NCBI GenBank assembly: GCA_041389545.1
Contig: JAWKRQ010000039.1
Span: 1 to 64,000 of the forward strand
Source of the DNA: Myxococcota bacterium
GTDB taxonomy: Bacteria; Myxococcota_A; UBA796; GCA-2862545
DNA length: 64,000 nt
Direction of reading: 5' to 3'
In this document: positions 1-64,000 of the stretch, piece by piece
Layout of the letters: each line of letters begins with the position of its first letter
How positions within the stretch are numbered: the stretch's first letter is position 1
The notes under the pieces: generated by a model
Seen by the model: only the letters and a program-made list of their open reading frames with translations
Databases searched by the model: none
Told to the model about the DNA's origin: nothing
Translations under genes and position numbers: made by a program

Positions 1-172
1 GCCGCGGGTCGGCGAACGCCGCGGCCCCGCCGACCACCCGGCGGGTCGAGACGTTGACGACCGAGCGGACGGCCCGCTCGGCCACGTCGGGCAGCGCGAG
101 CCACGGGGCCTCGGCGGGCTCCGCAGCCGGCCCGGACGGCGTCGCGCACCCGAGCACCCACCACAGCAGCAT
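1..172 (-). CDS. N-terminal fragment of a secreted trypsin-like (HtrA/DegP-type) serine protease; the gene continues beyond the window start
   Basis: Reverse-complement translation is MLLWWVLGCATPSGPAAEPAEAPWLALPDVAERAVRSVVNVSTRRVVGG: a signal peptide followed by an AVVNIST-like stretch typical of HtrA N-termini. GGAGG lies 6 nt upstream of the ATG at 172..170. Confidence 0.4.
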   Translation of the reverse strand, partial: MLLWWVLGCATPSGPAAEPAEAPWLALPDVAERAVRSVVNVSTRRVVGGAAAFADPR

Positions 173-197
173 CCTGCCTCCACGCGGAGGGCAGGAT
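171..197 (-). promoter_or_regulatory. Hairpin with an 11-bp stem (one bulge) and a GCGT loop whose 3' arm contains the SD and AT of the start codon of the downstream protease gene; it may also act as a terminator for the BRCT gene
   Basis: ATCCTGCCCTCC-GCGT-GGAGGCAGGAT read on the minus strand. It lies 24 nt past the BRCT stop codon and no U-tract follows. Confidence 0.3.
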
Positions 198-220
198 ACA
201 CCCGGCAGCGCCGTCGGGGG

Positions 221-895
<675 letters not shown>

Positions 896-908
896 CTACA
901 GAGGGTCC

Positions 909-1300
909 ATGAGGGACGAGCAGCGCGCGCTGCCGGTCGCGATCGCCCGGCTGGTACAGGCGCAGCGGGTCGACATCGAGGGGGAGCTCCGCGCCCTGCT
1001 CGAGGAGGGCACCCGCCGCGTCACCATCGGGATCGGCCCCACGGTCGACATCCCGCTGCTCGACGAGGAGCTCCACGCCGCCGAGATCGCGGAGCTCGAC
1101 CGCGAGCTCGTGGTGGCCACGGTGATGGCGGAGCCCGACGGCTACATCGTCGAGCGCGGGTGGAGCAACTTCGGGCTGTACACCTGGAGCGACGCCGATC
1201 CGATCTGGCACAGCGTGCCGTGGATGGGCATCGTGCGCGGGCTGCGGCCGGGCGACAAGGTCGCGATGGGCTCGACCCCGGCCGAGGCGCCCAGTTCGTG
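909..1300 (+). CDS. Hypothetical protein; the 3' end is unclear because of frame ambiguity
   Basis: ATG at 909 is followed by about 130 aa of non-low-complexity sequence (MRDEQRALPVAIARLVQAQRVDIEGELRALLEEG...). Downstream the frame degenerates into R/A-rich sequence, suggesting a frameshift or gene end near 1300. Confidence 0.3.
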
Positions 1301-1808
1301 CTGCCCGGAGAGCGCCCTCGATCCCGCCGCGGATCCACCGGCGCAGCCTGCGCAAGGAGGCCGCGGCCAAGCCGAAGGCACGCGAGGACGCCCGAGGTCG
1401 ACCGGCGCACGCTGCGCACGCCGCCGCGAGCGCTACGCCGTCCCCTGCCGAGCAGCACGAGCCCGCGCCCTCCCTCGCTGCGGGTCGACGCCGATCGCTA
1501 CCAGGCGCGGTTCGACGTGGCGATCCGCTACTGGCGCTACGCCATGATCACCTTCGGCAGCGATCCGTCGTTTGTGGTGGTCCTCGACGATCCCGAGCTC
1601 GCCCGCTGCGGGGCGGCGATCGGGCGCAACTCCTCGACCAGCCCGACCGCGGCTACGAGCTGTTCGTCCGCGATCCCACGCCGGAAAGCCAGGGTCCAGC
1701 CGCCGAACACGGGGAACGAAGCTGGTCGGCGACGTGGTCAAAGTTGCGCGGCGCGGGCAATCCGCTCCTCGGGGTTCGGCTACGTCGTGCACCCGCCTGG
1801 AGCCCGCG

Positions 1809-2042
1809 ATGCCGTCGCCGCGGTTCGGCCCGCGCCAGGTGCCCGAGCCGGCCGAGATCGCCGCGGTGCTCGGCCTCGACGAGGACCTGCTCGACGACGA
1901 CGAGCGCGTGAAGTCCGCTCACCGCGACCTGGTCCGCCGCTTCCACCTCGACCGGCACGACGGCGAGCCCGGGCACCTGTCGCGGTTCCTCGAGCTGCAG
2001 CTGTGCTTCGCCGCCTGGAAGAAGGCCCGCGGCGTGGCCTAG
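1809..2042 (+). CDS. Small J-domain (DnaJ-like) protein with a variant HLD in place of HPD
   Basis: MPSPRF...AAVLGLDEDLLDDDERVKSAHRDLVRRFHLDRHDGEPGHLSRFLELQLCFAAWKKARG fits the J-domain consensus Y..LGV...A...IK.AYR.L...HPD. GGAG lies 7 nt upstream of the ATG. Possible upstream in-frame parts in other frames (1380..1800) may belong to the same gene. Confidence 0.4.
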   Translation: MPSPRFGPRQVPEPAEIAAVLGLDEDLLDDDERVKSAHRDLVRRFHLDRHDGEPGHLSRFLELQLCFAAWKKARGVA

Positions 2043-2640
2043 CCCTCGCGGAGGTGGGCGAACCGCCGGTCCGGGACGAGCCACATCCCCGCGACGCCGA
2101 CGTACAGCGCGTAGGCCAGGGCCGGTTGCACGAAGGCCAGCGCGATCGCCGCGCCAGGCGACGGCCGAGGCGACACCTTCCCGTCGTAGCCCACGGCCCG
2201 CGCACCGGCGACTCGGCGCCCTGGCTCGCGATGATCGCGCGCTGCAGGAACAGCCACGCCACGCCGCAGGCGAACAGCACCACGCCGTAGGCGGCGGGCG
2301 GGACGGGCGCGCCGACGTGCTCGCTCATCCACCCCGTGGCGAAGGGACGAGCGACAGCCAGAACAGCAGGAGGTTGGCCCACAGGATCCAGCCCGTCGAC
2401 GCGCTCGACCAGATGCAGGAGGTGGTGGTGGTTGTTCCAGTAGATGCCGAGGAAGACGAAGCCTCAGCACGTAGGCGAGCAGCGACGGCACGGTCTGCTG
2501 CAGCGCGCAGGTCATGCCTCCGGGCGCGCAGCTCGAGGGACCATGATGGTGATGAGGATGGTGATGACGCTGTCGCTGAACGCTTCGAGCCGGCCGCTGG
2601 ATACGGCGCGTGCAGGTGCCTCGGGGTAGGCCGCAGCGCG
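2039..2640 (-). pseudogene. DUF1211/TMEM175-like membrane protein whose reading frame is broken at least three times
   Basis: RLEAFSDSVITILITIMV, then NLLLFWLSLVPFATGW, then C-terminal ...AIALAFVQPALAYALYVGVAGMWLVPDRRFAHLREG are found in three different minus-strand frames. No clean start codon. These could be sequencing errors rather than true decay. Confidence 0.35.
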
Positions 2641-2656
2641 ACACGTTACTGAGCGG

Positions 2657-4861
2657 ATGACCGATGGAACGGCCCGCTGCCCCCCGCCGACGCCGATTCG
2701 TCCGGGTGGCCCTGTCGATCGCGGCAACGCCTACGACGGGACCGCCGCGCGACCCGCCACCCTGCGCAACGTTCTGGCGGCCTTCGGCGTTGATCCGCCG
2801 CTGCCCGTCGGGCGCGGCGTGTCCTTCCCCGTCGACACGCCGGAGGGGCCGCTCGGCTTGCGGGGCCACGTCCGCTGGACCCGCTCGCTGCCCGGACCGG
2901 CCGGCGAGCCGGTGGGGGTGGGGATCGCGTTCCAGGACCTCGACGGCGGCACCCTCGACCGGCTCGCGAGCTGGCTCACCTCGACCGGCCCGCGGGCAGT
3001 TAGCCTCCTGGTGAGTTTCCTGTTCCTGGCCGGCCTGGCGCTCTCGGCGCTGGCCAGTTCGCTGCTGCTGGCCCTGTACTTCCTGCGCCTGCGCCGCCGG
3101 AAGGTCGTCGTCTCGTCGCTGCTGCCCTGGCAGTCGCTGCTGCGCGACGAGAAGCTCGCCTCGCCGTTCCAGCGCTTCCGCCGCAACCTGCTCCTGCTCG
3201 TGCAGCTGCTCCTGCTGGCGCTGCTGGTGCTGGCGTTCGCCCGGCCGTTCGTCGAGAGCGAGGCGGCGGGCTTCCGCAGCGTGGTGCTGGTGGTCGACAC
3301 CAGCGCGTCGATGGGCGCGACCGACGCCGAACCCACGCGCCTGCAGGCCGCCGTCGCCCGCGCGGGCGAGATCGTGGACGGCCTCGGCCCGGCCGACGAG
3401 GTGATGGTGGTGCGCGCGGGGTCGACCACCGCCGTGGCCCTGCCGTTCACGCGCGACCACGCCGCGGCGACCCGGGCGCTGGCGGGCCTGGCCGTGAGCG
3501 AGGCCGAGGGCACCCTCGAGGAGGCCGTGTCGCTCGCGCTGTCGCTCGCGAAGAGCCGCCCCGACGTGCAGGTCGTGGTGCTCTCCGACGGCGGGCCGCG
3601 CCCGCTCACCACCGTCGAGGCGCGCGGCGCGGCGGTGCGCTACGAGCGGATCGGGCGGAGCGACCGCAACGCGGGCATCGTGGCGCTCGACCTGCGCCGC
3701 TCGCCGGTGTCGGAGCTCGACCAGCAGCTGTTCGTGACGGTGCGCGCCTTCGGGAGGCAGCCGATGGACGGGTCGGTCGAGGTGTACCTCGACCAGCGCC
3801 TCGTCGGGCTGCGCAACGCGGCGCTCCAGCCCGACGCGCCCGTCTCGATGGTGTTCGACCTGCCGACCGACGGCGCGGGCCTGCTCGAGGTGCGGCTCGA
3901 CGCGCCCGACGACGCGCTGCCGGCCGACGACCGCGCGGTGGCGCTGCTCGAGCCGCTCGGGGCGCGCAAGGTGCTGGTCGTCGGCGGCGACCCGCTGCTC
4001 GTCAAGATCCTGGCCAACGACCCGCGGGTCGAGGCGTCGCAGATCGCGCCGAGCGCCGTCACGCCCGAGATGATCGGCCGGTCCGACGCCGTGCTGTTCG
4101 CCGGGCCCGTCCCCGACGGCATGGACGGCTACGACTACGCCGTGCTCGGCCCGTTCCCCGGCGGGCCGGTGAAGTTCGGCGAGCCGGTGAGCGCGCCGAA
4201 GATCACCGGCTGGCAGCGGACGCACCCCATCCTGCGCTTCACCCGGTGGGACGACGTGCTGGTGGGCCAGGCCCGCGCGGTGGTCGATCGCGGCGGCCTG
4301 GCGCCGCTGGTCGACGGCGAGCACGGCCCGATGCTGCTCGCCGGGCAGCGCGCCGGCGGCCGCGTCGCGCAGCTGGCGTTCGACCCCTACCACAGCGACC
4401 TGCCGCTGCGGGTGGCCTGGCCGATCCTGGTGCTCAACCTCGTCGGCTGGCTCACCGAGGACCCGGCCACGGGCCCGGCGGCGCAGGCGCGCACCGGCCA
4501 GCCGTTCGTCCGCCGCCTGCCCGACGCCGACGCCGACACCACCCCGACGGTGCGCGGGCCGGAGGGCGCCGGCGAGGCCGTCGTCGCCGACGGGGTGCTG
4601 CGGGTCACCGGCACCGATCGCGTCGGCGTGTACCGGGTCACCGCGGGCAGCACCGAGCTGCGGTTCGCCGCCAACCTGCTGTCGGAGGGCGAGTCGCGCA
4701 TCGCGCCGCGCGGCGACCTCGGCCTGACCGTCTCCGCCGGCGACGAGGGCGCCGCGAGCGCCGCCATGGCCCGCCGCGAGCTGTGGCGGCCGCTGCTGAT
4801 CGCGGCCGTGCTGGTGCTGCTGCTCGAGTGGGCGCTGTGGTCGTTCCGGAGGTCGGCGTGA
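2657..4861 (+). CDS. PilZ-like domain plus TM segments plus von Willebrand A (vWA) domain protein of the BatA/aerotolerance type
   Basis: 734 aa. The N-terminus has GVSFPVDTPEGPLGLRGHVRWTRS...VGVGIAFQDLD (PilZ-like). Hydrophobic helices follow, then VVLVVDTSASMG...(vWA MIDAS DxSxS) and a C-terminal TM segment. The stop overlaps the next start (GTGA). Confidence 0.65.
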   Translation: MTDGTARCPPPTPIRPGGPVDRGNAYDGTAARPATLRNVLAAFGVDPPLPVGRGVSFPVDTPEGPLGLRGHVRWTRSLPGPAGEPVGVGIAFQDLDGGTLDRLASWLTSTGPRAVSLLVSFLFLAGLALSALASSLLLALYFLRLRRRKVVVSSLLPWQSLLRDEKLASPFQRFRRNLLLLVQLLLLALLVLAFARPFVESEAAGFRSVVLVVDTSASMGATDAEPTRLQAAVARAGEIVDGLGPADEVMVVRAGSTTAVALPFTRDHAAATRALAGLAVSEAEGTLEEAVSLALSLAKSRPDVQVVVLSDGGPRPLTTVEARGAAVRYERIGRSDRNAGIVALDLRRSPVSELDQQLFVTVRAFGRQPMDGSVEVYLDQRLVGLRNAALQPDAPVSMVFDLPTDGAGLLEVRLDAPDDALPADDRAVALLEPLGARKVLVVGGDPLLVKILANDPRVEASQIAPSAVTPEMIGRSDAVLFAGPVPDGMDGYDYAVLGPFPGGPVKFGEPVSAPKITGWQRTHPILRFTRWDDVLVGQARAVVDRGGLAPLVDGEHGPMLLAGQRAGGRVAQLAFDPYHSDLPLRVAWPILVLNLVGWLTEDPATGPAAQARTGQPFVRRLPDADADTTPTVRGPEGAGEAVVADGVLRVTGTDRVGVYRVTAGSTELRFAANLLSEGESRIAPRGDLGLTVSAGDEGAASAAMARRELWRPLLIAAVLVLLLEWALWSFRRSA

Positions 4862-7687
4862 CCGACGTCTCCATCGGCCTCGAGCGGCCCGAGTGGCTGC
4901 TGCTCCTGCTCCTGCTGCCGCTGTTCCCGCTGGCGGCGCGCTACGGGCGGCGGACCCTGCGGCGGCGCCGCTGGTGGCTGGCCCTGGGGCTGCGTGCGCT
5001 GCTGCTCACAGTGCTGGCGCTGGTCCTGGCCGAGCCGACCCTGCGGCGCCCCGTCGACGACCTGGCCGTCGTCTTCGTGGTCGACGGCTCGGCCTCGGTC
5101 GGCGCCGACGGCCAGGCCGCGGCGCTGCAGTTCGTGCAGGAGGCGCTCGAGCAGCAGCGCCCGGGCGACCGCGCCGGCGTGGTCGTGTTCGGCGCCGAGG
5201 CGATGGTCGAGCAGCAGCTGCAGGCCGACCTGCGCGTCGACGCCTTCGAGAGCCGGCCCAACCCGCAGCACTCCGATCTCGCGGCGGGCCTGCGGCTCGG
5301 CACCGCCCTGCTGCCCGGCGACCGCACGCGCCGGCTGGTGCTGCTCACCGACGGCGAGCAGACCCACGGCGACGCCGCCGGCCAGACCGTCCTCGCCGCG
5401 GGCGACGACCTGCAGCTGTCGGTGGTGCCGCTCGGCGGGACCGACCGCCCCGAGGTGCTGATCGAGGACCTCGTCGCGCCCACCCAGGTCGACGAGGGCG
5501 CGGCCTACGAGGTCCGCGTGGTGGCCCGGGCCGAGCAGGACGCCACGGGCACGCTCCGGCTGTACCGCAACGACCGCTACCTCGGCGAGATGCCCGTCAC
5601 CCTGCCGGCCGGGCGCTCGCAGGTGCTGTCGTTCCGCCAGCAGGCCGACGCCGGCGGGCTGTTCCGCTACCGGGCGCAGCTCGAGGTCGACCCCGCGCTC
5701 GACGGTCAGCCCGAGAACAACGTCGGCGTGGCCACCGTGCAGGTGCGCGGGCAGCCGGCGGTGCTGCTGGTGGAGCGCGACCAGGGGCAGAGCCGGCACC
5801 TGGCCGCCGTGCTGCGCGGCGAGGGCTTCGCCGTCGACGAGGTCGACCCGGGCGGCCTCCCCGCCACGCTCCCCGACCTGCGCCGCTACGACGCCGTGTT
5901 CCTGTCGGACGTGGCCGCCTACACGATGTCGCGCGGCACCCAGGAGGCGCTGGAGGTCTACGTCCGCGACCTCGGCGCCGGCCTCGTGATGCTCGGCGGC
6001 GACGAGTCCTTCGGGCTCGGCGGGTGGTACGACACGCCCGTCGAGCGCGCGCTGCCCGTCCGGATGGACCTCGACGACAAGGCGCGCTTCCCGAAGCTCG
6101 GCATGGTGCTGGCCCTCGACAAGTCCTGCTCCATGGGCGACGGCGGCGGCAGCCCGCTCGGGATGGCCAAGGAAGCCGGGATCCGCACGGTCGAGCTGCT
6201 GTCCGACCGCGACGCGCTCGGCTTCGTCACCTTCGACGCCGCGAGCACCTGGATCGCGCCGCTGGCGCCGCTCGAGGGGCGCCGCGAGCAGGTCCGCTCC
6301 GACATCGCCTCGCTGCGCAGCGGCGGAGGCACCGACATCTACCCGGCCGTCGACGCCGCGGTGACGGCGCTGCGCGACAGCGACAACGCGCTGAAGCACA
6401 TCGTGCTCATCTCCGACGGAATGACCACGCCCGGCGACTACCAGACGCTCATCGCGGGCGCCAACCGCAGCGACAAGATCACGCTCACGGCGCTGGCCAT
6501 CGGGGCGGGCGCCGACCAGACCACGATGAAGCAGATGGCGACCTGGGGCGGCGGCCAGTACTACTACGTGACCGACGCCAACGCGATCCCCGCCATCTTC
6601 ACCCGCGAGGCGCTGCTGGCCACGCGCGCGTTCCTCGTCGAGGACCCGTTCGTGCCGAAGCTCGCCATGCCGAGCGACCTCACCCGCGGGCTCGGCGGCC
6701 TGCCGATGCCCACGCTGCGCGGCTACGTCGCCACGCAGCCGAAGCCGCGCGCCGTGGTCCCGCTCGTCGCCGATCGGCCGGACACGCCGGGCAAGACCGA
6801 CCCGATCCTCGCCCACTGGCGCTACGGCCTCGGGCGCTCGGTGGCCTTCACCTCCGACGCGAAGGCCCGCTGGGCGCGCGACTGGGTGGGCACCGCGAGC
6901 TACACGCGCCTGTGGACGCAGGTCGCGCGCTGGGTCGCCGGCGGGGCGCAGTCCAACGGGCTGTCGGCGGTGGCCGAGATCCGCGAGGGCGAGCTCACCG
7001 TCACCGTCGACGCGCTCGATCCCGCGGGCGGCTTCCGCAACTTCCTCGACGGCACCGCGCGGGTGGTCGGGCCCGACAACCGGGTGCACGAGCTGGCGCT
7101 GCAGCAGGTGGGCCCCGGGCGCTACGAGGCGCGCATGCTGGTCGACCAGGACGGCAGCTGGCTCGCCGGCGTCCAGCTGTCGGACGCCGACCAGCTGGTC
7201 GGGCAGCTCGTGGCGGAGGCGGTGCAGCCGTACTCGCCCGAGTACCGGCGGCGGCAGGCCGGCGCCGGGCTCGTGCAGGAGCTCGGGCGGCTGGGCCGCG
7301 GCGGCGTGGTCACCGACCCCGCGGCGGTGTTCGCGCGCCCGGAGGCGCCCCGCAAGGTGCCGCGGCCGCTGTGGCCGCCGCTGATGGCGCTGGCGGCCGT
7401 GCTGCTGCTGCTCGACGTGGCCTCGCGGCGCCTGATGGTCTCGGCCGACCCGCGGGCCGCCGCGGCCGGTGCGGCCGGCCAGGGCGCCGGCGGCGAGGCG
7501 GTGGGCGCAGGTGCGCGGGCGCGTGGTCCGCGGCGGGACGGGCGGCGGGCAGCCCGGCGAGGACGCCCCGAGCCCGTCGAGGAGGAGGTCCGGCGTCCCG
7601 ACGGTGCAGGTGGACGAGGGCTCGTACGCCGGGCAGCTGCTGGCGGCCCGCCGGCGCGCGCGGAAGAAGATGGGGGACGACGAGTGA
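4858..7687 (+). CDS. Large membrane protein with two vWA domains flanking a class-I glutamine-amidotransferase-like (DJ-1/ThiJ-like) domain (BatB-like); the C-terminal about 80 codons appear frameshifted
   Basis: GTG start overlaps the upstream stop. There is an N-terminal TM segment, then vWA 1 (VVFVVDGSASVG), a GATase1-like stretch (AVFLSDVAAY...GLVMLGGDESFG), vWA 2 (LALDKSCSMGDGGG...ISDGMTTPGD) and a C-terminal TM segment (LWPPLMALAAVLLLLDV). The downstream GTGA overlap at 7684 implies an end at 7687 in another frame. Confidence 0.6.
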
Positions 7688-9135
7688 TCGCGCTCGCCCT
7701 GCTCGGCTGCGCGCGCGAGGCGCCGCCCGATCCGGTGTGGACCGCACCCGTGGTCCGCGCCGCGGCCGCCGCGCCCGCCTGGCTGCAGGGGCCGCCCGCG
7801 CTGCGGGCCGACGGCGCCGGCAGCGCGCGCGACCGGTTCCTGCTGTGCACGGGGGCGCCGGGCGCGCGCGAGGCGCTGCTCGCGGCCCTCGACGACCCGG
7901 ACCGGGCCGAGGACCTCGAGCTCGGCGGGCTGTGGAGCGAGGGCGTGTGCGACGCGCCCGGGTGGCGGGACTGGGTGCACCAGCAGCTGGCCGACGCCGA
8001 CGAGCTCGATCCGCGCTGGGTCCTGTGGCACGTGCTGCCCACCGACCCCGCCGAGGACGCCTTCGTGGCGGAGCGCGCGCCGGAGTGGAAGCTGCTGCAG
8101 TGGGTCTACGACCGCAAGGGGCCCTACACGCCACGGCTGCTGGGGATCGTGGCGCGCCAGATGCGGCGCGAGCGACACCTACTGGGCGCGGTACGGGCTG
8201 GCCGCGCTGGCCGAGATCGACGGCGCCGAGGCCGAGCAGGCGTTGCTCGAGCTCGCCGAGCACGCGCCGCCGTCGCTGCGCGACGAGGTGGCGCTGAGCC
8301 TGTGGGGACGCCCGTCGACGGAGGCGCGGCGGCTGCTGGGCGCCGCGTGCCGGCGGGTGCCGGACCCGCGCTGCGACCTGGTCCGGCCCGACCCGATCGC
8401 GGCCCTGCCCCAGACGCCGGCCGCGGGCGCCGACGGCGTGGCCATCGCCGAGGCGCACCCGGCCTACCGCGGGGCGGTGGTCGAGGCGCTCGACGGCTGC
8501 GTGCGGGGCGGGTCGCGCCGATGCGCCGAGGCCCTGGCGGCGCTCGACCTGGCGGCGGCGCAGACGGCGCTGCAGGCCGCGCCCGACGTGGCGCCGGAGG
8601 TGGCTGCGGCGCTGGCGGCGGGCCCCGAGGCGGTCGGCGAAGCCCTGCGCGAGGCCGGCTTCACCCCCGGCGAGGGCCCCACGGCCATGGCGCAGCTGCG
8701 CGCGGGAGGCCACGCGGTGGCCGTGGCGAACCGCGGGACCCGCGCACGGCCTACGCCCTGGCGGCGGCCGCGGGCGCGGACGCGCTCGGGTTCGCCGACG
8801 TGGAGCCGAGCTACACGCAGAGCGTGCCCGGCCGCCAGCCGCTGGTGGCGCGGCTCGCCTGGGGCCCGGGCTGGCGGCTGCGGGCCCTGGCCGAGCCCGT
8901 CGACCGCGGCGACCCCATGCTGCTGGCGACGGTGGGGCTGCTGAACGCGGCGCTGGCGGCCGAGGCGCGGCCCGAGCGGGTGGCGGTGACGGCGGGCTGG
9001 GACGAGGCGGTGGTGGGGCCCGCGGACGGGCTCCGCGCGCTGGCCGCCGACGGCTGGGTGGCGTTCGCGCCGCAGCCGGCCCCGCTCCCCGAGCCCGAGC
9101 CCGCGGCGGACGGCTACGACATCCTGGAGCCCTGA
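7684..9135 (+). CDS. HEAT/ARM-repeat lipoprotein with two apparent frameshifts (near 8160 and near 8740)
   Basis: VIALALLGCAREAPP has a lipobox. Then WVLWHVLPTDPAEDAFVAERAPEWKLLQW, YWARYGLAALAEIDGAEAEQALLELAEHAPPSLRDEVALSLWG (HEAT-like) and the C-terminal ...GWVAFAPQPAPLPEPEPAADGYDILEP follow. The plausible sequence jumps between frames 1, 2 and 1. Confidence 0.5.
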   Translation: MIALALLGCAREAPPDPVWTAPVVRAAAAAPAWLQGPPALRADGAGSARDRFLLCTGAPGAREALLAALDDPDRAEDLELGGLWSEGVCDAPGWRDWVHQQLADADELDPRWVLWHVLPTDPAEDAFVAERAPEWKLLQWVYDRKGPYTPRLLGIVARQMRRERHLLGAVRAGRAGRDRRRRGRAGVARARRARAAVAARRGGAEPVGTPVDGGAAAAGRRVPAGAGPALRPGPARPDRGPAPDAGRGRRRRGHRRGAPGLPRGGGRGARRLRAGRVAPMRRGPGGARPGGGADGAAGRARRGAGGGCGAGGGPRGGRRSPARGRLHPRRGPHGHGAAARGRPRGGRGEPRDPRTAYALAAAAGADALGFADVEPSYTQSVPGRQPLVARLAWGPGWRLRALAEPVDRGDPMLLATVGLLNAALAAEARPERVAVTAGWDEAVVGPADGLRALAADGWVAFAPQPAPLPEPEPAADGYDILEP

Positions 9136-12100
9136 CCCTCGCGGACGCCGTCCGCGAGGTCGTTGACGGCCCCCGCCACCGAGCGCTTCAGCGCGGCGAC
9201 GAAGGCCTGGTGCTCGGCCTCGCTCAGGTGCCCCCGCGCGACGGTGGCCATGTGCACCGTCAGCCGCTCGATGACCGAGAGCGCGGCGGCGAGCGTGGTG
9301 GCGTCGCCGCGGGGCTGGACCCGCGGGCCGTCGCCGAGCGCGGCGCGGACCTGGGCGAGGAGCAGGCGCCGTGCGTGGCCGAGCTCGTCGGGGACCTCGG
9401 GGTCGTGGCCGTTGGGCGCCGCCGGGCGGGCGTCGAGCGCGGCGCGGATGGCGCGCAGCTCGCCGAGGACGGCCTGCAGCCCCGGATCGGGCGCCGGCGG
9501 CGCGGGCGCCCACGCGGCGAGCGCGTCCACCAGCGGCCCGGTGCGGTCCTGCGCCAGCGCCGCGGCGATGTCGGTGAGCGCGCCCGTCACCCGGCTCGCG
9601 GGGTCGCCGTCGCCCTGCATCCGGCGCCGCCGGAACGCGGCGCGGATCTCGGCCCAGCGCGCCGCCTCGGCCTCCGTGAGCGTCCCGCGCAGCTCGCCGA
9701 GCCGCAGCAGGTTGGCCTCCGCGCCCGTGGTGAGCGTCTGCGCCTCGCTGCGGTAGTGGTCGGTGACGAGCGCGTCCACCTCGTCGGCCTCCATGACGGG
9801 CACGACCTTCTCGCACAGCTTGTTCAGGTTCCGGTAGCTGCCCTGCAGCTGGAAGCGCGGCTCCGTCCGATAGGCGTCCTCCATCGCCGCGGAGCGGATG
9901 TACTCGGCGTTCACCTGCAGCAGGACGCGCTGGCAGCGCATCAGGTGCCGCAGGACGGCCAGCATCTCGCCGCGGACGGCCGCCCCGTCGTCGACCGACA
10001 GCCCGTCGGCAGCGACGTCCTCCCCGCGCGCCATGCGCACCAGCGCGAGCAGGTCGGCGCTCGGCCGGGCGGCGAGCGGCGCCAGCACGGGGTTGCTCGT
10101 GACGGCGTTCTCGAGGAACGAGAGCGCGAACTGCTCCTCGCGGCCCGACAGCACGTCGCCGAGGTTGTAGGTGTCGGCGCGGTTCGCGAGCATGTCGGGG
10201 AGGGTGAAGCGCGCGCCCGCCTCGGTGTACGGGTTGCCCGCCATCACGACGCAGAACTTCTTCCCGCGCAGGTCGTAGGTCCGGGTCCGCCCCTGCCAGA
10301 CCCCCTCGATGCGCCGCTGGCCGTCGCACAGGCTGATGAACTTCTGCAGCAGCTCGGGGTGGCAGTGCTGGATGTCGTCCAGGTAGAGCATGACGTTGTT
10401 GCCCATCTCGAGGGCGAACCCGATGCGCTCGATCTCCTGGCGCGCCGTCCGGTCGGGTGCCTCGGCCGGGTCGAGGCTCGTCACGCCGTGGCCGATGGCC
10501 GGGCCGTTCACCTTGTCGAAGGTGAGGCCGAGCCGGTGCGCGACGTACTCCATCAGCGTGGTCTTGCCGTAGCCGGGGGGCGAGACGAGCAGCAGCAGGC
10601 CCATCAGGTCGGTGCGCCGGGCGGCGCCGGCCGCGCCGAGCTGCTTGGCGAGGTTGTCGCCGACGAGCGGCAGGTACACCTGGTCCACGAGCTGGTTGCG
10701 CACGAACGAGCTCATCACCTTGGGGCGAGCTCCGACAGCCGCAGCGTCTCGCGCCAGGCGGCGAGGACCTCGGCGCGGGCGTCGCGGAAGGCGCGGAACC
10801 GGGACGGTGACGGCGACGAAGCGCTCGAGCGTGGCCAGGAAGGCGTCGAGGCGCACGTGCAGCGCGCCCTCGCGGACGGTGAGGTGCTGGCCGAGCAGCC
10901 CGGTCACCTCGAGGTGGCCGCCGCCGGGCCGCACGTCCGCGGCGAGGTGGCCGACGTGGCGGACGCTGCGCAGGGCGGCGGCCTCCAGGCCGAGCTCGGG
11001 GTCGGCGTCGGTGCGGCGGGCGTAGGCGTCGAGCCAGGCCCGCAGCAGGGCGAAGCGCTCGGCCTCGCCGAGCGGGCGCAGCGCGTCGTCGAGGGCGGCG
11101 CGGCCGCCGTGCTCGTCGAGCCAGGCGTCGAGGCCGCGGTCGAGGGCGTCGGCGGCGTCGGTGAAGGCGAAGCGTGCGGCGTCTCGCCCGAGCACCTCCA
11201 CCAGCACGCGGCCGGCGGCGGGCGCGGCGGGGACGAGGTCCACGGCGAAGCCCTCGGCGAAGGCGCCCGCGCGGTCGGCGAGGCTCGGCGCACAGCCGCT
11301 CCAGCGCGGCGGACGGGCCGAGCGCCGTGCGCAGCTGGACGAGCGAGCGGCTGCGCGCGCGCCACTAGCTCGCGGTCGCCGGCGGGGGCGTGGGCCCAGC
11401 ACAGCGCCGCCAGGGCGCGCGCGGCGGGGCCGAAGGCGAGGAGATCGGCCGTGCGCCGGGCGTCGGCCAGGGCGACGAGGATGCGCGCAGCGTCGTGGTC
11501 GTGGACGCCGCGGTCGTAGCCCTCGTCGTAGCGCTGGGCGGCGGCGGCGCGGATGTGGACCAGCGCCTCGTCTTCGCCGCTCACGTCGGGGTGGTCGGCG
11601 TACACGGCGTAGGCCAGGTAGGAGGCCCGGTACACGGCCTCGTCCTCGGAGACGAGCGCCTGGTGCCAGTGCGGGCGGCCCGCCTCCAGCCGGGGGTCGT
11701 CGATCGGCTGGAGGAAGTCCGTGCCGGTGAGGTGAAGCGCGAGCGCGTCTCCGTGCGGGAGCAGCGTGAGGTCCAGCGGGCGAGTGTTTACCGTGAAACG
11801 GTGCTTGCCGAAGCGGACAGTCCCATCCGCATCGAACAGCTCCAGGGCGTCGCGGAGGCCGCGGAGCGCGTCCTGGCGGGCCGTCTTGAGGCGGGCCTCG
11901 ATCTCGTCGCTGCGGACGGTCTCGCCGAGCGTGGCCAGGTCGCGCGCCAGCTTGCGGACCTTGTCCACCATCGGGTCGGCCGCGAACCAGGCTGCGAGCT
12001 CGGCCTCGTCGCGGAAGGCGCGGGCGCGGCGGGCCACGCCCTCGAGGATGCGGTCGGCCGCCTGCGCCAGGGCGCCGGCGCGGCGCTGGCGCTCCTCGAG

Positions 12101-14380
12101 CAGCGTCTGCTTGCGCGCCTCGAACGCCTCGACCAGCTCCTCGCGCTGCTGGGCGAGCTGGGGGAGGAAGTCGTCCACGTCGCCGAAGCGGCCCTCCAGC
12201 TCCTCGAGCTGCAGCAGCACGCGCGACAGCTGCTCGTCGCAGGCCTCCGGCGTCGGCGACGACGCCAGCGCCGCCGCGATCCGCTGGGTCAGCAGCTTGA
12301 GCTGCGCGCCGAACTCGGCGCGGCCCTCGCTCGCCCGCAGCGTGCGCACGCGGCCGTCGAGCACGGCGCGCCCGCGGTTCGCGTGGGCCGCCACCTCGCC
12401 GATGCGCTCGAGGATCGCCGTCTTCGCGGTGGCGTCCTCCACGTCGAGCCCGGCGACGACCTCGCCCAGCGCCGCCACCCCGTCGCTCGCGGCCACCAGG
12501 CGCTCGCCGAGCTCGGCCAGCGCGTGGGCGCGGTCGGCGCCCTCGCCTGCGGCCACCAGCGAGTCGATCTCGTCGCGCAGGGGCTGCAGCGCCTCCTCGC
12601 GGGCCAGGAACCGCACCGCCTCGCGCCCCACGCGCTCGGTGCGCTCGGCGACCTCGGCCTCCAGCGCGTCCAGGCGCTCCACGTCGACGTAGCGCACGTC
12701 CCGCAGCGTGATCAGCCGCCCGCGGTGCACGCGCAGGCGGTTCATCGCGCCGACGAAGGCGTCGACCTCGCGGAAGTACTCGGGCTGCACGTCCGACAGG
12801 ACCCTGGCGTGGGCGGCCTCCGCGGCCGCGAGCTGCTCGGCCGCGGCGCGCTCCAGCGCCACCACCTTGTCGAACTCGTCGACCACGCGCTCGGCCGTGC
12901 GCCGCGCCTCGTCGGCCAGGCCGCGCAGGTCGCCCACCTCGGCGCCGGCCCAGGCGTGGGCGTCGCCGAAGCGCTGGCAGGCCGCGACGAGGGCCTCGTA
13001 GCCGGGGCGGGTGGGGCGCTGGCTGCGGATCTGGCGGACCAGCGTGAAGGCGTCCGACACGCAGCGCACGAGGCCCTGGTTGCCGATGCGCATCAGCAGC
13101 GAGCCGTCGTTCGGCAGCGCGCGGTGGTGCTCGGCCGAGACGAACGGCGTGGACCAGATCTGCGCCGGGTGCAGCCGCGTGGGCTCGGGGTCGGCGCGGA
13201 AGGCGACCAGCGTGCCGTCGTCGAGCAGGGACCAGCCGTGGGCCAGGATCGGGGTGTCGAGCTCCTGGCGCACCAGGTTGTACGGGTACAGGGCGTACAG
13301 GCCGTCGTCGGGGCGGAAGAAGACGTACAGCACGTCCTCGCCGTTGGGCGACGCGACCGTGCGGACCAGCTGGAGCCCCTCCGTCTCGGTGTCGAAGGCC
13401 TTGAGCTCGCCCGTGGCGAGGTACAGGCCGCCCGGGAAGACCAGGCCGTGGTCGTCGGGCAGCGAGGCGCAGCTGTGGCCCAGGGCGTCGACCCGCACGA
13501 CCTGGCGGACGGCCGGGTTGTAGACGAGGTAGCGGAAGGCGGCCTCGCCGTAGGGCTTGACCTTGAGGAGCACGAGGTTGCCGCGCTTCGCGTACTGGAT
13601 GTCGGCGTCGTCGAGCGACTGGCGCGGGTCGTCGACCGGCTCGCGCCAGATGCCGCGGCCGTCCTCGGTGTTGTCCTCGATCTTGACGGTGAGGTCGCCG
13701 CCCACCGTCTCCACGAACACGGTGTCGAGGACGTTGACGTGGGGGTGCCGCCCCACGACGTGGTCGTCGCGGGTGGTGCGGGTCCAGGCGAAGTCGTGGG
13801 TCGGGGGGAAGGTGTGGTCGCGCTCGCCGCGGGCGTCGAGGTAGGTGATCCGGCCGCCCGGGTCGACGGCCCAGCGGAAGACGCGCACGTCGCGGGCGCT
13901 GTGGCCCACGCGCACCACGGCGAGCAGCTTGCCGTCCACCACGCGCAGCTGGACGAGGCGCGGGTCCTTGTAGACCTCGCACAGCTCGTCGAAGTCGCGC
14001 AGGAAGGCGCGGTCCTGGAGGAACGCGAGGCGCCGCTCGTCGGTGACGGCGCCGAAGGCGAAGCCGGCCTCGGTGCGGGTGAAGCCGTGCAGCGACAGCA
14101 TGTCGGCGACGGACAGCTTGCGCTTGAGGCCGAGGAAGACGTTGTAGCCGAGCAGCAGGTCGCCGCCGAGCTGCACGATGTCGGCGGCGACGCTGTTGTT
14201 GTCGGTGCCGATGCGCTCGTGGCCGAGCAGGGTGAGGCCGGTGGTGCCGAACCGCTCGGCGCGGCGGGCGTTCAGGGCCTCGGCGGCCTGCTGGAGGCGG
14301 TCGCCGGTGGCCTGGAGGCGCCGCTGGATGACCTCGTAGTTGCCGCCCTCGACGGTGCCTGCGGCGAGCGCGTCGGACAT
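9114..14380 (-). CDS. Giant multidomain protein of about 1755 aa: an N-terminal beta-rich domain of about 480 aa, a coiled-coil region of about 500 aa, and a C-terminal MoxR/ChlI-class AAA+ ATPase with an alpha-helical tail. One apparent frameshift near 11300-11400; it could alternatively be two genes.
   Basis: ATG at 14380 with GGAG upstream. Walker A is VSPPGYGKTT, Walker B is VMLYLDDIQHCHPELLQ, sensor/arginine region is CVVMAGNPYTEAG...LPDMLANRADTY (compare MoxR ATQNPIE..LP.A.LDRF). Long heptad-like E/R/A/L stretches lie upstream. The 3' end overlaps the convergent HEAT lipoprotein gene by about 20 bp. Confidence 0.6.
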
Positions 14381-14439
14381 GGACTGGGACTCCGGAGTGA
14401 GTGGGGGTGGGAGGGGGTGGGAGTGAGGGAGTGGGCCCG

Positions 14440-14650
14440 GGGCGGATCTGCCTCCGGGCCAGGATGAATTCAGGTCGGGCCCGATCCGCTTCCGGTGCCT
14501 CGACATCCGGCGGACCAGGGCGACTCTCGCCCGGCGTCCCCCGATGGGCCCGGCACCGATCTGCCTCCGCAACAGGATGAATTCAGGTCGGGCCGGATCT
14601 GCTTCCGGTCGGGCCGGATCTGCTTCCGGCGCAGATCCGGCCGCACCCGG
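14440..14650. repeat. Intergenic direct repeats: two copies of about 50 bp with a CAGGATGAATTCAGGTCGGGCC core roughly 100 bp apart, plus tandem CGGGCCGGATCTGCTTCCGGT x2
   Basis: GATCTGCCTCCG..CAGGATGAATTCAGGTCGGGCC(C/G)GATC(C/T)GCTTCCGG occurs at about 14446 and about 14548. They lie between the flotillin stop and the giant gene start. GAATTC-containing A/T-richer cores stand out in the 72% GC background. Confidence 0.6.
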
Positions 14651-16800
14651 CTACTTCGCCTCGGGCGTCCCGAGGTCGGCCGCCTCGCCGACCCCGTTGC
14701 TGCTCACCGCGTCGCGCACGTCGCGCAGCGCGTCGCCGAGCGTGCGGCTCCCCGACAGGTAGGGCGCCAGCGCCGCCTGCGCGACGCTCGAAGTTCGCCA
14801 GGAACCCGTCCACCATGTTCCCCACCGACGCCGCCTGGACGAACTTGTCGAGGAACTGCCCGTCGCCGCCGACGATCTTGATGTCGGCCTTGCCGAAGGC
14901 CTCGGCCAGCACCTTCGCCTGGGCCTCACCGAGCACCCGCTGCGCCTCGAAGCGTGGCCACGCGCACCCGCTCGTCCCGCTCGAGCTGCAGGCGGAACTC
15001 CTCGTGCTCCCGCGCCGCGCCCTGCAGCTTCTGCATGGCCTCGAGCTTCGCCGCGAGCCCCGTGGCCTCGGCCTTGCGCTGCTCCAGCATCGCCGCCGCC
15101 TCGGCCTCGCCGCGCGCCCGGACGGCCGCCGCCTCCGCGGTGCGCCCCTCCGCCTCGGCCACCAGCTTCAGCCGCGTGGCCTCGGCCTCGGCCGCGCCGT
15201 AGCGCGCCACGGCCTCGGCCTCGGCCACCCGCCCGGTCGCCTCGGCCTCCATCCGCCGGCGCACGACCTGCGCCTCGACCTCGCCCGGCTGGTCGAGCAC
15301 CCGCACCCGGGCGAGCCCCTGCTCCTCCTCACCCCGAGCCACGGCCTGCATCCGCTCGAGCTCGACCCGCGCCATCGCGAGCCCCTCCTTCTCGAGGGCC
15401 AGCGCGTTGGCCTCCTTGACCCGCACCTGCGCGAGCCCGGTGGCCGCCTGCTCGGCCTGCACGCCCTCGGCGACCCGGATCTTCGCCTTGGCCGTCTTCT
15501 CCGCGGCGTCGAGCTCGGCCGTCGCCGCGATCAGGCGCTGCTTGGCCGTGTGCTCCGCCACGCGCTCCTGCGCCTCGGCCTCCTTGATGGCCTGCACCAT
15601 CGCCTGCTCGGCCGCGGCCTGCGCGTCGATGACGGTCACGTCCTTGCGCCGGTTCGCGTCGGCGGTGGCGCGCAGGTCCTTGATGCGCTCCTCCTCCTCG
15701 GCGACGTGCTTGTCGACGGCGATGCGCCCCCGCACCACGTCGGCGATCTCCTTGCGCTTGACCTCGAGCTCCATCTCCTTGTCGATCTCCTGCCGCTCGA
15801 CCTCTCGCTGGCGCGCGATCACCTCGAGCTCGCGGTCGCGGTCGACCTGCTCCTGCTTGACGGCCAGCACCCGCGCCTTGTCCTGCTCCGCCGTCTGCAC
15901 CTGGCGCGCCTTGGCGACGGCCTGGATCTCGATCTCCTCCTCGGCCTTGAGCCGCGCGAGCTCGGAGCGCTGCGTCTCCTCGGCCTGCACCTTCGCCGTC
16001 TCGGCCGCCTCGCGCGCCTTCACCGTCGCGATCTCGCGCTGCTGGCGTGCCTCGGCGTCGGCGCGGCGCCGCTCGAGCTCGAGGATGGCCTCGTCGGCCT
16101 CGAGGTTCTGCCGGGTCAGCGCCTTGCGCTCCTGCTGCCGCAGGTCGTTCGTCAGCTGGTTCTGCTGCGCCGTGATCTCGGTGATCTTCCGGATGCCGCG
16201 CGCGTCGAGGATGTTGTCCTTGTCGAGCTCCTCGATCGAGGTCTGCTCGAGGTAGTCGATGGCCACGTCCTCGAGCACGTAGCCGTTGAGGTCGCGCCCG
16301 ATGACCTCGATGATCCGGTCCTTGAACTCCTCGCGGCGGACGTACAGATCCTCGAAGTCGAGCTGCTTGCCGACCGTCTTCAGGGCCTCCGAGAACTTGG
16401 CGGCGAACAGCTCCTCGAGCGTCTCCTGCTTGCTCGCCCGCTCGCAGCCGATGGCCTGCGCCACCTTGAGCACGTCCTCCTTGGTCTTGTTGACGCGGAC
16501 GAAGAAGGCGACCTTGATGTCGGCCCGGATGTTGTCCTGGCAGATGAGGCCGTCCTTGCCGGCCCGCGCGATGACCATCGACTTCACGGAGATGTCCATC
16601 ACCTCCGCCTTGTTGATGACGGGGTAGACCACCTGCCCGGTGAAGGTCACCACGGGCTCGCCGCGCATGGTGTTGACGATGAGGGCGCGCCCCTGGTCGA
16701 CCTTGCGGTAGAAGCGCACGATCACGCTGGCGGCGCCGACGAGCGCCAGGAACAGGAACGCCGCTGCCGCGAACAGCAGCAGGAACGTCAGGAACGACAC
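14651..16800 (-). CDS. Flotillin-like SPFH/band-7 protein; the last roughly 90 codons are in a different frame (apparent frameshift near 14930)
   Basis: GTG start with GGAGG 7 nt upstream. The N-terminal TM segment is VSFLTFLLLFAAAAFLFLALV. The SPFH core is followed by a long E/A/R/Q coiled coil typical of flotillins. The C-terminal ...GVGEAADLGTPEAK lies in a second frame. Confidence 0.7.
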
Positions 16801-16802
16801 AG

Positions 16803-17545
16803 TCAACCTCCGTGCGGGTGGGTGGTGGGGAGCGCCTCGACGACGAACGCCTCGCGCCGCGGATCGAACGCGACCACGAGGGCTTCGGCGCCGCGCCGCA
16901 GCCCGGTGTCGGGCTGGTCGCAGCGGACCTGGACGAGCAGCTCGTCGCCGTCGACGGTGAGCCGCGCCTGGCCGAACCGGGCGTCGACCCGGCCGGTGGT
17001 GATCTCGGCGGCCTCGCCGAGCAGGGCCTCGCGGCTGCGCGCGTGGGCGACGCGGAACAGGGGCTCGAGCGGGCGGGTGGCGACCCGCGCGCCGAGCGCG
17101 CCGAGCAGCACGGCCGCTGCCCAGGTGGCGGGCGGCGGCGAGCGGGGGACGGACAGCCGCGCCGCCAGCGCGCCGCCCACGGCCACGGCGAAGGCGCAGG
17201 CCGCGAACACCGTGATCCAGACGGTGAGCGGGACGCGGCCGAGCCGGAGCGCGGACGCGAGGGCGGCCAGCAGGCCGAGCCCTCGACGGCCTCGGCGGCC
17301 GCTTCGCCCGCGGCGTCGCCGGCGCCGTCGAGGGCGCCGTCGAGGGTCCCGTCGAGGGCGCCGTCCACGGCTGCGTCGACGGCGCCGTCGACCGCGCCGT
17401 CCAGGGCCCCGTCGGCGCCGTCGCCGAGGTCGATGCCCGTGAGCAGGGTGAACGCCCAGTACACGACGACCAGCCCCACCAGCAGGGCGAACGGGACGAC
17501 GGCCGGGTGGGTGGAGATCGCGACGACGTCGAGCAGCGCCTGCAT
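16803..17545 (-). CDS. NfeD-like membrane protein (flotillin partner) with one apparent frameshift near 17270
   Basis: N-terminal TM segments (MQALLDVVAISTHPAVVPFALLVGLVVVYWAF) are followed by a (GALD)n-like repeat. Then in another frame come TM segments and a C-terminal OB-fold-like EAAEITTGRVDARFGQARLTVDGDELLVQVRCDQP. It lies immediately upstream of the flotillin gene. Confidence 0.55.
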
Positions 17546-17811
17546 GGGGACCGTTTCCGTGGTTTGACCATGGGTACGGGGGACCGGGTCGGATCATTTC
17601 GACCCCCCGGTCGCATTTCCGACCCCTGCGCCCGTCTCTCCTTCCCCCTTGCTTTTTGCCCGTGCCCCGCCCCGGACGGGCTCGCGCCGAATTGTGCTGA
17701 CGGGCGAAAGGGGACTATTGACGGGCAGGCGCTGAGCAGATCTGGCGACGATGCCCGCTGGCTGCGCCTGACCGACAGGGTCCCCCGCCCGGCGGCACCG
17801 TAGCCATTGAC

Positions 17812-17870
17812 GCGATCGCGCCCGACGCGTTTCCGTCAATTGACGGAAAGGCGCCCGACGCGTTTCCGTC
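17812..17870. promoter_or_regulatory. Candidate operator: a 20-bp perfect palindrome TTTCCGTCAATTGACGGAAA (17829..17848) embedded in two tandem copies of GCGCCCGACGCGTTTCCGTCAATTG
   Basis: The perfect dyad symmetry centres on AATT. A half-site is repeated 34 bp downstream. The site is AT-richer than its surroundings and sits in a long non-coding region. Confidence 0.4.
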
Positions 17871-18985
17871 AATTGCGCGAGCAAAGCCGATGGGGCTTCC
17901 CCGATTCCTGCTCCGTTCACGAGGTTGCTCCTCCGTGACCAGGAATCGGGAAGCCATTTCGGCGCGCACGCGCCCGTAGTAATTGCATCCGTCGCCGGCG
18001 GACGCCGCGGGAAGCAAGCCGGGTCGAGTGAGACACCCGAGGGAGGTATGCCCCCCTCGATCGCACAGTTGGAGCCGTTTCTGGGGGGTGGGGGAGGTGG
18101 GAGCGCTCGAGACTGACGGTTGGATCGTGGCGGCGCGCGCGGGGTGTGCGATCGAGGGGGGGCTTCCCTCTCCGAGGTGTGCGATCCGAGCTGGCTTACC
18201 TGGGGGTAGCCGGGGTGAATCGTGAACCGGCGACGATGGGCGTGCAGTGCAGATCCGGCAGCGACGGCTGGCTACGCCCGACCGACAGGGCCCGCCCGCG
18301 CGGGCTCGCGCGAATTGCGCGAGCGGCGGCCGCGAATGCATGGCGGCGAGCCTCGGCAACGGCACCGCGGTCCGCCGGTTCCACCGCACGCGCGCCCGCG
18401 CAGGTCAGGCGCTGTTCGCCGTTGCGACGCTGTGCCGGACGGCGTTCACCGTTGGGAATCGGGCGGGTGGCGCGCCCGGGCCAGTCGCCGGCCTGCTCGG
18501 CCAGGCGCCGCAGGGCGTCGAGTGCCTGGCGGTGGTCGCCGATCTGCTCGAGCGCCTCGACGTAGGCCTTGCGCGCCCCGGACGCGTTGCCCGCCTTCTC
18601 CTGGATCTCGCGCAGGCGCCGAGCGGACCCGCCGACGATGCCCCCCCTGGCGACGCCCGCCCGCCAGGCCTCGCGGCGGCGCCGGTGCGGACCTCGTTAC
18701 GCCCAGCTTCGCACGCGCGAACGCCGGTCCCATCATGGCGCGACGGGAGCGCCACGCGACCGTGAGCTCGTGGGGGTGGAAGCTCGGCAAGCGGCCACAG
18801 CGCGCTCCCGTCGGCTCCGCTCGCGCAGAGGACGGAAACCCGTCGGGCGACAATTACTACGAGCGCGTGCGCGCCGAAATGGCTTCCCGATTCCTGGTCA
18901 CGCAGGAACGAACTCGTGAACGGAGCAGGAATCGGGGAAGCCCCATCGGCTTTGCTCGCGCAATGCGTCGTCGGGCGCAAGGGCA
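17846..18985. mobile_element. Candidate non-autonomous (MITE-like) element of about 1.1 kb bounded by near-identical inverted repeats of about 135 bp (17846..17985 and 18850..18985), with no intact internal ORF
   Basis: The right repeat is the reverse complement of the left with only a few mismatches and one short indel. Each arm itself contains a hairpin (CCCGATTCCTG...CAGGAATCGGG). The interior has only R/A-rich spurious ORFs and a possible TPR remnant. Additional partial repeats occur at 17730..17800 versus 18262..18330. Confidence 0.35.
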
Positions 18986-19042
18986 AGGGCAAGGGCAAGG
19001 GCAAGGGCAAGGGCAAGGGCAAGGGCAAGGGCAAGGGCAAGG
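18975..19042. repeat. Hexanucleotide microsatellite (GGCAAG), about 11 tandem copies, in the promoter/5' UTR of the downstream lipoprotein gene
   Basis: Perfect tandem GCAAGG units abut the right inverted repeat and end about 60 bp upstream of the ATG at 19102. In one frame they would encode (GK)n, but the true start is downstream at the signal peptide. Confidence 0.8.
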
Positions 19043-19101
19043 GCACGGGACCGTCACATCTCGATGCCGGCGCACCCGCCCCGCCGGACTACCAGGGACC
19101 C

Positions 19102-20118
19102 ATGAACCGCTCACTCCGCTCGCTCCTGCCCCTCGCCGCCACCGCCGCCGCCTCCCTCGCCTGCGCGGGGCTCGGCGCGCGCATCGCCGCCGACAACCTG
19201 GCCTGGTCCCTCGAGAGCATCGACCTGCTCGAGCCCGGCCCGGGCCGCGATCAGCTCACCGCCTGGGCCGAGGAGGGCTTCGTCCGCGCCCGCCGGGGCG
19301 ACCTCGACTCCAGCGTCGCGCGCGCGTTCCGGGACGCCGTCGAGGCCGCCGCCGAGGACCGCGTCCTCGCCCCCGCCGAGCTCGACGAGATCGCCGCCAT
19401 CGCCGCGCCCTTCGCCACCCCCGGCCCGGACTCGCCCGAGCGGCAGGCCATGCTCGACGACATGCGCGCCCGCAAGCGGACGACCCGCCCCCCGCCCCCG
19501 CCCCGCTACCACGTCGAGGACTGGGACCTGGCCGCGCTGCGCGACCACGCCAGCGCGCTGGCCCCCGGCGGGACGCTCGCCTGCGAGGAAGCGGAGGTCC
19601 CCGACGTGGGGCCGACCCGGTCCTGCGCCCTGCCGGACGGCCTGGGCACCGTGATCTGGCAGCAGCTGCCCGACCCGTCCACCGCCGAGGCCGTCCAGGG
19701 CGCGACGCAGATGAACATGGCCGTGTACCGCGAGCACAGCACGCTGCTCTCCGTCCAGTTCAACGGCGAGCGCCCCGCGATCCCCGCGCTGACCCGCTGG
19801 CTGGCCGCGGGACCGCCCCGCGCCGACGTCGACTGGGTCCGCCCCCTCGCCGCACAGGACGGGCTCGCCCTCGGCGAGTGCCACGAGATGGACCTGATGG
19901 GCACGGCCACCACCTCGTGCCCCCTGCTGCGCGACGACCAGCCCACCGGGATGGTGATCCTCGCCGGCCACCCCGGCGCCGCGGACGAGGCGCCGCACCC
20001 GGCCGGCGGCGGCGCCGTCACGGCCGTGGCCGCCGGCGTCGAGGTGACGCTCACGCTCACCGACCCGACCCTGAACGACGCGCTCCTGCACGCCGTCCTG
20101 ACCGGTCAGCCGCGCTGA
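19102..20118 (+). CDS. Lipoprotein, hypothetical
   Basis: MNRSLRSLLPLAATAAASLACAGLG gives a signal peptide with a LAC lipobox. The rest is 338 aa with normal composition. Confidence 0.6.
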   Translation: MNRSLRSLLPLAATAAASLACAGLGARIAADNLAWSLESIDLLEPGPGRDQLTAWAEEGFVRARRGDLDSSVARAFRDAVEAAAEDRVLAPAELDEIAAIAAPFATPGPDSPERQAMLDDMRARKRTTRPPPPPRYHVEDWDLAALRDHASALAPGGTLACEEAEVPDVGPTRSCALPDGLGTVIWQQLPDPSTAEAVQGATQMNMAVYREHSTLLSVQFNGERPAIPALTRWLAAGPPRADVDWVRPLAAQDGLALGECHEMDLMGTATTSCPLLRDDQPTGMVILAGHPGAADEAPHPAGGGAVTAVAAGVEVTLTLTDPTLNDALLHAVLTGQPR

Positions 20119-20246
20119 CGCTCGCTCCGCGGCGGTGCGCCGCCGAGGCGCCTGCGGTGTCCAGAGCCCGACGGCCGACCTTCCGTCCGGCACCCCCACG
20201 CCAGCGGGACCGGGCTATAGCTGCCACCGAGCCAGAGGAGGCGCGA

Positions 20247-21101
20247 ATGGCCCGTGTCGAGCAGGTGTTGGCCGAGTACCCCGATTCCACCCTCACCTAC
20301 AAGCTGCTGGGCGCGCTGTACGGCACCGTCCCCGGCGCCGGCGCGTTCTCCCCGATGCACACGCTCGAGGACACGCTGCGGACGCTGAACCCCGCCGCCA
20401 CCGCCGCCGACGTGGCCCGCGCCCGCGACATCGCCGATCGCACCGACGAGATCGGCGACATCCTGTGGATGGGCAACCTGATGGACTCGGGCGACAAGGG
20501 CTACGCCGTGCTCACGGGCCTGGCCGCCGCCTGGAAGCTGTTCCAGGGCAAGGGCAGCGACGCCTTCGAGAACGACCCGCAGCAGCGCAACGACGCCGTG
20601 CTCAAGGCCCTCGGCATCGCCTACATGGTCTACAAGGCCTACCCGGGCTCGCTGTCGGAGCGCGCCGCCGCGTTCCAGGCCTCCCCCGCCGGCAAGGCGC
20701 TGGCCGTGTACTACGGCGCGGTGGAGCTGGCCCTGCCCTTCGCCGACAACGCTGCCACCATGGGCGCCTCGGGCTTCTCCTCGTTCCTCGAGGGCCAGTC
20801 CGCCGCCCAGGCCGGCCGCCTCGCGCAGATGGCCCAGGGCCACGACGTGGGCAAGGCCTCCGAGATGCTCACCCAGGTCACCTCCCAGCTCGGCTCGGTC
20901 GCGGCGACCGCGTCGGGGTACATCCAGCCCATGACCCAGGCCATCGGACCGTACCTGCCGAGCGCGGCCTCCGTGGGCCTCGCCGCCGACCGGGCCGCGG
21001 GCGCCATGGCGGCCGCCGCCGACGTGCTGCCCGTCTACCGGCTGCTGTCGGCCCGGCTCGCCGCCGAGTCCGCCGCCCGCCGCGCGCTCGCGCCGAAGTA
21101 G
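20247..21101 (+). CDS. Hypothetical protein
   Basis: ATG is preceded by AGAGGAGG. 284 aa (MARVEQVLAEYPDSTLTYKLLGALYG...) with normal composition. Confidence 0.55.
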   Translation: MARVEQVLAEYPDSTLTYKLLGALYGTVPGAGAFSPMHTLEDTLRTLNPAATAADVARARDIADRTDEIGDILWMGNLMDSGDKGYAVLTGLAAAWKLFQGKGSDAFENDPQQRNDAVLKALGIAYMVYKAYPGSLSERAAAFQASPAGKALAVYYGAVELALPFADNAATMGASGFSSFLEGQSAAQAGRLAQMAQGHDVGKASEMLTQVTSQLGSVAATASGYIQPMTQAIGPYLPSAASVGLAADRAAGAMAAAADVLPVYRLLSARLAAESAARRALAPK

Positions 21102-21104
21102 CCG

Positions 21105-21860
21105 GTGGCGCTCACCTCGGTCGCCGCGTCGCTGCGGGCCTTCGGGCCCACCACCCTGGTGGTGCGCGCGGTCGACGCCGTGCTCGGCACGCTGGGCGAG
21201 CCGCCCGTCCCCCACTGGGCCACCGTGGGAGACGCCGCGGCAGCGCTCGACGCGCCGCTGGCGCACACCGAGGCGTTCGCCGAGGACGACCGGTCCCGCG
21301 AGATCCTGCACGTCGGGGCCGCCGTCGACGGCGCCGACCGCGCCGTCGCCCGGCGCATCCGCGCGGAGGACGCCCTCGGCCCCCAGGCGGAGGACGCCGT
21401 GCTGAAGCTCCTGATGCTCGGCTGGCTCCAGGGCGCGACCCACGGCGCGCTCCTCGACCTGCACGCCGGCCGCACCGCCCTGCTGTGCTGGGCGGCCGTC
21501 GACGTGGTGCTGCCCCTGGGCGGCGCCGACGTCCCGTGGATGCTCGAGGAGCACCGCGAGCAGCAGACGATCCGGCTGGTCTCGCTGTGCGGCGAGGCCG
21601 GCATGGACCGCGTCCGCGGCGGCGTCGACGCCGTGCTGCCCCGGGCCGCCGAGGCCGTCGCCCGCGCCGCGCCCCACGCCGACGCCCTGGCGCTCGCCCT
21701 CGCGCCGTTCGTCCCGGGCCTGCTCGCCAGCGGCGACGACGCCGCCGCCAACGTCGCGCTGCAGGGCGACCGGCTGCCGCTGTACAAGTGGCTCGCCACC
21801 CGGATCGCCGCGGAGTACGCCGCCTCGCGCGCCCGCACCGGGATCACGGGGCCCACGTGA
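21105..21860 (+). CDS. Hypothetical protein
   Basis: GTG start lies 3 nt after the upstream stop. 251 aa. The stop overlaps the next gene's start (GTGA). Confidence 0.5.
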   Translation: MALTSVAASLRAFGPTTLVVRAVDAVLGTLGEPPVPHWATVGDAAAALDAPLAHTEAFAEDDRSREILHVGAAVDGADRAVARRIRAEDALGPQAEDAVLKLLMLGWLQGATHGALLDLHAGRTALLCWAAVDVVLPLGGADVPWMLEEHREQQTIRLVSLCGEAGMDRVRGGVDAVLPRAAEAVARAAPHADALALALAPFVPGLLASGDDAAANVALQGDRLPLYKWLATRIAAEYAASRARTGITGPT

Positions 21861-23542
21861 CCCCGCTCCTGCTGGCGGCGGCGGCCCAGGCCGCCCCCGA
21901 GCCCGACATCTCCCGCGCCCTGGCGCTGGTGGACTGGCTCGGCTGGGCGGCCTCCGACCGCGCCGTCGCGCAGTACGTCGCCGAGGCCCACGAGCCGCGC
22001 GGCCCCTTCGGCGTGTCCCTCCGCGAGCCCGACCGCGACCGCCTCCGCGAGGACGAAGCGGCCCCGCTCTACGCCGTCGAGGGCACCCTCGACGAGGTGC
22101 ACCTCCACGGCACGACCTTCGTGCTGGCGCAGCTGCGCGAGGCCGTCGTCTACACGAACCCCGCGTCGGTGCCGCTGCACGGCCTCGCCCTGCGCGTCTT
22201 CCCGAACGGCCAGGACCTGCGCCACCACGGCGCCGAGATCGAGGGGGTCTGGGTCGACGACCGGCCCGCCCCGTTCGAGATCGACGGCACCATCCTGTCC
22301 GTCGACCTCGACCCGCCGCTGGCGCCCGGCAAGACCGCCCGCATCCTGCTGCACCTCATGGAGCAGGTGCCGCCGTTCGACCCGCGCCAGCCGCTGACCG
22401 AGGCCATCGACCCCGAAGCGACCGGCACCTTCGGCCGGGCCGACGGCTGGCTCAACCTCGGCTACTGGCTCCCCGTCGTCACCCCCGTCGACAAGCGCGG
22501 CCGCTTCGACATCCGCCCGCTGAAGCCCAACGCCGAGCACGCCATGTTCGACCCGGCGCTGTTCCACGTCGTGCTGAACACGCCCGCGTCGCTGGCCGTG
22601 GCCACGACCGGGGTGGAGACGAGCCGCGTGGTCGACGGCGAGCGCGCCACCACCATCGCCGTGGCCGGGTGGGCGCGCGACTTCGCCGTCGCGCTCGTGC
22701 CCGACGGGCGCGTGCTCACGGGCAAGGTCGGCAGCACGCGGATCCGCGTCGTCCACGCCGGCGGCAGCGACCAGGGCGCCCACCTCCTCGAGTACGCCGA
22801 GCGCGCCGTGCGCGTCTACACCGAGCGGTTCGGCCCGCTGGCCGAGGCCGAGCTCGACGTGGTCGAGGCCCCGCTGCGGCAGCTCGGCGCCGTCAGCTAC
22901 CCGGGGCTCGTCGCCGTCGACACGAGCCACCAGGGCGTGCCCTACCACCGCAGCGCGGCCCACGAGTGGGCGCTGGCGCACGAGATCGCGCACCAGTGGT
23001 GGGGCGACGAGGTGGGCAACGACCCCGCCACGACCCCGTGGCTCGACGAGGGCCTCGCCGCCCACGCCGCGAGCGTCTACTGGCTCGAGCGCTACGGCCA
23101 GGACGCCCTCGACATGCGCAACACGCTCGGCATCACCGGGCGGCTGCGCAAGATCCAGGCCCAGGGCCGCGCCGACCTGCCCGCGAACCGCCCCGCCTGG
23201 GAGTACGACCTCGACCAGTACGCCGCCGTCGTCTACGGCCGCAGCGCCCTGTTCTTCGACCAGGTCCACCGGCTGCTCGGCGACCAGCGGTTCTACGGCG
23301 CGCTGGGCCGCTACCACGATCGCTTCGCCGGCCGCTTCGCCACGCCGGACGACCTGCTCGCCGAGCTCGCCGCCGCCACCGATCGCGACGGTGCGGCCCA
23401 GCTCGCCGTGCTCTACACGCGCTGGATCACCGAGGCCCACGCGTTCGAGGACCTGGTGGAGGAGCCCGCCGCCGACGACGCCCCGCAGGCCGACGCCGAC
23501 GACGCGGCCCCGCGGGCAGCGCGCCACCCGCGGGCGCCGTAG
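21857..23542 (+). CDS. M1-family (gluzincin) zinc aminopeptidase-like protein
   Basis: HEIAHQWWGDEVGN (HExxH) plus a downstream LDEGLAAHAA glutamate region. 561 aa. Apparently translationally coupled to the two upstream hypotheticals. Confidence 0.6.
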   Translation: MTPLLLAAAAQAAPEPDISRALALVDWLGWAASDRAVAQYVAEAHEPRGPFGVSLREPDRDRLREDEAAPLYAVEGTLDEVHLHGTTFVLAQLREAVVYTNPASVPLHGLALRVFPNGQDLRHHGAEIEGVWVDDRPAPFEIDGTILSVDLDPPLAPGKTARILLHLMEQVPPFDPRQPLTEAIDPEATGTFGRADGWLNLGYWLPVVTPVDKRGRFDIRPLKPNAEHAMFDPALFHVVLNTPASLAVATTGVETSRVVDGERATTIAVAGWARDFAVALVPDGRVLTGKVGSTRIRVVHAGGSDQGAHLLEYAERAVRVYTERFGPLAEAELDVVEAPLRQLGAVSYPGLVAVDTSHQGVPYHRSAAHEWALAHEIAHQWWGDEVGNDPATTPWLDEGLAAHAASVYWLERYGQDALDMRNTLGITGRLRKIQAQGRADLPANRPAWEYDLDQYAAVVYGRSALFFDQVHRLLGDQRFYGALGRYHDRFAGRFATPDDLLAELAAATDRDGAAQLAVLYTRWITEAHAFEDLVEEPAADDAPQADADDAAPRAARHPRAP

Positions 23543-23547
23543 CGCGG

Positions 23548-24141
23548 CTAGCGCTTCTGGACGTTCAGCGGGAAGAAGTCCTTGCCCTGCTCGCTCGAGA
23601 TGTGGTCGACGCCCTTCGTGGCGCTCTCCCAGTCGAACGAGTGCGTCTCGGTGCCGTTGCCGAGCCCCGGGTCGAACTTGATGGTCGTGTTCGCGTCGTC
23701 GGACGACACGATCTCGTAGCTCACCGGCCCGAACTGCTCGTCCTTGCCGAAGTGGATCGTGACCTGGTCCTCGGTGAAGTCGAACTCGCAGCCCTTCGTG
23801 AACTTGATGAGCTGCTTCATGGCCTTGGCCTCGTCGCCCTTCTTGCCCTCCCACTCCTTGAAGAGCTGCTGCTCGTCCTTCGTGAGGTCGCCGAGGCGGT
23901 CCTTCTTCTCCTTCTTCCCCGACATCGCCGCGCCGATGATCTTGAGCTGGCGGAGCTGGTCGTCGTCGGGCATCATCCGCCAGTTCCCCACCAGGCGGTT
24001 GCCCTCGGCGGGGGTCTCGGTCCCGTCGGTCGTCGTTCCGTCCGTCTCCCCGGCGCCCGAACAGGCGAGGATCGGGATCCCGACGGTGAGGGCGACGCCG
24101 GCGGCGAGCAGCAGGCGACGTGCCGAAGCAACAGCGTTCAT
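23548..24141 (-). CDS. Lys/Glu/Asp-rich lipoprotein, hypothetical
   Basis: The signal peptide has an ILACSG lipobox. 197 aa. The charged composition is unusual for this genome. Confidence 0.55.
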   Translation of the reverse strand: MNAVASARRLLLAAGVALTVGIPILACSGAGETDGTTTDGTETPAEGNRLVGNWRMMPDDDQLRQLKIIGAAMSGKKEKKDRLGDLTKDEQQLFKEWEGKKGDEAKAMKQLIKFTKGCEFDFTEDQVTIHFGKDEQFGPVSYEIVSSDDANTTIKFDPGLGNGTETHSFDWESATKGVDHISSEQGKDFFPLNVQKR

Positions 24142-24238
24142 CTGGGGACTCCTCCGGTTTCGGTGCGCCGGTCCAGGGGGGACGCCGGCGTTGCGGCCGG
24201 TTGATGATAACCGCTCGACTCCCCGCGACCACTCGCCC

Positions 24239-25036
24239 CTAAGACGAGGCCGACGTGTAGGAGGCCAGCGCGGCGCGCCACGCCGCCCGGCTGACGGCCA
24301 GGAACGCGAGCCCCACCCCCACGCCGAAGGCGACCGTGCCGCCGGTCCACGTCCCGCGGAGCGCCATCGCCGGGAAGGTCGTCAGCAGGCCCACCGGCAC
24401 GACGACGAGCAGCCCGACCTGCACCCAGCGCGCGAACACGTCGAGCGGCCAGCGCCCGGCGTCGGTGACCGCCCACAGCAGGAAGCGCAGGTTGTCGACG
24501 CGCACGAACCAGAAGCTCGCGCAGATCGCCATCAGCCACAGGCCGTACATCGCGGCCATGCCGGCCAGCAGCAGCACGGCGGCGGCGGCCACGTCGGCGG
24601 GCGACGGCGGCGGCATCCGCGCCACCGACCAGGCGACGAGCCCGAGCGCCGCCAGCAGCGTCCAGACGGGGCCCGGGTCGACCCGACGCAGGCTCACGAG
24701 CAGCTGCGCGTCGGCCGGCTTGAGCAGCACGAAGTCGAGGGAGCCCGTGCGGATCGCCTCGACGATCTCGCCGAGGTTCGGCTCCACGAGCACCGACAGC
24801 AGCCCCTGCATGAGGAAGAACAGGCCCACCACCAGCGTGACCTCGCCCTCGGTCCAGCCCGCGACGGTGTCGCGGTGGTCGAACAGCAGGACCAGCGGGA
24901 CGACGGCGGCCACGGCGCGGACCACCCCGGTGACGGCGTCCATCACGAAGTCGGCGCGGTACTGCATCGCCGCGGACAGCGAGACGCGGACGAGCCCCGC
25001 CGCCACCTGCGCCCACCGCACCGGCCCGCTGCGCAC
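24239..25036 (-). CDS. ABC-2 family transporter permease
   Basis: Six TM segments. RVDNLRFLLWAVTDAGRWPLDVF is typical of ABC-2 permeases. Adjacent to a second permease and an ATPase. Confidence 0.6.
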   Translation of the reverse strand: MRSGPVRWAQVAAGLVRVSLSAAMQYRADFVMDAVTGVVRAVAAVVPLVLLFDHRDTVAGWTEGEVTLVVGLFFLMQGLLSVLVEPNLGEIVEAIRTGSLDFVLLKPADAQLLVSLRRVDPGPVWTLLAALGLVAWSVARMPPPSPADVAAAAVLLLAGMAAMYGLWLMAICASFWFVRVDNLRFLLWAVTDAGRWPLDVFARWVQVGLLVVVPVGLLTTFPAMALRGTWTGGTVAFGVGVGLAFLAVSRAAWRAALASYTSASS

Positions 25037-25037
25037 C

Positions 25038-25834
25038 CTAGGCCCCGAACGCGCCGTAGCGGCGCACGCCGACGGCCCAGACCCAGCGGACGGCGCCCAG
25101 CAGCGCCACGAGCCACGCCGCCTGCACGCCGACCTGCACCACGGCCTCGCGCAGCGGGAGGAACCCGCCCAGGATCTCCACGGGGAGCCCCAGCATCCCG
25201 CGGAACGGCAGCGCGGCGAGCACCGGGCGCACCCCCGGCGGGAACAGCGACAGGGGCACGAGGTAGCCCGACAGCAGCGACCAGGCCGCGAACCACACGC
25301 CGAACAGCGCGTCGGACTTGTCGATCCAGAACGACAGGGTCGCGAACAGCGCCTGCACGAGGAAGTTGAGCAGCCAGGCGACGGCCGTGGCCACGGCGAA
25401 CAGCGCGACCTCGGCCGGGCTCGGGGTGCGCCACAGGTCGGGCCGCAGCAGCAGCAGGGTGCCGACGATCGGCACCAGCACGAGCGCGCGCAGCGGGATG
25501 GCGACCACCATGTCGATGGCGTGCTGCACGAGGGGGTGCATCGGCTTGAGGAGCCAGATGGACAGGCGACCGGTGCGGATGTCCTCGTTGAGCGCCCAGA
25601 CGAGCCACACCGACGTGAGCTGGCGGACCACCAGCGTGATCGCGAAGTAGCGCACGAAGCCCGCCTCGTCGTAGCCGGCGACGGGGCCCTCGCGCGCCAC
25701 CGCGCTCCACAGCGCCAGCATGACGAGCGGCAGCAGCGTGGAGAGGATCCAGATCACCATCTCCGCGCGGTAGGCGACGATCCCGGCGAACGAGACGCGC
25801 GCCAGGTCGGGCAGCGCGCGGCGCAGGTGGCCCC

Positions 25835-25838
<4 letters not shown>
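25038..25838 (-). CDS. ABC-2 family transporter permease (second subunit)
   Basis: GTG start overlaps the ATPase stop (GTGA). Multi-TM: VSFAGIVAYRAEMVIWILSTLLPLVMLALW... Confidence 0.55.
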
Positions 25839-26821
<983 letters not shown>

Positions 26822-27013
26822 GTTCGCCCCCTACCCCGCGTGCGCGGCGGCAGACAGGTCGATCCTCGCCGATCTCGACGGGGCCCGGAACCATTTGGCA
26901 CAATTACGCATTGTGTCGCTCGAAGGCGTGTGAACGCGCGTAACGACCCGGAGGGGGTGGGCACCCCGCGGATCGGAGCGCTATGCTGCGCTCGGACCGA
27001 AGGAGGAGACCCG

Positions 27014-27364
27014 ATGCGTATCCCTGTGCTGCTGATGGCCGCGCTCTTCACCACGCCCGCGTTCGCGTTCTCGGGCTCTGGCACCACCACCACGCCCGGC
27101 ACCTACGACTCCGGCACCACCACCGGAGATGCCGATGCCGACGCCGATGCCGATGCGGATGCCGACAGCGACGCCGACGCCGACAGCGATGCCGACGCCG
27201 ATGCCGACGCCGACACCGACGCCGACACCGACGTGGCCACGGGCGACACCGGCACCGACAAGGGCGCCGCCTGCTCGGGCTGCTCCTCGAGCGGCAGCTT
27301 CGGCGCGTCCGCGGGCCTGCTGCTCGGCCTGGGCCTCGTGGCCCGCCGCCGCCGCCAGGCCTGA
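27014..27364 (+). CDS. Small secreted protein with a (Asp-Ala/Ser/Thr)n repeat and a MYXO-CTERM sorting tail
   Basis: AGGAGGA sits upstream of the ATG. The signal peptide is MRIPVLLMAALFTTPAFA. The repeat is DADADADADADSDADADSDADADADADTDADTD from GATGCC/GACGCC hexamers. The C-terminus is CSGCSSSG...LLLGLGLVARRRRQA. Confidence 0.6.
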   Translation: MRIPVLLMAALFTTPAFAFSGSGTTTTPGTYDSGTTTGDADADADADADADSDADADSDADADADADTDADTDVATGDTGTDKGAACSGCSSSGSFGASAGLLLGLGLVARRRRQA

Positions 27365-27446
27365 TCTTCGCGGGCCGGCCCTGCCGGCCCCGCACTCGGA
27401 GCGCGACCGCCGGGCGACCGACGGTCGCGCTCTCGTCTTTGGGGGA

Positions 27447-28949
27447 TCACCGCCGCAGCGCCCGCGCCTCCAGCCGCCCGATCGCCGCCCACCGCGCCCG
27501 CGTCCACAGCGGCCCGCGCGTCGCGAGCTGGACGTCGGCGTACAGCGCCCGCACCTCGGGGTCCTCGAGCGCGTCGTGGCCGCTCGCCAGCGTCTGCAGG
27601 TAGCCCTCGGGCACCGCGCGCCGGAAGTGCCCGATGCGCCACCGCTCCGCGCCGGGCACCGGCAGCCGCGCCAGCAGCGGGTCGGTGAGCCCCATCACGT
27701 CCACGACGTGCACCCGCGGCCCCGCGTAGAAGCCGTACAGCCCCACGACCGCCTTCTCCTCGACCAGCGGCGCCATCGCGCGCGCCACCCGCGCCTGCGC
27801 CGCGAACAGGTGGTTCGGCCGCCACCGCCACCGGCCGACGAGCACGCCCGTGCCGGTCCAGTAGAAGCCGCGCTCGTCGACGACGCCCTGCTCGGGCGGC
27901 GCGCGGCGGTAGTGCGGGCCGGCGCGCAGCGGCGCGTACGGCGAGGCCAGCGAGGCGACCAGCGCCACCGCGGCGATCCCGCCGGCGAGCCGCGGCGGGA
28001 GCGGGGTCCGCGCGACGATCAGCGCCGCGACCCACAGCGGTAGCGTGAGGAACCGCCCGGCCATGAAGTCGCCGCCGATCCGCGCCACGTAGGCGAGGTA
28101 CAGCGCGCCCCCAAGCGCCAGGGCGGCCACCCGCGCGTCGCGCCGCGCGAGCCCGAGCCCCAGCCCGACGGCCACGGCGGGCAGGGTCACCGGATCGTGG
28201 CGGGCGGTCCAGGCGAAGTAGTGCAGCGACTGGACGACGAGCGTGAGCGCGGGCACGCCGGCGCCGAGCTTGGCCCAGGCCGTGTTCGGGACGGTGCTGC
28301 CGTAGTACACGAGCGCGGCGACGTGCCAGGCGGCGAGCGGGGCCCACCCGACCTGCGCCTGGAGCACGGCCCGGCGCTGCCCCGCCCGCCAGGCCCGCAC
28401 GGTCTCCAGCGCCAGCGCCGGCAGCACCACCACCAGGGCGTCCAGGCGGGTCAGCCCCACCAGCGCGGCCAGGAGCACCAGCGCGCCCAGGCGTGGCCGC
28501 TCCTGGAACAGCACGGCCGCGAAGCCCGCGACCAGCAGCCACACGAGCGGGTTCTCGAGGCCAGCGGTGGCGTAGTCGACCCAGGCCTTGCTGGCGACGA
28601 GCAGCGCGAGCAGCACCGCCGCGCCGCCCGGCCCGGCCGCGACCCGCCGGACGGCGAGCGCCAAGGCCGCCGCCGAGGTCAGCGCGCCCACGGCGATGGT
28701 GGTGAGCCACGGCTCGCGCGTGAGGGCGTAGGGCAGCGCGATCCACCCGAGCCACAGCGGGTGGGTGAAGGCCTGGACACGCTCCGCGGGGTTGTAGCGC
28801 AGGCCGAGGCCGTGCAGCGCGTTGTCGAGCGTGCGGAGCGTGACGAAGGCGTCGTCGCTCATCCAGGCGGTCCGCACGACGGCGACCGCCAGGAGCACCG
28901 CCAGCACCCCCGCCGCGGCGCGCGTCCCTCGCTGGTCCCGCTCGGACAC
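27447..28949 (-). CDS. GT-C-fold membrane glycosyltransferase-like protein (ArnT/PMT-like polytopic transferase)
   Basis: 500 aa with about 10 TM segments. An N-terminal loop has MSDDAFVTLR (DD motif). There is a C-terminal soluble domain. Paralogous to the divergent neighbour. Confidence 0.5.
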   Translation of the reverse strand: MSERDQRGTRAAAGVLAVLLAVAVVRTAWMSDDAFVTLRTLDNALHGLGLRYNPAERVQAFTHPLWLGWIALPYALTREPWLTTIAVGALTSAAALALAVRRVAAGPGGAAVLLALLVASKAWVDYATAGLENPLVWLLVAGFAAVLFQERPRLGALVLLAALVGLTRLDALVVVLPALALETVRAWRAGQRRAVLQAQVGWAPLAAWHVAALVYYGSTVPNTAWAKLGAGVPALTLVVQSLHYFAWTARHDPVTLPAVAVGLGLGLARRDARVAALALGGALYLAYVARIGGDFMAGRFLTLPLWVAALIVARTPLPPRLAGGIAAVALVASLASPYAPLRAGPHYRRAPPEQGVVDERGFYWTGTGVLVGRWRWRPNHLFAAQARVARAMAPLVEEKAVVGLYGFYAGPRVHVVDVMGLTDPLLARLPVPGAERWRIGHFRRAVPEGYLQTLASGHDALEDPEVRALYADVQLATRGPLWTRARWAAIGRLEARALRR

Positions 28950-29004
28950 GGCCCGGCGTAACCCGCCTGGCCCGCCGCGCCCGCCGCGGATACCTCCGCC
29001 GCCC

Positions 29005-30420
29005 GTGCGCCCGACGCTCCCGCTGCTGGCCTTCGTCGTCGCCCTCGCCGCCGCCGCGCTGCGCAGCGCCGAGCTGCAGCCCTGGACGCTCGACGACGCC
29101 TACATCAGCTTCCGCTACGCCGAGCACTGGGCCGCGGGCCTCGGCCCCGTCTACACCGTCGGCGAGCGGGTGGAGGGCTACACCTGCTTCCTGTGGGTGG
29201 CGCTGCTCGCGGCCGGCCACGCCCTCGGCGCCGCCACCGAGCCCCTGTCCAAGGCGCTCGGCGGCCTCGCCGCGGCGGGCACCCTGGCGCTGCTCACGAG
29301 CGAGCGCGAGGGGCGCAGCCCCGTCGCCGCCGTGCTGCTCGGCTGCTGCGGCGCCTTCTCGGCCTGGGCGCTGTCGGGCATGGAGGTGGCGCTCGTCTGC
29401 CTGCTCGTGCTGGGCGGCTGGCGCGCCCACCTCGCCGGCGCGCCGGTCGCCTCGGGGCTGCTCGGCGGCCTCGCCGCGATGACGCGCCCCGACGCCCTGC
29501 TCGCCCCGCTCGTCCAGGCCGCCGAGCTCGCCTGGCAGCGCCGCGGCGGCGCCCTGCTCCGCCACGTCGGCGCCACGGCCCTGCTCTTCGCCCCCTGGTG
29601 GGCCGCGCGCTGGGCCTGGTACGGCTGGTTCTGGCCCAACACCGCCTACGCCAAGGTCGGCGCCACCCCCGACCAGCTGTGGCGCGGCCTCGGCTACGTC
29701 GCCGGCGCCGCCCTGCCGCTGGCGCCGGTCTGGCTCCCGGCGCTGCTCCTGCCGCTCGCGCCGACCCGCGGCCGCTACGCGGGGCTCGCCGCCTGGATCG
29801 GGCTCCACCTGGCCTACGTCGTCGCCGTGGGCGGCGACGTGATGCCCGGCTACCGCTTCCTCGTCGTGGCGCTGGGCCCGATCGCGCTGCTCGCCGGCGT
29901 CGGGCTGCAGCCGTTCGGCCCGCGCCGCGCCTGGGCCGCCGCCGCGCTGCTCGGCGCCGCCTCGCTGGCCGTCGCCCACGTCGACCCGCAGCTGTCGCGC
30001 CGCTTCGTCGAGCCCGACATCGGCGCGCGCGGCCGCGAAGTCGGGCTGTGGCTGCGCGACCACCTCCCGCCCGACGCCCTCGTCGCCACCAACACCGCCG
30101 GCTCCGTCCCGTACTTCTCCGGGCTCCCGGCGCTCGACATGCTCGGCCTGTGCGACGAGCACATCGCCCACGCGCCGGTCCCGCGCATGGGCCGCGGCCT
30201 GGCCGGCCACGAGAAGGGCGACGGCGCCTACGTCCTGTCGCGTCGGCCCGCCGTGGTGCTGTGGGGCGCGGCGCGCGGGCGGCGCAGCCCGCTGTTCCGC
30301 TCCGACCGCCAGCTCGACGCGCTGCCCGCCTTCCACCGCCAGTACCGCCTCGAGCGGCACACCCTGCCGTCGGGGGCCGCGCTGTGGCTGTGGCGGCGCA
30401 CCGACGTCGCGCTCAGGTGA
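29005..30420 (+). CDS. GT-C-fold membrane glycosyltransferase-like protein, paralog of 27447..28949
   Basis: GTG start. LDDAYISFRYAE is the DD motif. Multi-TM with the same overall layout. The ORF-track N-terminal extension is Pro/Arg-rich and unlikely to be translated. Confidence 0.5.
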   Translation: MRPTLPLLAFVVALAAAALRSAELQPWTLDDAYISFRYAEHWAAGLGPVYTVGERVEGYTCFLWVALLAAGHALGAATEPLSKALGGLAAAGTLALLTSEREGRSPVAAVLLGCCGAFSAWALSGMEVALVCLLVLGGWRAHLAGAPVASGLLGGLAAMTRPDALLAPLVQAAELAWQRRGGALLRHVGATALLFAPWWAARWAWYGWFWPNTAYAKVGATPDQLWRGLGYVAGAALPLAPVWLPALLLPLAPTRGRYAGLAAWIGLHLAYVVAVGGDVMPGYRFLVVALGPIALLAGVGLQPFGPRRAWAAAALLGAASLAVAHVDPQLSRRFVEPDIGARGREVGLWLRDHLPPDALVATNTAGSVPYFSGLPALDMLGLCDEHIAHAPVPRMGRGLAGHEKGDGAYVLSRRPAVVLWGAARGRRSPLFRSDRQLDALPAFHRQYRLERHTLPSGAALWLWRRTDVALR

Positions 30421-30447
30421 CGGCGGAGGGCGGGTTACACCCCGCCC

Positions 30448-33121
30448 ATGCGGCGCCTGCAGCTCACCGACCGGCTCGTGGACCTCGACAGCGGCGTCGT
30501 CGAGGGCCACGGGACGCTGCGCCACACCGAGCTGGCGCTGCTGACCTGGCTCGCCGAGCACCCGGGCGAGACCTTCTCGCTCGACGAGCTCCACCGCGTG
30601 GTGTGGGGCTACGCGGCGACGGTGACGAGCCGCGCCGCCTACACCTGCGTCGGGCGGGTGCGGGCGCTGGTGGAGCCCGATCCTCGGCGCCCCGTGCACC
30701 TGCTGGCCGAGCGCGGGCGCGGGTACCGGCTCGCCGGCGGGCGCCTGGTGGGCGAAGCGCCGCGCGCCGGCAACGTCGGGCCCGCGGCGGACGGGTTCGT
30801 GGGGCGGACGCGCGAGATCGCGGCCCTGGTGGCGCCCGGCGCGCGGGTCTTGACGGTGGTGGGCCCCGGCGGCGTGGGCAAGAGCCGGCTCGTGGCGGAG
30901 GCGGCGCGCCGCAGCCTCGTCCCGGGCGGCGCGTGGACGGTGGGGCTCGCCCACGCGCGCGACCGGGGCGACGTCCTCGCGGCCGTCGCCGCGGTGGTGC
31001 CCGGCGCGGGGCCGCTCGGCGGGCGGCTCGCCGCGCTCGGCGCCTGCTGGCTCGTGCTGGACGGGGCGGACGCCGCGCTCGAGGCCGTCGGCGCGCTCGT
31101 CGGCGCCTGGGCGGCGGAGGCCGGCGAGGCGCGGATCCTGGTGACGAGCCGGCAGCGGCTGGGCGTGGCGGAGGAGGTGCCGCTGGCCGTCGAGGTGATC
31201 GCGGCGAACGTCGCGCTGGTCGGCCCGGGCGAGGTCCTGCGCGCCCTCGACGCCGGCGTGGCGCTGAAGGTGCGGGTGGGGCCGGCGCGCGGCGAGACCC
31301 TCGACGCCGTCGTGCAGCCGTCCTGGGACGCGCTGGGGGACGAGCTGCGCGACGTGCTCGCGGCGCTGGCGTCGGTGGACGGCGACCTCCGCACCGACGT
31401 GGTCGAGGTCGCGCTCGCCCCGGCCGAGGTGGACGTGACGGCCGCGCTCGGCGACCTGGTGGACCGCTCGCTGCTCGGCGCCGCCCACACCCGGGCGGGG
31501 GGGACGCGCTGGCGGCTGCTGGCGCCGATCCGCGCGTTCGTGCGCCGGCAGCGGCCCGACGAGGACCACGTGCTCGGCCGCCTCGCCGAGCACCTGGCCG
31601 ACGCCTTCGCGCGCGCGTGCGCCGCCGACGTGGTGCCGTGCGTGCGGGTGCCCGTCGGAGACGCGCTCGGGCTGCCCCGCGCGGCCAAGCTGCAGCTCGC
31701 GGCCTGGCTCGAGCGCACGGCCCACCCGCAGCGCCGCCGCGCTCGGCGCCCTGGCCCTCGCCTCGCTCGAGGACGGCGACGACGACGTGCTCGCCCGGCT
31801 GGCGGGCGCCGCGCTGGCCGCCCCGCCGCCCGCGCCGCAGGCCGCGCGCCTGTGGCACTGCGCGGCGTGGGGCGCTGGGCGCTGGGCGACGTCGACGGCG
31901 CCGCCGACGCCTGGCGCGCCGCCCTCGACGCCGCCCTCGACGCCCGGCTGCCGGGCCTCGCCGCGCACGTCACCTTCGTCCTCGGCGGCAACCTCGCCGC
32001 CGCGGGCGCCGCGACGAGGCCCGCGGGGCTGCACGCCGCGCTGCGCCAGCTCGCAGCCGAGCTCCACGGCGAGCTCGCCACCGCCGCTGGCGCGGGCGCG
32101 CAGGTGCTGGAGGCGCGGCTCGCCGCCGCCGCGGGCGACGTGGACGCCGCCGATGTCGCCTTCGCCGAGGCCGCGCGCGCCTACCGCAGCGTCGGGGCCC
32201 CGCGGAGGCGGCGCTGCGCACGCTCGGCCGCGCGCTGCTGCTGCTCGGCGCGCAGCGGCCCGGCGACGCGCTCGTCCGCGCCGACGAGGCGCTGGAGGCC
32301 CTGCGCCTCGCGCCGCCGTCGCCGCTCACCGACCGCTGGTGCCGCGACGCCTGGATCGCGCGCGCCGGCGCACTGTCGTCGCTCGGGCGCTACGACGCGT
32401 CCCTCGAGGCGCTGGAGCCTGCGGCCGCACTGGCGCAGCAGGTCGGCGGCCTCGGCGACGTGCGCCGGGAGCAGGCGATGGCGCTCGGCCACCTGGGCCG
32501 CACCGACGAGGCCGTGGCGCGGTTCGACGAGGCCGCGGGCGGCGGAGCCGTCTCCGCCGGGCGCCGGGCCTATGCGCGCGTCCTGCGCGCCGTCCTGGCC
32601 GACGGCCTGCGCGCCGCCCTCGACGTCTGCCGGGCCCTGCCGGCCGAGACCCCCGAGGAGGCCGGCTGGCGCGCGGTGTACGAGGCGCGGCTGCGCTTCG
32701 CGCTCGGCGACCTCGCCGGGGCGGCCCGGGCGCTCGGCCGGCGGAGGATCCCCTGGCGCAGCTGCTGCTGGCCGAGATCCTGGTGCGCCTCGCCGCGCGC
32801 GACGCCGCGCGCGCGCTGCTGAGCGGCCTGGCCCCCGACGCACCGGCGCTGGCGCGCCACCACCGCAGCCTGTGCGGCCTGGTCGCCGCGCTCGACGGCG
32901 AGGCCTGGCCGAGCGGCCTCGACCTCGACGACGACGCGCACCTCGCCGAGCAGGGCGGCGGCTGGATCGCCCTCGACCTCGAGTGGATCCGCTTCGTCCG
33001 CACGGGCGAGCGACCCCGGCTGGAGCGGATCGTCGCGACCCCGCTGCTGTTCGACCTCGTCGCCGCGCGCCAGGAGGCCGCGGGCCCGCCTCCGGCCTGG
33101 GTCCTCGGCCCCGCGGCGTAG
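30448..33121 (+). CDS. AfsR/SARP-like regulator: OmpR-type winged-helix DNA-binding domain plus STAND (NB-ARC) NTPase plus TPR repeats, with several apparent frameshifts after about 31700
   Basis: wHTH region is LALLTWLAEHPGETFSLDELHRVVWG...RGRGYRL. P-loop is VVGPGGVGKSRL. TPR-like segments and the C-terminal ...IVATPLLFDLVAARQEAAGPPPAWVLGPAA are found in other frames. Confidence 0.5.
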
Positions 33122-33188
33122 CACTGGCGGCCGCGGATGTCCGCGACACCCCGGGGCGCCGGCGGTACCTCTCCCCCCGGAGGGAGCG

Positions 33189-34395
33189 ATGATCGGCATG
33201 CTGTGGGCGCTGTCGGCCCACGCGGGCGAGGTGTGCGCGCCGGGGCCGGGCGCGGCGGTGGTGATCAACGAGATCTTCGCCGATCCCGACGGCGCCGACG
33301 CGGGCGCCGAGTGGGTGGAGCTCGCCAACCGCGGCCCCGACCCGGTCGATCTCGGCGGGTGGCGCCTCGCCGCGGGCACCTCGGCGTACGCCGAGGCCGC
33401 GCCGCTGCCCGCGACGGTGCTCGCGCCGGGCGCGCACCTGGTCGTCGGCCAGGGGCCCGACGTCGACGTGGTGGTCGACGGGCTGTCGCTCGGCAACGCC
33501 AGCAGCAGCGCCGACGCCGTCCAGCTCCGCGATCCGAGCGGCGCCGCCGTCGACACCGTGGTCTACGGCCCGGCCAACCCCGACGGCTGGCTCGACGACG
33601 CGGGCCGTGTCGCGTCGTGCCTCGCGCCGCCCCCACCGCCCGGGGGCGCCCTGGCCCGGCAGCCCGACGCCGCCGACACCGACCGGGGTGCTGTCGACTT
33701 CGCCGCCGTCGCGCTGCCCACGCCGGGCCAGGCCAACGACGCCCTGCCCGCCTGCGCCGCCGGCGAGGGCCCGGCGCCGCGGCTCAACGAGATCCTGCCC
33801 GATCCCGACGGCACCGACGAGGGCGCCGAGTGGGTCGAGCTGTTCAACCCCACCGACGGGCCGGTGGCGCTCGGCGGCTGGCGCCTCGTGGCCGCCTCGG
33901 CGGCCGACCACGAGGCCGTGGCCGTGCTGCCGGACGTCGACGTGCCCGCCCGCGGCTGGCTGCTGCTCGGCGCCGGCGGCGCGCGCCCCTCGAGGTCACG
34001 CTCGGCAACGGCACCGACACCGACGCGCTCCGGCTCGAGGACTGCCGCGGCGAGGTCGTCGACTCCGTGCTCTACGGCGAGGCCCCCAACGACGACGCCC
34101 TCCTGACGACCTCGGCGCCGTGCCCGACCCCTACGGCGACCCGCAGGACGGCAGCGCCCTGGCTCGGATCGTCGACGGCAGCGACCGCGACGCCGCCAGC
34201 GACTGGCGGGTGACGCGCCAGCCGACGCCGGGCGCGGCGAACGAGGCCGCCCCGCTCGACGCCGCCGCCCTGCCGCCCGGCTGCGTGGGCGAGCCCGGCG
34301 AGGGCTGCGGCGGCGACCGCGCGGCGGTGCTGCCCGCGCTGTTGCTGCTGGCGGCCGCGCGGCGCCGGCGGGTACGCTGCGGGCGAGGTGCCCCC

Positions 34396-34399
<4 letters not shown>
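33189..34399 (+). CDS. Secreted protein with two lamin-tail domains (LTD) and a MYXO-CTERM tail; multiple apparent frameshifts
   Basis: VVINEIFADPDGADAGAEWVELANRGPDPVDLGGWRL and RLNEILPDPDGTDEGAEWVELFNPTDGPVALGGWRL are LTD signatures. Later GCGGDRAAVLPALLLLAAARRRR (MYXO-CTERM) is in a different frame. An ATGA overlap with the next gene at 34396. Confidence 0.5.
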
Positions 34400-35289
<890 letters not shown>

Positions 35290-35302
35290 GCGGCGCGAGG
35301 GC

Positions 35303-35950
35303 CTACTTGCTGGCCGCCGCCAGCGGATCGAGCGGGATCGTGCCGAGGTGCCCCATCCGCGCCCGCTTGGTCGCGATGTAGCCGCGACTGTGGGGGTTCG
35401 CCGCGATGATCAGCGGCTCCCGCGCCCGCACCTTCACGCCGAGCTCGGTGAGCAGCTCGATCTTGCGGGGGTTGTTGGTGAGCAGGCGGATCTCGGTGAG
35501 CTGCAGATCGGCGAGGATCGCCGCCGCCGCCTCGTACTGCCGGGCGTCGTCGGGCAGGCCCAGGGCGAGGTTCGCGTCGACCGTGTCGAGGCCCTGCTCC
35601 TGCAGCGCATACGCCGCGATCTTGTTGGCGAGCCCGATGCCGCGGCCCTCCTGGCGGAGGTAGATCACCACGCCGCCTTCCTCGCGGATGCGGTCGAGCG
35701 ACGACTCCAGCTGCTCGCGGCAGTCGCACCGCAGCGAGCCCAGCACCTCGCTCGTGAGGCACTCGTCGTGGACCCGCACCAGCACGTCGGTGCGCCCCTC
35801 GATCTCGCCCGCCACGATGGCCAGGGGCTCGGTGCCGCTGTCATCCCGATAGGCCCGGACCCGGAACGATCCGCGGAGCGTGGGCAGCTGCGTCTCTGCC
35901 ACGAATGTGAGCTCGCCCGGTGCGCGGTTCGTCGCGCTGCTGGGGTCCAT
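35303..35950 (-). CDS. ribA: GTP cyclohydrolase II
   Basis: RCDCREQL...YLRQEGRGIGLANKIAAYALQEQGLDTVDANLALG...IRLLTNNPRK. 216 aa. GGAGGAGG upstream of the ATG. Confidence 0.8.
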   Translation of the reverse strand: MDPSSATNRAPGELTFVAETQLPTLRGSFRVRAYRDDSGTEPLAIVAGEIEGRTDVLVRVHDECLTSEVLGSLRCDCREQLESSLDRIREEGGVVIYLRQEGRGIGLANKIAAYALQEQGLDTVDANLALGLPDDARQYEAAAAILADLQLTEIRLLTNNPRKIELLTELGVKVRAREPLIIAANPHSRGYIATKRARMGHLGTIPLDPLAAASK

Positions 35951-36078
35951 GCCTCCTCCTGCGTCACGGCACTGTTCCATAACGAGTTGGCGCCCGCATC
36001 GGGTTCGAGCGGGGACGCCGGCGGTGTAGTATGCGCGACCACGCCGCCGGGCGCCTGCCCGGATGCCACCGGGGAGCC

Positions 36079-37221
36079 ATGTCCACCCTGCTGCTGTTCC
36101 TGTTCGCCGTCCTGGCCCCCGCACACGCCGAGGCCCCCGAGTTCCTGCTGGGCGATCTCGACGTCCGCCTCGACCTGTCCCACGACTGGCACATGACGCG
36201 CTGGTCGGACTACGACTTCGAGGCGCGGATCGAGGGCGATCCCGTCCTGCTGTACGCCTGGTCCACCACCGTCCGCGGCCCGGTCGACCCGCCGGAGGCC
36301 TGGGCCCCCGTCTACGAGCGCAAGATCGAGGATCTGCAGGGCACCGATCCGAAGATCGGCGAAGCGCAGGTCCACGAGGCGGGCGGGCGCGCGTTCGCCT
36401 TCGTCGACGCGAGCTTCACCCTCGCCAAGGCCGGGCGGATCGTGCTGCGCGGCGCGACCACCGAGATCGACGGACGCAACTTCCACTTCGCCGTCGTGGC
36501 CCCCGCGCGGCTGGCGAGCGTGGCGTCGCGCAACCGCGAGGCGATCGCCCAGCGCCTGGAGTTCACCGCCGAGGTCCCCGACCCCGGCTACGGCGCCACC
36601 GTCGAGGCCAACGGCGAGACCACCGTGCTCCCGGCCGACTGGCGCCCGCTCCGCCCCGACGAGGTCTCCGCCGTCGCCTCCCGCCTGACCAAGCTCGGGC
36701 TCGAAGACCTGGAGGACTGCTGGAGTGCGGTGCGCCCGCACCCCGGCAGCGAGGCCGACGTCATGGTCTCGTGCAGCCGGGGGCCGCTGCACCTCGGCGT
36801 CGTCGACGAGCTCAGCGCGGGAGACGCCGACCAGCTGCTGCGCGGCAAGCTGTTCGGCCAGGAGGCCGGCGACGGCACGCCCGTGCCGACCGCCGACCGC
36901 ACCGCCCTCCTCTACACCCCGCGCGACGGCATCGCCTTCGGGGCGATCCCCGACGGCATGCGCGTCCGCGTGGTCTGGGCGCTCGGCGAGGGCGACCTCG
37001 GCGACGCCGTGACGAAGGCGCTGGCCGGCACCACCCTCGACGTTCCGCACGCCGTTGGGGTGGGCGACCAGATCTCGTACTACGTGTATCATCGGCCGCT
37101 GTCGCCGGTGGTGCTGTGTCCGGTCGGCTGCCTGTGCGGGGGCGTGGCGGTCCTGCTCGGCGGCATCGCCCTCGTCGTGATCCTGCGGTCGCGCCGTCGC
37201 GGCGACGAAGACGACGAATGA
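36079..37221 (+). CDS. Secreted hypothetical protein with a MYXO-CTERM-like tail
   Basis: Signal peptide MSTLLLFLFAVLAPAHA with GGGGAG upstream. C-terminus is [34 protein letters not shown]. The stop overlaps the next start (ATGA). Confidence 0.6.
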   Translation: MSTLLLFLFAVLAPAHAEAPEFLLGDLDVRLDLSHDWHMTRWSDYDFEARIEGDPVLLYAWSTTVRGPVDPPEAWAPVYERKIEDLQGTDPKIGEAQVHEAGGRAFAFVDASFTLAKAGRIVLRGATTEIDGRNFHFAVVAPARLASVASRNREAIAQRLEFTAEVPDPGYGATVEANGETTVLPADWRPLRPDEVSAVASRLTKLGLEDLEDCWSAVRPHPGSEADVMVSCSRGPLHLGVVDELSAGDADQLLRGKLFGQEAGDGTPVPTADRTALLYTPRDGIAFGAIPDGMRVRVVWALGEGDLGDAVTKALAGTTLDVPHAVGVGDQISYYVYHRPLSPVVLCPVGCLCGGVAVLLGGIALVVILRSRRRGDEDDE

Positions 37222-38930
37222 CCTCCGTGGCCGCGCTGTGGCGCCGTCGCGCCCGCAGCACCCCGCAGCGGACGGCGTTCCGCGCCCGCCACGGCGAGCG
37301 CTGGGCCTCCATGTCGTGGGCGGAGGCCGACGCCCGCGTGCGGCACGTCGCCGCCGGCCTCCTCGCGCGCGGCATCCCCCGCGGCGCGCGGGTGGCGATC
37401 CTCTGCGGCACGCGCGTGGAGTGGATCCTCGCCGACTTCGGCGTCCTGTGCGCGGGCGCGGCCACCTCCACCATCTACCCCTCGTCGACGGCCCAGACGG
37501 CCTACATCCTGCGCGACGCCGACTGCTGGGCCGTCGTCGTGGAGGACGCCGCGCAGCTCGCGAAGGTCCGCGAGGGCGGCGTGGTCCCCGAGCACGTCTT
37601 CGCGGTGGAGGAGGGCACCGACGCGCCGTCGCTGCGCGACCTCGAGGCCGAAGGCGCCGCCTGGCTCGACGCCCACCCCGACGCCGTCGACGAGCGCATC
37701 GACGCCCTCGGCCCCGACGACCTCGCGACCCTCATCTACACGTCGGGGACCACCGGCCCGCCGAAGGGCGTGGTCCTGACCCACGACAACTGGTGCTTCC
37801 AGGCGGAGTCGGTCCACGAGACCGTCGGCCACGACGTCCGCGACGACGACCTCCAGTACCTGTTCCTCCCGCTGGCCCACAGCTTCGGCAAGATCTGCGA
37901 GCTCGTCGCGGTGGAGCTCGGCGTGGCCACCGCCGTCGACGGCGACCTCGAGGGCATCCTGGCGGGCCTGCAGCACGAGCGCCCGACCCTGATGCCCGCC
38001 GTGCCGCGGGTCTTCGAGAAGATCCACCACCGCATCCACGCCGAGGCCGCGCGCGGCGGGCCCCGTCGGCTCGCGGTGCTGCGGTGGGCGGTGCAGGTCG
38101 GCGCCGAGCGGGTCCGGCGCGAGCAGGCGGGCGAGCGGGTCGGCCTGCGGCTGCGCGGCCAGACCGCCCTGGCCGATCGCCTCGTCTACCGCCGGCTGCG
38201 CGCCGCGCTCGGCGGCCGGATCCGCGCCTTCGTCTCGGGCGGCGCGCCGCTGACGCCCGACATCGCCGGCTTCTTCCAGGCCGCCGGCATGACCGTGGTC
38301 GAGGGCTACGGCCTGACCGAGACCTCCGCCGGGGCCGTCGCCAACCGGCAGGACGACGTGCGCTTCGGCACCGTCGGCCGCACCCCTTCCCCAGGGTCGA
38401 GTCCGGGTAGCCGACGGCGGCGAGGTGCTGCTGCGCGGCCGCAACGTGATGCGCGACTGGAACCGGCCCCGACGCCACCGCCGACGCCCTCGACGCCGAC
38501 GGCTGGCTGCACACCAGCGACCTCGGCGCGCTCGACCCCGACGGGCGGCTCGTCATCACCGGGCGCCTCAAGGACCTCATCGTCACCGCCGGCGGCAAGA
38601 ACGTCGCCCCGCAGGATCGCGGAGCAGCAGCTGAAGGCGCTGTCCGCTCGTGGCCGAGGTGGTGACGGTGGGCGACCGGCGTCCGTACTGCGTCGCGCTG
38701 GTGTGGCTCGACCCGGAGGTCGCGCAGACCTGGCTCGCCGACCGGGCCAGCCCGCCGACGTCGACTTCGCCGCGCTCTCCCGGACCGCCGCGCTGCACGA
38801 CGCCGTGTGGGCGGCGGTCGAGGCGGTCAACGCCACCCTGCCCTCGTACGCGACGATCAAGCGGATCGCGCTGGTCGGCGACGCGCCGATGACCGAGGCC
38901 TCGGGGCTGCTCACGCCGTCGCGAAGGTGA
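37218..38930 (+). CDS. Long-chain fatty-acid--CoA ligase (AMP-binding family, FadD-like); at least four apparent frameshifts in the last third
   Basis: [20 protein letters not shown] (AMP-binding motif I), later GYGLTETS, then ...[39 protein letters not shown] and ...[22 protein letters not shown] found in shifting frames. Confidence 0.55.
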
Positions 38931-38985
38931 AGCGCGGGGCGGTGGCCGAGCGCTACGCCGACCCGCATCGAGGCGCTCTACGCGG

Positions 38986-41133
38986 TCACTTGACCGTGCA
39001 GCTGAAGAAGCCGGCCACGCAGTTGACGGTGACGGTGCGGCCCTTGCGCACGGTGACGCTGGCCCGCTGCTTGAGCTCGCCCTGGCCGGGGAACGTGGCG
39101 CGCAGCTCGTAGGTGCCCTCGGGGACCCAGCCGGCGCTGTAGGTCTTGCCGTTGCCCACGAGGTGGATCGAGGTCGCGTCTCGGTGAGCTGGACCTTGCC
39201 CTTCGACAGGCCGCGCGGCTTCGGCTTCGCCGGGGTGGGCACCGGCGCCGCGTCGGCGTCGCCGGCCGGCGCGTCGGGCTCGGGCACGTCGGCATCCGGC
39301 ACGTCGGCGTCCGGCAGGTCGGCGTCCGGCGTCGGCGTCCGGCACCTGGTCAGGTCGGGCTGCGGCTGCGCCTCGGTGGGACGGGCGCAGGGCCTCGTCA
39401 GCGTGGCGTCTCGCCGGGATCAGCGCCGCCAGACACCAGCGCGTAGAGCAGGGAGCCGCCGAGCAGCACCAGCAGGGTGCCGCCGATGGCGAGGACGGCC
39501 GCCATGGCCGGCGCGGCCAGCCACGGCACGGTGCGCCCCATGGCGGCGCCTGGGCGGCACGGTGGTGGGGCTCGTGGGCGGCGCGGGGAGGTGCAGCGAC
39601 GGCGTGGAGTCGAGCATCGGCGAGCGGCCCGGCCAGCGGCTTCGCCGCGCCCGCCGTGGTCGCTGCGGGGGACGGCGAGGAGGACGGCGCCGACTGCACG
39701 AGGATCGAGACCTGCAGGCGACCGCGGCCGGCGGCACGGGCGAGGCCGAGGAGGCGGGCTTCATGGGCTCGTCGGGCTCGTCGTCGTCCTCCTCGCGCAC
39801 CCACTCCGTGGCCGGGGCGGGGCGGCGCGTCGAGGAGGCCTCGGCCTCGGCCTCCCGGCTCGGGCGCGGCGGCCGCCAGCAGCGGCGTCGACACGGCGCG
39901 CACCTTCTCGGTCTCGGCCTCCTCCTCGTCGAGGTCGTCGAGCACCTGGCGGACGATGGGCTCGAAAGCGCGTGTGATCTTCGCCGTCGGCCAGCGCCTC
40001 GCCCAGCGGCTCCGGCTCGGGCTCGGCCTCGGGCTCGGGCTCCGCCTCGGGCACCGGCTCCGGCGCCCGCCGCTTCGGCCTCCGCCGCCGCTCCCGGCGC
40101 AGGCTCCGCTGCGTCCACCGGCGCCGGCTCGACCTCCGGCGCCGCCTCCGCTTCCTCCGGCGCAGGCGCCTCCGCCTCCGGCTCCGGCTCCTCCACCGCC
40201 GAGCCCGACGGCCGCGCGCCCCGGGGATCTCCATCCCCGTCGCCTGGCTCTCCGACAGGCTCTGCCGATCCGCTGGAGCACCGCCCGGTTCCACGCCTGC
40301 GAGCGCTCCATCCGCGTGTGCCCGCACCACGTCGTACAGCGCGTCGACCGAGGCCAGGCGCTGCTCGAGGTCGACATCGCCCCCTCGATGGCGTCGGCCA
40401 TGCGGTCGGGCAGCTGCGGGACGAGCTCGGTGATCCGCGGGTAGTCGGCGTTGCGGACCCGGTCGAGCAGGTCGAACAGGTCCTCCTCGTCGTAGGGGCG
40501 CCGCCCCGCGCACAGCTCGTAGAGCACGACGCCGAGCGAGTACACGTCGGCCCGGGCGTCGACCGAGCGCGTGTTCCGGAACTGCTCGGGCGCCATGTAC
40601 GACGGCGTGCCCATCACGACGCCGGTGCGCGTCTGCACGGCCGCCGCGTTGCCGTCGAGGCTCTTCGCCAGCCCGAAGTCGGTGATCTTCGGCAGGTACC
40701 CGTCGTCGGTCTGCGCCAGCAGCACGTTCGCCGGCTTGATGTCGCGGTGGATCAGCCCCGCGGCGTGCGCCGCGCGCACCCCCTTGAGCATGCCCCGCGC
40801 GAGCTCGTCGATCTGCTCGGGGGTGGGCTGGTGCACGGCGAGCAGCGCGGCCATCGACGGCCCGTCGACGTACTCCATCACCAGCGCCGGCAGCCCGCCG
40901 ACCTCGATCATGTCGAACACGGTGACGATGTTCGGGTGCCGCAGCTCGGCCTGCAGCGCGCCCTCGCTCCGGATGCGATCGGCGAGCTCCGGGTGGGTGA
41001 CGTGCATCACCTTCAGGGCGTAGGCGACGTTCAGCATCCGGTGCCGGATGCGGTAGACCGACGCCATCCCACCCCGCCCGACCAGGCCTTCGACCACGAA
41101 CCTGTCGACGGCGGTGCCCGCAGCGAGTTCCAT
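38986..41133 (-). CDS. Eukaryotic-like Ser/Thr protein kinase with a C-terminal PEGA-like beta domain; the middle is Gly/Ala/Arg-rich and apparently frameshifted
   Basis: Kinase subdomains: ALKVMH, HRDIKPANVLL, DFGLAKS, GTPSYMAPE. C-terminal ...GKTYSAGWVPEGTYELRATFPGQGELKQRASVTVRKGRTVTVNC. Confidence 0.6.
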   Translation of the reverse strand: MELAAGTAVDRFVVEGLVGRGGMASVYRIRHRMLNVAYALKVMHVTHPELADRIRSEGALQAELRHPNIVTVFDMIEVGGLPALVMEYVDGPSMAALLAVHQPTPEQIDELARGMLKGVRAAHAAGLIHRDIKPANVLLAQTDDGYLPKITDFGLAKSLDGNAAAVQTRTGVVMGTPSYMAPEQFRNTRSVDARADVYSLGVVLYELCAGRRPYDEEDLFDLLDRVRNADYPRITELVPQLPDRMADAIEGAMSTSSSAWPRSTRCTTWCGHTRMERSQAWNRAVLQRIGRACRRARRRGWRSPGRAAVGLGGGGAGAGGGGACAGGSGGGAGGRAGAGGRSGACAGSGGGGRSGGRRSRCPRRSPSPRPSPSRSRWARRWPTAKITRAFEPIVRQVLDDLDEEEAETEKVRAVSTPLLAAAAPEPGGRGRGLLDAPPRPGHGVGARGGRRRARRAHEARLLGLARAAGRGRLQVSILVQSAPSSSPSPAATTAGAAKPLAGPLADARLHAVAAPPRAAHEPHHRAAQAPPWGAPCRGWPRRPWRPSSPSAAPCWCCSAAPCSTRWCLAALIPARRHADEALRPSHRGAAAARPDQVPDADAGRRPAGRRRAGCRRARARRAGRRRRRGAGAHPGEAEAARPVEGQGPAHRDATSIHLVGNGKTYSAGWVPEGTYELRATFPGQGELKQRASVTVRKGRTVTVNCVAGFFSCTVK

Positions 41134-41234
41134 GCCGGACAGCCTAGCGTGGACGGACCCGATCGCGCCAGCGGTTCACAACCTTGACCCATCCTTGTCC
41201 CCCGCCGGGCCGCCGCCTCCGGTACAACACCCTC

Positions 41235-42065
41235 ATGACCGCCTCCCCTCGGCTCCTCGTCCCCCTCCTCGCCCTCGCCCTCGCGGCGTGCGATCCCGAC
41301 GGCGACAGCCGCTTCGACGGCCTCGACGACGGCTCGCACACCACCGGCACCACCCGTCCCGGCGGCGACGACGACGACGACGACGACGGCCGCACCACCC
41401 CCCAGCCCAACACCACCACGAGCGGCGGCGCCCAGCAGTGCGTCGTGCTGTACGGCGGCAACGACCGCGTCCGCGGGCCCGACGAGGGGCTGCCCACCGC
41501 CGACGACGCCCGCACGCTGCAGGCCTGGATCCGCACCACCTCGCTGCGCGAGCAGGTCGCCATCAGCCACGGCCGCCCGAGCCCGAACCAGGGCTTCCAG
41601 CTCGGCACCGTCGACGGGCTGCCCATGGCCCGCACCGGCAGCGGTCTCGACCAGGTCGTGGGCGACGTCGACGTGGCCGACGACCGTTGGCACCACCTCG
41701 CCGTCGCCTACGACGGCCGGCTCGCCGTCCTGATGGTCGACGGCGAGATCGTCGGCAGCGGCGAGCTCACCACCGACACCCTCCAGGGCGACGTCGTCGC
41801 CGGGAACACGCCCACGGGCGACCTCTCCCGGTCCTGGATCGGCTCGCTCGACGACGTCCGGATCTTCCGCGGCGCCCGCACCACGGCCGACGTGTCGCTC
41901 GATCCCGACGGCGAAGGCGTCGACGAGCGCTTCCTGACGCTGTGGTGGGACTTCGAGGTCGACGGCGGCGGCCCGGGCATCACCGTCCCCGATCTGTCCG
42001 GCAACGGCCACGACGGCATCACCGCCGGCGCCAACGGCTCCCCCAGCTTCGTGCCGTGCCGCTGA
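41235..42065 (+). CDS. Lipoprotein with a concanavalin-A-like/LamG-like lectin domain
   Basis: LALALAAC lipobox, Asp-rich linker (DDDDDDD). LamG-like W.HLAVAYDG..L..YVDG...G; GNGHDG... Confidence 0.5.
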   Translation: MTASPRLLVPLLALALAACDPDGDSRFDGLDDGSHTTGTTRPGGDDDDDDDGRTTPQPNTTTSGGAQQCVVLYGGNDRVRGPDEGLPTADDARTLQAWIRTTSLREQVAISHGRPSPNQGFQLGTVDGLPMARTGSGLDQVVGDVDVADDRWHHLAVAYDGRLAVLMVDGEIVGSGELTTDTLQGDVVAGNTPTGDLSRSWIGSLDDVRIFRGARTTADVSLDPDGEGVDERFLTLWWDFEVDGGGPGITVPDLSGNGHDGITAGANGSPSFVPCR

Positions 42066-42087
42066 GCCGGACCCGCCGCCGCGCGCG

Positions 42088-43120
42088 GTGATAACCATGG
42101 ACATGGCAGCGCTCCCTCCGCCCGACCGCGACGTGATCGCCGGTCGGTACCGCCTGCTCGAACCGATCGGCGCCGGGGGCTCCTCCGCGGTCTACCGGGC
42201 CTTCGACCAGAACCGCGAGGCCTTCCGGGCCGTGAAGCTCGTCTCGGCGGAGCTCGCGGCCAACGACAAGGTCCGGCGCCGGCTGCTGCAGGAGGCCGAG
42301 GTGATGGCCCGCCTGCAGCACCCGAACGTGGTCACGCTGTACGAGGCCGGGACCGACGGCGATGCCGTCTACCTCGTGATGGAGCTCATGCCCGGCGGCT
42401 CGATGATCGAGCGCCTCGCCGAGGGCCCGCTGCCGCCGCGCATGGCCGTGGGGGTGCTGGTGGGCGTGCTGTCGGCGCTGCAGCTCGCCCACGACGCCGG
42501 CATCGTCCACCGCGACGTGAAGCCGGCGAACATCCGCATTGGCCGTCACGGCAACGTCAAGCTGCTCGACTTCGGCATCGCCATCTCCGAGGTCCTCGCG
42601 CGCTCGGCCCACACGCAGGGCAACATCGTGATGGGGAGCCTGTCGTACCTCGCGCCCGAGCGGTTCGACGTGGACCTGCCGCCGCACCCGGGCTCCGACG
42701 TGTTCGCGCTCGGCTGCGTGCTCTACGAGGGGCTGACGCGCAGCCGGCTGTTCGGTCGGATGGACGCGAAGGACCTCTTCACGCTGACGCAGACGGAGCC
42801 CGCGTTCGCGTCGTTCGTCGACCAGCAGCTGCAGCACGAGATGCCCGACGGCGTGCGGACGCTGCTGCGCGACATGTTCCGCCTGGAGCCCGAGGAGCGT
42901 CCCTCGGCGGCGGAGGTCGCGCGGCGCTGCGACGAGCTGCTGGTGGCGCTGCCGGAGCGGACCACCCTGCGGGTGTGGTGCCGGGAGCGGGACTGGCCGC
43001 CGGAGGCCGAGGTGCGGTCGCCGCGCTCGAAGCCGCCGCGCGCGCCGTCGAGCCGGCCGCCGCCGGTTGGCGCTCGCCGTGCTGCTGGGCGTAGCTGCCG
43101 CGCTGTACTTCGCGGTCTAG
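42088..43120 (+). CDS. Eukaryotic-like Ser/Thr protein kinase with a C-terminal TM anchor in a shifted frame
   Basis: GAGGSSAVY...AVKLV...HRDVKPANI...DFGIA...SLSYLAPE. The tail ALAVLLGVAAALYFAV then stop is in another frame near 43060. Confidence 0.6.
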
Positions 43121-43884
43121 CCGCGCTCGACGGGCGGCCGGTCGTCGGCCAGGAGCAGATCGATGGCGGGCGGATCCTCGAGCAGCGCGAGGCCGAGCCG
43201 CTCCCGCACGGCCTCGGCCGGCCGCAGCGCCCGCAGGCCGAGCCGCACGGCCCCGCGCGCCTCGGGCTCCAGCACCCGCAGCAGCCGCCAGGTGTCCATG
43301 CAGCTCGTGCGCCGGGCCAGGATCTGCGCCGCCAGCGCGAAGCCCAGGTGGTCGACGGGCAGCGCGTCGCGCCCGCCGACCCCCGTGACGGGCGGCGAGC
43401 AGGCGAGGTTCGCCGTGAACAGCCCGAAGCCCAGGTAGACGGTGGTGAGGGCTGCGAGCGGCTCGATGGTGCCCGGCTCCCCGGGCATGCCGTGCACCGC
43501 GCGCCACCCGCGCGCCACCTCGTGGGCGAGCCCGGCGATCCGCGGCGCCCCGCCGGCCTCGAGGCCGCTGACCGCGCAGCCGAACCGGAGCGTGGCGCCG
43601 TCGAGCCCGGCGAACCAGGCCCCGCGCTGCGCCGGCACCTGCGGCACGATCTCCACGCGCGTCTCGAGCCGCACGCTGACCCCGCCGAGCCCGGCGTACT
43701 TCAGCATGCGGCCGAGCAGCCGCTGCAGCGACCCGGCGTCGCCCGACCAGGGCTCGGGGAACTCCTCGACCGTCGGCCGGCGGATCCGCGCCCGCACCAG
43801 CTGGCGGTCGCCGCCCGCGCCCACCAGCCGCCGCAGCTCGTCGAGCAGCCAGGCGCGATCGGGGGGCGGTGGGAGGCGGGCCAT
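43117..43884 (-). CDS. Hypothetical protein
   Basis: 255-aa ORF with normal composition (MARLPPPPDRAWLLDELRRLVG...). Confidence 0.45.
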   Translation of the reverse strand: MARLPPPPDRAWLLDELRRLVGAGGDRQLVRARIRRPTVEEFPEPWSGDAGSLQRLLGRMLKYAGLGGVSVRLETRVEIVPQVPAQRGAWFAGLDGATLRFGCAVSGLEAGGAPRIAGLAHEVARGWRAVHGMPGEPGTIEPLAALTTVYLGFGLFTANLACSPPVTGVGGRDALPVDHLGFALAAQILARRTSCMDTWRLLRVLEPEARGAVRLGLRALRPAEAVRERLGLALLEDPPAIDLLLADDRPPVERG

Positions 43885-43920
43885 CGTCTACTGCATACCC
43901 TCTGTCGGCGGTGCGGGGCG

Positions 43921-46900
43921 CTACTTCCCGTACACGACGTCGGAGCCGGTCGGCGCATGCCCGCCCCGGCGCCCGAAGAGCAGGTTCCAGAACCAGTCTC
44001 GCCAGCCGGTGATCATGTCGTAGATCGTCGGGATGACGAGGAGCGTGAGCAGCGTCGACGTGATCACGCCGCCGATGACGGCGATGCCGAGCGGCGCGCG
44101 GAAGTCGGCGCCCTCGCCCGTCCCGAGCGCGACCGGCAGCATGCCGGCCACGATCGCCACGCTGGTCATGACGATCGGCCGCAGCCGGATGCCACCGGCC
44201 TTGACGATGGCGTCCTTGCGGCTCAGCCCCTCCTCCTCCTGCGCCCACTTGGCGAAGTCGATGAGCAGGATGGCGTTCTTCGCCACGATGCCCATCAGCA
44301 GCAGGATCCCGATCATCGACATCAGGTTGACGGTCTGCCCGGTGACGAGCAGGGCGCCCATGACGCCGATGAGCGACAGCGGCAGCGACACCATGATCGC
44401 GATGGGGTCGGTGAAGCTGCCGAACTGCACCACGAGGATGAGGTACATCAGCATCACCGCGACGCCGAGCGCCGCGAGCATCCGCCCGAAGACCTCCTGC
44501 TGGGCCTCCACGTCACCGCCCTGGGCGATCGCGTAGCCCGAGGGCAGGTTCAGCGCGTCGATCTGGTCGCGGATGCCCGACATGACCTCCGACAGCGGCA
44601 GGTTGCGGGCGTTGGCCTGCACCGACACCACGCGGTCGCGGTCGATGTGCTGGATCTGCGCGGGCCCGCGCCCGTTCTGGATGTCGGCCACCTGGCCGAG
44701 CGGGACGGTGCCGGTGCCGCCGGTGGCGGTGGGGACGATGAGCGGCAGCCCCACGAGGTCCTCCGCCCGCTCGCGCGACTCGGGCGCGAACCGGACCTGC
44801 ACGTCGCGCGTCTCGCCCATCGGGTCGACCCAGTCGCCCACGTCGATGCCGGCGAACGCCGGGCGCAGCGCCTGCGCGACCTGCGCCACCGACAGGCCGA
44901 GGCTCGCCGCCAGGTCGCGGTCGAGCGTGACGACGAGCTCCGGGCGCTGGCCGCGGGTCGACAGCCCGACGTCCGCGGCGCCGGGCACCGTGCGGACGCG
45001 GTCGGCGAGGTCCTCCGCGAGCGCCGTGAGCTTGCGCACGTCGGGCCCCGACATCTGCAGCTCGATCTGCTTGCGGGGCCCCATGCCGCCCGCCATCGAC
45101 GCCTCGACCCCGGCGAGGCGGTCCATCGCGTCGACGATGGGGTAGGCGATCTGCGACTGCGACACGTCGCGGTCCTTCTTCGGCAGCAGCTTCACGTAGA
45201 CCGAGGCCTCGTCGACGTTGCTCTGCTGCCCCCCCACGGTGGTGTAGGTGTGGGCGACGCCCTCCCCGCCCATGGCCACGGCGGTGGCCTCGAGCGCCTT
45301 GGCCCGCGTGTACTCGAGGCTCGAGCCCGGCGGCATCAGCAGCTGGACCTGGAACTCCGAGCGGTCCTGGTCGGGGAAGAACGAGGTCCCGACGGTGCCG
45401 GAGATCGGCAGCGCGAGCGCGCCGCCGAACGCGAAGATCACGATGACCACCATGATCGCGCGGTGGTGCACGGCCCAGGAGATGACCGACTCGTAGTTCT
45501 TGGTGCGCCGCTCGAACCACTGGTCGAAGCGGTGGACCCAGCGGGCGACGAACCCGCGCTGCGCGTCGTCGCCCTCCTTCTGCGGGTCGGCCCAGTAGGC
45601 CGAGAGCATCGGATCGAGCGAGAAGCTCACGAACAGCGACACGAGCACGCTCGAGGCGATGGTGAGCGCCATCGGCCCCATCCACTGCTCGGCCATGCTC
45701 CCCATGAACGCGACCGGCACGAACACCACGACGATCGACATCGTGGTGGCGGCCACGGCGAGCCCGATCTCGGCCGTGCCCTCGCGCGCGGCGGTGAGGT
45801 GGTCCTTGCCCATCTCCATGTGGCGGACGATGTTCTCGCGCACCACGATGGCGTCGTCGATGAGGATGCCGATGGCCAGCGACAGGCCGAGCAGCGACAT
45901 CGTGTTCAGCGTGTAGCCGAGCGCCCACACCATGATGAACGAGGCGAGCACGCTCACCGGGAGCGCCAGGCCCGTGATCACGGTGCTGCGCCACGATCCG
46001 AGGAACAGGAACACCACGAGCACGGTGAGCGCTGCGCCCTCGAACAGGGTGGACTGCACGTCGCCCACGGAGTGGCGCACCCGGTCGCCCGAGTTGCGGA
46101 CCACGTCGAGCTGGACTCCCTCCGGGAGGGTCTCCGCGATCTGGTCGACCCGCTCGAGCACGCGGTCGGCCACGTCGGTGGTGCTGGCGGTGGTCGCCTT
46201 GACGATGTCGATGCCGACGGCCTCGTGGCCGTCGAACATGGCGAGGGAGCGGGCCTCCTCGCTGCCGGCGCGCACCGAGGCCACGTCGCCCAGGCGCACG
46301 AGCCCGCCGCCCGCGCCGCGGACGGTGATGGCCTCGAAGTCCTCGGGCTTGTCGAGCCGGCCCTGCAGCCGGATCGTGCGCTCCTCGCGCGAGGTCGTGA
46401 CCCGGCCGACGGGCGCGGCGAGGTTCGCCGACTGCAGCGCCTGCACGACCTGGCCCACGCTGACCCCGGCCGCCTGCAGCGCGTCGGGGTGCAGCTCCAC
46501 GGTCAGCTCGGGCTGGACACCGCCCACGAGCGAGACCTGCGCGACGCCGTTGACCCCCTGCAGCTCGCCCGTGAGCCCCGGATCGGCGATGCGGGTGAGC
46601 TCCTCGGTGCTGTAGCGGTCGGACGACAGCGTCAGCGACACGATCGGCAGGTCGTTCGGGTCGAACCGCGCCAGGATGGGCTCCTCCATCTCCGGCGGGA
46701 GATCCTGGCGGATCTCCGAGATCTTGTCGCGGATGTCCTGCGTGGCCTGCTGCAGGTCCTTCTCGAAGAGGAACTGCACGATGACCACGGCGTAGCTGTC
46801 GAGCGAGGTCGAGGTGATCGTGTCGACCCCGCTGATGGCGCTGATGGCGTCCTCCAGCGGGTCGACGAGCTCGCGCTCCACGGTGGTGGGCGAGGCGCCC

Positions 46901-47055
46901 GGGTACAGCACGCTGACGGCCACGACGGGCGGGTTGATCTGCGGGAACTCGTCGGTCCGCAGGAACACGAGCGCGACGATGCCGAACACCACGAGCGACA
47001 GCATCGTCACGATGGTGACGATGGGCTTGTCGATGGAGAAGTCGCTGATCCACAT
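43921..47055 (-). CDS. RND-family efflux transporter inner-membrane pump (AcrB/CzcA-like), intact
   Basis: 1044 aa with 12 predicted TM segments and two large periplasmic loops. Sequence landmarks: [25 protein letters not shown]..., [12 protein letters not shown]. Confidence 0.85.
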
Positions 47056-47059
47056 GGGC

Positions 47060-48232
47060 TCAGCCCTCCCCGCCGTCGCCGTCGCCGCGCTCGGCCGCGC
47101 GCTGCTGCTCCTGCACGACCGCGGGCGTGCCCGGCGTCAGGTCGCTGGCGGCGCCGAGGACGAGCACGTCGCCCGCCTGCACGCCCGACGTGATCTCCAC
47201 CCGCTCGTCGGCCTCGTCGCGCAGGCCGAGCTCGACGGTGCGGCGCTCGACCTTGCCGTCGGCGAGGACCAGGACGACGGGCTGGGGCCCCGTGACGTCC
47301 ACGGCGTCGGCCGGGGCGACGAGGCCCTCCCGCGCGTGCACGTCGACCCGGCCCTCGGCGAACAGCCCGGCCACCAGCGCGTTCTGCTCGTTGGGCAGCG
47401 AGACCAGCACCGGGATCTGGCGCGACACGGCGTCGACCGCGGGCGCGATCCGCTCGATGGTGCCCTGGAAGTCGCGGCCCGGGTAGCCCTGGACCTCGAA
47501 GTGGACGGTGCTGCCGACCTCCAGCGACCCGACCGCGCTGGCCGGGACGGAGCCCTCGAGCCGCAGCGACGACGGGTCGATGACGGTGAACATCGGCGAG
47601 CCGGGGCTCACCACGTCGCCCGGGTTCACGGCCCGCTCGCTGACGACGCCGGCGATGGGCGACTTCAGCGTGGTGCGCCCGAGCTGCGTGCCCGCCGAGG
47701 CCCGCTGCGCGTGGGAGCTCGACAGCCGCGCCTCGGCGGCCGAGACCTGGCTCTGGGCGACCTCGAGGTCGCGCTGCGACAGCGCGCCGGCCTCGAACAG
47801 GCGCCGGGTGCGCTCGAGGTCGCGCTGGGCGACGTTGAGGTCCTGCTCGGCGGCCCGGACCCCGGCCTCGGCGGAGCGCCACTGGTCGCCCGTGCCGCTG
47901 GCCTCGATCCTGCCCAGCAGCTGCCCCGGCTCGACCTGCTCGCCGAGCTCCACGGCGACCTCGATGACCGAGCCCGACGCCTCGGCGCGCATGACGGCGC
48001 GCTCGGCGGGCTCGAGGGTGCCGGCGAGGCGCGGCCCGCTGGCGATGCGGCCCTCTCGACGGTGACCAGCGTCGCGCGGCGACAGGACGACGGGCTGCGC
48101 AGCCTGCTCGGAGGCCGACCTCGCCCCGCCGGAGCAGGCGACGGGGCCGGCGAGCGACAGCGCGGCGCTGGCGGCGAGCCAGCCCAGCAGCAGGGGGCCT
48201 CGAGAGCGAACGGACGATGACCAGCGGGACAC
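47060..48232 (-). CDS. RND efflux membrane-fusion (periplasmic adaptor) lipoprotein
   Basis: Signal peptide/lipobox LAGPVACSGG. Coiled-coil hairpin AEQDLNVAQRDLERTRRLFEAGALSQRDLEVAQSQ. Beta-barrel and MP domains. Located 5 nt upstream of the RND pump. Confidence 0.8.
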   Translation of the reverse strand: MSRWSSSVRSRGPLLLGWLAASAALSLAGPVACSGGARSASEQAAQPVVLSPRDAGHRREGRIASGPRLAGTLEPAERAVMRAEASGSVIEVAVELGEQVEPGQLLGRIEASGTGDQWRSAEAGVRAAEQDLNVAQRDLERTRRLFEAGALSQRDLEVAQSQVSAAEARLSSSHAQRASAGTQLGRTTLKSPIAGVVSERAVNPGDVVSPGSPMFTVIDPSSLRLEGSVPASAVGSLEVGSTVHFEVQGYPGRDFQGTIERIAPAVDAVSRQIPVLVSLPNEQNALVAGLFAEGRVDVHAREGLVAPADAVDVTGPQPVVLVLADGKVERRTVELGLRDEADERVEITSGVQAGDVLVLGAASDLTPGTPAVVQEQQRAAERGDGDGGEG

Positions 48233-48248
48233 GGGGACCCGGGGCGGC

Positions 48249-49787
48249 TCACCGGCCGGTGAGGGGCAGCGAAGCGACGAGCGCCAGGCGGATCCGCGCG
48301 ACGGCGAGGTCGCGGGCGGCCTGGGCCCGGTTGACCAGGGCGCGCTCGGCCTGCAAGCGCGCGTCGGACAGCTCGAGCTGGGTGGAGACGCCCTCCGAGA
48401 ACCGCAGGTCGGCGATCTGGTAGGCGCGGGTGGCCTGCTCGACGGCGCCTCGGTGGCCTACCTGGGCCAGCGCGGCGTCGAGGTCGGCCTGGATGGTGCG
48501 GGCGTCGAGCTCGGCCAGCTCGGCCGTCTGGTCGAGCTGGACGTGGGCCTTGTCGGCGTCGGCCCGGGCGCGGCGCATCGCGCCGTAGACGCGGCCGCCG
48601 TTGAACAGCGGGACGGTGAGCGCCGCCGAGACGTTGCTGCTCGCGTACCACGGGCGGCCCTCGCCGAGCGGCCACACGGTGTCGGGGAAGCTCACCCAAC
48701 CGATGCTGGCCGAGGCGCCCACCGAGGGAAGCGCGTCGGCGCGGCTCACGGCGACGTTGGCCCGGGCGATGGCCTCGGCCTCCTCGAGCTGCCGCAGCGG
48801 GGCGCGCAGGGTGTCGGGGTCGGCGGCGCCCGCCACATCGGCGACGAGCGCGGGGACGGTCTCGTCGTCGAGGGTGGAGGTGAGCGCGAGCTCGAGGTCG
48901 GGCGGCAGGTCGAGCAGCTGGGCCAGCCGCCAGCGGGCCAGGTCGCGCTGGCGCCGCGCCGAGATGACGGACACCTGCTGGTTCTCGACGGCCACCCGCG
49001 CCCGGAGCGACTCGAACTCGGGCTGGCGGCCGACCTCCTCGCCGAGCTCGGTCTGGTCGAGCGTGGCCTGGGTCTGCTCGAGGGTGTCGGAGGCGATCTC
49101 GTACAGGCGGTCGGCCAGCACGGCGTCGTAGTACGCGCTGGCCGTGTCGAGGGCGACGGAGGCGCGGGCGCTCTCGAGCGCCACGTCGGCCGAGCGGGCG
49201 GCGGCGTCGGAGATGCGGGTCAGCGCGATGGTGCGCCCGCCGCCGAAGACCTGCTGGTTGATGGCGATGGCCGCGCGCCAGGTGTTGGCCTGGCCGAACG
49301 GGAGCGACCCGAAGCCCGAGCCCGACCCCGTCGGTGTGCCCGTGCCCGTGGGGGTGCCCGTGCCCGTGGGGGTGCCGGTGCCGGTCGTCGGCGTGCCCGT
49401 CGTAGGGGTCGTGGTGGTGTTCGTGGAGGTGGTCGGGGTCGTGGGCGTCGGCGGGGTGAGCCCCGTCGGGGTCGCGCCCGTGGGCAGGGTCTGCGGCGCG
49501 AACAGGTCGTCGAACTCGGTGGCCAGCGTGCGCTGGTAGGTGAGCGAGGCCGAGACCTGGGGGAAGAAGCCGCTGCGCGCCGACCAGCGGTCGCCCTCGG
49601 CGCCGCGGACCTCGGCGGCGGCCGACGCCACCGCCTCGCTGGCCTGCTGGGCGCGCCGCAGCGCGTCCTCCAGCGACAGGGCCGCCGCCTCCGGCGCGGG
49701 CGCAGCCGCCGCGGTGGGCTCGGTGGGCTCGGGCTCGGCCGCGGCGGCGAGGGCGGCGAGCAGGGGCAGGACGGACACGGACATCAC
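48249..49787 (-). CDS. TolC-like outer-membrane efflux protein (OMF) with a Thr/Pro/Gly-rich insert
   Basis: 512 aa with a signal peptide. OEP repeats (LSLEDALRRAQ..., YYDAVLA...). An unusual insert is PTGLTPPTPTTPTTSTNTTTTPTTGTPTTGTGTPTGTGTPTGTGTPTGSGSG. Confidence 0.75.
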   Translation of the reverse strand: MMSVSVLPLLAALAAAAEPEPTEPTAAAAPAPEAAALSLEDALRRAQQASEAVASAAAEVRGAEGDRWSARSGFFPQVSASLTYQRTLATEFDDLFAPQTLPTGATPTGLTPPTPTTPTTSTNTTTTPTTGTPTTGTGTPTGTGTPTGTGTPTGSGSGFGSLPFGQANTWRAAIAINQQVFGGGRTIALTRISDAAARSADVALESARASVALDTASAYYDAVLADRLYEIASDTLEQTQATLDQTELGEEVGRQPEFESLRARVAVENQQVSVISARRQRDLARWRLAQLLDLPPDLELALTSTLDDETVPALVADVAGAADPDTLRAPLRQLEEAEAIARANVAVSRADALPSVGASASIGWVSFPDTVWPLGEGRPWYASSNVSAALTVPLFNGGRVYGAMRRARADADKAHVQLDQTAELAELDARTIQADLDAALAQVGHRGAVEQATRAYQIADLRFSEGVSTQLELSDARLQAERALVNRAQAARDLAVARIRLALVASLPLTGR

Positions 49788-50365
49788 GCGCGGCCTCCGG
49801 ACGCGCCGATGGCGCGCAGGAACAGCGGGAGGTAACGATCGGCGATCTGCTCGGGCCGAGGCGGCGCCTCACCGTCCGGCAGCATCGGGCGGGCGACGAC
49901 CTCGCTGAACACCGCGCCCATCAGCATCGTGGCGGCGCCCGCGGGATCGGGCAGCGGGTCGCACAGGCCGGCCGCGGCGAGGCGCTCGAGGTAGGCCGAC
50001 AGCTCGGTGGCGATGCGGCGAGGCCCCTCGTGGGCGCGGGCGCACAGCTTCGGGTGCGCGTCGATCTCGGTGAGCGAGGAGCGGATGAGCAGCCGCACCT
50101 GCGCGAGCTGCGCGGCGTGGACGCACAGCCAGTGGCGCAGCTCGGCCTCGGCGTCGCGCGGCGCCTCGGGCAGCAGGCGCGGCGCCGACGCCTGGCGGCG
50201 GCGCATCGCCTCGGTCAGCAGCTGCTCCTTGCTGCCGAACCGTCTGAAGAGGGTCACCTCGTTCACACCCGCCTCCTCGGCGATCCGGCGGGTGGTGGCG
50301 GCGCGCAGCCCCACTTCCTCGAAGACCCGCATCGCGGCGGCGAGGATCCGGTCGTCGGTGGACAC
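49784..50365 (-). CDS. TetR-family transcriptional regulator of the efflux operon
   Basis: HTH is ATTRRIAEEAGVNEVTLFRRFGSKEQLL. The stop overlaps the TolC start (GTGATG). The start codon is uncertain (GTG at 50365 or later). Confidence 0.65.
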   Translation of the reverse strand: MSTDDRILAAAMRVFEEVGLRAATTRRIAEEAGVNEVTLFRRFGSKEQLLTEAMRRRQASAPRLLPEAPRDAEAELRHWLCVHAAQLAQVRLLIRSSLTEIDAHPKLCARAHEGPRRIATELSAYLERLAAAGLCDPLPDPAGAATMLMGAVFSEVVARPMLPDGEAPPRPEQIADRYLPLFLRAIGASGGRA

Positions 50366-50493
50366 CCCGGGGGCGTAAGCCCGGGACGAGCCGAATGCAA
50401 GTGCCCGCTTGCACCCGCGCCGCTGCCGCGCACGCCGAGCAGACGCCCATCGCGGCGCGCTCCCGCCGGACCTGCCCGTTCGGGGAGCTCGGG

Positions 50494-51789
50494 CTACCGC
50501 GCCCCGCGGAACGGCACCACGCCGGGCAGGTGCTCCGCCGCGTCCACACCCATGTGCTCGAGGATCCCCGCCACCACGTTGTCGTACTTGTTCAGCACGC
50601 CCGCGGCGGTCACCTCGCCCGTATCCAGGTCGACCGGCTGCGACTCGAGGGAGCCGTTGGTCGCGCCCGCGACCCGGCCGCCCCGCACCCCGCCGCCGAT
50701 CCACAGCTGCGACGTGTGCGACCAGTGGTCCTTGCCGGTCTTGTAGTTCCGCCGCGGCGTCCGCGTCATCTCGCTCGCGACGACCACCAGCGTGCGGTCG
50801 AGCAGCCCGTTGCGGTGCAGGTTGTCGCACAGCCGGTTCAGGCTCGTGAAGAACGACTGGAACTGGTCGTGCTGCAGCGCGTTGAGGTCGTGCGTGTCCC
50901 AGCCCTCGACCGAGCTCGCGAGGGTGACCGTGTGGCAGACGCCGCCGAGCAGCAGGTCCACCGCCACGTCGGCCTGCAGGTCGAGCGAGGGCTGGCCCCC
51001 GAGCGACAGCCGCCCGGCGATGGTGTCGGCCTTCTCGATCAGCCGCTGGCGGCGCCCCCAGGACTCCTCGATGTCGGCCACGAGCTGCGCGTCCCGCCCG
51101 CCCGACGCCTCGCCCCAGGCCGCCAGCCGCTTCGCGAGGTGCGCCTGCAGGGCCTCCTCCTCCTCGGAGGTCGGCGAGAACGTGGGCAGCGTGTAGTCCG
51201 CCCACGAGGGCGCGGGGAACGTGGTCCCGTCGTCGAGCAGCGCCTTGAGCTGGCTCGAGTAGCCGATCCGCCCGGTGGTCGCGGCGTACGGCCCGCTGTA
51301 GCCCAGGCCCGAGAAGTCGACCGTGCCGAGCGGCAGGTCCACCGACACCCCGCGGGCCGCGCCGACGATGGTGGCGAAGTCCGCACGGTCGGGGTGCTGG
51401 GTGCCCGTCAGCATGCGGATCCGGCTCGGCTGGTGGACGATGGAGCCCGTCCAGATGCCGTTGACCACGCAGGTCCGGTCGCCCCAGGTCTCGAAGAAGC
51501 CCGTGACCGAGCGCCGCCGCGCGTCGTTGCACTGGACGGGGATCCCGTTGAGGACCCGCACCTCCTCGGTGTCCTCGCCGACGCCGCTGGCGTCGACCCA
51601 GGGGCCGTCGACCGGCCCGCCGTCGACCCGGGGCTTCGGGTCCATGGCGAAGGTCACGTCCCAGCCGCCGTTCGCGAACAGCACGACCAGGAACTCCGCC
51701 CCGCCGCCCGACGCCGCGCCGAGCGCCCCCCGCGGCACCACCGTGGCGGCGGCGCCCCCGAGCAACACGTGACGGCGGGTCAGCGGCAT
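50494..51789 (-). CDS. Tat-secreted DUF1501 family protein (sulfatase/phosphatase-like fold)
   Basis: MPLTRRHVLLGGAAATV (twin-arginine signal). ...TGKDHWSHTSQLWIGGG is characteristic of DUF1501. 431 aa. Confidence 0.55.
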   Translation of the reverse strand: MPLTRRHVLLGGAAATVVPRGALGAASGGGAEFLVVLFANGGWDVTFAMDPKPRVDGGPVDGPWVDASGVGEDTEEVRVLNGIPVQCNDARRRSVTGFFETWGDRTCVVNGIWTGSIVHQPSRIRMLTGTQHPDRADFATIVGAARGVSVDLPLGTVDFSGLGYSGPYAATTGRIGYSSQLKALLDDGTTFPAPSWADYTLPTFSPTSEEEEALQAHLAKRLAAWGEASGGRDAQLVADIEESWGRRQRLIEKADTIAGRLSLGGQPSLDLQADVAVDLLLGGVCHTVTLASSVEGWDTHDLNALQHDQFQSFFTSLNRLCDNLHRNGLLDRTLVVVASEMTRTPRRNYKTGKDHWSHTSQLWIGGGVRGGRVAGATNGSLESQPVDLDTGEVTAAGVLNKYDNVVAGILEHMGVDAAEHLPGVVPFRGAR

Positions 51790-51808
51790 GGTGGCTCCCG
51801 GCTCCCGA

Positions 51809-52804
51809 CTAGGGTCCCGTATCCGTGGTGGTCGTGGTCGTCGTGGTCCCGGCGCCCGAGCCGCCGGTCCCCGTCGTCCCGGTCCCCGTCGTCCCCGTGC
51901 CCGTGCCCGAGCCTCCGGTCCCGGTCGTCCCCGTGGTCCCGGTCCCCGAGCCCCCGGTGGTCCCGGTCGTCCCCGACCCGCCGGTGGTCCCCGTCGTCCC
52001 CGTCCCGGTCGTCGTCCCCGTCCACCCGTCCGGCTCGACCACCATCAGCTGCCCACCCGGCGAGTACACCGCCAGCAGCGGCTCCGCGTCGCGGTACACG
52101 AAGTAGATCGGCACCACCACGCCCGCCCCGGCGTCCGGCACCGCGTAGGTGTAGTCGGCGGCCCCGTCGCGATCGAGGTCGAGCCCCACGTCGCGCGCCC
52201 GCGCCGGGGCGTCGACGGCGGCCTGATCACCGTACGCCAGGTCGGCGGCCATGGACGAGCCGTCGGACAGGTCGATCACGTCGACGGCGCTGCTGCCCGG
52301 CGCCGCGTTCAGCAGCTGGTACCGCACGTCGGTGGCCGCGAGCCCGGCGTCGGAGTCGCGCCCGCCCACGAGGTGGAGGTCCCCGGGCGCGCCGTAGGCG
52401 ACGACGGTGTAGCGCCCGCCGGCCTCGACCTGCAGCGGCATCTGCGGCGAGTCGGCCGTGGGCGGATCCTGGTCCGGCGTCGCGACGAGCGTGCTGTTGC
52501 CGACGGGCGTGCCCTTCCAGGGCGTGCCGTCGATGGCGACGAGCGTGGCGATGGGCGCCATGATGCCCTGCGCGAACAGGTTCACCGTCCCGATCTCGTC
52601 GGCGACGTTGGCGAAGCGCACGTAGCCGCCCTGCGGCCGGTCGGTGTCGGCGTCCGCGTCGGCATCCGCGTCGGCGTCGGCGTCCGCGTCCGCGTCGGCG
52701 TCCCCGGTGACCTGCCCGGTGTCCGCGTCCTTGTCGCCGTTACAGGCCGACGGTGCGACCGCCGCCAGGGCGAAGGCGATCCATGTGCTCGTTGCTGCGC
52801 GCAT
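51809..52804 (-). CDS. Lipoprotein with a (Asp-Ala)n linker and a C-terminal Thr/Gly-rich low-complexity tail
   Basis: Signal/lipobox AAVAPSACNG. DADADADADADADADADADTD. The tail is TGTTTGTGTTGTTGGSGTTGTTGGSG...TTTTTTTTDTGP. Confidence 0.55.
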   Translation of the reverse strand: MRAATSTWIAFALAAVAPSACNGDKDADTGQVTGDADADADADADADADADADTDRPQGGYVRFANVADEIGTVNLFAQGIMAPIATLVAIDGTPWKGTPVGNSTLVATPDQDPPTADSPQMPLQVEAGGRYTVVAYGAPGDLHLVGGRDSDAGLAATDVRYQLLNAAPGSSAVDVIDLSDGSSMAADLAYGDQAAVDAPARARDVGLDLDRDGAADYTYAVPDAGAGVVVPIYFVYRDAEPLLAVYSPGGQLMVVEPDGWTGTTTGTGTTGTTGGSGTTGTTGGSGTGTTGTTGTGGSGTGTGTTGTGTTGTGGSGAGTTTTTTTTDTGP

Positions 52805-52868
52805 CGTACCCCCGTGTTTCTCGACCGCCGACCGACCCGACCCGCGGATCGGCCGGTTAGGATGGCGC

Positions 52869-54695
52869 ATGCTGCTGCTACCATTCCCGCTCGCCGCGGT
52901 GGCCGCCACCCTCGACGTCTCCGAGGGGTCGGCCAGTGACTATGGCTCCATCGGGGAGGCCCTGCAACAGTCGTCGCCCGGCGACGTGATCCTCGTGCAT
53001 CCGGGCGCATACACGGAGATCGGCGCCCTCGCCGTGAGCCACGACGTGCAGATCGTGGGGCTGCAGGCGGGCGGCGCGCGCCCGGTGCTGTCGGCGCGGT
53101 CGGGCGGCTTCTTCGTCGTCACGGCGGGCACGGCCCGCATCCGCGGGCTCGACTTCACCGGCGCGGGCACCGCCATCGTGCAGCAGGGCGGCACGCTCGA
53201 CCTGCAGGGGAGCACCTTCGACGGCGCCCACACCGGCACCTCCGGCGGCGCGATCCGCCAGGAGGGCGGCACCCTGCTCGTCCGCGGCTGCACCTTCACC
53301 GACGGCGACGCCGTGACCGACGGCGGGGGCCTCTGGGTCGGCAACGGCGCGGTGGCCCGGGTCGAGTGGTCGACCTTCACCGGCAACACCGCGCAGCACG
53401 GCGCGGCCCTCGCCGTCGCCGACGGCGGCGGGCTCAGCGTCGAGCGCACCCGGTTCGACGGGAACACGGCCTCCGAGAGCGGCGGCGCGGTCTTCGTCGA
53501 CGCCGAGGCGCTCGCGCTCGTGGTCGACGGCTCGACCTTCGGGGGCAACGCGGCGGAGAGCGGCGCGGGCGGCGGCGGCGCCATCCAGCTGCTGTCGACG
53601 GCGCCCGGGAGCGCGCTGCGCGACAGCTACCTGTGCGACAACCTCACCGAGGGCTACGGCGGGGCCGTCAACCACCAGGCCGGCCAGCTGGGTGTCACGG
53701 GCAGCGCGTTCGTCCGCAACGAGAACACGAGCGCGCGCGGCGGCGCGATCCGGTCCACGGGCGAGCTCGCCGTGGTGAGCGGCACCTTCGTGGGGAACAG
53801 CGGCCTGTCGCACGGCGCGGTGCTGTTCAACGGCAGCGGCAGCAGCCTGTCGCAGTCCCTCACCCGCAGCGTGATCGGCCCGCACACCGGCGAGCCCGAC
53901 GTGGTGTTCTCGAGCAACGGCGCGGTCACCACCGCGTTCGACCAGGTGCTGGTCGAGCAGCCCGGCGTCGACCTCGGCAGCTGGGTCAACGGCTCCGTCG
54001 ACTACGGGTCCACCGCGCTCGGCGACCCGGGCGGGTGCGATCCGGCCGACGTGGTGCCGCCCGCCGGCAGCGACGCCCTGGTCGACCCGAAGGACCCGAG
54101 CGACGATCTGGGCGCCGCGGTCGACCGCGACGGCGACGGCTGGTTCGCCCTCGACGGCGACTGCGACGACACGCTCGGCACCGGCGCCGACGTGCACCCG
54201 GGCGCGGGCGAGGTCGTGGCCGACGGCGTCGACCAGGACTGCGACGGCCGGGAGTCGTGCTACGCCGACCTCGATGGCGACGGGCGCGGGGAGGACAGCG
54301 TCGTCCCGAGCGACGACCTCGACTGCGACGACTGGGGCGAGGCCTCGGTGCAGAACGACGCCTGCGTGGGCCTGTCCGACATGGACTCCGACGTCGACGG
54401 CATCTGCGACGACCTCGACGCCTGCCCGGGCTCCGACGACGCGCTCGACGCCGACGAAGACGGCCTGCCCGACGGCTGCGACGACTGCCCGGCCGACCCC
54501 ACCAACACCTGCACCGAGCCCACCGGCACGGGCACCGAGACCACCCCGTTCGACGATCGGCCGCCGAGCGGCGACACCATCGGGGGCGACGGCTCGCCGC
54601 CGGGCTGCGACTGCCGCACGGCCCCCGCGCCCGGCGCGGGCTGGCTCGCGCTGGCGGCGCTCGCGCTGCTGCGGCGCCGCCGTCAGCGGGCGTAG
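52869..54695 (+). CDS. Secreted right-handed beta-helix (pectate-lyase-like/polymorphic repeat) protein with Asp/Cys-rich repeats and a MYXO-CTERM tail
   Basis: Signal peptide. Repeated GG.L.V..S.F.GN.A..GGA motifs. Calcium-binding-like DLDGDG/DCDD repeats. C-terminus is GCDCRTAPAPGAGWLALAALALLRRRRQRA. Confidence 0.6.
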   Translation: MLLLPFPLAAVAATLDVSEGSASDYGSIGEALQQSSPGDVILVHPGAYTEIGALAVSHDVQIVGLQAGGARPVLSARSGGFFVVTAGTARIRGLDFTGAGTAIVQQGGTLDLQGSTFDGAHTGTSGGAIRQEGGTLLVRGCTFTDGDAVTDGGGLWVGNGAVARVEWSTFTGNTAQHGAALAVADGGGLSVERTRFDGNTASESGGAVFVDAEALALVVDGSTFGGNAAESGAGGGGAIQLLSTAPGSALRDSYLCDNLTEGYGGAVNHQAGQLGVTGSAFVRNENTSARGGAIRSTGELAVVSGTFVGNSGLSHGAVLFNGSGSSLSQSLTRSVIGPHTGEPDVVFSSNGAVTTAFDQVLVEQPGVDLGSWVNGSVDYGSTALGDPGGCDPADVVPPAGSDALVDPKDPSDDLGAAVDRDGDGWFALDGDCDDTLGTGADVHPGAGEVVADGVDQDCDGRESCYADLDGDGRGEDSVVPSDDLDCDDWGEASVQNDACVGLSDMDSDVDGICDDLDACPGSDDALDADEDGLPDGCDDCPADPTNTCTEPTGTGTETTPFDDRPPSGDTIGGDGSPPGCDCRTAPAPGAGWLALAALALLRRRRQRA

Positions 54696-55645
54696 CGGCG
54701 GGCCAGCCAGCGCAGCGGGCGCGCGCAGGCCTCGAGGTGGGCCGGGCCCCAGCGCGCGTCCTGCGCCACCAGCGCCTCGAGCCGCCCGCGCGGCTTGCCG
54801 TTCACCTCCACGAGCCACGGCTGCCCGTCCGGGTCGAGGACCAGGTCCACGCCGAGCTCCACCACCGGGCCCGGCGCCGCCGCGGCCACCGCCTCCGCCG
54901 CGGCGACGGCGAGCGCCGCGACGTCCGCGGCGTCGATCGGGCCGACCTCGGCGCCGCGGGCCACGTTCACCACCGGATCGGTGCGGCTGCGGCGCAGCAC
55001 CGGCGTGACGGCCACGAACCCGTCGCCATCGCGCTGGACCAGGGCGCGGACCGAGGCGCCCGCCCAGCCCGCGGGCGGCGGCACGGCGCGCTGCAGCAGG
55101 GCGGGCTCGCGGGTGCCGGGCTGCGAGCCCTCGAGCGTGTCGGGCAGCGCATCGCCCGGGACGACGCGGCGGATGTCGCGGCCGAGCGCGCCGTAGCGCG
55201 GCTTGAGGAAGCCGGCGCCCCACGCCGCGAGCCGGGCCGCGAAGCGCGCGGGGTCGGGCTCGACGGCGGGCACGCGCAGGCCGTGGGCCTCCAGTGCCAC
55301 CTGGGTAGCGAGCTTGTCGCGGCACAGCGCCACCACGGCCGGCGCGTTGACCACGGGGACCTCGCCGAGCCCCGCCAGCAGGGCAGCGTGGGCGGCGGGG
55401 TGGCGCTCGCCCGGGAAGCGGTCGTACGCGGCGGCGACGCGCAGCCCGCGCGCGGCCACCCAGCCCGACGCCGTCGCGCGGACGCCGTCCACGCGGCCGC
55501 CCGCGGCGCGCGCCGCGAACAGGACCGGCACGCCCTCGGCCTCGAGCGCCAGCGCCGCCCGCCCGACCGGCTGCGCGGCGGGGTCGCCGGGGTCCGGGCG
55601 CAGCGGCGGCACCAGCACCGCGATGGCGGGGATCCGAGGCGGCAC
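54683..55645 (-). CDS. ATP-grasp fold enzyme (RimK/glutathione-synthetase-like ligase)
   Basis: ...GAGFLKPRYGALGRDIRRV..., ...WLVEVNGKPRG. 320 aa from the GTG start with GGAG upstream. The ORF-track N-terminal extension is Arg/Pro-rich and unlikely to be translated. Confidence 0.5.
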   Translation of the reverse strand: MPPRIPAIAVLVPPLRPDPGDPAAQPVGRAALALEAEGVPVLFAARAAGGRVDGVRATASGWVAARGLRVAAAYDRFPGERHPAAHAALLAGLGEVPVVNAPAVVALCRDKLATQVALEAHGLRVPAVEPDPARFAARLAAWGAGFLKPRYGALGRDIRRVVPGDALPDTLEGSQPGTREPALLQRAVPPPAGWAGASVRALVQRDGDGFVAVTPVLRRSRTDPVVNVARGAEVGPIDAADVAALAVAAAEAVAAAAPGPVVELGVDLVLDPDGQPWLVEVNGKPRGRLEALVAQDARWGPAHLEACARPLRWLARRYAR

Positions 55646-55707
55646 GGCCGCTCCGTGGGCGCGGGGAGCGGACCCGGTTAGCCGGTCCGGGGCACGGGGG
55701 CGAGCAC

Positions 55708-56244
55708 ATGCGCGGCTGGCAGCTGGCAGGGGTGGTGGCGCTGACGGGGTGCCACCGGGGCGGGCCGACGCCCGAGCCCGTGGAGCTCCCGCCGCCGCCC
55801 GAGGCGCCGGCCCCCGTCGATCCCCCGGCGCCCGCGCCCGTCGAGGCCGCGCCGGAGCTGACCGCGCTCGTGCAGCGCCTCTCGGCCCACGACGGCGTGA
55901 CCTGCGCCGCGGCCACCGAGGGCCTCGCCGACCCGGCCGAGGCCCTGCTCTCCGTGGTGCAGACGGTGTCGATGCCGCCGGCCACGCCAATGCGCGCCGC
56001 CGACTGCCTGCTCACCGAGCACGCCACGGTGCCCGCCGTCCGCGAGGCCGTGCTCGCCTGGGTCGCCGGCGAGGACACCAAGGGGCTGGCGCTGCTGGTG
56101 GGCCAGCACCTCGCCGACCTGCCGCCCGAGCTCGCCGTCGCCGCGGCCGCCGCCGGCGCTGCGGGGCCCCACGCCGCTGCGCTCGCGCCGTCCGTGGCCC
56201 AGGACCCGCGCCCCGAGGTGCGGGCGGTGATCGGCGCCGAGTAG
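55708..56244 (+). CDS. Small lipoprotein, hypothetical
   Basis: MRGWQLAGVVALTGCHRG (lipobox). 178 aa. Confidence 0.45.
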   Translation: MRGWQLAGVVALTGCHRGGPTPEPVELPPPPEAPAPVDPPAPAPVEAAPELTALVQRLSAHDGVTCAAATEGLADPAEALLSVVQTVSMPPATPMRAADCLLTEHATVPAVREAVLAWVAGEDTKGLALLVGQHLADLPPELAVAAAAAGAAGPHAAALAPSVAQDPRPEVRAVIGAE

Positions 56245-56249
56245 CGCGC

Positions 56250-57668
56250 GTGAGCTTCGTCCAGGTCGAGTACCCCGTCTTCCTGCTGGTGGTGTTCGCC
56301 CTGTACTGGGCGCTGGGGCGGCGCCGCGCCTGGCAGAACGTCCTGCTGCTGCTCGCCAGCTTCGTCTTCTACGGCTGGCTGCACTGGTGGTTCGTCCCGC
56401 TCATGCTCGGGGCCGCCCTGCTCGACTACGCCGTGGCGCGCGCCATCGTGCGCTGGCCGCGCTGGCGGCGCGCCGGGGTCGCGCTGTCGGTCACGCTGAA
56501 CCTCGGCCTGCTCGGCTACTTCAAGTACACCGACTTCTTCGCGGCCCAGGCCGTCGCCGCGTTGCGGGCCGCCGGGGTCGACGCACACTGGAGCGGGCTC
56601 GACGTGCTGCTGCCCGTGGGCATCAGCTTCTACACCTTCCAGACCATCGGCTACACCATCGACGTGGCGCGGGGCGAGCTGAAGCCGCGCCGCAACCTCG
56701 TCGACTACCTGCTCTACGTCTCGATGTTCGCCCAGCTCGTCGCCGGCCCCATCGAGCGCGCCGGGCGCCTGCTGCCACAGATCGAGCGCGACCGCACCCT
56801 CGACGCCGACCGCTTCCGCTCCGCCGTGTCGCTGGCGGTGTGGGGCGGGTTCAAGAAGCTCGTCATCGCCGACTCCATCGCGCCGTACGTCGACAAGGTC
56901 TTCGTGCTCGACGACCCGGCCGGGCCGCTCGTGTGGGCGGCCACCGCCGGGTTCATGATCCAGATCTTCGCCGACTTCTCGGGCTACACCGACATCGCCC
57001 GCGGCAGCGCCCGGCTGCTCGGCTTCGAGCTCGGCGAGAACTTCCGCGAGCCGTTCCTCGCCCGGACCACCATCGAGTTCTGGCAGCGCTGGCACATCTC
57101 GCTGTCCACCTGGCTGCGGGACTACCTGCTGGGCCCGCTGGTCGGCGACGCGGGCGCCGGACGGCTCCGGTTCGCACTGGCCACGGTCGCGACCTTCGTC
57201 ATCATCGGCTTCTGGCACGGCCCGTCGTGGAACTTCGTGCTGTTCGGGCTGTACCACGGGCTGTGGGTCGTCGTGTACGGTCTGGCCGTCCGCCGGATCC
57301 CCCGCTGGGCGCAGCGGGTGCCGCTCGGCGGCGCGCTGGCGGTGGGCTTCCACCTGGTGGCCGTGGGGCTCGTGGGCACGCTCCTGTTCCGCGAGCGACA
57401 CGTCGACCGCATCGTCCAGCACCTGAGCAAGAGCCCGGTGTCGGCCAGCCCGGAGGCCTGGGTCGCGACGGGGGTGGTGCTCTCGGTCACGGCGGCCGCC
57501 GCCGCGCCGCTGCTGGTGCAGTGGGCGTACGCGCGGTGGCTGCGCCCCCGGGTCGAGCACACGCCGCTGCACCTGCCCCTGCAGACGACCTGCTGGGCGG
57601 CCGCGGCGGTGCTGATGTTCGTCTTCTACCGGACGACGCTGCAGGACTTCGTCTACTTCCAGTTCTGA
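56250..57668 (+). CDS. MBOAT-family membrane O-acyltransferase (AlgI/DltB-like)
   Basis: GISFYTFQTIGYTIDV...FAQLVAGPIER...FFWQRWHISLSTWLRDY plus the conserved His (FWHG). 472 aa, multi-TM. Confidence 0.75.
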   Translation: MSFVQVEYPVFLLVVFALYWALGRRRAWQNVLLLLASFVFYGWLHWWFVPLMLGAALLDYAVARAIVRWPRWRRAGVALSVTLNLGLLGYFKYTDFFAAQAVAALRAAGVDAHWSGLDVLLPVGISFYTFQTIGYTIDVARGELKPRRNLVDYLLYVSMFAQLVAGPIERAGRLLPQIERDRTLDADRFRSAVSLAVWGGFKKLVIADSIAPYVDKVFVLDDPAGPLVWAATAGFMIQIFADFSGYTDIARGSARLLGFELGENFREPFLARTTIEFWQRWHISLSTWLRDYLLGPLVGDAGAGRLRFALATVATFVIIGFWHGPSWNFVLFGLYHGLWVVVYGLAVRRIPRWAQRVPLGGALAVGFHLVAVGLVGTLLFRERHVDRIVQHLSKSPVSASPEAWVATGVVLSVTAAAAAPLLVQWAYARWLRPRVEHTPLHLPLQTTCWAAAAVLMFVFYRTTLQDFVYFQF

Positions 57669-57923
57669 TGCTCGGCGGCTGGCCGGTTCACGGTTTGTGA
57701 ACTGGAGCCGTCCCGGCGTCCGGGCACGATCGGGCGGAGTTGACAAAGGCGCCGGCGGGGCCGGGGCGGCATCGTCGCCGGATCCGGCGTCCGATCGCAG
57801 GTGACGGGAGGCGTACGGCGGATCGGACGGGGCGGGCCGCTCCCCGCGCTGGCGAGCGGACTTGGGTCTCACCCCTCGCCAACGTTCGGTCGTCGAGCTA
57901 CGGAGCGGAGAAGGGAGAAAACC

Positions 57924-58550
57924 GTGAGCGAAACCAACCACGTCCAGCCCGAGCCGGCGTCCGACGCCGGCGAGTCCCCGGGGGAGCCGACACCCACACC
58001 GGAGGGCGCCGATCGCACCGGCGCATTGGTCGAGGGAACAGAGCGAGAGCCAACGGAGGCAACGGAGCGAGAGGCGGCGGACGAGGGCGAAGACAGCCTG
58101 CCGCCCGAGCCCGGCGAGGCCCCGTCGCCCCGGCCCGCGCGCAAGCGGAAGGGCGCGCCGCGCGGCAAGCGCTCGGTCATCGACCGGTATCGGGATCTCG
58201 TTGGTGTGATGACCGATGCGGAGGTGGCTGCCAAGGCTGGTGTCACGTCGTCGGCGGTCGCGCAGTATCGGAACCGCCGCGGCATCGCGGCTGCGTTGCC
58301 CCAGGGGTCGACCCGCCGCGCCCAGCGCATCCGCGAGGCCGCGACCCCCGGCGGCGCCGACGCGCGGGCGGCCGACGCGCCGCCGCCCGTGCGGCGCAAC
58401 GGCGGCCAGTACGGCTGGCGGGTGCGCCTGATGCTCGGCCCCTCCGCCGTCGACCGGGTGGTGCTCGCGTCCGACGCCGCGAGCGCCTGCCGCCTCGCCG
58501 CGCGCTACGGCGAGGTCCTCACCGTCGAGCGGCTCTCGCCGGCGATCTGA
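57924..58550 (+). CDS. Hypothetical acidic protein with a putative HTH near the C-terminal half
   Basis: GTG start with AAGGGAGAAAA upstream. VMTDAEVAAKAGVTSSAVAQYRNRRGI resembles an HTH. Confidence 0.4.
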   Translation: MSETNHVQPEPASDAGESPGEPTPTPEGADRTGALVEGTEREPTEATEREAADEGEDSLPPEPGEAPSPRPARKRKGAPRGKRSVIDRYRDLVGVMTDAEVAAKAGVTSSAVAQYRNRRGIAAALPQGSTRRAQRIREAATPGGADARAADAPPPVRRNGGQYGWRVRLMLGPSAVDRVVLASDAASACRLAARYGEVLTVERLSPAI

Positions 58551-58559
58551 CGCCCGCCC

Positions 58560-61500
58560 TCACTGGAACGAGGCGTACATGTCGAGGTGCAGGTCGAGGT
58601 CGGCGGTGAAGCGGTCGAGCTCGGTGCAGGCGGCCGCGACCTCGTCCTCGGGCAGCGCCGCGTCCGCGCAGCGGTCGGCCAGGCCCTGCGCCTTGGCCAG
58701 CATCCGCGCGCTCGCGCCGAGCTCCACGGGGCTGCCGTCCCCGGCCCGCACGGGCTCACCCGCGTCGTCCGTCCACGGGAACGACCACGCCGTGAAGGTC
58801 TTGCCGCTGCGCGGGTCGGTGAACGAGACCAGCGCCTGGTCGGGGCCGGGCTCGATGGCGTCGGCGCCGCCGTCCACGTAGACGCGGGCGCGGTTGAGGA
58901 ACGTGCGGTCGTAGCCGTGGGCCATCAGCGCGAGCCCGAACAGGTCGGCGTCGTAGCGCACGAGCCAGTAGGTGGCGGGCGCGACCCGCTGCGCGCCGGC
59001 GGGCGGCCAGGCCTGGTCGGGCCGCAGCGGGTCGGGGTACGCGAGGCTGCCGTCGGCCAGGCGCACCGGCGCCAGCGCGCCCACGTCGTCGGCGACCAGG
59101 CGCCCGAGGAGCATGGCCAGCGGGTCGCGGTACAGGTCCTGGAAGCCGATCGCGTAGCGGCGCGGATCGGTGGCCGTGTCGTAGCCGAGGAACGAGAACG
59201 ACGCGGTGTTCGACAGCGAGTAGAGCGCCAGCATGCGGTCCCAGTAGGTGCCGACCCGCGCCTGGTGCTCGTACCAGAAGTAGCCGCTGTCGCTGTCCCA
59301 ATCGGACTCGAAGTAGGCGCCGGCGATGAGCGGCACGGCGTCCTCGTCGTCTCCGACGCCCGGCGAGAGCACGTCCACGCCGTCGGGCCGGCGCACCATC
59401 GCGTGCGGACCGGGCTCCGGGCGGGTGATCACCTGGGTCAGGAACCGGAAGGAGGCGTCGGTGGCCGCGGTCCAGCCGCCCCAGCCCTTGTCGGCCGTGA
59501 AGAAGGCCTGCGCGTAGGGGTCGTGGTCCACGTCGAAGATGCCGTGGAACAGCGCGTAGTAGCGCTCCCAGTCGCGCAGCGGCTCGAAGATGCGGTCGTC
59601 GAGGCGGTTGACGTAGCCGCCGTCGCTGTAGCCGTACCGCTGGCGCGCGAAGTTCGACAGCAGGTAGTCGTTCCAGTACCGCTCGATCAGGAAGGAGACG
59701 GACTCGTAGGGGTCCGCGCCCTCGTCGAAGCGGGCGCAGGTGATGCCGAGCGCGTACTCGTCGCTGCAGAAGCGGTACGGCACGGCCGGCATGCCCGCGC
59801 GGAGCACGCCCGCGCCCTGGCCCTCGCCGATGACGAGCCCGTCGCCGAACGATCCGCTGTCGTCGATCGTCGGGACCAGGCGCGACAGCGGGACGTCGGC
59901 CCGCGCCTGCAGGTCGCCGGCCAGCGCCGGGTAGTCGGTGTAGTGCAGGTCGAGGATGGCACCCGAGGTGTACGACAGGATCACGCTCGGGAGCACGTTG
60001 CTCGACGCGTAGGCCGAGATGAACGAGATGCCGTCGGCGTTGGGCAGGCCGCTGATCGCCGGCGTCTCCGGGACGGCGGTGAGGACCTCGACCAGCCCGG
60101 CGTACCCGAACTTGACCGCGGCGGCATCGTAGTGGCCGAGGCCCGCCCAGCCGACGTTGCGCGAGCCGGGGTAGTCCATGACGGTGCTGTACTGGAACTC
60201 GCGGATCCGGCCGTCGATCTCGGCGTCGGTCTCGGGGTCGACGTGGCGCGGGGCCATGTGGCCGTCGTCGCGCAGCGCCCAGTACTCGGGGCGGAAGTTG
60301 AAGGCGTCGAAGCTGCCCGAGAAGTTGTGGCGCAGGCCGAGCGTGTGGCCGATCTCGTGGAGCATGACCTCGCGGAACGAGTTCAGGCGCACGTCCTGCA
60401 CGATCTCGTCGTACGCCAGGCCGCGGCGGGCGTAGTCGCGGGCGAGGCCGAGCAGCGCGCCGTCGCTGAAGGCGGCGTCGGTGCCCTCGTCGAGGTCGAC
60501 GGCCTGCTGCCCGGCGAGCACCCGCCAGGCCTCGCGCTCGGCCTGGTTCCGCGGGTCGACGAGGTCGAACGGCGAGCGGCCAGACAGCGCGTCGGCGGGG
60601 GTGGCGGCGGGGTCGAAGCCCGTCCCGCCGATGGTCTCGTCGGTCCAGGCGAGCTCGTCGAAGGGCGAGGCCAGCAGCGCGCCGAAGTTGGCGTCGGCCT
60701 CGGCGGCGCCGGCCCCGAAGACGCCGGAGCGGTCGATGGCGTCGCCTGCCTGGTCGAGCCAGTCCCGGAAGGCGGCGGGCGAGCTCGGGCGCTGCAGCCC
60801 GGCCAGCTCGGGCGCGATGCGGCCGGCGAAGCCGTTCGAGATGAGCGCCATCCGCTCGGCCACGGCGTCCTGCGACCAGGTGCCGGGCAGCCCGTAGGTG
60901 TGGCCGGCCAGCGCGGCGCCCGTGCCCTGGTTGGCGGCCTGGACCCAGGCGGTGAGGTCCTCGCCGTCGACGTAGGCGTCGGGGGAGATCTCGCCGTTGA
61001 GCAGCTGCACCAGATCGGCGACCTGGTGCGAGACCCGGTCGAGCACGTGCTCGTAGAGGAAGGCGTTGCCGCTCACGATCTCGCCCGCGCCGAGCGGCAG
61101 GTCGCCGTCGGCGAGCGGCAGGGCGCTGCCGGACGGGTCCGCGGCGGACGGGCCGTAGCCGTAGGGCGACGACAGCTGCGGGTCGTGCACCACCACGGCG
61201 AGGTGGTAGCGCAGGTCGCCCACCCGGACGGGGTCGCCGAGGCCGTCGGGCCGCCGCTGCGGGCCCGTGTGGTCGGTGCCGCAGACGGCCGGGTCGCCCG
61301 GCAGCGACGGGTTGTTCGGGCACCACACGAAGGCCTGCAGGTCGGGGTCCTCGAGGGCGTGGCAGTCGTTCGGGCGGCCGCCGGCGTCGAGGCAGGCCCA
61401 GTAGCGCTGGCCGTTGATCGCGTCGCGGAGGGGCTCGTTCCACGCGGCCGCCACCTCGCCCATGACGGGACGCAGGTCGTCGGGGAAGTCGAGCGACGGG

Positions 61501-62486
61501 TGGTAGACGATCGGCCGCACCTCCCGCTCCAGGACGGGGATCTCGGCGGGCACGGGGTGGTCGTCCACCGAGAACAGCTCGCAGGGCGCGGTGCGGTCGT
61601 CGACGGTGCACAGCGCGTGGCCGAGCGCGTCGGTGCGGATGGTCTGCGCCCACAGCGGGTGGCGGTCGGCGTACCGGACCCGGTTGGGCTCGACGAGCCC
61701 GTAGCCGCGGTCGTAGGCCAGCCGCTCGGTGGAGAAGAAGCCGAAGGTCTGCATGTGGTGGTCGTCGTAGGGCAGGCCGGCGACCGGGGCGCGCGTGTCC
61801 ACGCGGACGAAGGAGTGGGTGATGCCGACCTCGGAGGGGCCGCACTCGTGGGCGGCCTGGCCGAAGAACAGGCAGACGGGCAGGTCGCCGTAGCCCGGGT
61901 AGGTGACGGTGTCGGGGGCGACCAGCGCGTGCTGGGTGAGCATCAGGCTGTCGATGGTGCCGTCGCCGTCGGAGTCGTCGAACTGCGGCGCGTCGGCGGC
62001 GCGGTCGTCGCCCGTGACCCAGGACGAGACCTCGACCGGCAGCCCCGCGAGCAGCAGGCTGCCCTGGGCGACGTTGGTGGACCAGTCGACGCGCAGGTAC
62101 TCGCGGTCGTACCAGGGCCGCTCGCGGTTCTCCTCGACGACGTTGGACTCCTCGCCGGTGGTGCGGTCGTAGCCGCGGCGGATGTCGAACTGGTCGAGGA
62201 TCGGGAAGGCGACGACCGGCGTGGCGCCGTCGTCGGCGCCGCTGGCGTCGACGTGGGGGTAGGCGCGGTAGCCGAGGAGCAGGTCCTCCTCGATCTCCCA
62301 GCGGATCCGCTCCAGCGGGCCCTGGGCGCCGAGGAAGGTGGCGGCGGTGCCGTAGGGGACGTCGCTGACGGTGTGGCGCCAGAACCACTCCCCGTCGAGC
62401 GCCGACTTGGCGACGGCGTTGGGCTGCACGGTGTCGACAGTGCCGGGGCTGCAGGCGCCGAGCACCAGGGAAAGGAGTGGGATCAT
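58560..62486 (-). CDS. Very large (1308 aa) lipoprotein zinc metalloprotease with an HExxH motif, intact
   Basis: MIPLLSLVLGACSPG lipobox. VMLHEIGHTLGLRHNF. No frameshift across 3.9 kb. Probably co-transcribed with the upstream OMP-like gene. Confidence 0.7.
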   Translation of the reverse strand: MIPLLSLVLGACSPGTVDTVQPNAVAKSALDGEWFWRHTVSDVPYGTAATFLGAQGPLERIRWEIEEDLLLGYRAYPHVDASGADDGATPVVAFPILDQFDIRRGYDRTTGEESNVVEENRERPWYDREYLRVDWSTNVAQGSLLLAGLPVEVSSWVTGDDRAADAPQFDDSDGDGTIDSLMLTQHALVAPDTVTYPGYGDLPVCLFFGQAAHECGPSEVGITHSFVRVDTRAPVAGLPYDDHHMQTFGFFSTERLAYDRGYGLVEPNRVRYADRHPLWAQTIRTDALGHALCTVDDRTAPCELFSVDDHPVPAEIPVLEREVRPIVYHPSLDFPDDLRPVMGEVAAAWNEPLRDAINGQRYWACLDAGGRPNDCHALEDPDLQAFVWCPNNPSLPGDPAVCGTDHTGPQRRPDGLGDPVRVGDLRYHLAVVVHDPQLSSPYGYGPSAADPSGSALPLADGDLPLGAGEIVSGNAFLYEHVLDRVSHQVADLVQLLNGEISPDAYVDGEDLTAWVQAANQGTGAALAGHTYGLPGTWSQDAVAERMALISNGFAGRIAPELAGLQRPSSPAAFRDWLDQAGDAIDRSGVFGAGAAEADANFGALLASPFDELAWTDETIGGTGFDPAATPADALSGRSPFDLVDPRNQAEREAWRVLAGQQAVDLDEGTDAAFSDGALLGLARDYARRGLAYDEIVQDVRLNSFREVMLHEIGHTLGLRHNFSGSFDAFNFRPEYWALRDDGHMAPRHVDPETDAEIDGRIREFQYSTVMDYPGSRNVGWAGLGHYDAAAVKFGYAGLVEVLTAVPETPAISGLPNADGISFISAYASSNVLPSVILSYTSGAILDLHYTDYPALAGDLQARADVPLSRLVPTIDDSGSFGDGLVIGEGQGAGVLRAGMPAVPYRFCSDEYALGITCARFDEGADPYESVSFLIERYWNDYLLSNFARQRYGYSDGGYVNRLDDRIFEPLRDWERYYALFHGIFDVDHDPYAQAFFTADKGWGGWTAATDASFRFLTQVITRPEPGPHAMVRRPDGVDVLSPGVGDDEDAVPLIAGAYFESDWDSDSGYFWYEHQARVGTYWDRMLALYSLSNTASFSFLGYDTATDPRRYAIGFQDLYRDPLAMLLGRLVADDVGALAPVRLADGSLAYPDPLRPDQAWPPAGAQRVAPATYWLVRYDADLFGLALMAHGYDRTFLNRARVYVDGGADAIEPGPDQALVSFTDPRSGKTFTAWSFPWTDDAGEPVRAGDGSPVELGASARMLAKAQGLADRCADAALPEDEVAAACTELDRFTADLDLHLDMYASFQ

Positions 62487-62498
62487 GGCTTGGCTCCT

Positions 62499-63563
62499 CT
62501 AGAAGCGGGCGGCGAGGGCCGCGGTGACCGAGGTGCGGGCGGGCTGGGCGCGGAGCGCGCCGCCGGGGTCGGCGAGCAGGACGGGCAGCCGGTTGGCGAG
62601 GCCGAGCGACAGGTCGAGCCGCTCGGTGGCGGACCAGCCGGCCTGCACCGACCAGGGGACGGCGACGCGGACGGGGTTCGCCGAGGCGTCGACCGCGACG
62701 GCGCCGCTCAGCGCCGCGACCTCGGCGGCGGGGTCGGCCGCGGCGCGGCTGTAGGCCAGCCCCGCGGCGACGGACGTGAACAGGCGCTCGGGCGCGCCGG
62801 GGAGCAGGGCCTGCGGGTCCACCCAGGCGACCGAGGCGCTGCCCGACAGCGTCGTGTTGGGGCTGCCCCAGCGGGCGCCGTCCCACGGCGTCGGCGCGAC
62901 GGCGCCGGTGAGCGTGGGCACGGCGGCCTGGCCCTGCAGCGGCGGCGCGCAGCGCCCGACCGGGGCGGCGCGGTTCGCGTAGACGGGGCGGCTGCCCGAC
63001 ACGCCCAGCTGGACGGTGCTGCGCCCCGCCGGCAGCCCGAACGTGGCGCCCGCGCCCGGGGCGGCCACCAGCGGGTTGCAGACGAGGGCGTCGCGAGAGG
63101 CGGGCAGCACGGCGTCGACCCGCAGCGACAGCCACGGGACGCGCGCGGTGGCGCGGCCGGGCTGCAGGGCCAGGTCGGCGGCGTCGGTGGCGGCGCCGGC
63201 GGGCGGGTCGCCGAGCCAGAAGCGCCGCTGCAGGGCGACGGTGGCGTCGGAGGAGCCGAGGAGCTCGCTGCCGAGCCAGCCGGGGCCGGCGCCGTCGCCG
63301 CAGACGTCGCAGAACGCCTGGTCGCGCCAGACGGCCCAGGTGGCGACCAGCGCGGTGTCGTGGGGCAGCGTGGCCTGCAGCGCGCCCTGGAGGCCCACGC
63401 GCAGGCGCGGGTCCCAGACGGGCGGAGCGGACGCGGCGCCGGAGAGGGTCGGGACCTCGGCGGCGCCGGCGTGCAGGCCGGGGACGAACGTGGTGGCGGC
63501 GGTGAGCTGGCCGCCGACGCCGGCGGCGGCCGGCGGGGCGAGGGCGAGGGCGAGGGCGAGCAC
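62499..63563 (-). CDS. Putative outer-membrane beta-barrel protein
   Basis: Signal peptide MLALALALAPPAAAG. Alternating amphipathic beta-strand pattern. C-terminal ...TAALAARF ends in the Phe typical of OMPs. Confidence 0.5.
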   Translation of the reverse strand: MLALALALAPPAAAGVGGQLTAATTFVPGLHAGAAEVPTLSGAASAPPVWDPRLRVGLQGALQATLPHDTALVATWAVWRDQAFCDVCGDGAGPGWLGSELLGSSDATVALQRRFWLGDPPAGAATDAADLALQPGRATARVPWLSLRVDAVLPASRDALVCNPLVAAPGAGATFGLPAGRSTVQLGVSGSRPVYANRAAPVGRCAPPLQGQAAVPTLTGAVAPTPWDGARWGSPNTTLSGSASVAWVDPQALLPGAPERLFTSVAAGLAYSRAAADPAAEVAALSGAVAVDASANPVRVAVPWSVQAGWSATERLDLSLGLANRLPVLLADPGGALRAQPARTSVTAALAARF

Positions 63564-63654
63564 GGGTCCCCCGGTCGAGGTTCACCTGGGGGGTGGGCTG
63601 CGACCGGGGCGGGGTGAAGGTGGATCCGGCCGGGGGAAACTGCAGTGGCGCCAT

Positions 63655-64000
63655 TCCGTATTCATGGTCGTGTGCTCGGGCCGGGCGCCGGGCACCCGAA
63701 CGTGCGGACGGGAGCGATGGCGTCGAGCCGGAGTGACGTTCGCCCGCCCGCCGCTCGGCCCTGCGCGCACTCCAGCCCCACGCGCGAGAGGCTCGGCACG
63801 GCCGCTCCGGCGCGTGCTGGATTCATGGCGTGTGCTCGGCCGGGCGCCGGGCACGCGTGTTCATGGGAGTGTGCTCGGGCCGGGCGCCGGGCACCCGAAC
63901 GTGCGGACGGGAGCGATGGCGGCGAGCTGGAGTGACGTTCGCCCGCCCGCCGCCCGGCCCTGCGCGCACTCCAGCGCGTATTCATGGGAGTGTGCTCGGG
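63655..64000. repeat. Complex tandem repeat (unit about 115-195 bp with a recurring core TTCATGG-N3-GTGTGCTCGGGCCGGGCGCCGGGCAC) upstream of the OMP-metalloprotease operon; it runs to the window end
   Basis: Two near-identical copies of about 115 bp (63660..63778 and 63855..63969) plus two extra copies of the roughly 35-bp core at about 63821 and about 63970. The variable segments are not unique spacers. Confidence 0.7.

Follow-up and report, generated by a model that had tools for sequence, protein, structure and literature searches.

A long inverted repeat with self-complementary arms in a gene-free spacer of an uncultured Myxococcota genome

The spacer and its inverted repeat

The locus was analysed within a window of 64 kb, the whole stretch of DNA under study, from a metagenome-assembled genome (MAG) of an uncultured Myxococcota bacterium with a GC content of 75%. 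It is bounded by two divergent genes: NfeD, which belongs to a flotillin/NfeD operon and starts at 17545 on the minus strand, and a gene starting at 19102 on the plus strand, whose product is a lipoprotein with a signal peptide and lipobox. Homologues of this lipoprotein were found neither in 5.8 billion proteins nor in the contig index, and the gene is an orphan. The spacer between the two genes (17546-19101) measures 1,556 nt and is the longest in the window without coding signal, setting aside 38385-40263, a stretch of unclear coding status. Third-position GC is flat across the spacer with the exception of 18460-18690 on the minus strand, so the gene-free region of about 1.5 kb described in the initial annotation was upheld apart from this one remnant.

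Immediately upstream of NfeD, the region 17546-17700 (minus strand) is weakly conserved with relatives, sharing CCCCCGTA..ATG and GGGGCAsGGGCAA; this conservation suggests that the control region of the operon itself stops short of the repeats. NfeD and the neighbouring DUF3686-AAA gene are both frame-disrupted, which fits a decaying or error-prone locus, and the disruptions could be consensus indel errors. A Pfam scan of the large ORFs between 221 and 42062 revealed no transposase, recombinase, reverse transcriptase, integrase or RAYT. A scan with the sigma-70 consensus gave no sigma-70-type promoter match in 17400-19200, and no terminator-like sites were found around the arms described below.

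The spacer contains a real inverted repeat. Its gapless core consists of a left arm, H1 (17872-17985, plus strand), and a right arm, H2 (18851-18964, minus strand), each of 114 nt, of which 109 positions match (95.6% complementary). They enclose a segment of 865 nt (17986-18850) that is non-coding save for a pseudogene fragment. When the arm was searched against the 64 kb window by BLAST, the inverted partner was recovered with E = 1.8e-42; the second-best inverted repeat in the whole 64 kb, among those with arms no more than 5 kb apart, reached only 70 nt at 71%. This 114-nt core corresponds to the near-perfect inverted repeat of about 135 bp first noted from the sequence. Homology beyond the core continues outward solely as GCGCCCGACG (17851-17860 versus 18969-18978), separated from the core by an indel (CGTTTCCGTCA versus ACGC). 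On the left arm, the outer extension GCGCCCGACGCGTTTCCGTCA (17851-17871, plus strand) is matched on the right side over its first 10 nt only, and that of the right arm (18965-18978, minus strand; reverse complement GCGCCCGACGACGC) is shortened by the indel relative to the left. An identity of 95% with one short indel, as originally given, therefore described the core correctly but not the outward extension, and the original limits of 17846 and 18985 were about 5-7 nt too generous, the matched ends being 17851 and 18978.

H1 and H2 differ by five substitutions, located at columns 53, 55, 57 and 62 of the module (apical loop) and at column 103 (3' tail). Their shared sequence begins with ATTGC and ends with AATTG, forming a short direct repeat at the ends of the unit. 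The GC content of the arms is 0.62-0.63, compared with 0.68-0.73 in other spacers.

No further copy of the arm was found in the 64-kb window, either by BLAST or with a covariance model run without filters, which scored H1 at 144 bits and H2 at 141.7 bits; the multicopy family that the initial annotation had proposed to look for in the same genome was not seen within the window. Copies were likewise absent from JGI metagenomes, IMG/VR, plasmids and phages, collections that seemingly do not hold this organism. Nothing similar to the arm locus was present among 1.84 billion protein representatives. The left arm is crossed by a single fully open frame, which was also compared with these representatives using phmmer and discarded, as its one match was an unrelated repeat protein. 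Rfam 15 gave no match to 17000-19800 at E <= 1 and none in the whole window at the gathering score.

A spurious inverted duplication introduced during MAG assembly is an extremely unlikely origin for the repeat. The source is a metagenome-assembled genome, and the two frame-disrupted genes of the adjacent operon possibly contain consensus indel errors; however, five substitutions separate the arms, which stand in the middle of the contig on either side of 865 nt of unique sequence, have different flanks and are accompanied by diverged partial copies, a combination not typical of fold-back chimeras.

Folding of the arms

Fold prediction, proposed as a check in the initial annotation, gave a stable hairpin of about -59 kcal/mol in each arm. 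Each arm alone formed an imperfect 37-bp hairpin over approximately 100 nt, with energies of -57.7 to -60.2 kcal/mol and z values of -5.5 to -6.4, and none of 200 shuffles was equally stable (H1: -59 kcal/mol, z -5.8; H2: -57.7 kcal/mol, z -5.7). At the core of the hairpin is a perfect 11-bp stem formed by CCCGATTCCTG and CAGGAATCGGG. The 11-bp-stem hairpin originally assigned to each arm does exist, but the description understated a structure of which it is only the core. Because the unit is palindromic, its wrong strand still scored 34-36 bits against the covariance model. The main stem is free of all five differences between H1 and H2 (P about 0.03), a distribution that hints at constraint on the stem. 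When the full 1.26 kb was folded, the two arms paired with each other. Since the flanking genes diverge, the same hairpin stands in the same relative orientation upstream of both. On general grounds, a transcript across either arm would be expected to carry a very stable stem-loop.

These properties raise the question of a structured RNA. Each arm could be such an RNA or a part of one, either as a small-RNA gene present in duplicate or as a leader acting in cis on each flanking gene; in a variant, a single long transcript would contain both arms, which would pair into double-stranded RNA of 114 bp. The very stable fold on either strand, the copy differences that spare the main stem, the shared orientation of the arms relative to each neighbouring gene and the pairing of the arms in the 1.26-kb fold are consistent with an RNA. 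However, Rfam was silent even at E <= 1, promoter-like and terminator-like sites were not found, and the hairpin is absent from the 122-280 nt upstream of NfeD in relatives. Moreover, the only two copies are too alike to be informative about covariation, and the stems form as well on one strand as on the other, as in a DNA palindrome. The RNA reading, including its double-stranded variant, is accordingly considered unlikely. Retron, integron attC, CRISPR, tRNA and tmRNA were each rejected, as the scanned ORFs were free of reverse transcriptases and integrases, genes for tRNA or tmRNA were absent and there was no Rfam match.

The arrangement of the arms also invites comparison with invertons, in which the 865-nt segment would flip between the arms and redirect a promoter to the NfeD-flotillin operon or to the orphan lipoprotein gene. 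Repeats of 114 nt at 96% identity are long enough for homologous recombination, and the arms are expected to be substrates for RecA-dependent inversion of the segment. Like the fim, hin and Bacteroides capsule switches, the locus has an inverted repeat around a short non-coding segment beside a surface-protein gene, and its flanking genes are divergent, one of them encoding a surface lipoprotein. Predicted invertons exist in Myxococcota (PMC11602134). The locus differs from known invertons in that its self-complementary arms exceed the usual length several-fold, and in that it is known here from one assembled orientation. No invertase or recombinase was detected in the large ORFs scanned (221-42062), and no recognisable promoter of the sigma-70 type was found in 17400-19200. 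Furthermore, more than 75% of read-identified invertons are shorter than 300 bases overall and have short repeats (PMC11602134). An inverton at this locus is thus improbable.

Other repeats in the spacer and comparison with relatives

Inside the repeat, the initial annotation had reported no credible ORF and a possible TPR-like remnant on the minus strand, and both statements stood. The remnant (18460-18690, minus strand) comprises 77 codons with a GC3 of 0.97, is interrupted by stops and is weakly TPR-like, its match to TPR_14 (E = 0.0012) falling below the curated cut-off. No paralogue or relative was found. The genes lying upstream of NfeD in the relatives, one of which encodes a kinase-TPR protein (L108), were considered as homologues and rejected, as they showed no homology to the remnant.

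Several further repeats were observed around the arms. A 33-nt tandem repeat of 2.3 copies (17806-17880, plus strand) duplicates the outer leader of the arm, and its second unit is a palindrome (17837-17853 / 17859-17875). Within these 33-nt repeats only, GGAAAC-N16-CGTC occurs twice on the minus strand, pointing towards NfeD. Two or more matches to this ECF-sigma-like sequence were also obtained in 4 of 100 shuffles, and the putative motif is offered as a lead rather than a finding. A third, diverged copy of the leader (84% identity, 43 nt; 18807-18849, minus strand), equivalent to 17852-17894, scored 29 against a shuffle maximum of 13 and stands head to tail with the right arm, directly against its inner end. 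After it comes a hairpin unrelated to the arms, GACGGGAGCGC ... GCGCTCCCGTC (18739-18815, minus strand; -61.4 kcal/mol, z -2.3), with a stability marginally above that of shuffled sequence. A likeness between its tail and that of H1 was dismissed, the local alignment being no better than shuffles. A long interior palindrome (18016-18197) has perfect 17-nt arms (18051-18067 / 18145-18161) with a z of only -2.4; a fourth leader ahead of it was likewise dismissed on a local alignment score no better than shuffles.

Sequence from outside the left arm also recurs between the arms. The motif at 17722-17792 (plus strand) reappears in direct orientation at 18244-18303 and, more weakly, at 18609-18668. 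The interior copy, a direct repeat of 17731-17792, forms part of 18244-18330 (plus strand) and precedes the palindrome CTCGCGCGAATTGCGCGAG, in which the 12-nt arm junction AATTGCGCGAGC is repeated. The two copies (17731-17792 and 18244-18303) are 78% identical, and their 37-nt core (17757-17792 versus 18267-18303) scored 25 against a shuffle maximum of 18. The additional partial repeats pointed out earlier are therefore real, if weak, and signs of the repeated local rearrangement proposed from them are present. Lastly, a (GCAAGG) x 12.2 microsatellite (18977-19049, plus strand) separates the right arm from the start codon of the lipoprotein gene (19102).

In five relatives, the region upstream of NfeD spans 122-280 nt, compared with 1,556 nt here. 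Flotillin is 70-73% identical in these five, the upstream neighbours of NfeD differ, and the arm hairpin was absent from their 122-280 nt. In the nearest relative, which comes from JGI sample 3300080687 and has a flotillin 84% identical, the contig stops inside NfeD. One relative (L086) has a hexamer array approximately 200 nt from NfeD, and a similar array is found here about 1.43 kb away. A search with the N-terminus of NfeD returned weak matches only, of no more than 59% identity over partial alignments.

The initial annotation had suggested that 17846-18985 is a single MITE or deleted IS. Redrawn to 17851-18978, this would be one non-autonomous transposon or internally deleted IS of about 1.1 kb with terminal inverted repeats of about 114-130 nt. 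The gene-less segment is indeed bounded by a long inverted repeat of high identity, the spacer is much shorter in relatives, and the distance of the hexamer array in L086 could mean an insertion of about 1.3 kb. However, the relatives are distant (flotillin 70-73%), so the comparison with an 'empty site' is weak. No flanking direct duplication was present at any of four boundary definitions, AAG being at most common to both flanks, and Pfam returned only the weak TPR match, no transposase remnant, on the sole coding-like interior stretch. The interior also repeats the exterior: 18267-18303, inside, copies 17757-17792, outside, a sharing that a simple insertion would not produce. IS inverted repeats are typically about 10-50 bp (PMC10969869), which the arms exceed 2-10 times, and terminal inverted repeats are not usually self-complementary, as each arm is here. 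A second copy or an autonomous partner was seen neither in the window nor in metagenomes, plasmids or phages. Uniqueness of the arms and lack of a flanking duplication, which the initial annotation had named as arguing against mobility, thus both hold for the sequences covered.

Prokaryotic MITEs such as QMITE2 of Coxiella and MITEAba12 of Acinetobacter are similarly non-coding and intergenic with an inverted-repeat architecture, and very stable stem-loops are predicted for MITE transcripts (PMC10969869). They differ in having short terminal inverted repeats (about 10-50 bp), flanking direct repeats, an AT-rich tendency and a related IS, whereas the arms of the 1.1-kb interval are 114 nt long, direct repeats are lacking and a related IS could not be found; for a single arm, no target duplication was demonstrable. 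Transposition of the interval as one element is very unlikely, and the best explanation is that it is not a unit of transposition, merely the DNA between two copies of a module.

Origin and meaning of the arms

The single arm, of 115-135 nt, might itself be the mobile unit: a small non-autonomous repeat of the MITE, REPIN or ERIC type, mobilised in trans by a transposase encoded elsewhere. The spacer would then hold two young copies together with degenerate older pieces, accumulated by insertion next to earlier copies. Several properties accord with such a repeat, namely a self-contained unit with a very stable hairpin of about 100 nt, near-identical copies, a GC content below that of neighbouring spacers, ATTG(C) at both unit ends and the diverged leader adjoining head to tail. 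MITEs can have as few as 1-22 copies per genome, and their transcripts typically form stable stem-loops (PMC10969869). REPIN/REP-type repeats are likewise extragenic units of about 100-130 nt with one long imperfect hairpin and no coding capacity, and they form side-by-side clusters, including head-to-tail clusters with flanking sequence (PMC3116915). A single arm also has the long hairpin made from two inverted halves with a spacer that characterises a REPIN.

The copy number, however, departs from that of such families, which have tens to hundreds of dispersed copies and, for REPINs, a cognate RAYT (Y1 transposase) gene; here two full copies are known in 64 kb, both in one spacer, with no sequence similarity to described families. 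The remaining 62 kb is without another copy, the window ORFs that were scanned include no related IS or RAYT gene, and no target-site duplication could be convincingly told apart from the unit itself. Metagenomes, plasmids, phages and protein libraries yielded no homologue. The 17-mer GGCTTCCCCGATTCCTG, scanned against genome contigs, was too short to discriminate and gave at least 84 single chance matches in unrelated phyla; when the spacer was compared by BLAST with the loci listed for it, nothing longer than 29 nt was obtained. A leader pattern with 27 specified bases gave 0 matches in metagenomes. The stem pattern CCCGATTCCTG-N20-40-CAGGAATCGGG was found at 16 metagenome loci and 1 viral locus, among them a multicopy family of about 220 nt and REP-like clusters of other organisms. 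All 17 were rejected as homologues of the arm, as homology did not extend past the searched stem, and the multicopy families recovered (Ga0316576, L098/L101) have only the 11-12-nt searched stem in common with it. A small mobile repeat is accordingly possible, although doubtful.

The reading preferred here, with a probability of roughly 0.4, is that the arms are two recent copies, in opposite orientation, of a single small palindromic module, and that the spacer around them has been rearranged locally and is decaying. The module would consist of the imperfect hairpin of about 100 nt and a short leader, about 115-135 nt in total. The 1.56-kb spacer may have grown and been scrambled through one local duplication or inversion after another, during the decay of an old gene within it. 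The copies would have arisen in cis, by hairpin-promoted template switching, replication slippage or recombination; no transposase would be needed for the copying, and the copies would have no dedicated function. This tentative reading is supported by the third partial copy, the 33-nt tandem duplication of the leader, the outside motif duplicated inside, the pseudogene fragment and the short spacers of 122-280 nt at this place in relatives. The locus resembles quasi-palindromes and template-switch inverted duplications in having many tandem and inverted duplications as well as unrelated palindromes over about 1.3 kb, with no sign of a transposase. Template switching is, however, a mutational mechanism rather than a family and is not confirmable from one sequence; alone, it leaves the quality of the unit's hairpin unexplained.

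Some features of the module run counter to local duplication. The copying of a near-perfect 37-bp hairpin is not expected by chance, and such self-complementarity characterises functional stem-loops or repeats of the MITE, REPIN or ERIC type. The ATTGC and AATTG ends of the unit could reflect site-specific insertion. The lower GC content of the arms and the avoidance of the main stem by their differences belong with these features, and the uniqueness of the arm refers to 64 kb and to collections seemingly without this organism.

The boldest proposal combines several of the above: the arms would represent an undescribed hairpin-repeat family (about 115-135 nt) of uncultured, very high-GC Myxococcota and act as a recombination-driven switch of the 865-nt segment, the inversion of which would alter the transcription directed at the flotillin/NfeD operon or at the orphan lipoprotein gene. 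This joint claim is a long shot. If the arms do belong to a dispersed family, they would be a new small hairpin repeat for the Myxococcota, a group known largely from MAGs with an almost undescribed repeat content, and could mark strains for typing as well as assembly breaks. If the segment inverts, it would exemplify a switch that works between very long, self-folding arms and lacks an invertase of its own. For now, the inverted hairpin pair is a lineage-specific curiosity, nothing about which shows a transposon or a known RNA, and it serves chiefly as a warning that even a conspicuous inverted repeat of great length, lying where genes are absent, does not have to be a transposon. The evidence here points to local duplication in decaying DNA beside an orphan gene and two frame-disrupted genes.

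The inverted repeat and its hairpins

Because the window has a G+C content of 75.1%, six-frame ORFs were uninformative, and genes were therefore located by third-position GC and then confirmed with Pfam. A gap of 1,556 nt without coding signal (17546-19101) separates an NfeD-like gene from a divergently transcribed lipoprotein gene. Within it, positions 17872-17985 and 18851-18964 are gapless reverse complements of 114 nt (109/114 matching), with 865 nt between them. The inverted repeat proposed in the initial annotation is thus real (arm versus arm within the window, BLAST E = 1.8e-42); the runner-up in the whole 64 kb, for arms within 5 kb, was 70 nt at 71%. The limits first drawn overshoot by a few bases, the 95% identity given for them being true for the core. 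Beyond the core, the only outward match is GCGCCCGACG (17851-17860 and 18969-18978), past an indel. That such a pair is an assembly artefact is considered highly improbable.

A single arm folds on itself into a 37-bp imperfect hairpin of ~100 nt (-57.7 to -60.2 kcal/mol), the perfect 11-bp stem described originally being merely its core. Shuffled arms gave about -38 kcal/mol (z -5.5 to -6.4), and 0/200 shuffles were as stable. The main stem is untouched by the five differences between the arms, of which four are apical and one is in the 3' tail (chance P ~0.03); this hints at, but falls short of proving, constraint on the stem or stem-templated correction.

The region had also been read as a possible large structured non-coding locus. 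No Rfam match was obtained at E <= 1 over the region, or at gathering score over the entire window, and no tRNA or tmRNA genes were found. Neither a sigma-70-like promoter nor an intrinsic terminator was matched in 17400-19200. An RNA role for the arms is regarded as improbable. The geometry would also suit an inverton, in which the 865-nt segment flips between the arms; however, in addition to the missing sigma-70-like promoter, no recombinase was found, as transposase, integrase, invertase and reverse transcriptase domains were absent from the spacer and from the large ORFs scanned (221-42062). An inverton is accordingly quite unlikely. Regardless of their origin, two 114-nt arms of 96% identity are long enough for occasional RecA-dependent inversion of the intervening segment.

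Partial copies, repeats and a probable gene remnant

From several features of the spacer it is evident that the two arms do not cleanly bound a single inserted element. A further copy of the palindromic module's outer 43 nt (17852-17894 in the left copy, CGCCCGACGCGTTTCCGTCAATTGCGCGAGCAAAGCCGATGGG), 84% identical, was found on the minus strand at 18807-18849 (alignment score 29, shuffle maximum 13), where it abuts the right arm's inner end in a head-to-tail arrangement. An exact duplicate of the leader's first 24 nt is present at 17819-17842, within a tandem repeat of a 33-nt unit (2.3 copies, 17806-17880). Sequence outside the left arm (17757-17792) recurs as a direct repeat within the interval, at 18267-18303 (score 25, shuffle maximum 18), with a third, weaker copy at 18609-18668. 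The 12-nt arm junction AATTGCGCGAGC is also present at 18312, within a small perfect palindrome. For the flanks, 12-nt sequences at four candidate boundaries shared AAG at most, so that the target-site duplication expected of a mobile element was not seen. Based on these features, the initial reading of the ~1.1-kb interval as a single transposon is very doubtful.

Two further interior structures were marginal against shuffles, namely a long palindrome with perfect 17-nt arms at 18016-18197 (z about -2.4) and a hairpin at 18739-18815 (z about -2.3). A coding-type stretch of 77 codons on the minus strand (18460-18690) has a GC3 of 0.97, stop codons at its bounds and a sub-threshold Pfam match to TPR_14 (E = 0.0012). 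It looks like the remnant of a former gene, with neither a paralogue in the window nor a counterpart beside NfeD in relatives.

The arms are tentatively interpreted, at a probability of about 0.4, as a single small palindromic module present in two recent copies of opposite orientation. The spacer would have grown around a decaying gene through successive local duplications and inversions, and the 1.1-kb interval would itself be no element. Hairpin-promoted template switching during replication, or recombination, could have produced the directly observed copies, hairpins, partial copies, tandem repeat, outside/inside repeats and pseudogene fragment without a transposase.

The 33-nt repeats also hold, on the minus strand at 17809-17867, two tandem matches to GGAAAC-N16-CGTC that point to NfeD and are the sole ones in 64 kb (shuffle mean 0.27); we take this pattern to resemble the ECF-sigma promoter pattern AAC / CGT. 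Unit 2 of the repeat is a palindrome, TTGACGGAAA-N13-TTTCCGTCAA, that could be an operator.

Flanking genes and the operon in relatives

The minus-strand genes beside the spacer are the NfeD-like gene (16806-17545, in two frames), a YqiK-type flotillin gene (~14953-16800) and a DUF3686/AAA ATPase gene (9114-14395, in two frames). This NfeD-flotillin-DUF3686/AAA operon is kept in Myxococcota relatives. In many uncultured Myxococcota it encodes an NfeD-like protein, a YqiK-type flotillin (~620-760 residues) and, as its third product, a giant DUF3686/DUF7902/AAA ATPase; when window 9114-17545 was compared with the relatives' loci (L085-L087, L105-L108), the upstream genes were different in every genome examined. 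In the collections searched, apart from a 100% identical protein of a Myxococcota MAG (R3F59_21970), the closest flotillin was 84% identical and every other at most 73%, leaving the organism without a close sequenced relative there. The contig of the 84% relative stops within NfeD. In five others, the spacer upstream of NfeD measured 122, 135, 174, 248 and 280 nt, each with a different upstream gene, against 1,556 nt here, although at 70-73% flotillin identity these relatives are too distant for a proper empty-site test. The NfeD-proximal 150 nt (17546-17700) are weakly alignable to relatives, with CCCCCGTA..ATG and GGGGCAsGGGCAA in common, so that the repeats probably start beyond the control region of the operon itself.

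In the NfeD-like gene, the N-terminus of relatives' NfeD proteins aligns to frame -1 and the C-terminus to frame -3, the frame changing at ~17120-17330 in a D/G-rich region of 12-nt repeats (17310-17429); the split points to either an indel error in the consensus or a pseudogene. The ATPase, one protein of ~1,650-1,880 residues in relatives, is broken at ~11216-11339, where a tandem repeat of 25 nt (11304-11357) adjoins. With two genes of the operon disrupted in frame, either the MAG consensus carries indel errors or the neighbourhood is decaying. Elsewhere, a stretch of ~1.9 kb (38385-40263, 77% GC), flanked by genes for an AMP-binding enzyme and a Ser/Thr kinase, has only a fragmentary coding signal. 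Low-complexity repeats with 6-, 15-, 18- and 21-nt periods abound in it, and it may represent a disordered tail of the kinase or more frame-disrupted coding sequence.

Coding composition is strong in the lipoprotein gene (19102-20118, plus strand; GC3 0.97), whose product has a lipobox-containing signal peptide, MNRSLRSLLPLAATAAASLAC. The gene is an orphan: a search of 5.8 billion proteins yielded no homologue at E <= 0.001, and Pfam matched neither it nor the next two genes (20256-21101, 21102-21857). The cleanest tandem array of the window, (GCAAGG) x 12.2 with 98% matches (18977-19049), lies 53 nt upstream of the start codon of the lipoprotein gene. Read as (GGGCAA)n, the array fits the G3-N3 pattern of putative G-quadruplex formers, and a change in copy number would shift the upstream spacing. 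In one relative (L086, 8944-8994), a similar array, (CCGTGC) x 8.5, is present upstream of NfeD, with the same strand polarity to NfeD.

Searches for further copies of the module

As far as the 64-kb window extends, the multicopy family envisaged initially comprises just the two arms: no others were found by BLAST with 7-nt words or by an unfiltered covariance model built from both arms. The model's remaining matches were the arms' own opposite strands (34-36 bits), which indicates a highly palindromic unit. The region had no blastn match in plasmids and phages, nor did the 27-base leader pattern in JGI metagenomes. For species-representative genomes, a 17-mer query, itself too short, gave only chance matches among the matches listed. 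An open frame through the arm, searched against 1.84 billion protein representatives for spurious ORFs over other copies, returned one irrelevant repeat protein. The stem-loop-stem pattern retrieved 16 metagenome contigs and one viral contig, which had nothing in common with the arm past the 11-12-nt stem used as query.

Among these metagenome contigs, a ~220-nt repeat family (83-88% identical between contigs, 65-68% GC) surrounds the hairpin CCCGATTCCTGG-N24-CCAGGAATCGGG in L089, L090, L092, L093, L095, L096, L097, L100 and L103. Evidently, an organism in the samples (JGI Ga0316576, Ga0316580, Ga0315540) has multiple copies of this family, which shares with the arms the 12-nt stem alone. In contigs L098 (420-780) and L101 (2745-3143), a 27-nt motif, CGCCCTCTGCCCCCGATTCCTGCCACG, is densely clustered in both orientations and forms palindromes of 120-130 nt. 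These are REP/BIME-like arrays, unrelated to the window save for CCCGATTCCTG.

The main rival, that the unit belongs to a dispersed MITE-, REPIN- or ERIC-like family, is somewhat unlikely. It is favoured by the size and near-perfect self-complementarity of the unit, a G+C (0.62-0.63) below that of other spacers (0.68-0.73), the ATTG(C) found at either end of the unit and the head-to-tail clustering, as described for REPINs (PMC3116915). To judge from its sequence, the module matches no described family.

In kind, the arrangement is akin to structures familiar from many bacteria, namely small intergenic repeats that fold into hairpins and local rearrangements of palindromes. The structure is real and tidy, and of modest significance; it would gain weight only as a dispersed family in a poorly known phylum or as a working switch.
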